Assembly: GCA_964404165.1 (NCBI GenBank)
Contig: CAYOIZ010000003.1
Coordinates: 116,940 to 180,939, forward strand
Direction: 5' to 3'
DNA: 64,000 bases
Source: an uncultured Candidatus Binatia bacterium
Lineage (GTDB): Bacteria; Desulfobacterota; Binatia; DP-6
Shown here: positions 1 to 64,000 of the stretch, in pieces
Numbering within the stretch: position 1 is the first letter of the stretch
How the letters are laid out: every line of letters begins with the position of its first letter
Made by a program: the position numbers and the translations under genes
The notes under the pieces: generated by a model
Told to the model about the DNA's origin: nothing
The model's input: only the letters and a program-made list of their open reading frames with translations
Database searches by the model: none

Positions 1-42
1 GCGGCACGCAAGCTGCACAGACCCACTCGCACGGAGGTGCGT

Positions 43-462
43 ATGACGCAGGCGGCAACCCAGACCGACAATGGACTTCCCCGGCTCTTCGAGCCGAATA
101 CCCTTCTTCCCTCGCAGTTCTTCACCGCGCTGCAGCGGCGTTCGGCACGGACCCCTGAGCAGCGGCTGATGTTCGCCATCCTGTTCGACGCGGTCTCCGT
201 GTACTGCCGCGAGCGCGAGCCGGCGACGTCGAAGGAGCGCCGCATCCTGCGCGAGACGAGTCGCTGGATCACCAGCAACGATCGCACCTGGGTGTTCTCG
301 TTCCTGCGCGTCTGCGAAGCGCTCGACCTCGACGCCAGCTACATCCGCCGTGGGCTGCGTGAGCTGCGCGCCAACCGCAGCGGGGCCGCGAAGGCCGTCC
401 GGGCCGCGGCCGTCGAGCTCGACGAACAGCAGTCCGAACAGCGGCTGGCCGTCGGAGAGTGA
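43..462 (+). CDS. hypothetical protein
   Basis: ORF with a normal (not Arg/Pro-biased) composition. GGAGG lies 5 nt upstream of the ATG at 43. Its stop overlaps the next gene's GTG start. Confidence 0.5.
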   Translation: MTQAATQTDNGLPRLFEPNTLLPSQFFTALQRRSARTPEQRLMFAILFDAVSVYCREREPATSKERRILRETSRWITSNDRTWVFSFLRVCEALDLDASYIRRGLRELRANRSGAAKAVRAAAVELDEQQSEQRLAVGE

Positions 463-842
463 ACGCGATGGGTGCTCCTGCAGCCAACGGCCTGCTGCGC
501 GACGAGCCACCGACGGTGTCGTCGGCCCTCGACCGGATGGTCGACGCCGCCCAGCAGGTCGTGGTCGACCAGGTCGTCCTGGCACGGCTCGACGCCCAGG
601 CGGCACTCGCGACGGCCGTGCGTGACGCCTCGATCCTGGCGTTCGGCGGCATCCTGATGCTGTTCGCATGGGTCGTCGCCATGGTGGCGCTGCACGGCGT
701 GCTCGTCCATCGCCTCCTCCCCGAAGCCAGTCTCGGCCTCATCGCCGCCGGCAACGCCGTCATCGGGGCGACCCTCATCGGCCTGGGCGTTGGCCGCCTG
801 CGCCGATCCGGCCAGGAGGGCGACGCCAATGGCCGAACCTGA
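459..842 (+). CDS. phage holin family protein (YqjE/DUF1469-like inner membrane protein)
   Basis: Two hydrophobic helices and an overall PF07332-like profile. The GTG start overlaps the upstream stop (GTGA). Sits next to DUF883 genes as in the E. coli yqjDEK operon. Confidence 0.6.
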   Translation: MNAMGAPAANGLLRDEPPTVSSALDRMVDAAQQVVVDQVVLARLDAQAALATAVRDASILAFGGILMLFAWVVAMVALHGVLVHRLLPEASLGLIAAGNAVIGATLIGLGVGRLRRSGQEGDANGRT

Positions 843-1023
843 AGAGCGCGCGATCCTGCGCCAGAACATCGAGGTCCACAAACGCGAGCTCCGGCTCGCG
901 GTGGACGACCTCCGCGAGGCCGCGCTGTCATGGACCGACCCGCGCGACCTCATCCGCGAGCGACCAGGGACCTGGCTGCTCGTCGGGCTCGCCGCCGGCC
1001 TCTGGCTGGGGGCGCGACGATGA
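829..1023 (+). CDS. YqjK-like small membrane protein
   Basis: N-terminal coiled-coil followed by a single C-terminal TM segment (WLLVGLAAGLWLG). Its stop overlaps the next start (ATGA). Confidence 0.45.
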   Translation: MAEPEERAILRQNIEVHKRELRLAVDDLREAALSWTDPRDLIRERPGTWLLVGLAAGLWLGARR

Positions 1024-1241
1024 CCACCGACTCAAGGGAGACACACGACATGACGACCGAGACGAACGGCGCAGTGAGCGCCATCGCCGAGCAGGCGGCC
1101 GAACATCTGGACGACGTACGCGGTGAGCTCGAAACCGTGGACCGCCGCGTCCGCGGCATCGTGGACGAGTATCCGTTGGCCTCGCTCTTCGGCGCCGTAG
1201 CGGTGGGCTATCTCGTCGCCCGCCTGACGAGCCGGATCTAG
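1020..1241 (+). CDS. DUF883 (ElaB/YqjD/YgaM) family tail-anchored membrane protein
   Basis: Acidic N-terminal helix plus a C-terminal TM anchor (LFGAVAVGYLVARL). Confidence 0.7.
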   Translation: MTTDSRETHDMTTETNGAVSAIAEQAAEHLDDVRGELETVDRRVRGIVDEYPLASLFGAVAVGYLVARLTSRI

Positions 1242-1251
1242 GGGCATCGGC

Positions 1252-1578
1252 ATGGCCACTCCGGAAAGCGCGGCACCGCGCGCGACGACGACCCGTCGCC
1301 CCACACGGTCGCAGTCCACGATCGACCCCATCCGCTCCCAGCTCGACACCGTCGAACGGGCATCGGGCGACGCCGTTCGCTACGTACGCGAGCAGCTCGA
1401 CCGCCGCCCCTACACGACGCTCGGTGTCGGCCTCGCCGCCGGCTACGTCCTGGGCGGCGGTCTCACGGTGCGCCTCGCCGGCACGCTGCTCGCCCTCACG
1501 GGTCGGGTGGCCATGGCGAGCCTGGTGTCGAGCGCGGTGCGCGGCCTGCAGCCCTCCAATGGAAGGAACGACTCATGA
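1252..1578 (+). CDS. DUF883-like membrane-anchored stress protein
   Basis: Same architecture as the preceding gene: N-terminal helix plus a C-terminal TM segment. Confidence 0.5.
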   Translation: MATPESAAPRATTTRRPTRSQSTIDPIRSQLDTVERASGDAVRYVREQLDRRPYTTLGVGLAAGYVLGGGLTVRLAGTLLALTGRVAMASLVSSAVRGLQPSNGRNDS

Positions 1579-1850
1579 CGACGAAGACTTTCACCGACCG
1601 CCTCCCGGCCACCGACGACGTGCTCGGTATGCTCGGTCTCCAGCAGCAGCGCGCCACGAGTGACCTCTACTCGATGGGCATCGGCGCCTTCGCCCTCGGC
1701 CTGGTGGTCGGGAGCGCGCTGGCGCTGCTCTACGCGCCCCGCCCCGGCCGCGACCTGCGGAAGGACGTCGGCGAACGTCTCACCAGCGTGAAGGACCGCG
1801 TCAGCGACGCGATCGCGCCGGCGGCCGAAACCGTACGCCACACGGCGTAG
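1575..1850 (+). CDS. YtxH domain-containing protein
   Basis: N-terminal TM segment and a YAPRPGRDLRKD YtxH-like motif. ATGA overlap with the upstream gene. Confidence 0.7.
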   Translation: MTTKTFTDRLPATDDVLGMLGLQQQRATSDLYSMGIGAFALGLVVGSALALLYAPRPGRDLRKDVGERLTSVKDRVSDAIAPAAETVRHTA

Positions 1851-1881
1851 CGCGCACGACCCGGTCGAAAGGAGACCACAC

Positions 1882-2346
1882 ATGGCATCACGCATCGAGA
1901 AATCCATCGACGTCGCCGTTCCGGTGACGACGGCCTACAATCAGTGGACGCAGTTCGAGGACTTCCCGCGCTTCATGGACGGCGTCGCGGAGGTCCGCCA
2001 GCTCGACGACAAGCGCCTCTTCTGGCGCGCCGAGATCGGCGGCGTCGAGAAGACGTGGGAAGCCGAGATCACCGAGCAGCGGCCGGACGAACGGATCGCG
2101 TGGACGAATCGCAGCGGCGCCACCAACGCCGGCGTCGTGACGTTCCACCGCCTCGCGCCGGATCAGACCCGGATCATGCTGCAGATGGACTACGACCCGG
2201 AGGGCTTCGTCGAGAACGTCGGCGATTTCCTGGGCGTGGCCAGCAGCCGCGTCTCCGGCGATCTCGAGCGCTTCAAGACGTTCATCGAGGGACGCGGCCA
2301 GGCCACCGGCGCGTGGCGCGGCGAAGTCGAGCGCCCTCGTCCCTGA
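1882..2346 (+). CDS. SRPBCC family protein (polyketide cyclase/dehydrase-like)
   Basis: Typical ~150-aa SRPBCC sequence pattern (IEKSIDVAVP...WTQFEDFPRFM). Confidence 0.8.
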   Translation: MASRIEKSIDVAVPVTTAYNQWTQFEDFPRFMDGVAEVRQLDDKRLFWRAEIGGVEKTWEAEITEQRPDERIAWTNRSGATNAGVVTFHRLAPDQTRIMLQMDYDPEGFVENVGDFLGVASSRVSGDLERFKTFIEGRGQATGAWRGEVERPRP

Positions 2347-2388
2347 CGAACGATCCACACACCGGACATTCCAAGGAGGAAGCACGCA

Positions 2389-2585
2389 TGAACACCGATA
2401 CGCTCAAGGGTCAGTGGCAGCAGGTGAAGGGCAACGTCCGCAAGCAGTGGGGCAAGCTCACCGACGACGACCTGGACGTCATCCAGGGTGACTCCGAGAT
2501 CCTCGCCGGCAAGCTCCAGGAGCGGTACGGCCGCACCAAGGAGCAGGCCAAGGCCGATCTCGACACCTGGCTCGAGGGCCAGTGA
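2389..2585 (+). CDS. csbD: CsbD family stress-response protein
   Basis: 65-aa product with the canonical CsbD signature (KGQWQQVKGNVRKQWGKLTDDDLDVIQGDSEILAGKLQERYG). Confidence 0.85.
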
Positions 2586-2597
2586 GGGGGCGACGCC

Positions 2598-2990
2598 ATG
2601 CGACGCACATTCCATAGATCGTTGGTCGCCGCCGCCGCGCCGCTGGCCCTCGTCGCCGCGCTCACCGCCTGTGATCGCGAGCGCGAGGTGACCACGGCCG
2701 ACAACACCGCGGCGAATGCACGGGATCGCTCCGGCGACACCGCGACGCCGACGGATCAATCGGAGTCGCCGGCGGACCGGGACGTCACACGCAAGATCCG
2801 GCAGGCGCTCGTCGCCGACGACGCGCTGTCCACCAACGCCAAGAACGTCAAGATCGTCACCGCGGACGGCACCGTCACGCTGCGCGGGCCGGTCGCAACG
2901 GAGCAGGAACGCGCACGCGTCGCTGCCGCTGCCACCCAGGTGGCCGGCGCCGGTCGCGTGCAGAACCAGCTCGAGGTCGCCGGCCGATAG
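2598..2990 (+). CDS. BON domain-containing lipoprotein (OsmY-like)
   Basis: Lipoprotein signal peptide (LVAALTAC) followed by a BON domain (VKIVTADGTVTLRGPVATEQERARV). Confidence 0.8.
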   Translation: MRRTFHRSLVAAAAPLALVAALTACDREREVTTADNTAANARDRSGDTATPTDQSESPADRDVTRKIRQALVADDALSTNAKNVKIVTADGTVTLRGPVATEQERARVAAAATQVAGAGRVQNQLEVAGR

Positions 2991-3015
2991 GGCCGGCGGG
3001 GGAGGACCGAATCAC

Positions 3016-3543
3016 ATGGCCAAATCCGTATTCTGCATCGCGAAGACCGATATGCAGGCCGAGTCCATCGTCATGGACCTCAAGTCGGCAGGCTTCGCGA
3101 GCAACGACATCTCGGTGCTGTTCCCGGACAAGACGGGCACGCGGGACTTCGCCCACGAGCAGAACACCAAGGCCCCCGAAGGTGCCGCCGCTGGTGGCGG
3201 CACCGGGGCGGTCGTCGGTGGCGCGCTCGGCTGGCTCGCGGGCATCGGGGCCCTCGCCATTCCGGGGCTCGGCCCGTTCATCGCGGCCGGGCCCATCATG
3301 GCGGCGCTCAGCGGCGCCGCCGTGGGTGCGGGCGTCGGCGGTCTCACGGGTGCGCTCGTCGGCGCCGGCATTCCCGAGTACGAGGCGAAGCGCTACGAGG
3401 GCAAGATCCGCAGCGGCAACATCCTGATCTCGGTCCATGCCGAGGACGGTTCGCAGCGGACCCGCGCCAAGGAGATCTTCGAGCGTGCCGGTGCCGAGGA
3501 CATCTCGGACACCGGGGAGGCGCGCGCCGACGTCTCCGCCTGA
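3016..3543 (+). CDS. general stress protein, YflT-like with glycine-zipper membrane segment
   Basis: YflT/GsiB-like N-terminal domain and a Gly-zipper hydrophobic core. A GGAGG RBS precedes the ATG at 3016. Confidence 0.65.
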   Translation: MAKSVFCIAKTDMQAESIVMDLKSAGFASNDISVLFPDKTGTRDFAHEQNTKAPEGAAAGGGTGAVVGGALGWLAGIGALAIPGLGPFIAAGPIMAALSGAAVGAGVGGLTGALVGAGIPEYEAKRYEGKIRSGNILISVHAEDGSQRTRAKEIFERAGAEDISDTGEARADVSA

Positions 3544-3640
3544 CCCAGACGAACCCGAACCCGGGGGCCGGACGCCACCCACACCGGCGGCGTCCGGTCC
3601 CCCAGCATCGTGGCAGGGATATGCCGTAGCGATCGGCGGG

Positions 3641-5527
3641 GTGGCCGTCGTGATCGCGGGGCGTCTGCTCGTCGACCGGTGGCTCGGCGACTCGATGCCG
3701 TTCGGCATGCTCACGGTCGTCGTCGCTGGCGCGGCGACGTTGGGCGGCCTTGCGCCCGGCTTCCTCGCCGCCGGCCTCGGCCTGGTCGCCTCCGCCTTCT
3801 TCATCCTGCCGCCCCGCCTGAGCTTCGCGGACGCCTGGCACACGCGCCACCTCATCGCGACGTCGGGCTACGCCGCATCGACGATCGCCGTCACCGTCCT
3901 CGCCCACTACCTGCGCCGCACGCGCGTGCGCGCCGAGGAGGCGATGCGCGGGTTGCTGCGCGAGCAGGAGCGCCTGCGGCAGAGCGAGGAGCGCATCCGC
4001 GTCAGCGAGGACCGCCTCGCGATGGCGATCGAGGTCGGCGGCGTCGCCATCTGGGACCACGACGTCGATCGCGGCACGATGACGTGGACCGAGCGGCATT
4101 TCACCGTGCTCGGGCTCGATCCGACCTCGACGGAGCCCACCGTCGAACGATGGCGTGATGCCATCCATCCCGACGATCGCGACCGCGTCGACGGCCTCTA
4201 CCAGCAGGCGAGAGACGACGGGCGTACCTATGTCGCGGAGTATCGCATCCTGCGCCCCGACGGTGGCGTGCGCTGGGTGTCGGCGCGTGGACGGTTCCTC
4301 TACGACGCCGGTCGTCCGGTGCGATCGGTCGGCGCCATGGTCGACGTGACGGCGCGCGTCGAGGCCGAGCTGGCGCTGCGCGAGGCCGATCGACGCAAGG
4401 ACGAGTTCCTCGCCATGCTGGCGCACGAGCTGCGCAACCCGCTCGGTCCCATCCGCAACGCCGCCGCGCTGCTCGAGGCGCTCGGGCCCGAGGACGCCCG
4501 CGTCACCCGTGCGCGCGCCGTCATCGAGCGACAGACGACGCACATGGCGCGGCTCGTCGACGACCTGCTCGACGTCGCCCGCATCACCCGCGGCGTCATC
4601 GACCTGCGCGCCGATCTGCTCGAGCTCGACGACGTCGTCGCGCAGGCCGTCGATCAGGTGCGGCCCGCGCTCGACGCGCGCGGCCTGACGCTCGCCGTCT
4701 CGACGGCGCTCGAGCCGATCGTCCTCGAAGGCGACGGCGAGCGCCTGCTGCAGGTGCTCGCCAACCTCCTCGGCAACGCCTGCAAGTTCACGCCCCCCGG
4801 CGGCCGCGTCAGCATCACCACCGCCCGCCTCGACGATCGCGCCGTGATCCGTGTTCGGGACGACGGCATCGGCATCGATCCCGCCCTGCTGCCGAGCGTC
4901 TTCGAGCTCTTCGTACAGGGCTCGATGGCGCTCGACCGCTCGATGGGCGGCCTCGGCATCGGGCTCACGCTGGCGCGGCGCATGGTCGAGCTGCACGGCG
5001 GAACGATCACGGCGCACAGCGCCGGGCACGGCCAGGGCAGCGAGCTCGTCGTCACCCTCCCCGTCGCCATGCAGACGCCGCGCCGGCTGGCCGGGGGTCC
5101 GGAGGCGGCCGCGTCGACCGGGGTGGAGGTGCTCATCGTCGAGGACAACGCCGATGCCGCCGAGAGCCTGCGGCTCCTGCTCGAGCTCGACGGGCACACC
5201 GTGCGCGTCGCCGGGACCGGCCGCGCGGCGCTGACCGCGGTGGATGACGCCCCCTCCGCGGTCGCGTTCGTCGACATCGGGCTGCCGGAGATGGACGGCT
5301 TCGAGGTCGCCCGCCGGCTGCGTGCCCACCCGAACGGGCAGACGATGGTGCTGGTGGCGGTGTCGGGCTACGGGCGTGACGAGGACAAGCGACGCGCCGC
5401 GGCCGCCGGCTTCGACCACCACTTCACCAAGCCGGTCGATTTCGACGACGTGCGACGGATACTCCAGGGCATCGCCGGCGACGCGCCGGCGCGTCCGCGC
5501 ATCCTCACACTCGTGCGCGATCGCTGA
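3641..5527 (+). CDS. hybrid sensor histidine kinase (DUF4118 membrane domain-PAS-HisKA-HATPase_c-REC)
   Basis: H-box (LAHELRNPL) and HATPase_c G-boxes, and a PAS domain with a conserved Trp pattern. C-terminal receiver domain (VLIVEDNADAA...D...K). Start is uncertain among GTG 3641, GTG 3650 and ATG 3698. Confidence 0.85.
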   Translation: MAVVIAGRLLVDRWLGDSMPFGMLTVVVAGAATLGGLAPGFLAAGLGLVASAFFILPPRLSFADAWHTRHLIATSGYAASTIAVTVLAHYLRRTRVRAEEAMRGLLREQERLRQSEERIRVSEDRLAMAIEVGGVAIWDHDVDRGTMTWTERHFTVLGLDPTSTEPTVERWRDAIHPDDRDRVDGLYQQARDDGRTYVAEYRILRPDGGVRWVSARGRFLYDAGRPVRSVGAMVDVTARVEAELALREADRRKDEFLAMLAHELRNPLGPIRNAAALLEALGPEDARVTRARAVIERQTTHMARLVDDLLDVARITRGVIDLRADLLELDDVVAQAVDQVRPALDARGLTLAVSTALEPIVLEGDGERLLQVLANLLGNACKFTPPGGRVSITTARLDDRAVIRVRDDGIGIDPALLPSVFELFVQGSMALDRSMGGLGIGLTLARRMVELHGGTITAHSAGHGQGSELVVTLPVAMQTPRRLAGGPEAAASTGVEVLIVEDNADAAESLRLLLELDGHTVRVAGTGRAALTAVDDAPSAVAFVDIGLPEMDGFEVARRLRAHPNGQTMVLVAVSGYGRDEDKRRAAAAGFDHHFTKPVDFDDVRRILQGIAGDAPARPRILTLVRDR

Positions 5528-5616
5528 GCACGATTCTACAAAATCGGGCCCGCACGGCGGGGGACCCACCGTCGGCTCGGGCCCCGGACTGGCACGCATT
5601 TCGCTCCCTCGACGGC

Positions 5617-5990
5617 ATGGACCACCGCCACCACATCCTGCTGGTGGAGGATCACGACGACCTCCGTATGGCGGTCGCCGAGATGCTCCGACTCGAAGGC
5701 TACGAGGTCGTCGAGGCGTCGGACGGCCAGGAGGCGCTCGGTGCGCTGCGCGCAGGCCCCTCCCCGTGCGTCGTGCTCCTCGATCTCCACATGCCCGGCA
5801 CCTCGGGCCAGGAGTTCCGCGCGGCGCAACTACTCGACCGGCAGCTCGCGGGCGTGCCCGTCGTGGCGCTCTCGGGGCACGGCGGCATCGCGCAGAAGGC
5901 GCAGGCGATGCGGATGGCCGACTACATCCAGAAACCGATCGACCTCGACAAGCTGCTTTCCGTGCTCCGACGCGTCTGCCAGAAGGCTGC

Positions 5991-5994
<4 letters not shown>
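5617..5994 (+). CDS. single-domain response regulator (receiver only)
   Basis: Receiver-domain motifs (ILLVEDHDDLR, DLHMPG, QKP). Its stop overlaps the treZ GTG start (GTGA). Confidence 0.85.
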
Positions 5995-7855
<1,861 letters not shown>

Positions 7856-7859
<4 letters not shown>

Positions 7860-9925
7860 CGGACGAGCGTCCCCGTCGCGTGGGCTGGCGGCGCGGCGAC
7901 GATCCGTCGGGCCTCGTCACCCGCGAGTGGCTGGTGGCGAACGGCCTCGGCGGCTATGCCTCGGGCACGATCGGCGGTGTCGCGACGCGCCGATTCCACG
8001 GCACGCTGATCGCCGGCCTGCCGGCGCCATTCGGCCGCGTGCTCGTCCTCGGCGGCCTCGGCGAAACCGTACGCCTGCACGACACGGTGTGCCGGCCGGT
8101 CGGCGACGAGCCGTTCGCGGGACCACTCCAGCTCCCGGTGCACACGCTGCAGGACTTCACGCTCGAGCTCGGCCTGCCGGTGTGGACCTGGGCCTGGGAC
8201 GGTGTGCGCGTCGAGAAGACGATCGTGCTGCCCCATCTGCGCAACACGACCTACGTCACCTGGGCGCTGCACGCGTCGCCCGCGCCAGTGACGCTCACCA
8301 TCGTCCCGTCCTTCAACCTGCGCCCGCACGAAGGCATGGTCGACCACCTGCACGGCCGCTGCCCCGACCCGGCATGCGAGGCGCCGAACTTCCCCTATCG
8401 CCTGCGCGAGACGGAACGTGGCGTCGACGTCGAAGCCGACGGCGGCCTGCCGCCCATCCACCTGGCGCTGCGTGCGCCGCGTCCGACGCCGCTCGTGCGC
8501 GAGGACACCTGCGTCGACCTCGTCTACCGCGTCGAGCGCGAGCGCGGCTACGACTTCCACGGGCCGGTGGCGGGCCCCGGGCGGTGGGACGTCACGCTCG
8601 AACCCGGCGAATCGGTCACCCTGGTCGTGTCCACCGAGCCATGGGGCGAGCTCGAGGCGTTCGCCACGGCCGACGTCGTGGCCGCGGAGCGGGAGCGCCG
8701 CCTGCAGCTGCTGGCTGCGGCCCATCCCGCGTTACGCCACGGCATCGGGGCCGAGCTGGCGCTCGCGGCCGATCAGTTCGTCATCTGCCCGCACACGCGC
8801 ATCGGCGACGAGGCGCGGCAGGAGGCCGCCGGACACACCGCCCGCTCCGTCATCGCCGGGTATCACTGGTTCACGGACTGGGGGCGCGACACCATGATCG
8901 CGCTCGAGGGCCTGGCACTGCTCACCGGTCGCCAGCGCGAAGCCGGCGACATCCTGCGCACCTTCGCGCACCACGTCCGCGACGGCCTGATCCCGAACCT
9001 CTTCCCCGAGGGCGAGGGCGAGGGGCTGTACCACACGGCCGACGCCACGCTGTGGTTCTTCCACGCCCTCGACCGCTACGAGACCCTCACCGGCGATCAC
9101 ACGCTCCGCCGCGACCTGCACGCGCGCCTGTGCGACGTCATCGACCACCACGTGCGGGGCACCCGGTTCGGCATCGGCGTCGATCCACGCGACGGCCTGC
9201 TGCGCCAGGGCGCCGACGGCTACCAGCTCACCTGGATGGACGCCAAGGTCGACGGCTGGGTCGTGACGCCCCGGCGTGGCAAGGCCGTCGAGATCAACGC
9301 GCTCTGGTACAACGCGCTCCGCCTCATGGAACGCTGGCTGCGCGAGGACGGCGCCACCGCGGACGCCGATCGGCTCGGCGCGCGCGCGACGCAGGCGCAG
9401 ACCGCCTTCAACCAGCGCTTCTGGTGCGAGGACACCGGCTGCCTCTACGACGTCGTCGATTGCGACGGCCACGACGGCGCCACCGACGCCGCCGTGCGGC
9501 CGAACCAGGTGCTCGCCGTTTCGCTGGCGCATCCCGTCCTCGACGCGCGGCGATGGGCGGCGGTGATGACGACCACGCGCGACCACCTCCTGACGCCCGC
9601 GGGCCTACGCAGCCTCGCGCCGGACCATCCCGACTATCGCTCGTCCTACGACGGCGATCTGCGCGCGCGCGACGCCGCCTATCACCAGGGCACGGTCTGG
9701 GCGTGGTTGCTGGGGCCGTTCGTCGACGGCTGGCGCCGTACGTGGCCCGACGACCTCGAGACGCCCCGGCACGTCGTCGACGGCCTGCGCGCGCATCTCG
9801 GCGAAGCCGGCATCGGCACGATCAGCGAGATCTTCGATGCGGAGCGCCCGTGGACGCCGCGCGGCTGCATCGCGCAGGCATGGAGCGTGGCGGAAGCGCT
9901 GCGCTGCCTCGCGACGGCGCCCTGA
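7856..9925 (+). CDS. glycogen debranching enzyme, amylo-alpha-1,6-glucosidase type (GH133, GDE_C)
   Basis: GDE_N-like N-terminus and a GDE_C signature (GYHWFTDWGRDTMIALEGL...GLIPNLFPEG...YHTADATLWFF). ATGA overlap with treZ. Confidence 0.85.
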
Positions 9926-9926
9926 T

Positions 9927-11000
9927 TCAGCTCGCCGCGCGGCGGCAGCCCTGCTCCAGCAGCGTGAGCACGGCGCGTTCGGCGGCACGCAGGTCGGACG
10001 TGCGCCCGAGCGACCAACCAGCGGCGTGCGCCTCCAACACCCGGGGATGGACGTAGCACGACCGACAGACCGCGGGCGTGTTGCCGAGCCGGCGCGCGAC
10101 GCGGCGGATGGCGGCCACGATCTGTCGCGTCGCCGCCGTCTTCGTCTCCTCGCGCGGCAATTTTGACAGCGCCATCGCCGCCAGCACGGTGCCGGCCCAG
10201 GTGCGGAAGTCCTTTGCCGACACGTCGTCCCCGGCGACCTCGCGCAGGTACGCATTGACGTCGGACGAATCGATCGGCTGCGCGACGCCGTCCTCGTCGA
10301 TGTATTGCAGCAGGTCCTGGCCGGGCAGGTCCTGGCACTGGCGGACGATGCGCGCGATCTGCCGGTCCTGGAGCCCGACCTCGTGGTCGCGGCCGCTCTT
10401 GCCGCGGAAGCGGAAGCGGACGCTGCCCGACGTCACCTCGGCGTGACGGTTGCGCAGGGTGGTGAGGCCGAAGGAGCCGTTCTCGCGCGCGTACTCCGCA
10501 TTGCCGACGCGGATCAGCGTCGTCTCGAGAAGCCGGACGACGGTGGCGAGCACCTTCTCACGCGGGAGGCCGCGCTTGGCGAGGTCGCGCGCGATACGGC
10601 GTCGCACGGCGGGCAGACGGCGCGCGAAGTCGGCGAGCCGATCGTACTTGGTCTCGTCGCGTACCCGTCGCCATTCGGGGTGGTAGCGGTACTGCTTCCG
10701 ACCGCGCGCGTCATAGCCGGTCGCCTGGATGTGGCCGTCGGCGCGGGGGCAGATCCACACCCGCTCCCAGGCGGGCGGGATGGCGAGGGCGCGGATGCGC
10801 TCCAGCACCTGCGGATCCCCAAGATGGGAGCCGTTGGGACCAATGTACACGAACCCGCGCCCCGCCCGCCGCCGCCGAATTCCACGTCCGGCATCGCCTA
10901 CATAACGAAGATTCGCAGCTTCGGTGGCCGCTACGGCCTCTTCGGGCGGGGGGATCATACAAGGCTCGTGCCACGGCGGCCCGCCGTCGCGCGCTGGCAC
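9927..11000 (-). CDS. DNA topoisomerase IB (poxvirus/bacterial type)
   Basis: Bacterial TopIB conserved blocks (YIGPNGSHL, RGRKQYRYHPEW, KDFRTWAG) and a catalytic Tyr region near the C-terminus. An alternative start is Met15 at 10958. Confidence 0.85.
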   Translation of the reverse strand: MPARDGGPPWHEPCMIPPPEEAVAATEAANLRYVGDAGRGIRRRRAGRGFVYIGPNGSHLGDPQVLERIRALAIPPAWERVWICPRADGHIQATGYDARGRKQYRYHPEWRRVRDETKYDRLADFARRLPAVRRRIARDLAKRGLPREKVLATVVRLLETTLIRVGNAEYARENGSFGLTTLRNRHAEVTSGSVRFRFRGKSGRDHEVGLQDRQIARIVRQCQDLPGQDLLQYIDEDGVAQPIDSSDVNAYLREVAGDDVSAKDFRTWAGTVLAAMALSKLPREETKTAATRQIVAAIRRVARRLGNTPAVCRSCYVHPRVLEAHAAGWSLGRTSDLRAAERAVLTLLEQGCRRAAS

Positions 11001-11019
11001 GCGAATCGCTTATCGTCCC

Positions 11020-12594
11020 ATGGAACCGATCCGCCGGCGTCGCCGCTGGCCGTGGATCGTGGCCGCGACCCTGGGTGTCCTCGTGGTGGCGCTCGCGATC
11101 GCGGTCGCGTTCATCGACGAGCCGCTGCGACGGAACCTCGAAGCCCGCGTGAACGCCGAGCTCGAGGGCTACACCGTCACCATCGGCGAGCTCGACCTGC
11201 AGCCCATCGGACTCGCGCTCGTGCTGAAGAACGTCACGATGGTCCAGGACGCGCAGCCGAGGCCGCCGATGGCGTTCCTGCCGCGGTGGCGCACCAGCGT
11301 GCAGTGGAAGGCGCTGCTCTCCGGCGCGCTCGTCGCCGACGTCGAGTTCGATCGACCCGAGCTGTACCTGACGCTGACGCAGAGCGAAGCCGAGGCCGCC
11401 GACAAGACACCGGTCGACGAGCACGGCTGGCAGGAAGCCGTCGAGGCCGTCTATCCGCTGAAGATCAACGAGGTCACGATCACGGACGGATCGATCACCT
11501 ACTTCGACGCCGCGAAGTTGCCGCCGATCCGCCTCACCGACCTCGACGTCCGCGCCAACGACATCCGCAACGTGCGCTCCACGCCGGGCAAGTTCCCGTC
11601 GCCCTTCTCGGTGCGCTGCACGCTGCAGGACACGGGCAAGCTCGCGGTCGACGGCCGCGCCGACTTCCTCGCCGAGCCCACCGTCGCGATGCGCGCGCAG
11701 TACGGCCTGCGCGAGCTCGGGCTCGGCTTCGCCCAGCCGCTGGTGCGCCACTACAACATCGACATGAAGGGCGGCGTCCTCGCCAGCGAGGGACGCATCG
11801 AGATCGCGGACGGGCGTACGCTCGTCGACATCGCCGACGTCGAGCTGGCACGGGCGCGCATCGACTACGTCCACACCGCCGCCACGGCGGCGAAGGAAGA
11901 CGAGCGCATCGACAAGGTCACCAAGGCGGCCACCACCGTCGAGCAGAAGCCGGCGACGCGGGTCACCATCGAGAACGCCCACATCGTCGACAGCGAGCTC
12001 GGCATGGTCGACCGTGCGGCCGAGCCGAACTACCGGGTCTACTTCACCGGCGTCCGCCTCGATCTCACCGACTTCAGCAACGAGCGGGCGGAGCGTCGCG
12101 GCACGGCCAAGCTGCGCGGCAAGTTCATGAACAGCGGCCCCACGGTGCTCGACGCGTCGTTCGCCCCCGGCTCGCGCCAGGCCGACTTCGCCCTCGACCT
12201 GCAGGTGCACGACGTCGACCTGCGCACGATGAACGACCTCCTGCGCGCCAAGGGCGGCTTCGACGTCAACCACGGGCAGTTCTCGCTCTATTCGGAGATC
12301 GACGTGGGCAAGGGCCGCGTCGACGGCTACGTGAAGCCGCTCTTCGCCGACATGGACGTCTACGATCGCCGGCAGGACGAGAAGAAGGGCGTGCTGCGTC
12401 AGATGTACGAAGGCGTCGTCGGCGGCGTCAGCACGCTGCTCGAGAATCGCCCGCGCGACGAGGTGGCGACCGTGGCCGACGTGTCCGGCCCCATCGAGAA
12501 CCCGAACTCGAGCACGCTCGAGATCGTGCTCGGCCTGATCAAGAACGCCTTCTTCAAGGCCATCCTGCCCGGCCTCGAGCAGAAGCGCAGCTGA
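11020..12594 (+). CDS. DUF748 domain-containing protein (AsmA-like)
   Basis: N-terminal TM anchor followed by a long beta-rich region typical of DUF748/AsmA-like proteins. Confidence 0.65.
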   Translation: MEPIRRRRRWPWIVAATLGVLVVALAIAVAFIDEPLRRNLEARVNAELEGYTVTIGELDLQPIGLALVLKNVTMVQDAQPRPPMAFLPRWRTSVQWKALLSGALVADVEFDRPELYLTLTQSEAEAADKTPVDEHGWQEAVEAVYPLKINEVTITDGSITYFDAAKLPPIRLTDLDVRANDIRNVRSTPGKFPSPFSVRCTLQDTGKLAVDGRADFLAEPTVAMRAQYGLRELGLGFAQPLVRHYNIDMKGGVLASEGRIEIADGRTLVDIADVELARARIDYVHTAATAAKEDERIDKVTKAATTVEQKPATRVTIENAHIVDSELGMVDRAAEPNYRVYFTGVRLDLTDFSNERAERRGTAKLRGKFMNSGPTVLDASFAPGSRQADFALDLQVHDVDLRTMNDLLRAKGGFDVNHGQFSLYSEIDVGKGRVDGYVKPLFADMDVYDRRQDEKKGVLRQMYEGVVGGVSTLLENRPRDEVATVADVSGPIENPNSSTLEIVLGLIKNAFFKAILPGLEQKRS

Positions 12595-12603
12595 GGAGGA
12601 CAC

Positions 12604-13035
12604 ATGCGAACGCCATCGATCATCGTGCTCGGCCTGTCGCTCGCCGCCGCGGCGCCGGTGCTGGCGCGCGACCCGGCCAACCCGCCCGCGCTCGGCGACA
12701 CGCCCGACGGCAGCGAGCCGAGCGCGCCGACGAACGCCGACAAGGCCCTCGACCGCTACGGCAGCGAGACCCGCAGCAAGAGCGACGACATGCTCGCCAC
12801 GGCGGTGTCGAAGAGCCTCACCGACGATCCGCGCGTCAGCGCGATGCAGGTGAAGGTGTCGGCCGACCAGGGGGTCGTCACCCTCACCGGCGAGGTCCCT
12901 GGCAGCTCGGAGCGCGATGCGGCCGAGCACGCCGCCAGTCGCGTCGCCGGCGTACGCGAGGTGCGCAATCGCATCACCGTCGCCGAGCGCCTGGCGCCGG
13001 GGACGTCACCAATCCCCGACCGCCCGGCGCCCTGA
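12604..13035 (+). CDS. BON domain-containing periplasmic protein
   Basis: Signal peptide plus a BON domain (VKVSADQGVVTLTGEVPGSSERD). Confidence 0.8.
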   Translation: MRTPSIIVLGLSLAAAAPVLARDPANPPALGDTPDGSEPSAPTNADKALDRYGSETRSKSDDMLATAVSKSLTDDPRVSAMQVKVSADQGVVTLTGEVPGSSERDAAEHAASRVAGVREVRNRITVAERLAPGTSPIPDRPAP

Positions 13036-13041
13036 CGCCGC

Positions 13042-13890
13042 TCAGGCCGCGCCGCGGCGGCGCTTGGTCGTCGCGGCGCGACGTCCGTGTGCCGTCTTCG
13101 TCCGCGCCGGTCGATCGAGGCTCTGCTGCAGGACGGCCATGAGATCGACGACCTTCTTGCCGCGCGCCGCGGGCTTCTCGGCGTCCGCGGGGGCCTCGAG
13201 CTCGAAGACCCGCTTCTTGGCGAGCAGCTTCTCGAGCGCCTTGCGGTAGGTGTTCGGGTGCTCGGTCGGATCCCACTCGGCCGACATCTGCTCGATCAAC
13301 GTGCGCGCCATCGCCAGCTCGGGCGCCTTGACGCCGCTCGTCCCGGGCAGCTTCAGGTCGGACGGATCGCGCAGCTCCTCGGCGTTGCGCATGACCTCGA
13401 GCGACAGCGCCTGTTTTCCCGGCATGAGCGCGGCGAGCAGGGGCCGCGTGCGGAGGTAGAAGCGGGCGACGCCGACGCGACGGGTGTCGAGCATCGCCGC
13501 CCGCAGCAGCCCGTAGGCCTTCTCGCCGCCCTTCTGCGGCGCCAGCCAGTAGGGCTTCTCGAACAGCAGCGGGTTCAACGACGACGGCTCGACGAACTGC
13601 ACGATCTCGATCGCCCGATCGCCCTCGCCCACCTCCTCCTGCACCTCGTCGAGCTCCTCGGATTCGACGATGGCGTATCGTCCCTTCGACACCTCGTAGC
13701 CGCGGACGATCTCGTCGGCGGGGACCTCGACGTCCTCCTTGCTGCAGAACTTCTTGTAGCGGATGGGCGCCTTGTCGGGCCGGTGCAGCTGGCGGAAGGC
13801 GACGTGCTTGCCCGCGTCGAGCGCGGCGTAGATGCCGACCGGGATCGAGACCAACCCGAAGCTGATGGTTCCGGACCACATCGCTCGCAT
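13042..13890 (-). CDS. ku: Ku protein (non-homologous end joining)
   Basis: Bacterial Ku core (WSGTISFGLVSIPV, YKKFCS...) and a basic C-terminal tail. Confidence 0.9.
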   Translation of the reverse strand: MRAMWSGTISFGLVSIPVGIYAALDAGKHVAFRQLHRPDKAPIRYKKFCSKEDVEVPADEIVRGYEVSKGRYAIVESEELDEVQEEVGEGDRAIEIVQFVEPSSLNPLLFEKPYWLAPQKGGEKAYGLLRAAMLDTRRVGVARFYLRTRPLLAALMPGKQALSLEVMRNAEELRDPSDLKLPGTSGVKAPELAMARTLIEQMSAEWDPTEHPNTYRKALEKLLAKKRVFELEAPADAEKPAARGKKVVDLMAVLQQSLDRPARTKTAHGRRAATTKRRRGAA

Positions 13891-14183
13891 CAGTGCACCT
13901 CCGTGGGTGAGCCCGGCGGATGCGTCGATCCGGTCCGGGGCATGGGCGGTGTCGCACCGCCCAGCCCGTCGGGCTCGTGGCGGGTGGCGTCGTCGGGATC
14001 GGGAATGGTGGGCCGCGTGCCGACGTCCTTCTCGGGCGCCGGGCGGTCGCCGGAACCGTCGAGATCGTCGAGCGCGCGCGTCCCGCGCTCGGGCTCGGCC
14101 ACGCCCCCCGGCTGCGCGCGCACCGGCGCGCTCAGCAGCACGCTACCGAACGCCAGTGCCATCATCAGGGTTCGTCGTCGCAT
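13890..14183 (-). CDS. secreted acidic Pro/Gly-rich hypothetical protein
   Basis: Convincing signal peptide (MRRRTLMMALAFGSVLLSAPVRA). Its stop overlaps the ku start. The body is low-complexity, so it may be spurious. Confidence 0.4.
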   Translation of the reverse strand: MRRRTLMMALAFGSVLLSAPVRAQPGGVAEPERGTRALDDLDGSGDRPAPEKDVGTRPTIPDPDDATRHEPDGLGGATPPMPRTGSTHPPGSPTEVH

Positions 14184-14246
14184 CTGGAACCTCCCGGAGG
14201 CATCCAGCACGACGCGTGCCAGCCACGTCCGGGACGCGGCCGGCGA

Positions 14247-16103
14247 TCAGAGCCCCCGCACCAACGTCTTCATGTCGGCGACGATGGGCTCGGCGCTGCC
14301 GAGGAACGCGGTCCGCGTCTCCGTCGGGATGACCTTCCGTCCACTCAACGACTTCACCCGGTGGACGAAACCGCCTAGCCGGCGTGCCGCCTTCCTGAGG
14401 CTCTTCTTCGCCTTCTTCACGTCACCGCCCTCGGCCCGACCCTGCGCCTCGCGCGCCTTGGCGAGAGCCTTCGTGACCGAGCTCTCGAGGCCGCGCTCGA
14501 GGCGCCCGAGGTCCGGGGCCGCCTGCACGGCGACCACGAGCCGCTCGAGACGGCAGATGATCGACGAGAACGTCGGTGCCGGCACGCCACAATCGTCCGC
14601 GAGCGTCGTCGTCGTGGTGCTGGTGGTGAGCGTGGTCGTGGTGGTGCAGACGAAGCCGTCCGCTTCGAATGCACCGATGTCGCAACGGGCGCCGCCGGGA
14701 CGACAGAGCCCGCGCTGATCGAGGGGCTCGCAGGCCGTCCCGCCGCTGCCAGGCGCCGCCACGTCCCCCGCTTCGAGGGCGGGGCTGCCCGCGAGCAAGG
14801 CCTGGGTGAGCGTCGGGCCCCCGTTGTCGGCGAGCGCACCGAGGAGGGGGGCTTCGCCGGTGATGTCCCCGCTCGCCGACGTGATCGTACAGCCGGTCGT
14901 ATCCTGGATCAGCAGTTGCCCGCCCGACGTCAGCGTCTCCGCGTCGAGGGTGAAGCAATCGGGAGAGCCGGCGGCGCCGGTGTTGCCGGACACGATCGAG
15001 TTGCGGATCGTCATGGTGGCGACGTCGATGATCCCGATGCCGGCGCCGCGCGCGTCGGCACCCATCGTGGCCGTCACCGTGTTGCCGGTGATCGTGACGT
15101 TGTTGAGCGTCCAGGTACCGCCGCCCTCCGCCTCGATCCCCGCGCCGGCGCAGGCATCGAAGGGATTGGTCTCGATCGTCGCGGCGTGGTTGCCGCTGAT
15201 GGTGCTGTTGCGGATCGTGAACGTGGCCGCGCCACCCTCGTAGATGCCGCCGCCGCTGGCGTCGTTCACGGTGGACGTGACGGTATTGTTGCTGATCGTG
15301 CTGCGTTCGATCGTCCACGTGGCGCCGCCCTGATCCGAGAGGCCGCCGCCGAGCGCCCCGACCAGGGTGGTTGGTCCCACGGCCTGGTTGCCGCTGATCG
15401 TGCTGTCGACGATCGTGATCGTCCCCTGCCCGCTCGACGCGATCCCACCACCGTCGACGAGGCTGTTCGGGCGCTCGACCACGTTGTCGACGACCTGGAC
15501 TCGCGTCAGGGTCAGCGTGCCGTTCGCGAACAGCTCGATGGCACCACCCTCCGCCGATGAGTTCTGACTGAGGGTCGAATCCCGCAGGTCGACGACGGAA
15601 TCATTGGCGTGGAGGTAGATCGCTCCGCCCAGAAAGACGCCGGTACAGTGGTTGTTGGTGAACGTGCAGCCGGTGGCGGTGAGCGTCCCCGACCGCACCT
15701 GCACCGACGCCCCGTTCCGTCCGAGAACCGGCGTCGTGCCGTTGCGGAGCGTCAGGTCCGTCAGCGTGAGATGCCCGCCCCCGTCGACCGTGAAGTGACG
15801 GAAGTCGCCGACGGCCCCGGCCCCGCGCTCGAGGATTGCGCCGTTCCCGGCGATCGTGATCGGCGACGTGACGACGGGAAGCCCGTTGGCACCCGTGCTC
15901 GACGTGTTGTCCGCGGCGACCAGACCGTAGGTCGCGCCGGCCGCAAGGTTGATCGTGTCCGCATCGCCCGCACCGTTCGCCGTCGTGATCGCGGCGATCA
16001 GGGCCGCAACGTCGCCGGACGGGACGTCGACGACGGCGGCGCATACGGGCGTGCCGGCCAGGAGCAACAGCATGGCAACTGGGCGCATGCCTCCTCTGTG
16101 CAT
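14247..16103 (-). CDS. secreted right-handed parallel beta-helix repeat protein (choice-of-anchor Q-like)
   Basis: Signal peptide, many NxTxxGN beta-helix repeats and a CDIGAFE motif. This is followed by a poly-Thr linker and a basic helical C-terminal domain. Confidence 0.75.
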   Translation of the reverse strand: MHRGGMRPVAMLLLLAGTPVCAAVVDVPSGDVAALIAAITTANGAGDADTINLAAGATYGLVAADNTSSTGANGLPVVTSPITIAGNGAILERGAGAVGDFRHFTVDGGGHLTLTDLTLRNGTTPVLGRNGASVQVRSGTLTATGCTFTNNHCTGVFLGGAIYLHANDSVVDLRDSTLSQNSSAEGGAIELFANGTLTLTRVQVVDNVVERPNSLVDGGGIASSGQGTITIVDSTISGNQAVGPTTLVGALGGGLSDQGGATWTIERSTISNNTVTSTVNDASGGGIYEGGAATFTIRNSTISGNHAATIETNPFDACAGAGIEAEGGGTWTLNNVTITGNTVTATMGADARGAGIGIIDVATMTIRNSIVSGNTGAAGSPDCFTLDAETLTSGGQLLIQDTTGCTITSASGDITGEAPLLGALADNGGPTLTQALLAGSPALEAGDVAAPGSGGTACEPLDQRGLCRPGGARCDIGAFEADGFVCTTTTTLTTSTTTTTLADDCGVPAPTFSSIICRLERLVVAVQAAPDLGRLERGLESSVTKALAKAREAQGRAEGGDVKKAKKSLRKAARRLGGFVHRVKSLSGRKVIPTETRTAFLGSAEPIVADMKTLVRGL

Positions 16104-16210
16104 GCCCCCGGCACGCCGTCAATCGCCTATGCATGCCGACGGAACCCGCGCTTCCGGGGCTTCGCAGACCGAGGGATGCGGGATAACTCTCGCGCAGGAG
16201 GATCATCAGC

Positions 16211-16843
16211 ATGTCGGTGCCGCAGCCCTACAAAGCCGTGAAGTTTCCCCTGAGCGGACTCCGCGGCATCTCGGACAAGACGCTCGAGATGCACTTCAAG
16301 CTCTACGAGGGCTACGTCACCCAGACGAATCTCCTGAACGAGCGCATCGCCGGCATCATCGGCGACGGCAAGATCGACCAGGAAGAGACGCCCGCCTACT
16401 CCGAGCTCACCCGCCGTCTCGGCTTCGAGTACAACGGCATGGTCCTCCACGAGTACTACTTCGGGAACCTGCGCACCCAGGGCGACGCCGAGCCGCCGGC
16501 GGCTTCGACGTTCCGTGCCGCGTGCACGTCACGGTACGGGTCGTACGAAAACTGGAAGACCGACTTCGTCGGCGTCGGCAAGATGCGAGGCGTCGGATGG
16601 GCGGTGTGCTTCCTCGACCCGATCACCAAGCGCATCTCGAACCACTGGATCACGCTGCACGAGGTCGGCGGCGTGGTCGGCTTCGAGCCACTGCTCGTGA
16701 TGGACGTCTGGGAGCACGCGTTCCTGCTCGACTACCCGCCATCCGAGCGCGCAAAGTACATCGACGCCTTCTTCCAGAACGTCGACTGGGAGGTCGTCGA
16801 CCACCGCCTCGCCGGCGGTGGCACGACGTCGCGTACCGCGTGA
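16211..16843 (+). CDS. superoxide dismutase, Fe/Mn family
   Basis: Alignment to the SodB fold retains all four metal ligands (H in LEMHF, H in VLHEYYF, D and H in DVWEHAFL). GGAGG RBS. Confidence 0.8.
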   Translation: MSVPQPYKAVKFPLSGLRGISDKTLEMHFKLYEGYVTQTNLLNERIAGIIGDGKIDQEETPAYSELTRRLGFEYNGMVLHEYYFGNLRTQGDAEPPAASTFRAACTSRYGSYENWKTDFVGVGKMRGVGWAVCFLDPITKRISNHWITLHEVGGVVGFEPLLVMDVWEHAFLLDYPPSERAKYIDAFFQNVDWEVVDHRLAGGGTTSRTA

Positions 16844-16859
16844 TGTGGAGCGCGGCGGG

Positions 16860-17366
16860 TCAGCCCACGTCGCGGGCCGGCGGTGAATCCTGCTGCGCCG
16901 TGGGGTTGCCGTCGAGGGCATCGGCGGTGGCGGTGACCACACGCACCAGGCGGCGGCGTTCGGGCTCGGCCAGCGCACGATAGCGACGGATCAGCTCGCC
17001 CAGGCCCTCGTCGGCGAGGAACGTGATGTCGCGGAACCCCGTCGACTCACCCTCGAGGCCGGCGTCGAGACGCAGCAGCGCGCGCATCTCGTCGCTCAGG
17101 AGCTCGGGCGCGATCTGACGCAGCTCGCGCTGCAACGCCACGGCGACGCCGAGCACGACGAGCAGCGGCGTTGCGAGACCGCGACCCGTTTCCAGTCGAC
17201 TCACGGCGCCCTGGCTCACGCCGGCACGCTCGGCGAGCTGTTGCTGTGTCAGTCCACTCAGCTCTCGCGCACGCCGGACGTTGCGCCCGAGACCGGACAT
17301 CCACGATGCCCAGTCGATGCCGCTACTCATAACACCCATCGCCCTCCCGTCCTCTCTTCCCCCCAC
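16860..17366 (-). CDS. XRE family helix-turn-helix transcriptional regulator
   Basis: HTH_XRE motif (LTQQQLAERAGVSQGAVSRLETG). The start may instead be the internal Met at 17328. Confidence 0.7.
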   Translation of the reverse strand: MGGREDGRAMGVMSSGIDWASWMSGLGRNVRRARELSGLTQQQLAERAGVSQGAVSRLETGRGLATPLLVVLGVAVALQRELRQIAPELLSDEMRALLRLDAGLEGESTGFRDITFLADEGLGELIRRYRALAEPERRRLVRVVTATADALDGNPTAQQDSPPARDVG

Positions 17367-17513
17367 GCCGTTCTATTTCAACAGGCTGATGGCTTGCGCT
17401 CAAGCGATTTCTCAAACCAAACCCGGCTTTTTTTCGGCACCCCCATGCAGCGTTGATACCTTCATGCGAATTCGTCATGTCGCTCGCACTCCGTGGTCAA
17501 TAATGAATTGTCT
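17367..17513. other. AT-rich intergenic island (local GC far below window average) between DUF2795 and XRE regulator genes
   Basis: Contains a T7 run and an 8-bp palindrome CGAATTCG flanked by TCATG direct repeats. The region is unusually AT-rich for this genome. Confidence 0.6.
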
Positions 17514-17729
17514 TCAGCGCGACGCCGTCGAGTCGAGCGCCTCGTTCACCGCGATCGGTGAGTCGAACTCGCGCGCCGGCAGTCGCGCGATGGCCCGACA
17601 GAGGGAGGGGGCAGCGCCCGCGCGCCGCGCATGCTCGAGCAGCGTGTCGCGGTGCGCGGGATACGCGACGTCGCCGAGCAGCTGCTCGGTCTGGATGGGA
17701 TTGTCGTCGGGAAGTCCGGGGTCGGCCAT
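17514..17729 (-). CDS. DUF2795 domain-containing protein
   Basis: 71-aa product matching the DUF2795 pattern (YPAHRDTLLEHARRAGA...LPAREFDSPIAVNEAL). Confidence 0.75.
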   Translation of the reverse strand: MADPGLPDDNPIQTEQLLGDVAYPAHRDTLLEHARRAGAAPSLCRAIARLPAREFDSPIAVNEALDSTASR

Positions 17730-17950
17730 GACGGCGATGGTGCACCTCGCGTGCCGTCCGAGGGCACCGTCCCCGCTCGCCCACGCGAGCCAAGGTGCGT
17801 GACTTTGTAGACTTTACTCCGCGTCGCAGCGAAAAGGTCACGCCCGAACGGGTCTCGACGGGCATGCATCGTGCAGCCTGCCGTTGCGATGGCCGTCCCG
17901 CGACATCGCATCACCCCCGCAACGCTCCGCGGCGACGGGACGCGCGCGCC

Positions 17951-18343
17951 GTGACGTCGAGCGGTCGACCCATCTTGCTGGTCGAGGACGACACCGAGCT
18001 GCGGGACGTCCTCACCGTTCTCCTCGAGCTGAACGGCTACGACGTGGTCGGTGCCGCCGACGGCATCGAGGCGCTGGCCCTCCTCCGCAGCGGGCTGCGT
18101 CCTGGCCTCATCGTCTTCGACCTCATGATGCCGAACAAGCCGGGATGGGAATTCCGCGCCGAGCAGCTTGCCGATCCGGAGCTGGCCACCATCCCGACCG
18201 TGGCCGTCTCGGCCGCCGTGCGCGGCGACAACCTGAAACGCGCGTTGCAGGTCGAGACGTTCCTCGCCAAGCCGCTCGACGTCGACGAGCTCCTGACCCT
18301 GGCGGCCAGGCACTGTCCGCGCACGGCGAGCTCCGCGTCGTGA
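17951..18343 (+). CDS. single-domain response regulator (receiver only), paralog of 5617-5994
   Basis: Receiver motifs (ILLVEDDTELR, DLMMPNKPGWEFRAEQL, AKP). GTG start. Clearly paralogous to the receiver upstream of treZ. Confidence 0.8.
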   Translation: MTSSGRPILLVEDDTELRDVLTVLLELNGYDVVGAADGIEALALLRSGLRPGLIVFDLMMPNKPGWEFRAEQLADPELATIPTVAVSAAVRGDNLKRALQVETFLAKPLDVDELLTLAARHCPRTASSAS

Positions 18344-18362
18344 CGAACGCGCTGCGGACGGA

Positions 18363-18605
18363 TCAGCGGTTTGCGGGCACCAGACGGCGGCCGTTCACGA
18401 CCGCCTGGATGGTCGCTGCGGACGGGAGCCCGAGGAGCTTCGTCGACCACTTGGGCGCGGCCCCGTGGTCGGTGGCCGCGGCCACCGGTGGCGCCGCGTC
18501 GGCGGAGGTCGGTGGCGACGCCGAGACGGCGATCGCCGTCTCACCCCACGCAGTCGCTGCTCCGAGGAGCACGAGGAACGTCACCCAAGGTACCCGTCCT
18601 TGCAT
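18363..18605 (-). CDS. small secreted protein
   Basis: Signal peptide (MQGRVPWVTFLVLLGAATAWG) and a strong AGGAGG RBS 8 nt upstream of the ATG. Confidence 0.55.
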   Translation of the reverse strand: MQGRVPWVTFLVLLGAATAWGETAIAVSASPPTSADAAPPVAAATDHGAAPKWSTKLLGLPSAATIQAVVNGRRLVPANR

Positions 18606-18683
18606 GGTCCTGACCTCCTGGCGTTTGACCAGCCCATCGCACGTGCACGCCTTCGGCTGCAATACCCTCGGTGCAGTTTGCGG

Positions 18684-21458
18684 GTGAATTTCACCTATCG
18701 TCTCCAGCTCCACGCCCGCTTCGGCTTCGCCGCGGCGCGCGACGCGGTGCCGTACCTCCACGCCCTGGGCGTGACCCACTGCTATCTCTCACCCATCCTG
18801 CGCGCCGGTCCGGGGAGCACGCACGGCTACGACACCACCGACCACGCCATGCTCAATCCGGAGCTCGGCAGCGACGACGACTTCGCCGCCCTCGCCGCGA
18901 CGGCGGCGGCGCACGACATGGGGCTCGTCGTCGACATCGTCCCGAACCACATGAGCGCCGACGCCGCGGAGAACCGCTGGTGGCGTGACGTCCTGCGCCA
19001 CGGACGCGCGTCGCCGTGGGCCGACGCCTTCGACATCGACTGGGAGCCGGTGAAGGACGAGCTGCAGGGTCGCATCCTCCTCCCGGTGCTCGGGGCGCCA
19101 TACGGCGAGGTGCTCGAGCGCGGCGACCTCGCTCTGGTGCTCACCGACGGTGAGGCCTCGGTGCGCGGCCCGGGGATCGACGTGCCCATCGACCCGCGCG
19201 AGCTGCCCCGGGTGCTGGAGCACGACATCGAGTCGCTGCAGGCGCGGCTCGGCGACGACGACCCCGCCCTCCACGAGCTGCAGAGCATCATCACGGCGTT
19301 GCGGCACCTGCCGGCCCGCAGCGAGACCGACCCGACCCGCATGCGGGAGCGGCAGCGCGAGACCGACGTGACCCGCGAACGCCTGCGGCGCCTCCTGACC
19401 GACGCCCCCGCCGTGCGCACGCACGTGGACGCGGCAGTGGCTGCGCTGCGCGGCACCCCCGGCCGACCGGAGACGTTCGACGCGCTGCACGAGCTCCTCG
19501 AATCCCAGGCGTATCGGCTGGCGCACTGGCGTACCGCATCGCACGAGATCAACTATCGGCGGTTCTTCGACGTGAACGGGCTCGCCGGCCTTCGCATGGA
19601 GGTGCCGGCGGTGTTCGACGCCACGCACGCGCTCATCGGTCGCCTGGTCGCCGACGGACGGGTCGCGGGCGTGCGCATCGACCACATCGACGGCCTCTTC
19701 GATCCGGCCGCCTATCTGGAACGCCTGCGCCGTCACCTCGGCCCCGACGTCTGGCTCGCGGTGGAGAAGATCCTCGGCGCCGACGAGCAGCTGCCGCGCG
19801 ACTGGCCCGTCGCCGGCACCAGCGGATACGACTTCCTGAACGACCTGAGCGGCGTGTTCGTCGACGGCCGCAGCCGGCGCGCCCTGCTCCGCACCTGGCA
19901 GCGCTTCACACGGTCGCGCGCCGCGTTCGACGACGTCGTCCTCGCCAGCAAGCGGCACATCATGGACACCAACATGGCCAGCGAGCTGAACGTGCTGGCG
20001 CGGGCGCTGAACCGTCTGTCGGAACGCGACCGCCGGACCCGTGACTTCACGCTGAACGCGCTCCGCCAGGCGCTGCGCGAGGTCGTCGCGGCGTTCCCGG
20101 TCTACCGCACGTACGTGACCGAGCGCGGCGCGACGGCGACCGATCGCGCGGCGGTGGCCACCGCCGTGTCGCGCGCGCGGCGCCGCAATCCGACGTTCGA
20201 TCGCTCCCTGTTCGCGTTCCTCGAGGACGTGCTGCTGGCGTCGCCCGACGAGCCGGAGCGGCTCGCCGTCGCCATGAAGGTGCAGCAGTACACGGCGCCC
20301 GTGCAGGCGAAGGGTGTCGAGGACACGGCCTTCTACCGCTGGGCCCCCCTCGCGTCGCTGAACGAGGTCGGGGGCGATCCGGATCGGTTCGGCCTGGCAC
20401 CCGCCGACTTCCATGCCCGCAACGCGCGCCGCCACGTCGAGTGGCCGCAGGCGATGCTGGCGACGTCGACGCACGACACCAAGCGTGGCGAGGACGCGCG
20501 CGCGCGCCTGCACGCGCTCTCCGAGCTGCCGCGCGAGTGGAGCCGCCACCTCTCGGCGTGGGCGCGCACGAACGGCGCCAACCGCACCCGCCTCGACGAC
20601 GGTCCCGCCCCGGCCCGCGCCGACGAGTACCTCGTCTATCAGACGCTGCTCGGCATCTGGCCGGCGGGGGCCGTGGCGGTGCCCGACGGCTTCGTCGAGC
20701 GCGTGCGCGAGTACCTCCTGAAGGCGGTGCGCGAGGCCAAGGTGCACACGAGCTGGACCGTCGCCGACGAGGCCTACGAGGCCGCGCTCGTGCGCTTCGT
20801 CGAGCGCACGCTCACGGGGCCGACGTCGACGCGGTTCCTCGCCCAGTTCCTGCCGTTCGCGGCCACCGTCGCGCGCCTCGGCATGGTGACGTCGCTGGCG
20901 CAGGTGGTGCTGAAGCTCGTCGGCCCGGGCGTGCCCGACGTCTACCAGGGCACGGAGCTGTGGGACCTGACGCTGGTCGATCCCGACAACCGCCGCCCCG
21001 TCGACTTCGCGCAGCGCCGGCACGACCTGGAGGCGCTCGACGCCGCCGGCCCCGGCGTGATCCGCGAGCTCGTCGCGAGCTGGCCCGACGGCCGCATCAA
21101 GCTCGCCGTCACCGCGCGTGCCGGTCGGCTGCGCCGCGATGCCGCCGCGCTCTTCCTCGACGGCACGTACGAGCCGCTCGCGGTCACCGGCGCGCAGGCC
21201 GACCACGTCGTCGCCCTGGCACGGCGTCTCGGCGACGAGACCGTCGTCGCCATCGTGCCGCGACTCGTCGCCGGGCTCACGAGCGACGAGCACCCGCTGC
21301 CGCTCGGGCCGGAGGCGTGGGGCGACACGCGGGTCGGCACCGGCGCCCTCGCCCTGCGCGACGTCCTGAGCGGCGCCACGCACGATGTCGGTGCCGACGG
21401 CCTCCGCGTGGCCGACGTCCTGGTCGACTGTCCGGTGGCGCTGCTCTACACGCGCTGA
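18684..21458 (+). CDS. treY: malto-oligosyltrehalose synthase (GH13)
   Basis: TreY N-terminus (VNFTYRLQLHARFGF...YLHALGVTHCYLSPIL...GYD) and the expected ~920-aa length. GTG start. Confidence 0.9.
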   Translation: MNFTYRLQLHARFGFAAARDAVPYLHALGVTHCYLSPILRAGPGSTHGYDTTDHAMLNPELGSDDDFAALAATAAAHDMGLVVDIVPNHMSADAAENRWWRDVLRHGRASPWADAFDIDWEPVKDELQGRILLPVLGAPYGEVLERGDLALVLTDGEASVRGPGIDVPIDPRELPRVLEHDIESLQARLGDDDPALHELQSIITALRHLPARSETDPTRMRERQRETDVTRERLRRLLTDAPAVRTHVDAAVAALRGTPGRPETFDALHELLESQAYRLAHWRTASHEINYRRFFDVNGLAGLRMEVPAVFDATHALIGRLVADGRVAGVRIDHIDGLFDPAAYLERLRRHLGPDVWLAVEKILGADEQLPRDWPVAGTSGYDFLNDLSGVFVDGRSRRALLRTWQRFTRSRAAFDDVVLASKRHIMDTNMASELNVLARALNRLSERDRRTRDFTLNALRQALREVVAAFPVYRTYVTERGATATDRAAVATAVSRARRRNPTFDRSLFAFLEDVLLASPDEPERLAVAMKVQQYTAPVQAKGVEDTAFYRWAPLASLNEVGGDPDRFGLAPADFHARNARRHVEWPQAMLATSTHDTKRGEDARARLHALSELPREWSRHLSAWARTNGANRTRLDDGPAPARADEYLVYQTLLGIWPAGAVAVPDGFVERVREYLLKAVREAKVHTSWTVADEAYEAALVRFVERTLTGPTSTRFLAQFLPFAATVARLGMVTSLAQVVLKLVGPGVPDVYQGTELWDLTLVDPDNRRPVDFAQRRHDLEALDAAGPGVIRELVASWPDGRIKLAVTARAGRLRRDAAALFLDGTYEPLAVTGAQADHVVALARRLGDETVVAIVPRLVAGLTSDEHPLPLGPEAWGDTRVGTGALALRDVLSGATHDVGADGLRVADVLVDCPVALLYTR

Positions 21459-22312
21459 GTGTCGGCCGGCTCGTCGATGACGCGGTTCTCGATGACGCCG
21501 ATGCCCTCGATCTCGATGCGCACGACGTCGCCCGCCTTGAGATAGCGCTTGATCGGTCCGCCGACGCCCGACGGCGTGCCCGTGGAGACGATCAAGCCCG
21601 GCTCGAGCGTGAAGACGGTGGAGAGCGTCGCCACCATGTCGAAGCAGTCGAAGATGAACTCGCGCGTGTTCGAGTGCTGGCGCTGCTCGCCGTTGACCCA
21701 CGTCCACAGGTCGAGCCCATGCGGATCGATGGCATCCGACGTCACGATCCACGGGCCGATCGGGCCGTGGGTGTCGAACGACTTGCCGAGCGTCCACGTC
21801 GGCGCCTTGAACTGCCAGTCGCGCACGCTGACGTCGTCGACGACGAGGTACCCGGCGATGACCTCGTGCGCCCGCTCCTTCGGGACATGGCGACAGCGCT
21901 TGCCGATGACGAAGCCGAGCTCTCCTTCGTAGTCGAGCTTGCTCGAGATGCGGGGCAGGTGGATCGGGTCGAACGGCCCGGTGACGCAGGCCGACTGCTT
22001 GTTGAAGAAGAGCGGGAACTTCGGCGTCTCGAGCCCGGCCTCCTTGATGTGGTCGGCGTAGTTCAGGCCGATGGCCAGGAACTCGGGCGGGCGCCGCACG
22101 GGCGCCTCGAGTCGGACGTTCTCGAGCGCCAGCCGCGGCCCCGGCTTGTCGAGCGCCGCGCGCGCCGCGGCGAGCGCGTCCTCGCCGGCTTCCAGGAAGG
22201 CGATCATGTCGCGCGGCAGCTCGGGGGCCACCGCGGCCAGGTCGACGATCTCCTCGCGATCGACGACGCCGAGCCGGGTCGTCGCACCGTGGCTGAAGGT
22301 GGCGAGCTTCAT
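21446..22312 (-). CDS. fumarylacetoacetate hydrolase (FAH) family protein
   Basis: FAH fold motifs (GLNYADH, YEGELGFVIGK, GTPSGVG). The ATG overlaps the bcp stop. Confidence 0.85.
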   Translation of the reverse strand: MKLATFSHGATTRLGVVDREEIVDLAAVAPELPRDMIAFLEAGEDALAAARAALDKPGPRLALENVRLEAPVRRPPEFLAIGLNYADHIKEAGLETPKFPLFFNKQSACVTGPFDPIHLPRISSKLDYEGELGFVIGKRCRHVPKERAHEVIAGYLVVDDVSVRDWQFKAPTWTLGKSFDTHGPIGPWIVTSDAIDPHGLDLWTWVNGEQRQHSNTREFIFDCFDMVATLSTVFTLEPGLIVSTGTPSGVGGPIKRYLKAGDVVRIEIEGIGVIENRVIDEPADTQRV

Positions 22313-22800
22313 TTGCCGAGGCGGCGGAGCGTCTCGAGCGCTTCCGGGATGTGCTGCGTCGCCTTCAGCTGCGAATTGAAGACGTGGCGCACGGTGCCGT
22401 CCTTGTCGATGACGAAGGTGACGCGTCCCGGCAGCACGCCGAGGCTCGCGGGCACCTTGTAGGCCTTGCGGAGCTTGCCCCCTTTGTCGGACAGCAGGAT
22501 GAACGGCAGCTTGTACTTCTCGGTGAACTTGCGGTGCGACTCCTCGCTGTCCGAGCTGACGCCGATGACCTCCGCGCCGATGTCGCGGAACTCCTCGTAG
22601 CTGTCGCGGAACGCGCACGACTCCTTGGTGCAGCCGGGGGTGTCGTCCTTCGGGTAGAAGTAGAGCACGACCGCCTTCTTGCCGCGGAAGTCCTGGAGGC
22701 GCACCGGGTTGCCGTTGCGGTCGGGCAGCTCGAAGTCCGGCGCCTTCTCGCCCACGCCCAGCCCCGGCGATCCTCCACCGAACAGATCGAGCAGTCCCAT
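22309..22800 (-). CDS. bcp: peroxiredoxin Bcp (thioredoxin-dependent thiol peroxidase)
   Basis: Active-site motif (FYPKDDTPGCTKESCAF) with a resolving Cys. Confidence 0.9.
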   Translation of the reverse strand: MGLLDLFGGGSPGLGVGEKAPDFELPDRNGNPVRLQDFRGKKAVVLYFYPKDDTPGCTKESCAFRDSYEEFRDIGAEVIGVSSDSEESHRKFTEKYKLPFILLSDKGGKLRKAYKVPASLGVLPGRVTFVIDKDGTVRHVFNSQLKATQHIPEALETLRRLGK

Positions 22801-22846
22801 GCCAGTTCCCTCCGAGCCAGCGCCCTAGCACGGGGCGCCGCGGGCG

Positions 22847-23131
22847 TCACGCCTCGACGGTCACGCCCCGCCAGAAGGCGACGTGGTTGGCGATGTTGGC
22901 GGCGGCGGGCTTCGGGTCGGGGTAGAACCACGCCGCGTCGCCGTTCGTCTGCCCATCGACCACGACGTCGTAGTAGCTCGCCACGCCTTTCCAGCCGCAG
23001 GTGGTGTGCGTCGCGCTCTCTCGGAGATACTCGCGCTTCACGGCGTCGGGCGGGAAGTAGCAGTTGCCCTCGACCGTCTCGCAATGGTCGCTCTCGGCAA
23101 TGACCGTTCCCTTCCAGATGGCTTTCGGCAT
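22847..23131 (-). CDS. DUF427 domain-containing protein
   Basis: Classic DUF427 sequence (VIAESDHCETVEGNCYFPPDAV...CGWKGVASYYDVVVDG...AWFYPDP). Confidence 0.8.
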   Translation of the reverse strand: MPKAIWKGTVIAESDHCETVEGNCYFPPDAVKREYLRESATHTTCGWKGVASYYDVVVDGQTNGDAAWFYPDPKPAAANIANHVAFWRGVTVEA

Positions 23132-23197
23132 GCGACCGACCTTCGCGGACGCGTCCGGCATTGGCAAGGGGGCCGGACCGATGGTACGAGGCGCGCC

Positions 23198-23338
23198 ATG
23201 GCGGATGGGACGGTGGTGCGGGAGTGTCGCGAAGCGTGCCCGGTGTGCGACGGACGCGTGGTGCCGATGCGCGGGAAGCTCATCTGTGAGCGCTGTCGGG
23301 CGATCGTCGAGACGTGCTGCGACGGCGGGCGACAGTGA
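23198..23338 (+). CDS. small zinc-ribbon protein (46 aa)
   Basis: Two CxxC pairs (CPVCDG...CERC) and a GAGG RBS 8 nt upstream. Shorter than the ORF-track length cutoff. Confidence 0.35.
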   Translation: MADGTVVRECREACPVCDGRVVPMRGKLICERCRAIVETCCDGGRQ

Positions 23339-23438
23339 TGGCGCCGCCACCGACCATCGCTACCTAACAGGCAAGAGTCCACATTGACCGGTTTCCCTTC
23401 GAGGTGGTACATCCCGCCGCTCTCGGGAGGGACGTCGC

Positions 23439-26348
23439 ATGCTTCGCATCGCCTCGCTCATGGCCGTCGCCCTGGCGGCACTCACGTCGGGCCGCGCGGA
23501 CGCGCAGCTGTGCAACATGTCGGGGACGTGGCCGACGCCCTTCGGGACGTGGTCCATCCGCGACGACGGCGCCGGGACGCTGACGGGCATCATGTCGAAC
23601 GGCGGCAACGCCACCGTCGCCACCGCGCTCACGGGGACGCGGAGCGGCAGCGACGTCACGATCGTCGGTGGCACGACCACCGTCGGCGGCACGCTGACGA
23701 CCTGCGACACCTTCACCTGGACCACGCCCGTGGCGACGACGATCCATCGTGCCTCGCAGAGCTACTGCGGCGACGCGGTCATCGGCGCAGGCGAGGAGTG
23801 CGACGACGGCAATTTCGTGAACGGCGACATCTGTACGGTCCTGTGCACGTCCGCGCGATGCCGGAACTTCGTCATCGAAGGGACCGAGCAGTGCGACGAC
23901 GGCAACGCCACCAACGGTGACGGCTGCTCGGACGACTGCCGGACGAACGTCTGCGGCAATTCCACCATCGAGCCCGGCGAGCAGTGCGACGACGGCAACC
24001 TGACGAACGGCGACGGCTGCTCGACGACGTGTCAGACGAACGTCTGCGGCAACGGGACGATCGAGTCGGGCGAGACCTGCGACGACGGCAACACCATCCC
24101 CAACGACACCTGTTCGGCGACCTGCCAGTTCCTCGGCTGCAACGTCACGGGGACCTGGGGGTCCAGCAGCCTCGTGCCGATTCTTTGGAACTTCAGGGAG
24201 GATGCCGGTGGAAGCATCACCGGCAACTACAACTTCGCCGGGGCGGGCCCGGCCTTCGTGCGCTTCGTCGACGCGTCGCGCATCGGCACCGCCATCATCG
24301 ACATCCCGTTCACCACGGGTGCGACGATGCTCACGTGCGATCAGATCGAGACGGTCGGAAGCCCCCTGGGCTGGCTGCAACGCGTCTCCGCCACCTACTG
24401 CGGTGACGGCACCGTGGACCTCGGCGAGCAGTGCGACGACGGCAACTTCGTCAACGGCGACACCTGCACGGGCATCTGCACCCTCGCCGCCTGCGGCAAC
24501 GGCGTCCGCGAGTTGGATGAGCTGTGCGACGACGGCAACGGCACCAACGGCGACGGCTGCTCGACGACGTGCGAGCCCAACGTGTGCAGCAACGGCGTCA
24601 TCGAATCGGGCGAGCAGTGCGACGATTCGAACCTCGTCCCCGGCGACGGGTGCTCGCCGACCTGTCAGATCAACGTCTGCGGCAACGACGTGATCGAGTC
24701 GGGCGAGCAGTGCGACGACGGCAACACCGATCCCGACGACACCTGCTCGGCCACCTGTCAGTTCCTCGGCTGCAACGTCACCGGCGTCTGGGCCGGCTCG
24801 GCCCTCAACCTCGTGTCCTATCTCACGGAAGACGCAGGCGGCGTGATCACGGGCGTCACGTATTCCATCGGCTCGACCTCCGCGACGCCGGTGACCGGCA
24901 CGCGCGTCGGTTCCACGCTCTCGTTCGTCGGTGGATTCATGCCGGTCGCGAACGTGCTCACGACCTGCAACAGCATGAACGGTGGCGCCTTCACGCGCCT
25001 GACCGGCAGCTTCTGCGGCGACGGCGTGACCGACGGCACCGAGCAGTGCGACGACGGCAACCTGCTGATCGGCGACGCCTGCAACGCGGCGTGCCAGCTT
25101 CCCGGATGCGGCAATGGCGCACCCGATCCGCTCGAGCAGTGCGACGACGGCAATGCCGCCGACGACGACGCCTGCAAATCGAACTGCGCGCTCAACGTCT
25201 GCGGCGACGGGGTCCTGCGCACGGGCGTCGAGCCGTGTGACGCGGGCGCCGCCAACTCCTTCGATCCCGACGCGATCTGCCGCCCGACCTGCGAGCCGCC
25301 GCGCTGCGCCGACGGCGTCATCGATGCCGGCCACGGCGAGCAGTGCGACGACGCGAACGTGGCGATCGCCGACGGCTGCGACGCGAACTGCCTGAACGAA
25401 ACCGTCGTCACGGAATCCGTTCCGGCGGGCGGCAGCGTGACCACCGACCCCGGCAACACGGGGGCGACCCCCGCGGCGCCGGTGCAGACCGAGGTCACCT
25501 CTCCGAATCCGGGCCCTGTAACCCTCGTGGTCACGTCGGTCGTCCCGACGTCGCAGCCCGGCTATCAGCTGCTCGGCAAGCAGGTGAACATCATCGCGCC
25601 GCCCGCGACCGCGGCGAATCCGCTGCGGTTCGTCTTCGAGTTCGACGCCAGCGAGATCCCGCCCGATCAGGACGAGACGACGCTGGTCATGTTCCGCAAC
25701 GGCGTGACGGTCGGCGAATGTCCCGGCTCGGCCACGGCCCTGCCCGCCGGTCCCTGCGTGACGGCGCGCGAGCGGCTCGTGGACGGCGACGTCCGCCTGA
25801 CGGTGCTCACCGCGAGCGCCAGCACGTGGACGCTGGGCGTCCGGCTCGCGCAGGCGCTCACCGGCGACAAGCTCACCTTGAAGGCCAGCTCGGTGGCGGC
25901 GAAGCGCGCGCTCGTCCTGCAGACGAAGGACCCCACGCTGACACTCGGCGCCGGCAACGGCGGCGCCGACGACCCGGTCCTGCACGGCGCCAGCCTGCGA
26001 GTCGTCACGACGGACGGCTGCGGCGGACCGTGCGATGCGACCTACGAGCTGCCGGCCGCGGGCTGGCGCTACGTCGGCGCCCCGGGAGCCAACGGCGGCT
26101 ACAAGTACAGGGACGCGGCACTGCTCCATGGCCCGATCAAGACGGCGGCCATCAAGGCAGGCAAGCTCGCGAAGGTGAGCGGCAAGGGTGCCGGACTGAC
26201 GCACACGCTGGCGACCGATCCGCGCCCGGTGACGGTCACGGTGCGCGTCGGCGCGAGCAGCGCGTGCATGGTCTTTGGCGGCACGACGAAGTTCGTTCCC
26301 GCCAAGGCGTTCTCCGCGAAGAAGGCCCCCGTCGGCGACTGCTCGTAG
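23439..26348 (+). CDS. secreted protein with Myxococcus cysteine-rich repeats (TIGR02232-like), three-module architecture
   Basis: Signal peptide and 11 or more CGNGxIExGEQCDDGNxxxGDGCSxxC repeats. The repeats are organised as 3 x (Thr/Gly-rich beta domain + repeat block), followed by a C-terminal beta domain. Confidence 0.85.
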   Translation: MLRIASLMAVALAALTSGRADAQLCNMSGTWPTPFGTWSIRDDGAGTLTGIMSNGGNATVATALTGTRSGSDVTIVGGTTTVGGTLTTCDTFTWTTPVATTIHRASQSYCGDAVIGAGEECDDGNFVNGDICTVLCTSARCRNFVIEGTEQCDDGNATNGDGCSDDCRTNVCGNSTIEPGEQCDDGNLTNGDGCSTTCQTNVCGNGTIESGETCDDGNTIPNDTCSATCQFLGCNVTGTWGSSSLVPILWNFREDAGGSITGNYNFAGAGPAFVRFVDASRIGTAIIDIPFTTGATMLTCDQIETVGSPLGWLQRVSATYCGDGTVDLGEQCDDGNFVNGDTCTGICTLAACGNGVRELDELCDDGNGTNGDGCSTTCEPNVCSNGVIESGEQCDDSNLVPGDGCSPTCQINVCGNDVIESGEQCDDGNTDPDDTCSATCQFLGCNVTGVWAGSALNLVSYLTEDAGGVITGVTYSIGSTSATPVTGTRVGSTLSFVGGFMPVANVLTTCNSMNGGAFTRLTGSFCGDGVTDGTEQCDDGNLLIGDACNAACQLPGCGNGAPDPLEQCDDGNAADDDACKSNCALNVCGDGVLRTGVEPCDAGAANSFDPDAICRPTCEPPRCADGVIDAGHGEQCDDANVAIADGCDANCLNETVVTESVPAGGSVTTDPGNTGATPAAPVQTEVTSPNPGPVTLVVTSVVPTSQPGYQLLGKQVNIIAPPATAANPLRFVFEFDASEIPPDQDETTLVMFRNGVTVGECPGSATALPAGPCVTARERLVDGDVRLTVLTASASTWTLGVRLAQALTGDKLTLKASSVAAKRALVLQTKDPTLTLGAGNGGADDPVLHGASLRVVTTDGCGGPCDATYELPAAGWRYVGAPGANGGYKYRDAALLHGPIKTAAIKAGKLAKVSGKGAGLTHTLATDPRPVTVTVRVGASSACMVFGGTTKFVPAKAFSAKKAPVGDCS
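23700..25400 (+). repeat. in-frame tandem coding repeats (GAGCAGTGCGACGACGGCAAC... units) encoding Cys-rich repeats
   Basis: Ten or more near-identical copies of the ~75-nt unit, plus a higher-order module duplication. These are coding repeats inside the CDS at 23439-26348. Confidence 0.8.
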
Positions 26349-26509
26349 GGGAGTCACGCCGCGCTCGGCGGTCGGCACCACCATGAACCCTCCCGAGCAA
26401 GGACAGGCGGCCCGTCGACCACGATGGTCGTGTGGTCGCTGATGCCCGATTGGGAGCGACCGCGAACCGCCTCTGGCCTGCCGCGCCGCCGGTCGTGTAG
26501 GAGAACCTG

Positions 26510-26935
26510 ATGGACGAACGCGAGACACGGCTCCTGCGCAGCGCGTTTCTGGTCGGTGCGATCACGGACGCGCTGGCGCTCGTCCCCATGCTCGTCCCGG
26601 CCATGGCGTCGCTGCTCTGGGGCTTCGACGACTCCAGCGGCAGCTATCGTTTCGCCATGGGCTACGGCGCCTCACTGATGTTGGGGTGGACGGGACTCCT
26701 GCTCTGGGCGTACCGGCGTCCCGTCGAACGTCGCTTCGTGGCTGCGCTGACCGTCCTCGTGATCTACGGTCTCGTCCTCACGGAGGTCGCGGCGGTCGCC
26801 AGCGGCGCGATGCCCGCCTGGCGCATGATCCCCACGTGGATCTTGCAGGCGGGACTTCTCACCCTGTTCGCCACGGCGTTCCACTATCGAACGGTGCGGC
26901 GGTGGATCGGTCGGGGTGTCGCCTCACCGGCGTGA
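26510..26935 (+). CDS. hypothetical membrane protein (4 TM)
   Basis: Four hydrophobic segments. An AGGAG RBS precedes the ATG. Confidence 0.5.
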   Translation: MDERETRLLRSAFLVGAITDALALVPMLVPAMASLLWGFDDSSGSYRFAMGYGASLMLGWTGLLLWAYRRPVERRFVAALTVLVIYGLVLTEVAAVASGAMPAWRMIPTWILQAGLLTLFATAFHYRTVRRWIGRGVASPA

Positions 26936-26947
26936 CCTGATCCCGCC

Positions 26948-28095
26948 CTACCGCACCGCCACCAACGCCCGCACCAACGACGCGACCACCGCCTCGTCCA
27001 CCCCCGGCAGCGCCGCATCCCGCCCCAGTGCCGTCTTCAACGCGGGCGGCGGTGCGGTGACCACACCCGAGCGACGCAGCGCCCACGGCAGCGCGTCGTC
27101 GATGGCACCGATCGCGACGCGCAGCTGGTCCAACGTCGCCGTCGGCGCGACGCCGGGCGGCGTCGCCGCCTGGACCGCCTTCGCAGCGGCGATCTGCGCC
27201 CGCGCCAGCGCGACGTACGTGTCGACCTGCAGCCCCGCCTCGCGCGCCAGCACCGCCGCACGGCGCTCGACGTCCGCCTCGCGGGCCAGGTCCTCGATCG
27301 GCTTCCCCGCAGCGTGCTTCGCCGCGGCGACCATCGGCATCAGCATCAAGCGCCGCGCCATCAGGTCGACGACGCGTTCCACCGCGGGTGCCAGGGTCGG
27401 ACCCGCCGTCGATCCGAGCCACCGCGCCCGCAGCGCGGGGAGCATACCGTCGGTCTCACGGGCGATGAGCCAGTCGTCGAGCGGCCGCGCCAGCGTCGCG
27501 CTTGCCGGCGCCACCCAGTAGGCCTTGCGATCGTCCGACAGGACCGCCGCCGTGCGGTACGCGGGATCGGCCAGCAGCGGCGCCGCCTCGATGGTGTCGG
27601 TGACGATGCCGTCGACCCTCCGCTCGCGCAGCAACGCCAGCAGCTCGCGATTGTCCTCGACCAGCCGCAGCTCGACGTCGGGCAAGCGGGAACGCGCAAC
27701 GCGCTCGAGATGCCCGCCGCGATTGACGGCGACGGTGCGGGGCGGCGTCGGTGCATCCGCCGGCACGAGCAGGATCGCCTGTGCCCGCGCCACGATACCC
27801 GTCATCGTGCCGACGAGAAGCCGCTCGGGCCGCACGGTGACGCCGCTCATCGCGACGTCCACGTCGCCCCGCCCGACCATCGTCGCCAGCTCGGGCCAGT
27901 CGAACGGCACCAGCTCGAGCGGACGGCCGGCCTGCTCGGCGTAGGCCCGCGCCACCTCGACGTCGAACCCGCTCCACGTGCCGTCGGCGGCGTGGAGCGA
28001 GAACGGCGGGTAGTCGCCGCTCGACGCCACCCGCAGCGGCGGCCGCGTGCAGGCAGCGACGAGCAGCAGCAGCGCGCAGAGGAGCCGCGCCGTCA
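26948..28095 (-). CDS. lipoprotein: periplasmic binding protein family 3 domain (PheC/amino-acid-binding-like) fused to AroQ-type chorismate mutase-like domain
   Basis: GTG start and a lipobox (LLLVAAC). The N-terminal ~230 aa has an SBP_bac_3 pattern. The C-terminal ~110 aa resembles secreted AroQ (RRLMLMPMVAAAKHAAGKPIEDLAREADV...QIAAAKAVQ). Confidence 0.55.
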
Positions 28096-28701
28096 CATCT
28101 TCGCCTGGACGCGCTGCATCGCGGGACGGCCGCTGCAGCGGGCGAGCCACGCCCCGGCCTTCGGCGCGCTCGACAGGTCGATGCCGCCCATCGGCGCCCA
28201 GCCGATCACCGCCGCGACGTTGAGATCCGCCACGGTGAACGTCGAGCCCAGCAGGTACTCGCGATCCTGGAGCGCGCCCTCGAGGACGGCGAGCGGCTTC
28301 TGGAAGCGCTTGCCCGCGTCCGCGGCCTTCGCCGGATCGCGCTGATCGGTCGGGAGGAACATGCGGTGCATCAGCGCCGTCAGCACCGGCTCCTCGGCTT
28401 CGGTCATGGCCCAGATGCTCCACTGGAACGTGCGACCCTCGTCGGCGACGGACGTCGGCCAGAGCTCCTTCCCGTACTTGCGGGCGAGGTAGAGGTTGAT
28501 CGCCAGCGACTCGAAGAGCGTGACGTCGCCGTCGACCAGCGCCGGGATGTGGCCGTTGGGATTGATCTTCAGGAAGTCGGGCTTCTTGCAGTCGCCGGTG
28601 GCGAAGTGCGTCGGGACGTTCTCGTAGGGAACGCCGATCTCCTCGAGCATCCAGAGGGAGCGCATCGCGCGCGAGCCGGGCACACCGTAGAGCGTGATCA
28701 T
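28093..28701 (-). CDS. glutathione S-transferase
   Basis: GST N-terminal thioredoxin-like domain (MITLYGVPGSRAMRSLWMLEE) and a C-terminal helical domain. Confidence 0.85.
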   Translation of the reverse strand: MITLYGVPGSRAMRSLWMLEEIGVPYENVPTHFATGDCKKPDFLKINPNGHIPALVDGDVTLFESLAINLYLARKYGKELWPTSVADEGRTFQWSIWAMTEAEEPVLTALMHRMFLPTDQRDPAKAADAGKRFQKPLAVLEGALQDREYLLGSTFTVADLNVAAVIGWAPMGGIDLSSAPKAGAWLARCSGRPAMQRVQAKM

Positions 28702-28726
28702 CGTCGGTCTCTCCTTTGTCGTTGGG

Positions 28727-31700
28727 TCACACCCGCAACACGACGCCCTGCGCGGCCTGACCCGTGGCGCGACGGACGGCGTCGACGTAGAGCGCCACCT
28801 GGCGCAGGTACTGCTCCTCGCGTCCACCGAGGCCGAGGTCGGTCTTCCAGTCGACGACCGTCCAGCCGTCGTCGTCGCGGAAGGCGGCGTCGATGACGCC
28901 CTCGACGAGGGTACCGTCGTCGAGACGCAGCAGCACGGGCGTCTCGCGACGGCACTCCTGCGCCGCGGCCGCACGCCGCAGCAGCGGATGATCGAGCGCC
29001 CGCATGACGACGTCGACCGCCGCCGCCACCTCCTCCGCCGGCGCATCGAGCACGCGACCTTCGATGTCCGCCGCCGCCTGCACCGCGGTGGCGTCGGCCG
29101 TGAGCGGCACCGTCGCCAGCACGGCGTGCACGAGCGTCCCGAACCGCTTGCCGTGCGGGCGCGCGCCGGGCGTGCCGACGCGTTGCACCTCGATCGCCGG
29201 CACCGTGTCCGTCGCCGTCGCCTGCTCGGTGGCCGTGACGACACGCAGGCTCGGCGTACCGCCGGTCGCCCGCACGCGCTGGCGCTCCGCCTGCCAGGCA
29301 TCGTGGGCGCGAATGCCGTCGTCGGAGCGCGCGCCGTCGTCGTCGGCCGCGAGCAGCTTCTGCTGCTTCAGCCCGACGTTCTCCTCGACCAGCAGCTCGA
29401 GCACCTCCGGCGCCCACCACACCACCGTGTGCTCGCCCTGCTGTGGGCGATGACGGCCCGGCGACACCGAGGCGTCTGGCCGCAGCACGTTCTCCGGCCG
29501 ATCGACGACGCCGTCCCCGGTGAGCTCGGGACACGCCGGAGGACACGTCGTCTCGGGGAGGCGACCATGCAGCGGGTGCGGATAGATGGCCGGCGTGAGC
29601 GTCTCCAGCCATCCCTCCTGCGCCTGGTCGGCCACCGCCGGCACCACCAGCAGGTCGCGGGCGCGCGTCGCGGCGACGTAGAGCAGCCGCACCGACTCCT
29701 CGCGCTCGCGCTCGAGCTCCTCCTCGCGCCGATCGGCCAGCTCGGACGGCATCGCGCCCGCGAGGCGCATGGCGACGAGGCCGCGCGACGGGTCGACGTG
29801 CCGGCTCGGTTCCATCGGCACGGCGTTCGCCGTCATGTCGGCGAGGATCACGACCGGGAACTCGAGGCCCTTCGCACGGTGCACCGTCATGATGCGCACG
29901 CCCTCGGCGCCGTCCTCCAGGATCGGCGCCTCGCCCGCCTCGCCCGACTCGGCCTCGCGATCGAGCCGCTCGACGAAGGCGCGGAACGACGTCACGCCGT
30001 GCCGCTCCGACCGTCGCGCCAGGTCCATCAGGCGGGTGACGTTCGCCAGCGCCTGCTCGCCCGTCGGCCAGATGGCGAGCCCGGCGTGCGCGCGCACGGC
30101 GGCGAGCAGCCGGCCGATGGTGTCGGCGATGGGGCGGCGGTTGCGGTGCCGGTGCAGCTCGCGCAGCACCGCGAGCGCCTCGGACACCTCGCGCAGCAGC
30201 GGCGGCAGGTCGGGCGGCATCGGGCGGAACGGATGCAGCGACCTGAAGCGATCGCGCCACGCCAGCAGCGCGCCGTCGCCGAGCGCGAACAGCGGGCCGC
30301 GCAGCGTCGCGAACAGCGCCAGCTCGTCGTCGGGACGCTCGATGGCGGCGAGCGCGTTGCGCAGCGCCCCCACCTCCTCACGGACGTGGAACGAGCTGCC
30401 GCCGACCAGCACGTGACGCAGGTGCCGGGCCTCCAGCGCACGCACGTAGTCGCGCGTGACGTCGCGCCCCCACGAGCGCATGCGGCGGAACAGGATGCAG
30501 ATGTGCCGCGGCTGGATCGGCACCGCCTCGCCCGGCCGCTCGCGCTCGCTGACGGTCCAGCCGCTGCGGCGCACGAGCCAGTCGGCGAATGCGCCCACCG
30601 CGTCGGGCAGCGACGATTCGATGCGCCAGTTCACCACCGTGCCGTAGTCTCCGTACGGGCGCGGCACCGGCAGCACCACCACCGCCGGCTGCTCGGGATG
30701 GGGGTCGCGCGCCGGGGACAGCGGCACGTAGGCCGCCTGCGTGCGCGTGCCCTCGGCCATGGCGGGCGCGAACGCCGCGTTCACCGCCTGCTGGATCGCC
30801 GGCACGGCGCGGAAGCTCACCGTCAGGTGCACCACCTCGGCACCCGAGGCCACCAGCTGCCGCTTCACCGTCTCGTACAGTCCGACGTCGGCGCGACGGA
30901 AGCGATAGATCGACTGCTTCGGATCGCCGACGACGAAGAGCTTCCCCGGCACCGGCCGCACGCGACGCCAGTCGCGCTCGGCAGGGTCGTCGGCCGACAG
31001 CAACAGGACGAGCTCGGCCTGCAGCGGATCGGTGTCCTGGAACTCGTCGACGAAGAGATGCGCGAAGCGCTCCTGCAGCTCGGCGCGCGTGGCGGCGTCC
31101 TCGCGGACGAGATCGCGCGCGCGCAGCAGGAGGTCGAGAAAGTCGAGGCAGCCCGCGCGGCGCTTGAGCCGCTCGTAGCCCTCGACCACGGGCCACAGCT
31201 CGTCGCGCAGGAGGGGGGCGAGGTCGGCGCCGGCGGCGCGCACGAACTGGTCCAGGCGCTGCTTCACGCCGTCGCGCCGGGCGGCGAGCTCGACCTTCGC
31301 GGTGTCGCCCTGCCGCGGCCGCCAGCCGCGCCAGCGCCAGTGCTTCTCGCGCGCGAGCGCGGTCAGCTCGGCCTCGAGCCCGTCGTGATCGCGCGCGCCC
31401 GACGCCTCGCGACGGGTCACCTCCTGGATGAAGCGGCGGATCTCGCGCAGCGACTTGACGAACCAGTCGTTCGCATCGCCGCCGTCGGCGGCCGCGGCGA
31501 GGATCGCCAGCTCGGCCGTGATGGCGTCGATCTCGGCGTCGCGTGCGAAGGCGGGACGCTGCCAGGACGTCGGGAAGTCGCGCCAGGCGGCGAGCTCCCA
31601 GGCGGCACCGCGCAGCTTCTCGCGCGGTCCGTCGTCGTTGCGGGTGCGCTGGCGCAGCACACGACGCACGCCCTCGGTGGGGCGCTCGAGCTGGTTCTCG

Positions 31701-32143
31701 AACCAACGATCGAAGACCCGATCGAAGAGCGGGCCCGCGACCTCGTCGGGCGCCACCTGGAACTGCGGATCCACCGCCGCCTCCACCGGCCGCTCGCGCA
31801 GCAGGTCGGCGCAGAAGGCGTGGATGGTGCCGATGCGCGCGGCTTCGAGCTGCGGCAGCGCAGCCGTCAGGTGGGCACGCGCGGCGGGATCGCACGTCGG
31901 GTCCTGGCGCACGCGCTCGATCTCGGTGCGGAGCCGCAGCTTGAGCTCGCCGGCCGCCGCCTCGGTGAAGGTGACGGCCACCATGCGGTCGAGCCGCGCG
32001 CGCCCCGTCATGAGCGCCGACACCATGCGACCGACCAGCGCCGTCGTCTTGCCGGTGCCGGCCGCCGCCTCGACGACGAGCGTGCTGTCGAGGTCGTCAC
32101 GGATGCGCTCGCGTGCGACCCGGTCGGCGAGCGGCGCGGGCAT
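28727..32143 (-). CDS. addA: ATP-dependent helicase/nuclease subunit A (UvrD-like helicase + C-terminal PD-(D/E)XK nuclease)
   Basis: Walker A (AAGTGKTT) and UvrD helicase motifs. C-terminal nuclease motif (VVDWKTD). Confidence 0.85.
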   Translation of the reverse strand: MPAPLADRVARERIRDDLDSTLVVEAAAGTGKTTALVGRMVSALMTGRARLDRMVAVTFTEAAAGELKLRLRTEIERVRQDPTCDPAARAHLTAALPQLEAARIGTIHAFCADLLRERPVEAAVDPQFQVAPDEVAGPLFDRVFDRWFENQLERPTEGVRRVLRQRTRNDDGPREKLRGAAWELAAWRDFPTSWQRPAFARDAEIDAITAELAILAAAADGGDANDWFVKSLREIRRFIQEVTRREASGARDHDGLEAELTALAREKHWRWRGWRPRQGDTAKVELAARRDGVKQRLDQFVRAAGADLAPLLRDELWPVVEGYERLKRRAGCLDFLDLLLRARDLVREDAATRAELQERFAHLFVDEFQDTDPLQAELVLLLSADDPAERDWRRVRPVPGKLFVVGDPKQSIYRFRRADVGLYETVKRQLVASGAEVVHLTVSFRAVPAIQQAVNAAFAPAMAEGTRTQAAYVPLSPARDPHPEQPAVVVLPVPRPYGDYGTVVNWRIESSLPDAVGAFADWLVRRSGWTVSERERPGEAVPIQPRHICILFRRMRSWGRDVTRDYVRALEARHLRHVLVGGSSFHVREEVGALRNALAAIERPDDELALFATLRGPLFALGDGALLAWRDRFRSLHPFRPMPPDLPPLLREVSEALAVLRELHRHRNRRPIADTIGRLLAAVRAHAGLAIWPTGEQALANVTRLMDLARRSERHGVTSFRAFVERLDREAESGEAGEAPILEDGAEGVRIMTVHRAKGLEFPVVILADMTANAVPMEPSRHVDPSRGLVAMRLAGAMPSELADRREEELEREREESVRLLYVAATRARDLLVVPAVADQAQEGWLETLTPAIYPHPLHGRLPETTCPPACPELTGDGVVDRPENVLRPDASVSPGRHRPQQGEHTVVWWAPEVLELLVEENVGLKQQKLLAADDDGARSDDGIRAHDAWQAERQRVRATGGTPSLRVVTATEQATATDTVPAIEVQRVGTPGARPHGKRFGTLVHAVLATVPLTADATAVQAAADIEGRVLDAPAEEVAAAVDVVMRALDHPLLRRAAAAQECRRETPVLLRLDDGTLVEGVIDAAFRDDDGWTVVDWKTDLGLGGREEQYLRQVALYVDAVRRATGQAAQGVVLRV

Positions 32144-32195
32144 CCGACGGGTCTACGAGCGCCTCGGGCGCGGCGCAAGACCCGTCGCGGGAACG

Positions 32196-32450
32196 TCAGT
32201 CGTGCTCGTACCGATGATGGTAGTGATGCCACCGACGATCGTGCCGGTGACGCCGGTGGTGCCGTCGGTACTCGACGCGACAGCGGGGTGGACGCGCGGC
32301 CCATCCCGGCGGACGGGGCGGCGCGTGGTGCAGCGTGAACGGCGGGGGCGGGAGCGGCGGACCACCTACGAACACCGACGTCTCCGCCGCGGCGGGCGCG
32401 GCGAGTGCCAGCGTCGCAACGACGGTTGCGACCAGAGCCATCCTCCTCAT
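32196..32450 (-). CDS. small secreted histidine-rich protein
   Basis: Signal peptide (MRRMALVATVVATLALAAPAAA), a poly-Pro stretch and a His/Arg-rich tail (RRHHRRHRHDRRWHHYHHRYEHD). AAGGAGG RBS 5 nt upstream. Fills the 358-nt gap between addB and addA. Confidence 0.55.
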   Translation of the reverse strand: MRRMALVATVVATLALAAPAAAETSVFVGGPPLPPPPFTLHHAPPRPPGWAARPPRCRVEYRRHHRRHRHDRRWHHYHHRYEHD

Positions 32451-32501
32451 GACGTCCTCCTTGACGCGGCCCTGGAACAGCGCCGCGCGAACGAGGTTAC
32501 G

Positions 32502-35500
32502 TCAGGGGAGCGCGCGCAGGCGCTGGAGCGCGGCGAGACGCTCCGCCGGTTTGCGCGCCGTGCGGACCTCCTCGTACGGCCCGCACACCGGACGATAGTC
32601 GCAGTACGTGCACGCGCCCGGCTCGGGCGCCGCCGGGAGGAATCCCTGCTCGAGCGCCTCGCCGACGGTGCGCACCACCTCGTCGATGCTGGCCCGCGCG
32701 CGCGAGTCGAGCGGCACCACCCGCTCGGTGTAGCCACCCGTCGACGTGCAGTAGTAGAGCCGACCCGACTCCACCGGCTCGCGCAGCATCTGCTCGCAGG
32801 CGAGCGCGTAGAGCACGGGCTGCAGCACCTTGCCGCCGCCGACGACGACGCCGTCCTTCGCCCACACCTTGCCGGTCTTGTGGTCGGTGGCGCGCAGCCC
32901 GCCGCGTGGGTGGCGCTCGACGAGGTCGATGGAGCCGCGCATGCGCAGCGTCGGGGTGACCTGCACCGGATCGTCGTGGCTGTCGGGATCGGCGTACTCG
33001 CGATCGCCCTTCGGCAGGCCGAAGGCCAGCTCGAAGCGCTGGGGCACCCAGCCCTCCTCGTCCTCGGTCTGGCGCCGGAGCCATTCGCGCAGATCGGCGC
33101 GCAGCACGTCGATGCCGTCCTGCCAGACGCGCGGGATCGCGGGCTTGAGCTTCTCCCGCACCGCCTCCGCCTCGCGGTGGAGCACGCCGTCGAGGATCGC
33201 GTTCGCCGCCGCCAGCCCGTCGGGCGTGAGCGGCAGGCGGCGCTCGCGACGGAGCTGCATCAGGACGCCGAACTGCACGTCGTGGAACAGCCCGCCCCGC
33301 GTGAGCGGATCCATCACCTCGATCGCCACCGGCTCCTCGCGCGGCGCCAGCCGATGGACGGCCTGCAGGAAGAAGCGATACGGGCACGCCGCGAAGTGCT
33401 GCAGCGCCGTCGGCGAAAACGTGCGCGTCGCGAGCTGGTGTTTCGCCATCGCCTCGCGCGCGAGCGGCTCGGGGTCGACGAGCCCGTCCGACGGCGTCCA
33501 GCGACGGATCCAGCGCCGCCCCCGTGCGCGCAGCGCACGCGCCAGGTGCGGATTCGCGCCGAGGAGATAGTGCGCCGTGCCGAGGGTCGTGGCCTCGTCC
33601 GCGTCGAGGAGCGGCGCCAGCAGCGCCAGATCGTACTCGGCCTCGTCGATGGCCTCGGTGGCACGCTCGGGCGCCGGCCAGCCGAGGCGAGCGGGCGTCT
33701 CCTTGACGGCGCGCGCCGTCAGCTCGTCGAAGCCGGGCAGCCGGCCTTCCGTCGCCTGCAACGCCTCCAGCGCGTAGAACGACGGCACGCGCGGGCGCGC
33801 ACGCTCGACGTCGACGCGCGGGTAGGAGAGGAACACGCGCTGCGTGGCGGCGCCGGCGGCGAGCCGCAGCGCCAGGCGCTCGCCCGCGACGCGCTCCGCA
33901 TCGACGGGCAGCGCGGCGGCGAGGGCGCGGCGCTGGACGTCGAGCAGCACCGGATCCTCGACGATCTTGCCCGGGAAGAGGTTCTCGGCGAGGCCGGGCA
34001 CGAAGACGACGTCGAACGCCAGCCCGCGCACCGCGGACGTGGGTGCGACGAAGACGGCACCGTAGCGACGGCGCGGCGGCGGCGCCGTCACGTCGCGCAG
34101 CCGGGGTGCCAGGACGAGGCGCAGCTCGTCGAGGTCGATCGGGCCGACGGGGGCCATGGGCGCCAGCTCGCCGAGCGTGGCACGCACCGCGACCGGATCG
34201 CGCAGCGCCGCGAGCGCGAGCGCGTCGAGGCGCTCGAGCCACACGCCCCAGGTGGCCTCGGCGGGCAGGTTCGCGAGCAGCTCGATCAACGGCAACGCGA
34301 ACCGTCGCAGGTGCTCGAGGTCCTGCAGCTGGCGATCGACGTAGGCGACGCGCGCGTCGTCCTCATCGCCGATGGCCTCGCGCTTGCGACGCAGCTCCTG
34401 CTCGAGGCCGTCGAGACGCGCCTTCCAGCGCTCGCTGCCGCCGCCGATGACCGACGCGTCCACGAGGAGCTGCTCCCAGTAGCGCGGCGCACGCAGCGTG
34501 CCCGCCACCACGGGCGCGGTGTCGGGATCGGGGACGACGGGATCGACCGGTGGCGGCACGTCGTCGACGGGCGGCTGCGGCAGCAGATCGTTCACCGGCG
34601 CCGCCCACTCGGGACGCGGCGCGGCGGCGTCGGGCAGCTGCGACAGCGACAGATACTCCGCGAACCGTCGGGCCGAGAGCCCCTCGGCCCTGCAGGCCAG
34701 CAGCGTCAGCAGCGCGCGCCCGCCCGTATGTGGTCGTCGCGTACCACGCGCAAAGAACGACGGGATCTCGGCACGCCCGAAGGCCTCCTCGAGATGGGCG
34801 ACGTACTCGCCGGGCGCATGGAGGAGCACCGCCATGCGATCGAACGGCACTCCGCGTGCCGCCTCGGCCTGCACGGCGCGCGCGATCTCGACGCATTCGC
34901 GCGCCTCGCCGGGCCACGCCGACAGTCGCACGCTGGCGTCGAGCGGTGCGGGGTTCGCGGGCGGATCGCCGAAGAGATGCCGCTGCAGCGACGCCAGCGA
35001 TCCGTCGCCCGGCGCGGTGACGTCCTCGGCACGGCAGTCGAGCGCACGCTCGAGAAACATGCGCGCGACCGCGTCGCCCGCCGGCACCGTCGCCAGCACG
35101 TCGGGTGCCCGCGACGCGAGTGCTGCGACCAGTCGCTCCTCGAGCGCGGTCGCCACCGGCAGATCGAGCAGCAGCAGCGGCAGGCCCGCGAGCGGCGTCC
35201 CGGCGTCGACGGCCGCGATCGCGGCGTCGAACACCGCGGCGCGATCGACGAGCGCAGCACCGGCGAGCTCGTCGCCGACCGCCACGGCCAGGAGCGCCAG
35301 GTCGACGCCGCCGCGCGGCAGCGCGCGCAGGTCGTCGGGCGTGACGCCGTGCATGCGCAGCTCCTCGAGCGTGCGCGCCACCGCCGGCGGGAAGCCGGGG
35401 CGGTCGGCCACGGGGCGGAAATAGTGGAAGACGCCCTCGCCCTGGAGGCGGTGGACGGCATGGGCGGCCACGGCCGCCTGCGACAGGGCGGTGGCGGGAA

Positions 35501-35768
35501 CACGACCCGCACGGACCAGCGCCGGCGTCGCGAGCCGCGCGGCGAGCCGCTCGAGCGTCATGCGGACGATGCCGAAGCGCGCACCGGCGCCACCGAGCTC
35601 GGCGCGCACCAGCTCGTCGCACGCCTCCCACGTCGGCGCCACGACCAGCACCTCTGCCTGCGGCGGGCGCGCCGCGAGCCAGCGTGACGCGGCCTCGAGC
35701 CGCGTGGCGGCGCCGGCCGCGAGCAGCAGCCGTCGCGTCCCGGCCTCCCGTCGTCCCCGCCGCGCCAT
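32502..35768 (-). CDS. addB: helicase/nuclease subunit B (inactivated helicase + PD-(D/E)XK nuclease with Fe-S cluster)
   Basis: AddB-like architecture with a C-terminal nuclease motif (ATDHKTGK) and four Cys (CPYRFF...CTYCDYRPVC). Start taken as MARRGRRE at 35768. Confidence 0.8.
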   Translation of the reverse strand: MARRGRREAGTRRLLLAAGAATRLEAASRWLAARPPQAEVLVVAPTWEACDELVRAELGGAGARFGIVRMTLERLAARLATPALVRAGRVPATALSQAAVAAHAVHRLQGEGVFHYFRPVADRPGFPPAVARTLEELRMHGVTPDDLRALPRGGVDLALLAVAVGDELAGAALVDRAAVFDAAIAAVDAGTPLAGLPLLLLDLPVATALEERLVAALASRAPDVLATVPAGDAVARMFLERALDCRAEDVTAPGDGSLASLQRHLFGDPPANPAPLDASVRLSAWPGEARECVEIARAVQAEAARGVPFDRMAVLLHAPGEYVAHLEEAFGRAEIPSFFARGTRRPHTGGRALLTLLACRAEGLSARRFAEYLSLSQLPDAAAPRPEWAAPVNDLLPQPPVDDVPPPVDPVVPDPDTAPVVAGTLRAPRYWEQLLVDASVIGGGSERWKARLDGLEQELRRKREAIGDEDDARVAYVDRQLQDLEHLRRFALPLIELLANLPAEATWGVWLERLDALALAALRDPVAVRATLGELAPMAPVGPIDLDELRLVLAPRLRDVTAPPPRRRYGAVFVAPTSAVRGLAFDVVFVPGLAENLFPGKIVEDPVLLDVQRRALAAALPVDAERVAGERLALRLAAGAATQRVFLSYPRVDVERARPRVPSFYALEALQATEGRLPGFDELTARAVKETPARLGWPAPERATEAIDEAEYDLALLAPLLDADEATTLGTAHYLLGANPHLARALRARGRRWIRRWTPSDGLVDPEPLAREAMAKHQLATRTFSPTALQHFAACPYRFFLQAVHRLAPREEPVAIEVMDPLTRGGLFHDVQFGVLMQLRRERRLPLTPDGLAAANAILDGVLHREAEAVREKLKPAIPRVWQDGIDVLRADLREWLRRQTEDEEGWVPQRFELAFGLPKGDREYADPDSHDDPVQVTPTLRMRGSIDLVERHPRGGLRATDHKTGKVWAKDGVVVGGGKVLQPVLYALACEQMLREPVESGRLYYCTSTGGYTERVVPLDSRARASIDEVVRTVGEALEQGFLPAAPEPGACTYCDYRPVCGPYEEVRTARKPAERLAALQRLRALP

Positions 35769-35852
35769 CGCGTCGTTATCGCGCACGCGACGGCGCCGGG
35801 GAAGATGCCGGCGTGGTTTGCTCTCGCCATGGTCGCGTGGCACCACCGAGTC

Positions 35853-36299
35853 ATGTGGTGGGTGATGGGGGGTGTGGCCGTGCTCGCGATGGCGACCGTC
35901 GCGCAGGCGGCGCCGTGGCGCGGATTCTCCACGCTGCAGTCGGCACCGGGCCAGGGCGTCGTACTGACGGGGCGGATCGCGTCGCGCGGCGCCGACCTGC
36001 GCGGACGCATCGTCGGCTGCGACGGCGACGAGCCCTGTCCGCTCGCCGGTGCCCGGCTGACGCTGCGGGCGACGACGCACGACCCGTCGATGCGCGAGGA
36101 GGTCGACGCCCTGCACGGCACGGTCACCCTCGCCGACGGCACCGCGTGCACCTTCGCCGGCGACGTCTGGGGCGTGCGGGCACGCGACCGCCAGGTGGCG
36201 CGCGGCGCGCTGCACGGCCAGATCTCCTGCCCGACGCTCGGCCTGGCGACGATCTCGCTGTACGTGAAGGGCTACCGCCAACCGCTGGGTGCGCTGTGA
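35853..36299 (+). CDS. secreted hypothetical protein
   Basis: Signal peptide (MWWVMGGVAVLAMATVAQA). Its stop overlaps the GTG of the next gene. Confidence 0.45.
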   Translation: MWWVMGGVAVLAMATVAQAAPWRGFSTLQSAPGQGVVLTGRIASRGADLRGRIVGCDGDEPCPLAGARLTLRATTHDPSMREEVDALHGTVTLADGTACTFAGDVWGVRARDRQVARGALHGQISCPTLGLATISLYVKGYRQPLGAL

Positions 36300-37354
36300 G
36301 GGCACTGCGACTGCTCGTGCTGAGCGTCCTGCTGGCGACGCCGGTGCTCGCGGGCGAGCCGTCGCCGAGTCCACACGGCGTCAACGGCAGCGCACGCGGG
36401 CTGCCGAACGCGCTCGCGGCGGGCCGGCAGGCCGGCTTCGGCTGGCTGCGCGTGTTCCTCCTGTGGAGTGCCGTGCAGCCGACGCCGGCGCCACCCGACT
36501 GGGACGCGCCCGTCCTCGGCTCGCCGTGCGGCAACTGGCCGCTCGAGTCGGCGCGGCAGGTCATCGCCGACGCGCGCGCCGCCGGCTACTCCGTCGTCGC
36601 CAACCTGTTCAGCACGCCGTGCTGGGCGACCCCCGCCGGCGGCACCGGCACGTGCGTCAACAAGGCGCCGACGGCCGCCGCGTTCCAGGCGTTCGCCGCC
36701 GCGGCCGCCGCCGAGTTCGGCGATCAGGTGGCGGTGTGGGAGCTGTGGAACGAGCCCAACTTCGACGCCCACTGGACGGCGTCGCCCGAGACGTATCGCG
36801 ACACGATCCTCGTGCCGGGCTACGACGGCATCAAGAGCGCCGCCCCGACCGCACGGGTGGCCGGTCCGACGCTGATGCAGGGCAACTTCTATTCGCCGGA
36901 GAAGAGCGGCGCCTTCGGCGACTATCTGTTGCAGGGCGATCAGCTGGCGCGCCCGATCGACGTCCTCACGTTCCACGCCTACAGCAACAGCGTGAAGAAC
37001 ATCCGTCGCGCCATCGCGACGCCGCACGCGTTCGCCACCGCGCACGCCATCCCCGAGGTGTGGATGACGGAGTTCGGCTGGAGCCTCACCGGCGAGGGCA
37101 CGCCGAGCTCGTGCCCGCACTGCCCGAGCGAGAGCGCCTGCGGCGGTCAGATCGGCGACGTGCTGGCGCTCGTCGGTGGCGCCGACACGCCGCGCTTCAC
37201 GCGCGCCTTCCTCTTCACGCTGCACGATCGCGTGCGGCCCACGTGCGAGCTCGACTGCCTGCTCGGCCTGCTCGACGTGAACGGCGTGCCGAAGGTGCGC
37301 TATGGCGTCGTGCAGAGCGCGCTCTGTCCGTCCGAGGCGAGCTGCCCGCCCTGA
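36296..37354 (+). CDS. secreted glycoside hydrolase, clan GH-A (GH5-like)
   Basis: Signal peptide. Acid/base motif WELWNEPN and a nucleophile region VWMTEFGW. Confidence 0.7.
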   Translation: MRALRLLVLSVLLATPVLAGEPSPSPHGVNGSARGLPNALAAGRQAGFGWLRVFLLWSAVQPTPAPPDWDAPVLGSPCGNWPLESARQVIADARAAGYSVVANLFSTPCWATPAGGTGTCVNKAPTAAAFQAFAAAAAAEFGDQVAVWELWNEPNFDAHWTASPETYRDTILVPGYDGIKSAAPTARVAGPTLMQGNFYSPEKSGAFGDYLLQGDQLARPIDVLTFHAYSNSVKNIRRAIATPHAFATAHAIPEVWMTEFGWSLTGEGTPSSCPHCPSESACGGQIGDVLALVGGADTPRFTRAFLFTLHDRVRPTCELDCLLGLLDVNGVPKVRYGVVQSALCPSEASCPP

Positions 37355-38793
37355 TACCCCGCCACGCGCTCGACGACGTCGGGGCGATCGATGCCGGCCG
37401 CCGCGCACAGCGCCGCGGCCGACCGGCGGAGCGCGTCGACGACCGTGCGCGGATCGGACACGCCGTCCCAGTCGGCGTTGACGCCCCAGCACAGCTGGCC
37501 GTCGTAGCTGAAGAGCGCGATCCCGAGCGACTGGTGCTCGAACAGCGGCACCAGCGGGAACCCGGCGCGCAGGCGTGCACCGAGCAGCCACAGCGGCAGC
37601 GGCGGCCCCGGCACGTTGGTCACGATGAGGTTGTACGGGCTCAGGCGGGCGGTCAGCCGTGCCCCGAGCAGCAGCACGCCGGGCGCGGCGTGCTCCGCCG
37701 CGCGCCCGAGCAGCTCCGCGCCGAGCTCCATCTTGACGGCCTTGAGACGTGCCGTGGTCTCGCGCACGGCGGCATGACGTCGCCGCGCATCCGGCTCGCC
37801 GACCGGGAGCGGCACCAACCACCCCGAGACGCGGTTGTTCACCACGCCCTGCTGGTCGGCCGAGCGCACGCTCACCGGCACGACGACCCGGAAGTCGATG
37901 CGGTCGGGCGCCGCCCCACGCGTGGTCAGGATGTCGCGCATCGCCCCCGCGACGATCGCCAGCGCGACGTCGTTGACCGTCCCCCCGAGCGACGATCGGA
38001 TGGCGCGCACGGTGTCCATGTCCTGCACCCACCAGTCGAAGCGGCGGTGCGGGCCGATCGGACGGTTGAGCGGGTTCGCACCGAGGCGCCGTGCGCCGGT
38101 CGCGACCAGCGCCCAGAGCGCCCGCAACGGCGCCAGCAGGTCGTCGCGCAGCGCCGACGGATCGCGCAGGCCGTCGGCGATCGACGTCGCCAGCGAGAGC
38201 GGCACGCGGGCCTGCTCGAGCAGCTCGTCGCGCAGCATCTCGATCCCGCTCGGCGCCGGCCGCGCCCGCCACGGCTGCGGCGGGTCGAGGTGCTCCTGCG
38301 GCTCCGGCGTCAGCAGGGCGGCGAACAGGTCGAACGCGGAGATGCCGTCGGCGAGGGCGTGATGCGTCTTCATCAGCAGCGCGAAGCGCCCGTCGCGCAG
38401 CCCCTCGATGACCCAGATCTCCCAGAGCGGCTTCCCGCGATCGAGCTGCTGCGAGAAGATGCGGCCGGCGAGCAGCTTCAGCTGCGCGTCGTCGCCGGGC
38501 CGCGGCACCGCGGTGTGGCGCACGTGGTAGCTCAGATCGAAGTGGTCGTCGTCGACCCACACCGGCCGGTTGCGGACCGGGATCCAGGCCAGCCGCTGCC
38601 GGTAGCGCGGCACCAGGTGCAGCCGCGACGCGATGTGGGCACGGATGCGGCCGACGTCGATGCCGCCGTCGGGCGTCGCCAGCGATCCGGGCTCGAACAG
38701 CGTGAGGCCGCCGAGGTGCATGTGCGCCGGCCCGTCCTCGAAGTGCAGGAACACCCGATCCTGTGCCGACAGGCGCTCGTAGTAGACGGCCAC
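37300..38793 (-). CDS. wax ester synthase/diacylglycerol acyltransferase (WS/DGAT) family
   Basis: Active-site HHxxxDG motif (THHALADG) and the expected ~490-aa length. Confidence 0.85.
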   Translation of the reverse strand: MAVYYERLSAQDRVFLHFEDGPAHMHLGGLTLFEPGSLATPDGGIDVGRIRAHIASRLHLVPRYRQRLAWIPVRNRPVWVDDDHFDLSYHVRHTAVPRPGDDAQLKLLAGRIFSQQLDRGKPLWEIWVIEGLRDGRFALLMKTHHALADGISAFDLFAALLTPEPQEHLDPPQPWRARPAPSGIEMLRDELLEQARVPLSLATSIADGLRDPSALRDDLLAPLRALWALVATGARRLGANPLNRPIGPHRRFDWWVQDMDTVRAIRSSLGGTVNDVALAIVAGAMRDILTTRGAAPDRIDFRVVVPVSVRSADQQGVVNNRVSGWLVPLPVGEPDARRRHAAVRETTARLKAVKMELGAELLGRAAEHAAPGVLLLGARLTARLSPYNLIVTNVPGPPLPLWLLGARLRAGFPLVPLFEHQSLGIALFSYDGQLCWGVNADWDGVSDPRTVVDALRRSAAALCAAAGIDRPDVVERVAGYQGGQLASDGQSALCTTP

Positions 38794-38831
38794 GTCCGTG
38801 GGCTACGCCGGATCGACGACGGAGGGCAAGA

Positions 38832-39776
38832 GTGTGGTACACACCCGCCGTGCCCGAGCCTTGGAAACCGCCCCGCGTGGTGTCGATGCTGCCCGCGGCC
38901 ACGGAGATCATCGCCGCGCTCGGCATGGTCGACGCGCTCGTCGGCGTCAGCCACGAGTGCGACTTTCCGCCCGAGGTACAGGGCAAGCCGCGCATCACGC
39001 AGTGCGAGATCCACGGCAATGCGCTCCCGAGCGACGAGATCGACGCCTGGGTGACGAGCCAGCTCGCCGGCGCCGGCACGCTCTACACCATGGACGAGCC
39101 GATGCTGCGCCGGCTCGCGCCCGACGTCATCGTCACGCAGCGCCTGTGCGACGTGTGCGCCGTCGGCTGGGAGACGGTGAACGCGTTCGCCGCCACCCTG
39201 CCCGGCCCGCCCGTCGTCGTGAACCTCGAGCCGCAGACGCTGGCCGAGGTGTTCGGCGACGTCCGTCGCGTCGGTACGGCGCTCGGCGTTGCCGCGCGTG
39301 CCGAGGCGGTGGTGGCGGCGCTCGAGGCGCGCATCGACGCCGTGCGCGCACGGGTCGCCGGGGCGCCCCGTCGCCGCTGCGTGCTGCTCGAGTGGATCAC
39401 GCCGCCGTATCGCAGCGGGCACTGGGACCCCGAGCTGGTGGAGATCGCCGGCGGTCACGATCCCGTCGGTCGAGCGGGCGAGGACGCCGCCGCGGTGCCG
39501 TGGGAGGCGATCCGCGACGCCGCGCCCGAGGTGCTGGTCGTCGCGTGCTGTGGCTTCGACGTCGCTCGGACGCGACGCGACCTGCCCGCGCTGCGTGCCT
39601 ATCCCGGTTTCGACACGCTCCCGGCCGTCCGCAACGACGAGGTCTGGCTGGTGGACGGCTCGGCGTTCTTCAGCCGTCCGGGGCCGCGGCTGGTCGACAG
39701 CCTCGAGATACTGGCGCGCCTGATCCATCCCGAGCGCGACGACACGCCGCTGCCGCCGGGCGTCGAGCGCATGTGA
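38832..39776 (+). CDS. periplasmic-binding-fold protein, BtuF/FecB-like (cobalamin/siderophore-binding family), no signal peptide
   Basis: PF01497-like N-terminus (RVVSMLPAATEIIAALGMVDALVGV). GTG start with a GGAGGG RBS 5 nt upstream. Confidence 0.7.
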   Translation: MWYTPAVPEPWKPPRVVSMLPAATEIIAALGMVDALVGVSHECDFPPEVQGKPRITQCEIHGNALPSDEIDAWVTSQLAGAGTLYTMDEPMLRRLAPDVIVTQRLCDVCAVGWETVNAFAATLPGPPVVVNLEPQTLAEVFGDVRRVGTALGVAARAEAVVAALEARIDAVRARVAGAPRRRCVLLEWITPPYRSGHWDPELVEIAGGHDPVGRAGEDAAAVPWEAIRDAAPEVLVVACCGFDVARTRRDLPALRAYPGFDTLPAVRNDEVWLVDGSAFFSRPGPRLVDSLEILARLIHPERDDTPLPPGVERM

Positions 39777-39781
39777 CGTGC

Positions 39782-39866
39782 GGCCTGCAACGGAGTCGTG
39801 CAAGGACGCACGCATCCGTTACGACGGAAGTTGCAGGCCTGCGCACCGGCACACGCCTGATTTTTG
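39782..39866 (+). terminator. hairpin structures after BtuF-like gene stop (10-bp inverted repeat GGCCTGCAAC/GTTGCAGGCC; second short stem followed by ATTTTT)
   Basis: Perfect 10-bp inverted repeat arms at 39782-39791 and 39830-39839. A CAGGC...GCCTG stem follows at 39834-39859, then a T-run at 39861-39865. Confidence 0.3.
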
Positions 39867-39875
39867 CGAATTCTG

Positions 39876-39904
39876 TTGACGCCAAGCGTGCTTAGGCCGT
39901 AGTT
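39876..39904 (+). promoter_or_regulatory. candidate promoter for sulfatase-like gene (possibly leaderless transcript)
   Basis: TTGACG (-35), a 17-nt spacer and GTAGTT (-10), ending 9 nt before the ATG at 39914. Confidence 0.25.
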
Positions 39905-39913
39905 TCGCCGGCC

Positions 39914-42187
39914 ATGCCGAGGGCCGCGCGTCTCTTCGAGCTTTCCGTCACCATACTTTCCCTGCTTGCCGGCATCCTCCTCGGCCCGGGCGAGTCCAGT
40001 GCCCGCATCCAGTGGGATCGCGCCCTGCTCGGCTGCGAGCCCCCGGCGGTCTTCTACTCGAGCCGCCACGTCCCCGGAACGCGCCCGTGCTGTCCGTCGG
40101 TCGCGGGCGTCTGTGCCGGCGGCGTCACCTGTCCACCGAGCGGCGTGTGCGCCGGCGGCGGGGCCTGCACGCCGGGCGCGCCCGCAACGCGCCCGAACAT
40201 GGTGCTCATGATCTCGGACGACCAGGGCGCGTGCCAGTTCGGCAGCGCACAGGAATGTCGGAGCGCCGTGTCGGGCACCGCGATTCCCGCGCCGTCGACG
40301 CCCAACCTCGATCTGCTCGCCGGCTACGGCACCGTGTTTCCCGTGGCGCACAACACGTCGTCGTGGTGCTTTCCGTCCCTCTTCAGCATCGTCACCGGCC
40401 GCTACCAGCGCAGCATGGAGGGCGTCGCCAAACCCGCCGACACCTTCGGCTCCATCGCCCGCACGCTGCGCCGCCTGGACGGCACCCCCACGGACCCGTA
40501 TGACGCGCGTAACGGCGTCGGTGGCTACTGCACCTTCCTGAGCGGCAAGCTCACCGATCGGCTCGGCGATCCCGAGTTCCACGCCTATGCGCGCACCGGC
40601 AACCGGGCCATCGGCCGCACGCAGTGCATCGCGGGCGACCCCGGACAGCCACCCCGCTGCGGCAGCGAAGCCCAGAGCACCTACGAGCCGACGAAGATCT
40701 TCCGCGGTAGCGACATCTTCGAGTTCCTCGACACCCTCCTCTACCGCGTTCCCGAGGTCGAACCGGCGACGTTCACCTCGCTGCCGTTCTTCGTCTGGTA
40801 CGCGCCGCGCATCCCGCACCAGCCGCTGCGCTCCCCGAACGTCATCCGACAGTACCTTTTCGGCGGTGGTCCGACGTATCCACTCGGCGGCCTGTTCGAT
40901 CTCGGCGCCTTCTGCAGTGGGGCCAGCTGCCCGGCCGGCGTGCGCGCCTTCGACGAAGCCTCGTTCGGCGACGTGCACGAGCTCGATGGCAACCTCTGGT
41001 GGATGGACGACAGCGTGCGCGAGATCCGCAAGTACCTCGCGATGCAGTCCGCCCCGCACTGCATCACGAACGGCGGCAAGAGCCGCTTCGACGTGGCGAC
41101 ACCCGAGGCCTGCAACGGAACCTGGGCGGAGACCGTCACGCCCGACCTGTCGCGCAACACCATCTTCATGTTCCTCTCGGACAACGGCTGGCACCTCCCC
41201 GACTCGAAGCACTCCTTCACCGAGAACGGGACGCGCACGCGCATGATCGTGTTCGATCCACGGACGTTGCCACGAGTGCCGTCGTGGAACCCCCAGGCCG
41301 AGGTCACGCCGCCGCCACAGGAGAGCCCGGCACTGGCGCATTCGGTGGACATCTTCGCGACCACCGTCGGCTTCGCACTCGACTCGCCCGGGCCCGAGCC
41401 CTGTCCGCAGGCCGCGGACGGGAGCGGCCGGTGTGACGGACGCGACCTCCGCGCCCATCTCGTCACCGCGCCCGGAGGCCCGGCCGCACCCGAGACGCTG
41501 CGCCACGCGATGTGCGGGCATCAGACCCAACGCACGACGTCGCCGACGAAGAACCGCTACCTCATCACCCGCCCCGGCAGCGTCGGACGCTGCACCGATC
41601 TCGGCGCCGCAGCGTGTACCGCCGACGCCACCTGTGGCGCCAACGGCTTCTGTCTGGGCGGCCACTGCGCACCGCGCGCGGAGCCGGCCTGCACGACGAG
41701 CAGCACCTGCCCGTCCGGCGCCGTCTGTCTGGCTGGCCAGTGCCGCGCGGCGCCCGCCTGCCTCGAGGATGGCGATTGCGCGTCGCTCTTCCCGGGACGC
41801 AACACGGCCTGCGTGGCGAAGGATCGGAAGTGGTGCCGCAATTCGCCGGGGACGGCGTGCTCGGCGCACGCCGACTGTCCCCCCTGTGCACCGGGCGAGC
41901 CCGCGTGCTCGCGGCTCTGCGAAGCACGCCAGCTGAAGTTCTACGTCATCGCGGGCGCCAGGGACCTCCAGATGACCGACCTCTTCCTCGACCCCGACGA
42001 GAACGGGCTGCACAAGGGCGATCGGCGCTCGCTGACGTACGAGCTGTCGCGCCTCACGGGCCCGTATGGCTCGGCGATGCGACGCGCCAACTGCTGCATG
42101 GACGACTGGTGGCCGGAGGCCGGCAACCTCGGCACGGCCTGCACGGCCGGCTACGCCTGCCCGGCCGACCTGACCTGCAACCAGTAG
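39914..42187 (+). CDS. sulfatase-like (alkaline phosphatase superfamily) secreted protein with Cys-rich N- and C-terminal extensions
   Basis: Sulfatase N-terminal blocks (MVLMISDDQG; TPNLDLLAGYGTVFPVAHNTSSWCFPSLFSIVTGRY). The CxPxR signature is degenerate (CFPSL). Many Cys residues in the flanking regions. Confidence 0.65.
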   Translation: MPRAARLFELSVTILSLLAGILLGPGESSARIQWDRALLGCEPPAVFYSSRHVPGTRPCCPSVAGVCAGGVTCPPSGVCAGGGACTPGAPATRPNMVLMISDDQGACQFGSAQECRSAVSGTAIPAPSTPNLDLLAGYGTVFPVAHNTSSWCFPSLFSIVTGRYQRSMEGVAKPADTFGSIARTLRRLDGTPTDPYDARNGVGGYCTFLSGKLTDRLGDPEFHAYARTGNRAIGRTQCIAGDPGQPPRCGSEAQSTYEPTKIFRGSDIFEFLDTLLYRVPEVEPATFTSLPFFVWYAPRIPHQPLRSPNVIRQYLFGGGPTYPLGGLFDLGAFCSGASCPAGVRAFDEASFGDVHELDGNLWWMDDSVREIRKYLAMQSAPHCITNGGKSRFDVATPEACNGTWAETVTPDLSRNTIFMFLSDNGWHLPDSKHSFTENGTRTRMIVFDPRTLPRVPSWNPQAEVTPPPQESPALAHSVDIFATTVGFALDSPGPEPCPQAADGSGRCDGRDLRAHLVTAPGGPAAPETLRHAMCGHQTQRTTSPTKNRYLITRPGSVGRCTDLGAAACTADATCGANGFCLGGHCAPRAEPACTTSSTCPSGAVCLAGQCRAAPACLEDGDCASLFPGRNTACVAKDRKWCRNSPGTACSAHADCPPCAPGEPACSRLCEARQLKFYVIAGARDLQMTDLFLDPDENGLHKGDRRSLTYELSRLTGPYGSAMRRANCCMDDWWPEAGNLGTACTAGYACPADLTCNQ

Positions 42188-42188
42188 C

Positions 42189-43589
42189 TCAGCCGCCCTG
42201 CGGGGCGGGCTGCGGTGCGGCGAGCGGTGCCAGCACGGGCCGCCGTCGCATCAGCACGAGCACCGGAATCAGGATGGCGGCGGTGAGCTCGAGCCAGAAC
42301 AGCTCGAGGAACGCCAGCTCGTTGGCGGACGCCGCCGGCGTCCCCGTGGCGAGGAGACGTTCGGTGCGCACCTGCAGATACGCGTCGAGTCCCGCCACGC
42401 CGAGCGCGTAGCCGAGCTGCTGGCTCAGCACGAACAGGCCCGACGCCGCCCCCACCTGCTCCGGCGCGAGCGACCGGAACGCCATCGTCGCGAGCACGGC
42501 CGTCAGGATGCCGAAGCCGACGCTGCTCACCACCGCCGGCCAGATGGCCCCGAGCGGGGTCAGCCCCGGCGTGTAGAGGGTGAAGCCGAGCTTGCCCACG
42601 CCGAGCAGGAGCAGACCGGTGGCGAAGACCACGAACGGTCGCGTCCGGCCGAGCGCGGGGCCGGCGATCATCAGGCCGGCCATCAGCCCGACGCTTCCGA
42701 ACGCACCACGCACGCCGAGGAAGGTGGCGTCGAAGCCGAGGACGCTGCCCAGCATCGCCGGCTGGAAGAACGCGGTCGAGAACGCCCCGATGCCGAAACA
42801 CAGGACGGCCACCGTGGCGAGATCGCGACTCGCGAACGGACGCAGGTCGACGATGGGCCGCGGCGTCCGCCGCGCGTGCCGCGCGAAGACGCAGAGGCCG
42901 ATGAGGGCGACCACCGGCAGCACGAACACGCTCGGCGTCTTGTGCCAGTCGACGTTGTCTCCGATGTTGAGGAACACGCCGAGCGCCAGGATGCCGGTGC
43001 CGAACGTCGCGAGCCCCCACCAGTCGACGGCGACGGCGCGCGGCGAGCCCACCGGTGCTTCGCGGCGCACGAGCGGCAGCGTCACGATGCCGATCACGAT
43101 GGCCGGCGCGAAGATCCACGGCCAGGAGAAGCGCGTGCAGAGCCAGCCGCCGAGCAGCGCGCCGATCAACGCGCCCGCGGTGCCGCCCGCACCCCAGATC
43201 GCCATGCCCGTTCCACGTCGCGACCCCGTGAAGCGCGCGACGACGAGCGTCTGCGTCGCCGGCAGGAGGGGCGCCGCGAACAGGCCCAGCACGAAGAGCA
43301 GCCCGACGAGCGGCAGCAGCCCGCGCGCCATCGCCGCCAGGCCCGAGGCCACGATCGTGCCGGCGATGCAGGCGACCAGCAGCCGTCGCGGCCCGAAGCG
43401 CTCCATCAGGAACGCCGTCAGCGGCGTCGTGCACACGGTCGCGATCAGGTACGCGTCCGCGAGCCACATCACTTCCGCCGGCGACACGCCGAGCGCCACG
43501 CCGATGGCCGGCAGGGTCACGCCGACGGCCGCGATGTTCAGCGTCGTCAGCATGTTCACGAGCAGGATCAGTCCGACGGCAGGTCCCAT
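42189..43589 (-). CDS. MFS transporter, DHA2-like (14 TMS)
   Basis: Fourteen hydrophobic segments and MFS motifs. Its 5' end overlaps the upstream cytochrome gene by ~20 nt. Confidence 0.8.
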   Translation of the reverse strand: MGPAVGLILLVNMLTTLNIAAVGVTLPAIGVALGVSPAEVMWLADAYLIATVCTTPLTAFLMERFGPRRLLVACIAGTIVASGLAAMARGLLPLVGLLFVLGLFAAPLLPATQTLVVARFTGSRRGTGMAIWGAGGTAGALIGALLGGWLCTRFSWPWIFAPAIVIGIVTLPLVRREAPVGSPRAVAVDWWGLATFGTGILALGVFLNIGDNVDWHKTPSVFVLPVVALIGLCVFARHARRTPRPIVDLRPFASRDLATVAVLCFGIGAFSTAFFQPAMLGSVLGFDATFLGVRGAFGSVGLMAGLMIAGPALGRTRPFVVFATGLLLLGVGKLGFTLYTPGLTPLGAIWPAVVSSVGFGILTAVLATMAFRSLAPEQVGAASGLFVLSQQLGYALGVAGLDAYLQVRTERLLATGTPAASANELAFLELFWLELTAAILIPVLVLMRRRPVLAPLAAPQPAPQGG

Positions 43590-46126
43590 CGATTCCACCG
43601 GTTGCGGCCGCGGCCGCGGCGCTCGCGCGCATCGCTGGCGACCCGGAGCGTCCAACCCTCGGTCGGTTCGCCGTCGAGATCGAGGCGGCTCGCGATGTAG
43701 AAGAGGCGCTGCGTCTCCGGCCCCTGCGCCGTGACGAAGCGGTCGCGCAGGTAGTACGGCGGGATGGCCTGGTAGTGGACGACCGCGCGGACGCGCGCGG
43801 CACGACGGACGAAGCGCAGCGGGATCTGGTAGAGCACGTCGTCGGTGCCGCTGCCGTCGAAAAACGACGGGTCGCTGGTGCCGACCGGCTTGGTCTCCTC
43901 GGCGAACTGCTTCGTCACGGACCAGCCCATCGGTTCGAGACGGTTGTCCTTCACCTGCTGCTTCAGGGCGAGGAAGCTGGTGGTGAGATTGCCCTGGTCG
44001 TCGAGGTGACGATCCTCGAAGATCTGCACCTGGTTCTCGTCGGTGATGACGTCGTGATGCGGCTCCCACTCGGTGCGGCTGAACTCGGTCGGGAGCGGAT
44101 TGCCGTCGCGGTCGACGATGACGCCGAGCGGATTCGTCCGCCCCGAGCCCCACAGCACGCGGCCGCGACGATCCTCCACCACCACCTCGACGAAGGCGCG
44201 CCGGAAGCCGACGCCCGACGGGAAGCGATGCCCGGCCTTGTTCGTCACCCGGACCGCCACCTCGAGGTGCGCGGGCGTCCTGCCGCTGCGGCGCACGCGA
44301 CGGAGCGAGCGCAGCTCCACCGTCGCGGTCTCCTGCGTGGCGATGCGCGCGGCCTGATCCTGCGCCAGCAGCAGGCTCATCGCGGGGTTCTCGCTGGTGG
44401 CGATGTTGCCGTCGACCGGCGTCACGCCGAGCAGGTCCGAGAACTGCTGGAACATCTCCATGACGAAGAGGTTGATGCCCACCAGCAGGTGGCGCGCGTA
44501 GCCGTCACGCACCGGCAGCGTGACCTCGGCGTCGGGCGCGGCGTGCTCGAAGTACGGGTAGCGGTCGTCCTGGATGTTCGCGATGCGAAACGCGAGCGGC
44601 TGCGCGGGGTCGTCGAAGTGCCCGGGCATGTGGCAGTCCTGGCAACTCTTGAAGGTGCCGGGCTCGGAGAAGACGCTGTTCACCCACTCGAGGTAGGTGG
44701 TCTGCTCGTGCGCCGTCGGCGCCGACGCCATCTGCGCCGGCGTGTAGGGCTGGCCGACGTCGAGGATCGGCGTGAACACGGTGTGACACGAGCCGCACAG
44801 CGCCGAGTCGCCCATCTGGGTGCCGAGCGTCGGGGTCACACCCACCGCCTGCTGCATCGCGTACGGCAGCGGGTCGTCGTACTGGCCGTAGAGCTCGTCG
44901 GCCGGACCGAGGAGGAACTGGCCGGTGAACGTCGACGGATCGCCGAGCCCCTCGGCGGCGACGTGATGGCACGACGCGCACGACACGCCGTCGCGCGCGA
45001 GCGCGGCATAGGGCGCCATGGGATCGTCGCCGGTGGCGTAGGTGGCGGCGAGCGACATCAGACCGGTGCCGCCGGTGTCGAGCGCCAGCTGCCGCTTCCC
45101 CATGACGCCGTGGCAGGTCATGCAGAAGTTGTCGATCGAGTCGCCGAGCTCGGGGTGCAGCGCGCGCTCCGATTCGAGCTGGGCGCGGAACACCGGGTCG
45201 CGTCCGGCGAGCCCCATGAGCGACGCGCTCCACTCGCCGTAGGGCGACAGGTTCAGGTTCTGGCCGTCCACCTGGTGCATCATGTTCGGGTAGAGGCCGT
45301 GCAGCAGCGAGTCGGCGTCGTGGCAGCCGCCGCAGACGTCGGAGGTGACGAACGGCTTCCGCTCCGCACCCGGCACCGGCACGACGTGATCGTTGCTCTG
45401 GGACGGCAGCGGCAGCGCCGTCGCCGGCGGCACGATCTCGGAGAAGAGCGCCACGAACGACGGATCGGGCACCGGCAGCGGATCCGGCAGGTTCACCGGG
45501 ACGTAGGGCGGCACGTGCGGTCCCGGCGGCGGCATGGCGCCGTTCGGGCCGGTGTCGATGTCGCCGTACGTGACGATCGGGCCCGTGACGTTCGAGATGC
45601 TCGCGAACAGGAGGTGCTCGTTGTCGGCGGCGGCGTGGCACGCCACGCAGTACGGCAGGAACGTCTCACCCGAGTCGTAGGACGGATCGTGCGCGTCCAC
45701 GTAGGCCCAGTACCAGCCGTCGCGCGACGCGCTGCCGTCGCGGAGCATGATCGTCCAGCCTCCGAGCGCGGTCGGATCGGTGGAGCCGGGACCGTCGTAC
45801 TGCTCCTTCACGACGACGGTGCCGTCGGGGAACGACTGGCCGGGCGGGCGCCCGTCCATCAGCCACTGGAAGACGTCGGGCGGATAGTGCACGCGGACGT
45901 CGCCGTGCACCGAGAAGTACGTGCCGTCGACGATGGGGCCGGTGGCGCGGACGCGCAGATCGGCCATCCAGCCCGCTTCCTCGTAGCAGCGGCTCTCGAG
46001 GAACGGCCGCAGGGCCTCGGTCGAGGGCGCGAGCGGCGTGGCGCAGTCGTAGGCGTTCGCCCCGACCACCGGCGCACTCACGAGCAGCAGCCAGGTCAGG
46101 ATTCCGACACTCCGGGTGGTAGGCAT
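43568..46126 (-). CDS. secreted multiheme c-type cytochrome with N-terminal cytochrome P460-like domain (6 CxxCH)
   Basis: Signal peptide. The P460 family block aligns with N. europaea CytL (FPDGTVVVKE...GWYWAYVD...YCVACHAA). Five further CxxCH motifs follow (CGGCH, CMTCH, CASCH, CGSCH, CQDCH). Confidence 0.75.
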   Translation of the reverse strand: MPTTRSVGILTWLLLVSAPVVGANAYDCATPLAPSTEALRPFLESRCYEEAGWMADLRVRATGPIVDGTYFSVHGDVRVHYPPDVFQWLMDGRPPGQSFPDGTVVVKEQYDGPGSTDPTALGGWTIMLRDGSASRDGWYWAYVDAHDPSYDSGETFLPYCVACHAAADNEHLLFASISNVTGPIVTYGDIDTGPNGAMPPPGPHVPPYVPVNLPDPLPVPDPSFVALFSEIVPPATALPLPSQSNDHVVPVPGAERKPFVTSDVCGGCHDADSLLHGLYPNMMHQVDGQNLNLSPYGEWSASLMGLAGRDPVFRAQLESERALHPELGDSIDNFCMTCHGVMGKRQLALDTGGTGLMSLAATYATGDDPMAPYAALARDGVSCASCHHVAAEGLGDPSTFTGQFLLGPADELYGQYDDPLPYAMQQAVGVTPTLGTQMGDSALCGSCHTVFTPILDVGQPYTPAQMASAPTAHEQTTYLEWVNSVFSEPGTFKSCQDCHMPGHFDDPAQPLAFRIANIQDDRYPYFEHAAPDAEVTLPVRDGYARHLLVGINLFVMEMFQQFSDLLGVTPVDGNIATSENPAMSLLLAQDQAARIATQETATVELRSLRRVRRSGRTPAHLEVAVRVTNKAGHRFPSGVGFRRAFVEVVVEDRRGRVLWGSGRTNPLGVIVDRDGNPLPTEFSRTEWEPHHDVITDENQVQIFEDRHLDDQGNLTTSFLALKQQVKDNRLEPMGWSVTKQFAEETKPVGTSDPSFFDGSGTDDVLYQIPLRFVRRAARVRAVVHYQAIPPYYLRDRFVTAQGPETQRLFYIASRLDLDGEPTEGWTLRVASDARERRGRGRNRWNRWDLPSD

Positions 46127-46169
46127 CCCGGAGCATGTATCGGTCGACCCGGCGCCGACCTTGATGCGG

Positions 46170-46535
46170 TCAGACGAAGGTGCGCAGAGCCCACCATCCG
46201 AGCAGCGCCACCACGGCACCGATGCGGACGGTGTCGGAACGTACCGGCCGGACAGCGGCGGGCAGGAACGCCGCGCCCACCGCCCACAGCGCCACCGGCA
46301 GACCGAAGGGATGCTGGCGCAGCGACGCGCCGACGTGGCCCTCCGCCAGCAGGGCCAGCGATCGCGTCATGCCGCAGCCGGGGCAGTCGTGGCCGGTGAG
46401 CGCATGCACGGGACAGAGCGCGGGCAGCCGCGGCAGCACGGCGGCGACGTCCCACGCCCCGAGCGCGTGGCCGGCGGCGGCGACGCCGAAGACGGCCACG
46501 CCGGCGCGGAGCAGGCTACGCGTCGAACCAGGCAT
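46170..46535 (-). CDS. DUF2752 domain-containing membrane protein
   Basis: CPxxxLTGxDCPGCGMTR motif. Confidence 0.75.
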   Translation of the reverse strand: MPGSTRSLLRAGVAVFGVAAAGHALGAWDVAAVLPRLPALCPVHALTGHDCPGCGMTRSLALLAEGHVGASLRQHPFGLPVALWAVGAAFLPAAVRPVRSDTVRIGAVVALLGWWALRTFV

Positions 46536-46896
46536 TGATCTCGCTCTGCTGGATGGCGTCGGCAACGAGCACGAGGCCGAACACCGAGAGCAGGAGGCTG
46601 ATCAGCGCCAGGTTCTCGTTCGGCGGCCGCCCGACGCGCGTGTTCACCTCGGTGATGACGAGGCCCATCCGGTACTGCGTGTACACGTGGTAGATGCCGC
46701 ACGTGATCAGCGTCAGGAGGAACCACGTCCAGAAGCGGAACTCCTCCTTGCCGATGAAGGCGTTGAGCGCCCGGAACTGCCGCGCCTGCCAGAAGAGGTT
46801 GTAGATGCCGCAGGTGACGATCGACAGGATGATGTCCGTGGGGATGCTGCTGGCCGCATCCTCACGCGCGATCGGGTACGTCCGTGTGTCCGCCAT
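46516..46896 (-). CDS. DUF4234 domain-containing membrane protein
   Basis: Duplicated TCGIYxxxW motifs in TM segments. Overlaps the DUF2752 gene start by 20 nt. Confidence 0.7.
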   Translation of the reverse strand: MADTRTYPIAREDAASSIPTDIILSIVTCGIYNLFWQARQFRALNAFIGKEEFRFWTWFLLTLITCGIYHVYTQYRMGLVITEVNTRVGRPPNENLALISLLLSVFGLVLVADAIQQSEINAWFDA

Positions 46897-46935
46897 CCGG
46901 CTTTCTAACCCAGATGACGACGGCGTCCAAATCGT

Positions 46936-47127
46936 TCAGTCGCGCAGCGACAGGGCCTGACGGGGGCAGCGGCGCACCGCCAGCTCCACCTTCGGGCGCT
47001 GCGCGTCGTCGATGGACTCGACCAGCACGCGCGCGAGGTCGTCGTCCCCGACGACGAACACCTCGGGGGCGACGTTCATGCACACGGCGTTGCCTTCGCA
47101 GAGAGCGGTATCGACGACGACTCGCAT
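46936..47127 (-). CDS. ferredoxin (P450-associated, single cluster)
   Basis: 64-aa product (MRVVVDTALCEGNAVCMNVAPEVFVV...) typical of Fdx partners of bacterial P450s. Confidence 0.75.
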   Translation of the reverse strand: MRVVVDTALCEGNAVCMNVAPEVFVVGDDDLARVLVESIDDAQRPKVELAVRRCPRQALSLRD

Positions 47128-47215
47128 GGCCTCATCTGCAGCGAGCGACGGCCGCCCGTCAAGCCGAGCGCGTCGGCTTGACAGCCCGAAGCGGCGCACC
47201 CTATGGCCACGGGCG

Positions 47216-48403
47216 ATGGCCGACGCCCCGCCGCCCATGAACTTTCTCGACGTCGACTTCTACATCTCCGACCCGTACGACGCGTACGCCTGGCTCCGGC
47301 ACCACGCCCCGGTGTGGTGGGACCCGGCCAACGGCTTCTGGGTGGTGACGCGCCACGAGGACGTCGCCTTCATCTCGACCCACTCCGACCTGTTCTGCTC
47401 GAGCCAGGGCTACCGGCCGAACGTCGGTCCCGACCCGTCGCTGATCTCGCTCGACCCCCCGCGCCACACGGCGCTGCGTCGCCTCATCAACAAGGGGTTC
47501 ACGCCGCGCATGGTGTCGCAGCTCGAGCCGCACGTGCGCGACATCGTACGCCGCACGCTCGACGGCGTCGGCCCGCAGGGCGCCTGCGACTTCGTGGAAG
47601 ACATCGCCATGCCGCTGCCGATGCTCGTCATCGCCGAGCTGCTGGGCTACCCGCAGGAGGACTGGCAGCGCCTGCAGCACTGGTCCGACGAGATGAACAT
47701 CGGCGACGCCAGCCACCCGCTCGACAAGGTGATCGAGGCGTACCAGGCGTTCTGCGCCTACCACGAGCCGATCGCGGCGGCGAAGGCCGAGCGGCCCGGC
47801 GACGACCTGCTCTCGAAGCTGATCCATGGCGAGATGGCGGGCGAGAAGCTCGACGCCGACGACGTGCTGCGCACGGCGCTGCTGCTGCTCGTCGGCGGCA
47901 ACGAGACGACGCGCAACACCGTCGCCGGCGCGATGCTGGCGCTGATGCAGCACCCCGAGCAGCGCGACCGCCTGGTCGCCGACCCGGACGGTCTGCCGGT
48001 GGCCATCGAGGAGTTCCTGCGCTGGGTGACGCCCATCATGAACTTCCGCCGCACGGCGACGCGCGACCTCGAGCTGCGCGGCACCGCCATCCACGAGGGC
48101 GACCAGGTGGTGATGATCCACGGCTCGGCCAACCGTGACGAGGCCGTGTTCGCCGACGCCGACCGGTTCGACGTCGGCCGCGACCCGAACCCGCACCTCG
48201 CGTTCGGCGTCGGCACGCACTTCTGCCTCGGCGCCAACCTGGCCCGCCTCGAGATCCGCGTCATGTTCGAGGAGCTGCTGCGCCGCTTCCCCGACATGCG
48301 ACTCGCCCCCGGCGGCGAGGTCCGTCGCTACCCGTCCACGTTCATCCGCGGCTGGTCGTCGATGCCCGTGGAGTTCACGCCCGAGAGGAGCACCAATGGC
48401 TGA
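47216..48403 (+). CDS. cytochrome P450
   Basis: Heme-binding loop (FGVGTHFCLGANLAR), an EXXR motif (EEFLRW) and the I-helix (GGNETT). Confidence 0.9.
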   Translation: MADAPPPMNFLDVDFYISDPYDAYAWLRHHAPVWWDPANGFWVVTRHEDVAFISTHSDLFCSSQGYRPNVGPDPSLISLDPPRHTALRRLINKGFTPRMVSQLEPHVRDIVRRTLDGVGPQGACDFVEDIAMPLPMLVIAELLGYPQEDWQRLQHWSDEMNIGDASHPLDKVIEAYQAFCAYHEPIAAAKAERPGDDLLSKLIHGEMAGEKLDADDVLRTALLLLVGGNETTRNTVAGAMLALMQHPEQRDRLVADPDGLPVAIEEFLRWVTPIMNFRRTATRDLELRGTAIHEGDQVVMIHGSANRDEAVFADADRFDVGRDPNPHLAFGVGTHFCLGANLARLEIRVMFEELLRRFPDMRLAPGGEVRRYPSTFIRGWSSMPVEFTPERSTNG

Positions 48404-49175
48404 TCTGACGGGCCGTGTGGCCCTGGTGACCGGTGGCGGCAGCGGCATCGGCTTCGGCTGCGCGCGCGCGATGGCCGACGCGGGCGCCCGCGTCGCCCTC
48501 ATGGGCCGCGACCCGCAGCGGCTCGAGCATGCGGTCACGCTGCTCGGCGCCGAGCGCGCCATCGCCGTCCCCGGCGACGTCGCCATCGAGGACGACGTCG
48601 CGCACGCGGTCGGCCATACCGTCGAGCGACTCGGCCGTCTCGACATCGGCGTCAACGCGGCCGGCACCGGCTCGCTGGCCCCCGTCCACGAGCACAGCGC
48701 CGAGGAGTGGACACGCGTCATGCGCATCAACCTCGACGGCGCCTTCTTCTCGGTGAAGCACCAGGCCGCCGCCATGATCGCCGCCGGCCACGGCGGCGCC
48801 ATCGTCAACATCTCCTCGATCGCCGGCATCCTCACGCACCGCCTGATGAGCGCCTACTGCGTCTCCAAGGCCGGCCTCGAGATGCTCACCAAGTGCGCCG
48901 CCGACGAGCTCGGCGAGCACCGCGTGCGCGTCAACGCGATCCGCCCGGGGTTGGTCCCGACGGATCTCGCAACGCCGCTCACGAGCAGCCCGAAGGTCGT
49001 CGAGAACTACAAGTCGCTGATGCCGATCCAGCGCCTCGGCACGGTCGAAGACATCGCCGCCGCCGCCCTGTTCCTGGTGAGCGACGACGCCGGCTGGGTG
49101 ACCGGCCAGGTCCTGTCGGTCGACGGCGGCCACACGCTCCGCGCGGGTCCGGACGTCACACTGATGTTCAGCTAA
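48396..49175 (+). CDS. SDR family oxidoreductase
   Basis: Cofactor-binding TGGGSGIG, catalytic YxxxK (YCVSK) and NISS motifs. The ATG overlaps the P450 stop. Confidence 0.9.
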   Translation: MADLTGRVALVTGGGSGIGFGCARAMADAGARVALMGRDPQRLEHAVTLLGAERAIAVPGDVAIEDDVAHAVGHTVERLGRLDIGVNAAGTGSLAPVHEHSAEEWTRVMRINLDGAFFSVKHQAAAMIAAGHGGAIVNISSIAGILTHRLMSAYCVSKAGLEMLTKCAADELGEHRVRVNAIRPGLVPTDLATPLTSSPKVVENYKSLMPIQRLGTVEDIAAAALFLVSDDAGWVTGQVLSVDGGHTLRAGPDVTLMFS

Positions 49176-49230
49176 CCCCTCTCGACGGAGGGGACCGCAG
49201 CCGCGCCCCGCCTCCGCCCGCCGCCGCTGC

Positions 49231-49259
49231 TTGACCCGAGTGAAACATCTGTTTTAAAC
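49231..49259 (+). promoter_or_regulatory. candidate sigma70-like promoter with embedded palindromic operator (AAACA-TC-TGTTT) upstream of tetR-efflux operon
   Basis: TTGACC at 49231 (-35), then a 17-nt spacer, then TTAAAC (-10). The 5-2-5 inverted repeat at 49243-49254 overlaps the spacer and -10. The tetR GTG is at 49268. Confidence 0.35.
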
Positions 49260-49267
49260 GTCCGTTC

Positions 49268-49948
49268 GTGACGTCGACCACCACCCGCGACCCGGCCGCC
49301 ACGCGCCGGCGTCTCCTCACCGCCGCCGCGCGCTGCTTCGCCGATCACGGGTTCCACGGCACCACCATCCGCGAGATCGCCGAGCGCGCAGGAGTGAACG
49401 TCGCCGCCGGCAACTACCACTTCGGCTCCAAGAAGGACCTCTATCTCGAGGTCCTGCGCGGCGAGTTCGATCGGGCGAAGGCGGCACTCGCCGCCAGCGG
49501 CGCCTCGCCGTCCGCCGCCGAGCTCGCCGGCCTCGACCGCGACGCGGTCGTCGGCCTCCTCGTCGCCCGCGCGCGGGTCATGCTGGAGACGCTGGTCGCT
49601 CCGCCCGGGTTGCACGGCCGACTGATGCAGCGCGAGATGACCGACCCCAGCGAGGCGCTCCCCACCATCGTCGACGAGTTCATCAAGCCGTGGACGGAGG
49701 AGCTGAAGGCCATCGTCGCGCGCCTGCAACCCGGGCTCGATGACGCCACGCTCGAGCGGTGCGCCATGAGCATCGTCGGCCAGGTGATGTTCTACCGTGC
49801 CGCGATGCCGATCGTGCTGCGCATCTGGAAGCGCCGCCAGTACCCGGCCGACGTGCTCGACGACCTCGCCGCACACATCGCCACCTTCTCCGTCGGCGGG
49901 CTCGCCGAGGTGGCTCAAGGCCCGCGGAGGGTGTCGCGTGCGCGCTGA
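49268..49948 (+). CDS. TetR/AcrR family transcriptional regulator
   Basis: TetR_N HTH (TIREIAERAGVNVAAGNYHFGSKKDLY). GTG start. Confidence 0.85.
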   Translation: MTSTTTRDPAATRRRLLTAAARCFADHGFHGTTIREIAERAGVNVAAGNYHFGSKKDLYLEVLRGEFDRAKAALAASGASPSAAELAGLDRDAVVGLLVARARVMLETLVAPPGLHGRLMQREMTDPSEALPTIVDEFIKPWTEELKAIVARLQPGLDDATLERCAMSIVGQVMFYRAAMPIVLRIWKRRQYPADVLDDLAAHIATFSVGGLAEVAQGPRRVSRAR

Positions 49949-51389
49949 TCGCTGGCTCCTGCTGCTGCCGCTGCTCGCCGCCTGCGGACCGATGGCCGTG
50001 ATGACGCGGCCCGAGGGCAACGGCGGCTGGACGGCGGACCAACGACGCGAAGAGCTCGGCAAGCGCGCCGCGGCGGCGGGCGTCGATCTCGCCGCCACGG
50101 CGCCCGCGCTGCCGGCCGATCGTCCGCTGTCGCTGTCGGAGGCCATCGCCCTCGCCGCGGGCGGTAACCGGCGCATCGCCGAGGCCGAGCGCATGCTCGG
50201 CGAGGCCGGCGCGCGTGTGCGCCTGTCGCGCGGCCGCCTGCTGCCGAACGTCACCGGTGAGGGCCGCTACACCTGGTACACCGATCCGCTCTCGAACCAG
50301 GTCGACTTCCCGCCGGGCGTCCTGCCCGCCGGCATCCAGCCCCCCATCGTCATCATCCGCGAGGCGGAGTCGGGACGGGTGAATGGCACCGTCCGGGTGC
50401 CGCTCGACGTCACCGGCGAGCTGTGGAATGGCCTCACCGCCGCCCAGGCAGGGTACCGCGGCGAGCGCGCCCGGGTGTGGGCGACGACGCTCGCCGAGCA
50501 GGTCGCCGTGATCCGCGCCTACTTCGAGCTCCTCGAGGCGCAGCGGCTGCGCGTCGTCACCACCGAGCGCATCGCCGTGCAGCGCACCCAGCTCACCAAC
50601 GCGCAGAATCGCTTCGACGCCGGCCGGCTCACCAAGAACGAGCTGCTGGTCGTACAGGTGGCGCTGCGCGACAGCGAGCAGGGGCTCCGCCGTCGCGATC
50701 TCGCCATCGCCGAGGCGCGCTGGACGCTGAACCAGCTCGTCGGCCGTCCCGTCGACGCCCCCACCGAGGTCGTCGACGTCGCCACGCCGCCGGTGGTGCC
50801 CAGCACCGACGACGCCCTTCGCGACGCCTTCGCCAACAATCCGCTCCTGCTCTCGCTCGCCGAGGAGCAGCAGCGGCTCGACGACACCGCGACCTCGCTC
50901 GAGCGCGGGCGCCTGCCGCGCTTCAACGCCGGCGGGGCCATCGACTGGACGTCGGAGAAGATCATCACGCCGCAGCGTGTGGGTGCGGGGTTCGTGGGCT
51001 TCACCTGGGACATCGGCACCGACGGCCAGCGCGAGGCCCGCATCGCCGAGGCGCGCATCGCCGCCGACCGCAATCGGATCGCCGTCGAGCGCGAGCTGCG
51101 CAGCCTCGAAGGCGGCGTGCGCGCCACCCAGCAGGCCACCGAGGAGCGCCTGGCGGCGCTCGAGTCGGCGGGCGAGGCGGTGTCGCAGGCCGAGGAGAAC
51201 CTCCGCATCCGCCAGCAGCAGTTCGACGCCGGACGTGCCACCAGCGAGGACGTGCTCGACGCCGAGGCGCTGCTGACGCGGCAACGCGCCGACCTCGCCA
51301 CCGCCCTCTACCAGGCGCACACCCGCCGCGCCGAGTTGCAACAGCTGATGGGCCTGCCGCTCGACGGCCTGGCCGCCGCCACGAGGTGA
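49938..51389 (+). CDS. TolC family outer membrane efflux protein (lipoprotein)
   Basis: Lipobox (LLAAC) and two OEP repeats. GTG start with a GGAGG RBS. Overlaps the tetR stop. Confidence 0.8.
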   Translation: MRADRWLLLLPLLAACGPMAVMTRPEGNGGWTADQRREELGKRAAAAGVDLAATAPALPADRPLSLSEAIALAAGGNRRIAEAERMLGEAGARVRLSRGRLLPNVTGEGRYTWYTDPLSNQVDFPPGVLPAGIQPPIVIIREAESGRVNGTVRVPLDVTGELWNGLTAAQAGYRGERARVWATTLAEQVAVIRAYFELLEAQRLRVVTTERIAVQRTQLTNAQNRFDAGRLTKNELLVVQVALRDSEQGLRRRDLAIAEARWTLNQLVGRPVDAPTEVVDVATPPVVPSTDDALRDAFANNPLLLSLAEEQQRLDDTATSLERGRLPRFNAGGAIDWTSEKIITPQRVGAGFVGFTWDIGTDGQREARIAEARIAADRNRIAVERELRSLEGGVRATQQATEERLAALESAGEAVSQAEENLRIRQQQFDAGRATSEDVLDAEALLTRQRADLATALYQAHTRRAELQQLMGLPLDGLAAATR

Positions 51390-51394
51390 ACGGA

Positions 51395-52414
51395 ATGCCG
51401 AAGCGGATCGTGATCGTCGTCGTCGTGCTGGCCGTCCTCGTGGGCGCGCTGTGGTGGAGCCGGCGCGACACCGGACCGTCGCACTTCACCGGCTTCGTCG
51501 AGGGCGAGGAGCGGGTGGTGCGCAGCGAGGTCACCGGCCGCGTGCTCGACGTGCCCTTCCACGAAGGCGACGCGGTGCCCGCGGGCGCCGTCCTCGCCCG
51601 TCTCGACGACGCCGACGTCGCCGCCAAGGTGGCCTCGAAGCAGGCCGAGGTGGCGATGATCGACGCCCAGATCACGCGCCAGGACGAGCAGATCGCCCTC
51701 ACCGAGGCCACCTGGGCGCGCGATCGCAGCGCGCGCGCCGCCGAGCTGCGACGGACCGAGGCCACCGCCGCCCTCGCCGAACGCACGCTCGCCCGCGAGC
51801 AGGAGCTGGTGCGCTCCGGTGCCAGCACCGCACAGACCCTCGACGACCAGCGCGCGCTCCGCGACCAGTCGCAGAGCGACCTGCAGCGTGCCCGCGAGCT
51901 GCTCGGCCGCGCCGACGCCGAGGAGCGCTCCATCGCCCTTGCCCGCCAGCAGCGCGAAGTGCTCGTGCAGCAGCGCGCCATGGCCGCGGGGCAGCTCGCC
52001 GAGCTGCAGGTGACGCAGGGGAAGTTCACCATCACGGCCCCCGCCGTCGGCACCGTGGTGCAGAGCCAGCTCATCTGGCCGGGCGAGCTGGCGCAGCCGG
52101 GCACGCCGATCGTGTCGGTACTGGATCCCACCGACAAGTACGTTCAGGTCTACGTCCCGGTGCCCGACGTCGGCCGCTTCAGCCTCGGGCGGCCGGTGGA
52201 GATCGAGCTCGACAGCGAGCCGGGCCGGCGCTTCAAGGGCGAGGTGAGCTTCGTCGCCAACGGCGCGAACTTCACGCCCGAGAAGATCGAGACGCGCAGC
52301 GATCGTCTCGGCCAGGTCTATCGCGCCAAGGTGCGCATCCTGGAGGACGTCGCGCGCTTCCAGCCCGGCACCGAGGGCAACGTGTTCCTGGTCGGGGAGG
52401 AGCCGCGGGGGTGA
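51395..52414 (+). CDS. HlyD family membrane fusion protein
   Basis: N-terminal TM segment, coiled-coil and biotinyl/lipoyl-like beta domains. YbhG-like. Confidence 0.85.
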   Translation: MPKRIVIVVVVLAVLVGALWWSRRDTGPSHFTGFVEGEERVVRSEVTGRVLDVPFHEGDAVPAGAVLARLDDADVAAKVASKQAEVAMIDAQITRQDEQIALTEATWARDRSARAAELRRTEATAALAERTLAREQELVRSGASTAQTLDDQRALRDQSQSDLQRARELLGRADAEERSIALARQQREVLVQQRAMAAGQLAELQVTQGKFTITAPAVGTVVQSQLIWPGELAQPGTPIVSVLDPTDKYVQVYVPVPDVGRFSLGRPVEIELDSEPGRRFKGEVSFVANGANFTPEKIETRSDRLGQVYRAKVRILEDVARFQPGTEGNVFLVGEEPRG

Positions 52415-53340
52415 GCCAGCCGCTCGTCGAGCTGCGCGACCTGCGCAAGCGCTTCGGTCGCACGACGGCGCTCGCCGACATCGACCTCACCATCGACGAG
52501 CGCCAGATCGTCGGCGTGGTCGGACCCGACGGCGCCGGCAAGACCACGCTGCTGCGCGCGCTCGCCGGGCTCCTCGAGGTCGAGGCCACCACCGCCCGCG
52601 TGCTCGGCCACGACCTCACCCGCGACGTCACGGCGCTCAAGGACCGCATGGGCTACGTGCCGCAGGTCTTCAGCCTGCATCGCGACCTCACCGTCGGCGA
52701 GAACCTGCGCTTCACCGCCCGACTGCATCGCATCCCGCCCGACGAGGGCTGGGCCCGGGCCGAGGAGCTGCTGCGTCGCATCGCCATGGACCGCTTCGCC
52801 GATCGGCTCGCCGGCGCGCTGTCCGGCGGCATGAAGCAGAAGCTCGCGATCGCCAACGCGCTGCTCCCCCGTCCCGACCTGATCGTGCTCGACGAGCCGA
52901 CCGCCGGCGTCGACGTGGTGGCGCGCGGCGAGATTTGGGACCTGCTGGTCGAGGCGCAGCGCGACGCGCTCGTCGTGCAGAGCACGAGCTACCTCGACGA
53001 GGCGGAGCGCTGCGACCTGCTCGTGTACCTCGACGATGGTCGCGTCGTCGCCGCCGGCACGCCCGACGAGCTGCGCGCGTCCGTGCCCGTCGAGCTGTAC
53101 CGCGTGTGGGGCACCGATGCCCGGGCGGTCGCGGGGGCCGCGCGCCGTCTGCCCTACGTCGCCGGGGCACGCGCCACCGGCACCTACGCCCGCATCGAGG
53201 TGGCCTCGGCACGTTCGCCGGGGACCTCGTCGGTGCTTCGCGACCTCGGCGCGCTCTCGACCGACGGCGCCCACCTCGCAGAGCGGGTCCCCGTCGACAT
53301 GGAGACCACACTGCTCTCGCTCGCCGGGGGGCTCACGTGA
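52411..53340 (+). CDS. ABC transporter ATP-binding protein
   Basis: Walker A (GPDGAGKTT), signature motif (LSGGMKQK) and Walker B (LIVLDEPTAGVD). GTGA overlap with the upstream gene. Confidence 0.9.
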   Translation: MSQPLVELRDLRKRFGRTTALADIDLTIDERQIVGVVGPDGAGKTTLLRALAGLLEVEATTARVLGHDLTRDVTALKDRMGYVPQVFSLHRDLTVGENLRFTARLHRIPPDEGWARAEELLRRIAMDRFADRLAGALSGGMKQKLAIANALLPRPDLIVLDEPTAGVDVVARGEIWDLLVEAQRDALVVQSTSYLDEAERCDLLVYLDDGRVVAAGTPDELRASVPVELYRVWGTDARAVAGAARRLPYVAGARATGTYARIEVASARSPGTSSVLRDLGALSTDGAHLAERVPVDMETTLLSLAGGLT

Positions 53341-54263
53341 GCGAGCCCATCATCCGCACCCGCGGGCTCACGAAGCGCTTCGGCGATTTCACCGCGGTCG
53401 ATCAACTCGACATCACCGTCCAGCCGGGCAGCATCTTCGCCTTCCTCGGCGGCAACGGCTCGGGCAAGAGCACCACGATCCGCATGCTGATCGGCCTGCT
53501 GCAGCCCACCGACGGCGAGATCACCGTCGACGGCGTCGACGTCATCCGCTTCCCGCGCCGCGTGCGCGACCACATCGGCTACATGGGCCAGAAGGTGAGC
53601 CTCTACCAGGGGCTGTCGCTGCGCGAGAACGTCGAGTTCTACGCCGGGCTGTTCGGCATGGGCGGCGACGCGCTGGAGCACCGCTGGAGCGAGCTGCGGG
53701 AGCGCTTCGCGCTCGGCGAGGCCGAGGCCGAGCGGCCCGAGAATCTACCGGCCGGCGTGCGCCAGCGCGCCGGGCTGGCGCTCAGCATGCTGCATTCGCC
53801 GCGCGTCCTCTTCCTCGACGAGCCCACCGCCGGCGTCGACGTCGCCAGCCGCACGCTCTTCTGGGAGGCCATCCAGGACGCGGCCGCCGCCGGCGTCACC
53901 GTGTTCGTCACCACGCACTTCCTCGAAGAGGTCGACTACTGCCACTGGGTGACGTTCATCGAGGCGGGGAAGATCGTCGCCGACGCCACCCCCGAGGCGC
54001 TGCGCACGCGCTACTCCGACGGCTATCGCGTGACGATCGCCGTCGACGCGGGACGGCGCGACGCCGTGCGCGCGCGACTGGGCGGCCTCGCCGACAGCGC
54101 CCAGCCCTCGGCCGCGGGACTCGTCCTGACACTGCCGCGCCTCGAGCCAGCGGCGCTGGCCGTCCTCGACGGGCTCCCGAAGGACGTCGAGGTGCGGGTC
54201 GAGCAGGCCCCCATGACCGAGGTGTTCCGTCGCGTGCTGCTCGGCCAGGCGGTGGCGGCATGA
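53337..54263 (+). CDS. ABC transporter ATP-binding protein (second NBD)
   Basis: Walker A (GGNGSGKST) and Walker B (LFLDEPTAGVD). GTGA overlap with the upstream gene. Confidence 0.9.
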   Translation: MSEPIIRTRGLTKRFGDFTAVDQLDITVQPGSIFAFLGGNGSGKSTTIRMLIGLLQPTDGEITVDGVDVIRFPRRVRDHIGYMGQKVSLYQGLSLRENVEFYAGLFGMGGDALEHRWSELRERFALGEAEAERPENLPAGVRQRAGLALSMLHSPRVLFLDEPTAGVDVASRTLFWEAIQDAAAAGVTVFVTTHFLEEVDYCHWVTFIEAGKIVADATPEALRTRYSDGYRVTIAVDAGRRDAVRARLGGLADSAQPSAAGLVLTLPRLEPAALAVLDGLPKDVEVRVEQAPMTEVFRRVLLGQAVAA

Positions 54264-55366
54264 GCCTCCGGCGGCTGCGCACGCTCATCGTGCGCGAGAT
54301 CCGCGCCACCTTCCGCGACGTCTTCACCATGTCGATCCTGGTGGCGACACCGCTCGGCGCGATGCTGATCTTCAGCTTCGTGCTCTCGACCGACGTCATG
54401 GGCCTGCGGCTCGCGATCCTCGACGGCGACGGCTCGGCCGAGAGCCGCCAGCTGGTCGCCGACGTCGCGGCGGGCGGGTCGTTCATTCCCCAACCCGTCG
54501 ATTCGCGCGAGGAGATCGCCGACGGCATGCGATCGGGCGAGGTGGGCGCCGCGCTCATCATCCCGCCCGGATTCGGTCGGGCCGTGCAGGAGGGCCGTGC
54601 GCCCGAGGTGCAGGCCATCTACGACGGCGCCGAGGCGGTGCTCGCAGGCAACGCCGAAGGCGCGCTCGGCGGGCTCCTGGCCGCGACCGGCGCGCGGCTC
54701 CGCGGCGGCGGACCGCCGCCCCCGCGGGGCGTGGCGGTCGCGACGCAGGTCCTGTTCAATCCCCGCCTCGACGGCACGCCGTTCATGGTGAGCGGCACGT
54801 TCGGCTTCGTGCTCTCCTTCCTCACCACGCTCATCACGGCGGTCACCATCGTCAACGAGCGGCAGGCCGGCACGTTCGACCAGCTGCAGGTGACGCCGGC
54901 GACGTCGCTCGAGATCCTGCTCGGCAAGCTGCTGCCCCTGGGCTTCGTGTTCTCGATCGACGTCGTGCTCATGGTGGTCCTCGCCGGCACCGTTCTCGGC
55001 GTGTGGCCGCACGGCAGCGTCGTGTTCTTCCTCGTGGTGTCGGCCTTCTACGTCATGGTGTCGCTGTCGCTCGGCCTGATCTTCTCCGCCACGTCGCAGA
55101 CCGCCGCCGAGGCGGTGCAGAAGACGGTGCTGTTCAGCGTGCCGCTGGTGCAGCTGAGCGGGTTCGCCTTCCCGATCCGCAACATGCCGACGGGTCTGCA
55201 GTGGGTCGCCGAGATGTTCCCGGCTACGCACTACATCCGCGTCACGCGCGCCATCTACCTGCGTGGCGAGGGGCCGCTCGATCTCGCACCGGAGCTGCTC
55301 GTGCTCTTCCTCTTCGCCGCGGCGCTGGTGGTCATGGCGTTGCGCACGCTCGAGCAGCGCGCATGA
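54260..55366 (+). CDS. ABC-2 type transporter permease
   Basis: Six TM segments and the ABC-2 family pattern. ATGA overlap with the upstream gene. Confidence 0.85.
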   Translation: MSLRRLRTLIVREIRATFRDVFTMSILVATPLGAMLIFSFVLSTDVMGLRLAILDGDGSAESRQLVADVAAGGSFIPQPVDSREEIADGMRSGEVGAALIIPPGFGRAVQEGRAPEVQAIYDGAEAVLAGNAEGALGGLLAATGARLRGGGPPPPRGVAVATQVLFNPRLDGTPFMVSGTFGFVLSFLTTLITAVTIVNERQAGTFDQLQVTPATSLEILLGKLLPLGFVFSIDVVLMVVLAGTVLGVWPHGSVVFFLVVSAFYVMVSLSLGLIFSATSQTAAEAVQKTVLFSVPLVQLSGFAFPIRNMPTGLQWVAEMFPATHYIRVTRAIYLRGEGPLDLAPELLVLFLFAAALVVMALRTLEQRA

Positions 55367-56508
55367 ACCTCCGTCGCTTCGTCTCGAACGTCATGGCCGT
55401 CGCCTCGCGCGAGGCGGGCGTGCTGCGTCACGACAAGGGCTTCCTGTCGACGGTGCTGGCGCAGCCCGTCATCATGCTGCTGCTCTTCGGCTACGGCCTG
55501 TCGAACGATCCGGCGAACGTGCCGTGGGCGGTGCTCGATCGCAGCCAGACCACCCCCGCGCGCCGCCTGGTCGAGGAGATCCAGCACACCGGCTACTTCG
55601 CGCCGGTCCAGCACATCGCCAGCTACGACGAGGCGCGGGCGCTGCTCGGACGCCAGCGCGCCATCGCCGTCCTGGTGATTCCGCGCGACTTCCAGCGCGA
55701 CGCCGCCCGGGGTCGCCCGCAGGTGCAGCTCCTCCTCGACGGCAGCGACCCGCTCACGAGCGCACGCATCGGCGGCTACGTCGGCCGCGTCGCGAGCACG
55801 TTCGGCAACCCCCGCGTCGTGCCGGCGCGCAGCGGCGACGCGTTGCCGATGACACGTCCGCCGGCGCCGCTCGACGTGCGGCAACGCTTCTGGTTCAACG
55901 CGACGCTGGCCGATCGCGAGTTCTTCCTCGCCACCATCGTCGGCATGCTGCTGACCAACCTCTGCCTCAGCATCTCGTCGCTCGGCATCGTCGGCGAGCG
56001 CGAGAGCGGGACGTTCGAGCAGACACTGTCGCTGCCGATCACGCCCATCGAGATCGTCATGGGGAAGCTCGTGCCGCTCGCGGTCGTGAGCTACGCCGTG
56101 CTGCTGTTCTCGCTGCTGGGCTCGGGTGTGCTCTTCGACCTGTGGCCCCGGGGGAGCTGGCCGGCGCTGTTCGTCGTCACCCTGCCCTTCGTGCTGTCGT
56201 CGCTCGCGATCGGCGTCTTCGTGTCGTCGCTGGCACGGACGTCGGCACAGGCGGTGTTCATCACCGTCTTCTTCATCATGCCGTCGTTCGTGCTCTCGGG
56301 CGTGATGTTCCCCTACCAGCTCATGCCGGGGCCGATCCGCGCGATCGGCGGCCTCCTGCCGCTGCGCTGGTATCAGGTGGCGCTGCGGCGGATCGTTTCG
56401 CGTGGCGCCGGCTTCGGGGACGTCGTCGTCCCCTTCGTGGCCATGCTGGTGATCTTCGCCGTGCTGCTCGCCGCCATCCGGTGGCGGCTCAAGCCGCGGC
56501 TGGCCTGA
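55363..56508 (+). CDS. ABC-2 type transporter permease
   Basis: Paralog of the preceding permease. ATGA overlap with it. Confidence 0.85.
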   Translation: MNLRRFVSNVMAVASREAGVLRHDKGFLSTVLAQPVIMLLLFGYGLSNDPANVPWAVLDRSQTTPARRLVEEIQHTGYFAPVQHIASYDEARALLGRQRAIAVLVIPRDFQRDAARGRPQVQLLLDGSDPLTSARIGGYVGRVASTFGNPRVVPARSGDALPMTRPPAPLDVRQRFWFNATLADREFFLATIVGMLLTNLCLSISSLGIVGERESGTFEQTLSLPITPIEIVMGKLVPLAVVSYAVLLFSLLGSGVLFDLWPRGSWPALFVVTLPFVLSSLAIGVFVSSLARTSAQAVFITVFFIMPSFVLSGVMFPYQLMPGPIRAIGGLLPLRWYQVALRRIVSRGAGFGDVVVPFVAMLVIFAVLLAAIRWRLKPRLA

Positions 56509-56509
56509 G

Positions 56510-56968
56510 TCAGTGCAGGTGCGGGCCGCGCTCGCCGGGCTTGGGTGCGTCGGGCGCCAGCGCTTCGTCGGTGGCGTACAACGCGAGCTTGCCACGCACG
56601 GCGAGCCCGATGCCCTCCTGCGCCGTGCAGGCGACGACGTCGTGCTCCGCGCCATGCAGGTAGGACAGGAGCGCACGCAGGCCGCCGGCGCCCTGATCGA
56701 GCACGACTTCGGCCGGCGTGGCACCGCGCGCCGCCAACTCGCCGAGGACGAAATCGGCCATCCAGCGCACGTCGTCCGCCGCACCGTCACCCGACAGCTC
56801 GCGGGCGCGCACGGCGTCCAGCGGGACGCTCAGGCGGGCACCGTCGGGGCCTTCGAGCTCGGCACGACCGCGACCGCAGCGCTGGCATACGCGGATCTGC
56901 TTGAGCTCGAGGCGCCGCACATCGGCCCTCCTATCGGTGCCCCCCCGGCGGGTCAACCCGGGACCCAT
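56510..56968 (-). CDS. hypothetical protein
   Basis: ORF with non-biased composition, convergent on the efflux operon. No family confidently recognised; it may be Roadblock/LC7-like. Confidence 0.35.
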   Translation of the reverse strand: MGPGLTRRGGTDRRADVRRLELKQIRVCQRCGRGRAELEGPDGARLSVPLDAVRARELSGDGAADDVRWMADFVLGELAARGATPAEVVLDQGAGGLRALLSYLHGAEHDVVACTAQEGIGLAVRGKLALYATDEALAPDAPKPGERGPHLH

Positions 56969-57146
56969 TCGGGCGAGGCTTTAAAGACTCCCCGAACCTC
57001 GTGCTAGAGTGCGCGCTCACGGCGAAATGGAAGCACGCAAGCGCGTATGGCTGGGGGCCACGGAGCGGCCCGCGGTTTGAGACCAGGGGCGAACGGATGA
57101 TGGGCGGGAGCGGCCCCCGCACGAGCGCGTCCTGGGGACGGGGTCG

Positions 57147-58427
57147 ATGAGCGCGCTGATCGTCGTCGTCGGCGTCCTGGTGCTGTTCGCCGCCGTGCTG
57201 GCGATGGCGGAGGCCTCGATCAGCCGCATGACCCGGGTACGGGCCATAGCACTCGAGGCCGAGGGGCGACGCAACGCGGCCCTGCTCGAACGGCTGGAAT
57301 CCGACCCGCCGCGGTACCTGAACGCCATCTACCTGCTCGTCATGCTGTGCCAGAACGGCTCCGCCGTGCTGGTGGCCATCATCAGCGAGTACTACTTCGA
57401 CAGCCTCGGCATCACGCTCGTCTCGCTCGCCTTCACCCTCGCATACTTCGTCCTGGTGGAGGCCATGGCGAAGACGTTCGGCATCCTGCACAGCGACAGC
57501 GTCGCGCTGGCGCTCGCGCCACTCGTCTACGTGTTCGGCCGCGCCTTGAGCCTGCCGACGCGCGGCCTGATCGGCATCGCCAACGTGCTGCTCCCCGGCA
57601 AGGGCCTCAAGCAGGGACCCTTCGTCTCCGAGGAGGACATCCGCTCGATGGCAGAGGTCGGCCACGAGGAAGGCAGCATCGAGGAGCACGAGAAGGAGCT
57701 GATCCACTCGATCTTCACGTTTGGCGACACGGTCGTGCGCGAGGTCATGGTGCCGCGGCCCGACATCGTCGCGGTCGAGATCACGTCGTCGCTCCGCACC
57801 CTGCAGGAAATGGTGATGCAGCACGGCTTCTCGCGCATCCCGGTCTATCGCGGCGAGCTCGACCGCATCGAGGGCGTCGTCTACGTGAAGGACGTCCTCA
57901 AGGTGCTGCACCAGGGGAGCGGCGACACGCCGATCGCCCAGGTGATGCGTCACCCCCACTTCGTACCCGACTCGAAGAAGGTCGCCGAGCTGCTGCGCGA
58001 GATGCAGCGCCAGAAGTTCCACCTGGCGATGGTGACCGACGAGTACGGCTCGGTGGCCGGGATCATCACGCTCGAGGACGTCCTCGAAGAGCTGGTGGGT
58101 GAGATCGAGGACGAGTACGACACCGAGGAGCCCGAGCTGGTGCCGGTGGCCGACGGGGTCTACCGCGTCGACGGGGCCATGCCGATCCACGACCTGAACG
58201 TTCTGCTGGGCATCGAGCTGCCGAGCGCCGAGTGGGACACCGTCGGCGGGCTCATGCTGGGTCTGCTGGGGGCGATCCCCCGCGAGGGCCAGGAAGTGCG
58301 GTGGGAGAACATCGTCTTCCGGGCGGAGAAGGTGCTGCGCCGGCGGATCGTCTCCGTCCTGATCACGGCGGCCGACCGCGACGGCACCGCCGACACGGCC
58401 GCGCCGGCCGAGAAGAGCCCCGACTGA
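57147..58427 (+). CDS. hemolysin-family/CNNM transporter (DUF21-CBS pair-CorC_HlyC)
   Basis: Four N-terminal TM segments (DUF21), tandem CBS domains and a C-terminal CorC_HlyC domain. Confidence 0.85.
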   Translation: MSALIVVVGVLVLFAAVLAMAEASISRMTRVRAIALEAEGRRNAALLERLESDPPRYLNAIYLLVMLCQNGSAVLVAIISEYYFDSLGITLVSLAFTLAYFVLVEAMAKTFGILHSDSVALALAPLVYVFGRALSLPTRGLIGIANVLLPGKGLKQGPFVSEEDIRSMAEVGHEEGSIEEHEKELIHSIFTFGDTVVREVMVPRPDIVAVEITSSLRTLQEMVMQHGFSRIPVYRGELDRIEGVVYVKDVLKVLHQGSGDTPIAQVMRHPHFVPDSKKVAELLREMQRQKFHLAMVTDEYGSVAGIITLEDVLEELVGEIEDEYDTEEPELVPVADGVYRVDGAMPIHDLNVLLGIELPSAEWDTVGGLMLGLLGAIPREGQEVRWENIVFRAEKVLRRRIVSVLITAADRDGTADTAAPAEKSPD

Positions 58428-58476
58428 CCTGGCGGCCGGAACGGCGCGTTGGCGCCGTCCCGGCCCACCTCGTCGC

Positions 58477-58770
58477 CTACGCCGAGACCTGCCTCGGGCG
58501 CCGCGTGATCGTCCGCCGCCGCTGCGCAGCGGCGAGCGAATCGCCGTAGCGATTGAAGTAGCATTCGCCGCACACCAGCAAGTGATCGGCCAGCAGGGGC
58601 TGCACGTCCGTCACCTTGAGGTAGCGGACGTCGCGCGAATCGCCGGTCCCGGCCAGTAGGCGCGGCTTCTCCTGCCAGAACCGCAGGCGACCGATCACCT
58701 GCCGGCACACGCTGCAGCTGCGGGTTTCCCACCAGGGACGTCCCCGGGGGCGTCGAGTGGAGGTGCTCAT
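58477..58770 (-). CDS. small zinc-ribbon protein (97 aa)
   Basis: Two CxxC pairs (CSVCRQ...CGEC). An AAAGGA sequence lies 7 nt upstream of the ATG. Confidence 0.4.
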   Translation of the reverse strand: MSTSTRRPRGRPWWETRSCSVCRQVIGRLRFWQEKPRLLAGTGDSRDVRYLKVTDVQPLLADHLLVCGECYFNRYGDSLAAAQRRRTITRRPRQVSA

Positions 58771-58796
58771 CACGATTCCTTTCCGCGCCCGCGTCA

Positions 58797-58937
58797 CCGC
58801 GCGCGCGACAGCTCGTAGAGGAAGATCAGCGCCAGCGGGGCGATGAAGACGAGCAGAACCAGGATGAGGTTCGCCTTCGACGACCGCTGGCTCGGCGCTA
58901 CCGCAGGGAGCGGCACGCCGGACTCTTCGTCGGCCAT
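58797..58937 (-). CDS. small single-TM membrane peptide (46 aa)
   Basis: MADEESGVPLPAVAPSQRSSKANLILVLLVFIAPLALIFLYELSRAR, with GGAGG upstream. Below the ORF-track length cutoff. Its stop lies 23 nt upstream of the zinc-ribbon gene. Confidence 0.35.
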
Positions 58938-59006
58938 TGGGCCTCCGTCCTTCCGTGCGAACGCCGGACGAGCGTGCTCGTCCGGGACGTTGGGGAGGAG
59001 GGGCCG

Positions 59007-59342
59007 CTAGGCAGATGGAGCGGAATCCGACACGAGCGCCCGCGGCGGAGGTCGTCGCGGGTGAAACGCGGGACGTCTCGCGATGCACGCCGTCCGGAAG
59101 CGGACCTCGGCGACGCGGGAGACGTGGATGGTACCGGGCGAGGTTTCGTACCGGACGACCAGGGTTGCATCGTGCCGGCCGGTGTCGGGTCGCTCGGCAG
59201 CGACCCCCAGGACATCCGGCATGCCGAGGGTGGGATGCACCCCCGGCAGCGGATTCTCGATCTTCATGCAGAAGGCGCCAGCCCCTCCCGCCTGCGTCAT
59301 CAGCAGGATGAGTGCGATGAGGAGGTGGAGGGGCTTGCGCAT
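59007..59342 (-). CDS. small secreted hypothetical protein
   Basis: Signal peptide (MRKPLHLLIALILLMTQAGGAGA). Weak RBS. Lies 16 nt downstream of hppA. Confidence 0.3.
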   Translation of the reverse strand: MRKPLHLLIALILLMTQAGGAGAFCMKIENPLPGVHPTLGMPDVLGVAAERPDTGRHDATLVVRYETSPGTIHVSRVAEVRFRTACIARRPAFHPRRPPPRALVSDSAPSA

Positions 59343-59358
59343 TGCGAGGTCGGTCGTC

Positions 59359-61785
<2,427 letters not shown>

Positions 61786-61887
61786 CCGTTCTCAAGCCTC
61801 CTAGGGGCGGGTTGGTAAAAAGGCGCCAGGTTATAGGCGATGGCGTCCTGGGATGCAAAGAATCGCGCGCCCCCGCACGACCACCCC

Positions 61888-64000
61888 TCAGAGCCCTGGC
61901 GACACCCCGTCCGACGGCGATCCGGCGCCCATGACCCGCGCCATCACGGCCAGCAGATCCGCCGGCCGGAGCGGCTTCGCGACGTAGGCGTCCATGCCAC
62001 CCGCGAGGCAGCGCTCCATGTCACCCTTCATGGCGTGTGCGGTGAGCGCCACGATCGGCGTCCGCCGCCCCTGCTCGCGCGCCCGGATCGCGGCGGTGGC
62101 CTCGAAGCCGTCCATCACCGGCATCTGGACGTCCATCAGGATGACGTCGAAGGTGTCACGCGCATGCGCCTCGACGGCCTGGGCACCGTCCTCGACGGCG
62201 ACCACGGCGAAGCCCTGCCGCTCCAGCAGCCGGCAGGCGACGAGCCGGTTGACGGGATTGTCCTCCGCCAGCAGGACCCTCACCCCCGCCGCCAGGACCG
62301 GGCGCTCGGCGACGGGGCGGGGCTCAGCCGGTGCCGTCGCCGCCCCGAGCGCCGCCTCGAGCGCGCGCAACAGCTCGCCGCTGCGCACCGGCTTGGTGAG
62401 GTAGGTCGTGACGCCGAGCTCACGGCACTGCTGGGCGTCCTCGCTCTGCGCCGACGAGCTCAGGATGACCAGCGGGATGTTCGCCAGCGCCGTGTCGGCC
62501 TTGATGTGGCGCACGAGGGTGACGCCGTCCATCTCCGGCATCTGCAGATCGAGGACCGCGAGCGCGACCGGCTCGCCGTGGGCGACGCCCTCGCGCAGCG
62601 CGGCCAGGGCCTCGAGCCCGCCTTCGACCGCCAGCGGCCGTGCCTTCCAGCCGCGCATCATGGCTTCCAGGATGCGGCGATTGGTGGCGTTGTCGTCGAC
62701 CACCAGGAGCCGCCGATCGCGCAGCGCCACCGGCGGCGGCGCCGACCGCGCCGTCCCCTCGCGGTCTATGGGGAAGCGACCCGTGAAATGGAACGTGCTG
62801 CCGGCCCCGGGCTCGCTGTCCACCCAGATGCGCCCGCCCATCAGCTCGACGAGCTGCACGCAGATCGCGAGCCCGAGCCCCGTGCCGCCGTAGCGCCGGG
62901 TGGTGGAGCCGTCGGCCTGCGTGAAGGCGCCGAAGATCTTGTCGCGGTGCTCGGGCGCGATGCCGATGCCGGTGTCACAGACGGCGAAGTGCAGCAGCAC
63001 GTCATCGGCCGTCGTCTCGTCGACCCACACCTGCACGACGACCTCGCCGTGCTCGGTGAACTTGACGGCGTTCCCGAGGAGGTTCACCAGCACCTGGCGC
63101 ACGCGGCCGGGGTCGCCGACGAGATGGTCGGGCACCTCCGAATCGACGTCGCAGGCCAGCTCGAGGCCCTTCTGGTGGGCGCGCAGCGCCAGCATCTTGA
63201 GCGTGTCCGAGAGGCCGTCGCGGAGCACGAACGGAATGGCCTCGAGGTCGAGCTTGCCGGCCTCGATCTTCGAGAAGTCGAGGATGTCGTTCAGGAGCGA
63301 GAGCAGCGAATCGGCGGACGTGCGCGCGATCTCGAGATACTCGCGCTGCTCGGGCTGCAGCTCGGTGTCGAGCGCCAGGTCCGTCATGCCCATGATGCCG
63401 TTCATGGGGGTCCTGATCTCGTGACTCATGTTGGCGAGGAACTCGCTCTTGGCGCGACCCGCCTGCTCGGCCTGGTCGCGCGATGCCTCCAGCGCGCGGT
63501 TGGTTGCGAGCAGCTCGGCCTCGGCCGCGGTCTGCGCCGAGGTGAACGCCACCACCAGGGCCAGCACGGTGGCGGGCAGCAGCAGCTGCACCGTGATCGA
63601 GTAGCTCGTCTGCACCGACGCCGGCAGCACGGTCGCCAGCGTCACCCCCGCGGCGTCGAGGCCGGCGAAGACGCCGATCTGCAGTGCCGCCAGCGCCGCG
63701 TAGAGCGCCGCGGCGCGCGGGCCGAGCATGAGGCCCGCGTACAGCACGGGGACGACGATCCAGCCCTGCCCGATGGCGTTCAGGCCGCCGAGCTCGCTCT
63801 GCATGAAGGCCAGGAGCAGGAAGAGGTTGGTCGCCCCGACGTAGGCGGCGACGGTGATGCTGCCCCCGCGCCGCACCCAGGCCATTGCGCCGACGGCGAC
63901 GGCACACGCGGCCACGATCGCGAGCACCACCGGCCACGCCCCGACCATGACGTAGATCGTCGACGAGAACGGGCTCGCCGCCGTGAGGGTCAGGATCGAC
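61888..64000 (-). CDS. hybrid sensor histidine kinase with two receiver domains (5' end may be truncated by window edge)
   Basis: HisKA ([15 protein letters not shown]), HATPase_c, REC1 ([12 protein letters not shown]) and REC2 ([11 protein letters not shown]). The reading frame remains open upstream of the Met at 63948, up to position 64000. Confidence 0.85.

Follow-up and report, generated by a model that had tools for sequence, protein, structure and literature searches.

The locus described here raises the question of what a P460-type heme does when it is built into a multiheme protein, and whether the genes packed around it belong to the same system. Cytochrome P460 is the hydroxylamine-oxidising type of cytochrome in nitrifiers and a direct route from hydroxylamine to N2O; it also serves as the small-protein model of what, to our knowledge, is the sole biological reaction that oxidises a substrate bound to heme. 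In a family that keeps the P460 lysine and has five more hemes, the coupling of a P460 site to an electron-transfer chain could be studied in a natural system, and P460 chemistry would reach into the dominant phyla of soil. In the window, i.e. the whole stretch of 64,000 nucleotides analysed, a sequence-only reading had proposed that DUF4234, DUF2752, such a cytochrome and an MFS transporter form one module of N-oxide/hydroxylamine detoxification or respiration. The features concerned are listed below.

46936..47127, minus strand: single-cluster ferredoxin, 63 aa (Pfam Fer4_15, E 3.2e-12)
46516..46896, minus strand: DUF4234 small membrane protein, 126 aa (Pfam PF14018, E 1.2e-17)
46170..46535, minus strand: DUF2752 small membrane protein, 121 aa from the ATG at 46535 (Pfam PF10825, E 4.7e-17)
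43568..46126, minus strand: hexaheme cytochrome gene, 852 aa plus stop, from ATG; from N to C, signal peptide, P460 domain, Pro-rich linker, pentaheme domain and beta-sandwich
46052..46126, minus strand: Sec signal peptide, residues 1-25 (MPTTRSVGILTWLLLVSAPVVGANA), read from the sequence
45569..46045, minus strand: P460/c'-beta-fold domain, residues ~28-186
45806..45808, minus strand: codon of Lys107, the predicted heme cross-link lysine, by alignment with McP460 Lys78
45635..45649, minus strand: CVACH, heme motif of the P460 domain, residues 160-164, from the translation
45377..45568, minus strand: Pro-rich linker of variable length, residues ~187-250
44327..45376, minus strand: pentaheme domain, residues ~251-600, with CxxCH at 265, 335, 383, 444 and 495
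43571..44326, minus strand: beta-sandwich (Ig-like) C-terminal region, residues ~601-852
44213..44233, minus strand: invariant loop G632-H633-R-F-P636-S637-G638 within the Ig-like region (coordinates checked)
42189..43589, minus strand: DHA2/EmrB-type MFS efflux permease, 466 aa (MFS_1, E 2.3e-43; TIGR00711, E 9e-47)

As had been read before, the cytochrome is a secreted protein of 852 aa with one CxxCH in the P460 domain and five more, the motifs starting at residues 160, 265, 335, 383, 444 and 495. Sec-type cleavage is predicted between MPTTRSVGILTWLLLVSAPVVGANA and YD, and residues 1-25 have a pLDDT below 50 in the structure model. The protein is a member of a large, uncharacterised family, with more than 2,500 matches, at least 591 species genomes and at least 588 clusters at 50% identity (E<=1e-30), mostly from Acidobacteriota, also from Chloroflexota, Binatia and Proteobacteria, and found mainly in soil bacteria. 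No published description of the P460-pentaheme architecture was found in literature searches, which agrees with its having been called undescribed, but it is anything but a one-off. In 126 of 150 diverse representatives (50% clustering) the N-terminal domain and exactly six CxxCH motifs are kept, all motifs being invariant; selection thus acts on the fusion as a whole. The flexible linker itself has no position conserved at 95% or more, residues 188-210 have a pLDDT below 50, and the distance from the first CxxCH to the second varies between 74 and 283 residues in the family representatives. A rare variant (P0275) has no P460 domain and carries its own signal peptide.

The N-terminal domain matches Pfam PF16694 with 33.5 bits (E 6.5e-8), above the curated cut-off of 27, and its profile matches McP460 at E 1.4e-7; it has the beta-sheet-rich P460/c'-beta fold with a single C-terminal CxxCH. 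The block-for-block alignment with P460 claimed earlier holds by sequence for the C-terminal two thirds, and for the N-terminal third at the level of fold only. The block FPDGTVVVKE with its lysine at the cross-link position is indeed present (DGTVVVKEQY is translated from 45797-45826), and this Lys107 aligns with the lysine in 'WPDGAILVKLSW' of 6HIU, residue 78 in the alignment's chain numbering, which is the cross-link lysine of McP460; in cytochrome c'-beta the aligned position is occupied by Phe. Lysine is found here in all 120 close relatives and in 117 of 127 diverse sequences, while Ala replaces it in 7 of 126 representatives, which counts against the explanation preferred below. The CVACH motif is invariant in the family. 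Judged from the alignments, the domain is a real P460-family domain with one c-heme and a conserved lysine where characterised P460s have their porphyrin cross-link.

The rest of the predicted pocket is non-canonical, with Lys107 accompanied by Arg/Lys78, by His74, and by Thr/Ala in place of the usual carboxylate. In an alignment anchored on the shared M-V-K-D motif, Asp102 of McP460 falls on Thr125, and none of 127 sequences has an acidic residue, Asp or Glu, there (T 55, A 41, S 8, V 8, L 4). NH2OH-oxidising P460s require a precisely placed distal carboxylate, Glu96 in NeP460 and Asp102 in McP460, and the P460 of Nitrosomonas sp. AL212, with Ala at this position, is inactive (PMC11928373). 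For this reason, hydroxylamine oxidation cannot be simply assumed for the hexaheme family. His74 and Asp136 are near-invariant and specific to the family. Some metagenomic surveys score any PF16694 match as 'hydroxylamine oxidation to N2O' (e.g. PMC9938248); their counts would take in the hexaheme family, even though the residue known to be needed for that reaction is missing from its pocket.

The pentaheme and beta-sandwich part is homologous to the cytochrome c552 (LPC) of T. tepidum and more distantly to MccSep. The LPC layout, in which a helical domain with five CxxCH hemes precedes an Ig-like beta-sandwich, is found here with a similar overall fold, and residues 601-830 are modelled with a pLDDT of 86-97 in every 10-residue block but one. 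The loop of the Ig-like region aligns with 'PHAMPTG' of 5ZE8 and its His633 is conserved in 100% of the family sequences. Positions conserved at 95% or more number 40 in the heme region, 20 in the C-terminal region and 10 in the P460 domain, and both the pentaheme and the beta-sandwich regions contain many invariant charged residues. The NCBIfam model NF040886 (MccSep/ExtKL) matches residues 361-501 only, with 37.8 bits (E 8e-10) against a cut-off of 250. The module had been described as an electron wire; the five further, covalently joined c-type hemes agree with that, but the module is homologous to an enzyme, MccSep being the sole characterised member of the pentaheme and Ig-like group (PMC13510729).

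As to the neighbouring genes, the order DUF4234, DUF2752, cytochrome, MFS on the minus strand had been given correctly. Of the 20-nt overlaps reported at both ends, the one between DUF4234 and DUF2752 (ATG at 46535) has this length, whereas the cytochrome and MFS genes overlap by 22 nt; the DUF2752-to-cytochrome gap is 43 nt. The ferredoxin gene is the first of the cytochrome's minus-strand run and is divergent from a P450 gene, an arrangement repeated in loci L085 and L086. Such tight same-strand packing speaks for a common module, as does the DUF pair being kept beside the cytochrome in close Binatia relatives (95% and 79% identity). However, it adjoins the cytochrome in these relatives only: among 84 family loci the pair is present in one (L005, 79% identity, Binatia), the MFS gene in one other (L001, 73% identity), and both together in none. 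Distant members, in loci from Rhodovibrionaceae, Dehalococcoidia and in P0057, have unrelated neighbours, DUF4234-DUF2752 pairs occur without the cytochrome (L087, L089), and in L085/L086 the pair is intact although the cytochrome gene there is out of frame and lacks the part for residues ~187-755. The MFS protein, moreover, is a drug-efflux permease by type. The survey thus largely refutes the four-gene module, which we consider very improbable: DUF4234, DUF2752 and MFS are lineage-specific neighbours and not parts of the system, and a false lead is thereby removed. No conserved partner gene of the family was found in the 84 loci, which come from many phyla, and this fits a self-sufficient soluble enzyme.

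The explanation that we prefer, though tentatively, is that the protein works by itself in the periplasm, as a hexaheme oxidoreductase whose catalytic heme, of the P460 type, is wired to the five others, and that it probably acts on NH2OH or NO. The signal peptide counts for a periplasmic enzyme. The module contains six conserved candidate distal ligands (His546, His633, Met282, Met304, Met424 and Met500), enough for six-coordination of all five of its hemes, so that the P460 heme would be the sole open, substrate-binding site. This heme would act on a small nitrogen compound, hydroxylamine and/or nitric oxide being the likeliest, and would exchange electrons, in either direction, with general periplasmic carriers by way of the five other hemes; the protein would then be an analogue of hydroxylamine oxidoreductase (HAO) with wiring of its own. 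The heme-lysine cross-link defines P460s and goes with NH2OH oxidation (PMC11928373), while among HAOs those with a cross-link are oxidative and those without it reductive (PMC12758564); the oxidative direction is therefore favoured. With the linker predicted to be disordered, electron transfer between the P460 domain and the pentaheme part is putative, a point against this explanation. A bolder version, in which a lysine-cross-linked P460 heme in a non-canonical, His-containing pocket oxidises hydroxylamine or NO and passes electrons along the five hemes to the respiratory chain as a convergent, self-wired 'mini-HAO', we regard as unlikely. If true, abundant non-nitrifying soil Acidobacteriota, Chloroflexota, Binatia and others would consume NH2OH/NO leaked by nitrifiers by an unrecognised route, gaining energy from it and possibly emitting NO or N2O.

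The active site could also lie in the pentaheme/beta-sandwich part, since its conservation equals that of the P460 domain and its only characterised relative is catalytic (PMC13510729). In MccSep the site consists of heme 2 and of Sec325, which projects into it from the Ig-like domain (PMC13510729); by analogy, a module heme facing the GH633xFPSG loop would bind the substrate, and the P460-type domain would be an accessory, either a heme by which electrons enter or leave or an NO-/gas-binding regulatory or protective domain like cytochrome c'-beta. The invariant His633 loop aligned to that of 5ZE8, the 40 and 20 highly conserved positions, many of them charged, the P460 pocket without its catalytic carboxylate and the rare P460-less variant all argue for this possibility. 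On the other hand, the heme-ligating Cys and the catalytic Sec/Cys of the Ig-like domain that define MccSep (PMC13510729) have no counterpart in the hexaheme family, whose GHxFPSG loop carries His633 instead and whose alignment contains no Cys conserved at 90% or more outside the CxxCH motifs. The conserved His and Met could saturate all module hemes, an accessory heme would need no lysine conserved at 93% or more across phyla (gas-binding c'-beta is without it; PMC11928373), and LPC c552 itself is described as a protein of unknown function. On balance we find catalysis in the module somewhat unlikely.

A non-catalytic periplasmic carrier or store of electrons, i.e. a shuttle whose six hemes carry out no substrate chemistry, would agree with the lack of a conserved partner or operon in the 84 loci, with LPC c552 being a soluble cytochrome to which no enzymatic role has been assigned and with the missing carboxylate. 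Such a role seems improbable to us for a protein of 852 aa, whose large, highly conserved beta-sandwich and many invariant polar residues are far more elaborate than known shuttles, and the conservation of the P460 lysine is hard to explain by simple electron transfer.

Among known systems, the P460s (CytL of N. europaea, 2JE3; M. capsulatus, 6HIU; Nitrosomonas sp. AL212, 6AMG) and cytochromes c'-beta (6HIH, 8BRK, 7S5O) used for comparison are stand-alone proteins of 135-196 residues in the deposited chains, whereas in the hexaheme protein the domain makes up the N-terminal sixth of 852 aa. Instead of the distal carboxylate the family has Thr/Ala, in which it resembles the inactive AL212 protein, and the near-invariant His74 and Asp136 are the family's own. 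The sequences analysed in the P460 review are proteobacterial (PMC11928373), while the hexaheme family is mainly from Acidobacteriota, Chloroflexota and Binatia. LPC, the pentaheme low-potential c552 of Thermochromatium tepidum (PDB 5ZE8), has ~385 residues and no P460 domain; the hexaheme module, of ~600 residues, differs from it by other heme spacing and extra elements at 22% identity. MccSep (ExtKL, GSU2937-2936), the multiheme selenoprotein polysulfide reductase of Geobacter sulfurreducens (PMC13510729), is also periplasmic, with a pentaheme cap and an Ig-like stem, and its model matches at residues 361-501. It has no P460 domain, however, and its His/Cys-ligated heme and Sec/Cys are absent from the hexaheme protein; with this and the sub-threshold score, membership in MccSep/ExtKL was rejected. 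MccSep is found in anaerobes of Desulfobacterota and Nitrospirota, the hexaheme family in mostly aerobic soil lineages. With HAO/NrfA-type multiheme enzymes the catalytic parts share no homology. In HAO, Tyr is cross-linked to heme 4 within an octaheme core; this core is absent here, so membership in the octaheme HAOs was rejected as well, and the predicted cross-link is by Lys, in a separate beta-sheet domain held on a linker. The resemblance to HAO would thus be one of convergence, not of membership.

The cytochrome joins two known modules in a combination that is widespread yet undescribed, and its P460 pocket departs from the canonical one. The translated protein begins with a Sec signal peptide, which is followed by six CxxCH motifs with first residues 160, 265, 335, 383, 444 and 495; here, as for the gene order, the sequence-only reading was accurate. 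The N-terminal domain is of the P460 type, as had been proposed, and sequence and fold evidence are concordant on this point. The domain scores 33.5 bits against the Pfam model PF16694 (cut-off 27), and the family profile matches Methylococcus capsulatus P460 (McP460) and cytochrome c'-beta. When the profile was restricted to the N-terminal domain, E-values of 1.4e-7 for McP460, 5e-6 for c'-beta and 0.02 for the AL212 P460 were obtained. Profiles were required for this, as the matches from single-sequence phmmer searches of PDB were all weak or at chance level.

In HMM alignments Lys107 (within FPDGTVVVKE) stands opposite Lys78 of McP460 ('WPDGAILVKLSW'), while cytochrome c'-beta differs from the cytochrome in having Phe at the aligned position. 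Lysine occupies position 107 in all 120 relatives and in 117 of 127 sequences (the query and 126 representatives clustered at 50% identity), which confirms conservation of the proposed cross-link position. Among these 126 diverse six-heme representatives Ala is found in seven, Val in one and gaps in two; unless this is an alignment artefact, the Ala-bearing proteins would be a c'-beta-like subgroup inside the fused family.

According to the 2025 superfamily review, P460s are defined by the heme-Lys cross-link, and NH2OH oxidation requires a precisely placed distal carboxylate, Glu96 in Nitrosomonas europaea P460 (NeP460) and Asp102 in McP460; the Ala-bearing P460 of Nitrosomonas sp. AL212 is inactive (PMC11928373). 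The McP460 stretch Asp102-Phe-Met-Val-Lys-Asp aligns with Thr125-Ile-Met-Leu-Arg-Asp of the cytochrome, and position 125 is Thr, Ala, Ser, Val or Leu, with Asp or Glu in none of the 127 sequences. Since the lysine is kept and the carboxylate position is never acidic, the family would belong with the P460s that the review terms 'halfway house', having the Lys cross-link (here predicted) and no polar pocket (PMC11928373). Two near-invariant residues, His74 (98%) and Asp136, are peculiar to the family, and Arg/Lys78 may lie close to where McP460 has its capping Arg, as judged from spacing and not from a tool alignment. All three are candidate replacements for the distal carboxylate.

The database searches show that the architecture is not a rarity. 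The nearest relative (95% identity) is named 'cytochrome P460 family protein [Candidatus Binatia bacterium]', and source annotations of family proteins read either 'hypothetical protein' or 'cytochrome P460 family protein'. A word-indexed search returned 2,537 matches, the best 120 of which are 747-930 aa long save for one 468-aa fragment. When 1.84 billion representatives were searched exhaustively, 588 clusters passed E<=1e-30 and 1,358 passed E<=1e-10. The N-terminal domain together with exactly six CxxCH motifs was present in 126 of the 150 best representatives; those with fewer hemes are mostly contig-end fragments, the likely real exceptions being P0275 and P0286. At least 591 stretches were matched in the species-representative genome collection. 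The majority of the 80 loci kept are from Acidobacteriota (Pyrinomonadaceae, Blastocatellia, Acidobacteriaceae, Thermoanaerobaculia, Bryobacteraceae), and the other carriers belong to Chloroflexota, Binatia, Burkholderiales, Alphaproteobacteria, Bacteroidota, Ignavibacteria, Kapaibacteria, Nitrospinia, Planctomycetota and Deinococcaceae. One carrier without a MAG label is Acidobacteriaceae bacterium KBS 83 (L065). Literature searches for a P460 fusion, a multiheme P460 or the P460 domain architecture brought up no description of this protein type.

In the window (G+C ~70%) the cytochrome gene is a member of a tight run on the minus strand, surrounded by the following genes.

Genes around the cytochrome gene in the window
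39914-42187, plus strand: secreted sulfatase-domain protein, 757 aa, its long C-terminal region rich in Cys; convergent with the MFS gene
42189-43589, minus strand: MFS permease, DHA2/EmrB-type
43568-46126, minus strand: cytochrome, 852 aa
46170-46535, minus strand: DUF2752 protein, ATG at 46535
46516-46896, minus strand: DUF4234 protein
46936-47127, minus strand: ferredoxin, 63 aa; member of the tight run
47219-56500, plus strand: cytochrome P450, then SDR, CecR-like TetR regulator, outer-membrane efflux protein, two ABC ATPases and two ABC-2 permeases; transcribed away from the ferredoxin gene

The DUF4234 and DUF2752 genes overlap by 20 nt and the cytochrome and MFS genes by 22 nt, with 43 nt between DUF2752 and the cytochrome gene. 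Scanning of 41900-47500 predicted no promoter and a single terminator-like site, located within the cytochrome gene, which corresponds to chance level. The P450 and the genes following it form a YbhGFSR-like efflux cluster.

This arrangement had been taken for an operon, which as a conserved unit did not survive a survey of 84 family loci (flanks of up to 6 kb) by tblastn of the three neighbour proteins. DUF4234 and DUF2752 were found together only at L005 (Binatia, 79% identity) and the MFS gene only at L001 (73% identity); in Rhodovibrionaceae, Dehalococcoidia and the distant relative P0057 the cytochrome gene lies amid unrelated genes. To guard against missed divergent small proteins all flanking ORFs were clustered and recurrent clusters annotated, and no conserved partner gene emerged from the 84 loci. 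With one exception, recurrent flanking families are generic: S9 peptidase, Ser/Thr kinase, sigma-54 activator, SDR and ABC transporters. The exception is a POPDC/cNMP-binding protein of ~220 aa, encoded at 16 of the 84 loci, on either side of the cytochrome gene and no more than ~1.5 kb from it (L004 10025-10693, L011 8610-9278 and 14 others). No Crp-type HTH domain was detected in it, and it does not qualify as a DNA-binding regulator of the Crp type; the POPDC loci examined are all from Pyrinomonadaceae or close relatives, and the proximity may reflect lineage synteny or a regulatory link.

Conversely, DUF4234-DUF2752 pairs overlapping by a few bases occur without the cytochrome at L087 (228-1085) and L089 (4338-5089), and they look like an independent small membrane-protein module. 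At L088 (4252-5366), with no cytochrome nearby, DUF2752 is preceded by two CD225-family genes instead of DUF4234. Two Binatia-like metagenome contigs, L085 and L086, share the synteny of the window (P450, ferredoxin, DUF4234, DUF2752) with intact DUF genes, while in the cytochrome gene (L085 5432-6231; L086 5423-6230) residues ~187-755 are deleted and the P460 domain (residues 26-186) runs out of frame into ~756-850, with an extra frameshift in L086. What L085 retains looks like an intact secreted P460 domain of 183 aa; it is a natural 'stand-alone' derivative or else a pseudogene. On both contigs the efflux cluster is kept up to the contig ends, and in L085 a homologue of the sulfatase-domain protein adjoins the truncated cytochrome directly. 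From these neighbourhoods, co-conservation of the cytochrome with the DUF genes is limited to a narrow Binatia subclade, which essentially refutes the proposed link by the yardstick that the sequence-only reading had set. That reading is upheld in part: the P460 and five-heme fusion stands, and the family is neither a rarity nor an operon-encoded system.

The extension also has known relatives. Residues ~251-835 match Thermochromatium tepidum cytochrome c552 (5ZE8, pentaheme with Ig-like domain) by profile (E 5.6e-13) and by Foldseek (E 1.1e-11). NCBIfam ExtKL matches residues 361-501 with E 8e-10, far under its cut-off. ExtKL is MccSep, a periplasmic polysulfide reductase whose active site combines heme 2 (His/Cys-ligated) with a selenocysteine contributed by the Ig-like domain (PMC13510729); PtdA, a related pentaheme and beta-sandwich protein, is encoded in a porin-cytochrome cluster (bioRxiv 10.1101/2023.11.21.568154). 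P0275 (758 aa) and P0286 (612 aa), rare module relatives with an N-terminal signal-like sequence, five CxxCH and no P460 domain, indicate that the module can occur alone. Assignment of the cytochrome to hydroxylamine oxidoreductase (HAO), which has an octaheme core with a Tyr-cross-linked heme 4, was also considered and was rejected.

Our preferred, still tentative reading is a stand-alone periplasmic hexaheme oxidoreductase, in which a small nitrogen species (NH2OH and/or NO) would be bound at the P460-type heme and electrons would be relayed by the other five. Oxidation is the favoured direction, given the association of cross-linked P460 cofactors with oxidative reactions. The missing carboxylate and the predicted disorder of the linker (residues 188-210) keep the substrate assignment tentative; the spacing between the first and second heme motifs ranges from 74 to 283 residues. 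A pure electron-carrier role, with which the non-acidic pocket could agree and which does not readily account for the retained Lys107, appears improbable. A four-gene N-oxide or hydroxylamine module has the compact gene run of the window on its side and the 84 surveyed loci against it, and we give it hardly any credence.

The main rival, rather unlikely in our estimate, places catalysis in the pentaheme/Ig-like module by analogy with MccSep. Kinship with 5ZE8 and MccSep places the electron 'wire' in a module family with a capacity for catalysis of its own. Conservation in the heme and C-terminal regions equals that of the P460 domain, and near-invariant positions are more numerous there. Membership of the cytochrome in MccSep was rejected, given the low ExtKL score and the MccSep Cys and Sec, which have no counterpart here. 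Conserved candidate axial ligands are Met282, Met304, Met424 and Met500 of the pentaheme domain (95-98% conserved) and the only two conserved non-motif histidines, His546 and His633, the latter within an invariant GHxFPSG loop aligned with 'PHAMPTG' of 5ZE8. Four conserved Met against just two such His suggest that several module hemes are His/Met-ligated and hence of higher potential, in which the module would differ from MccSep, for which bis-His hemes have been described.
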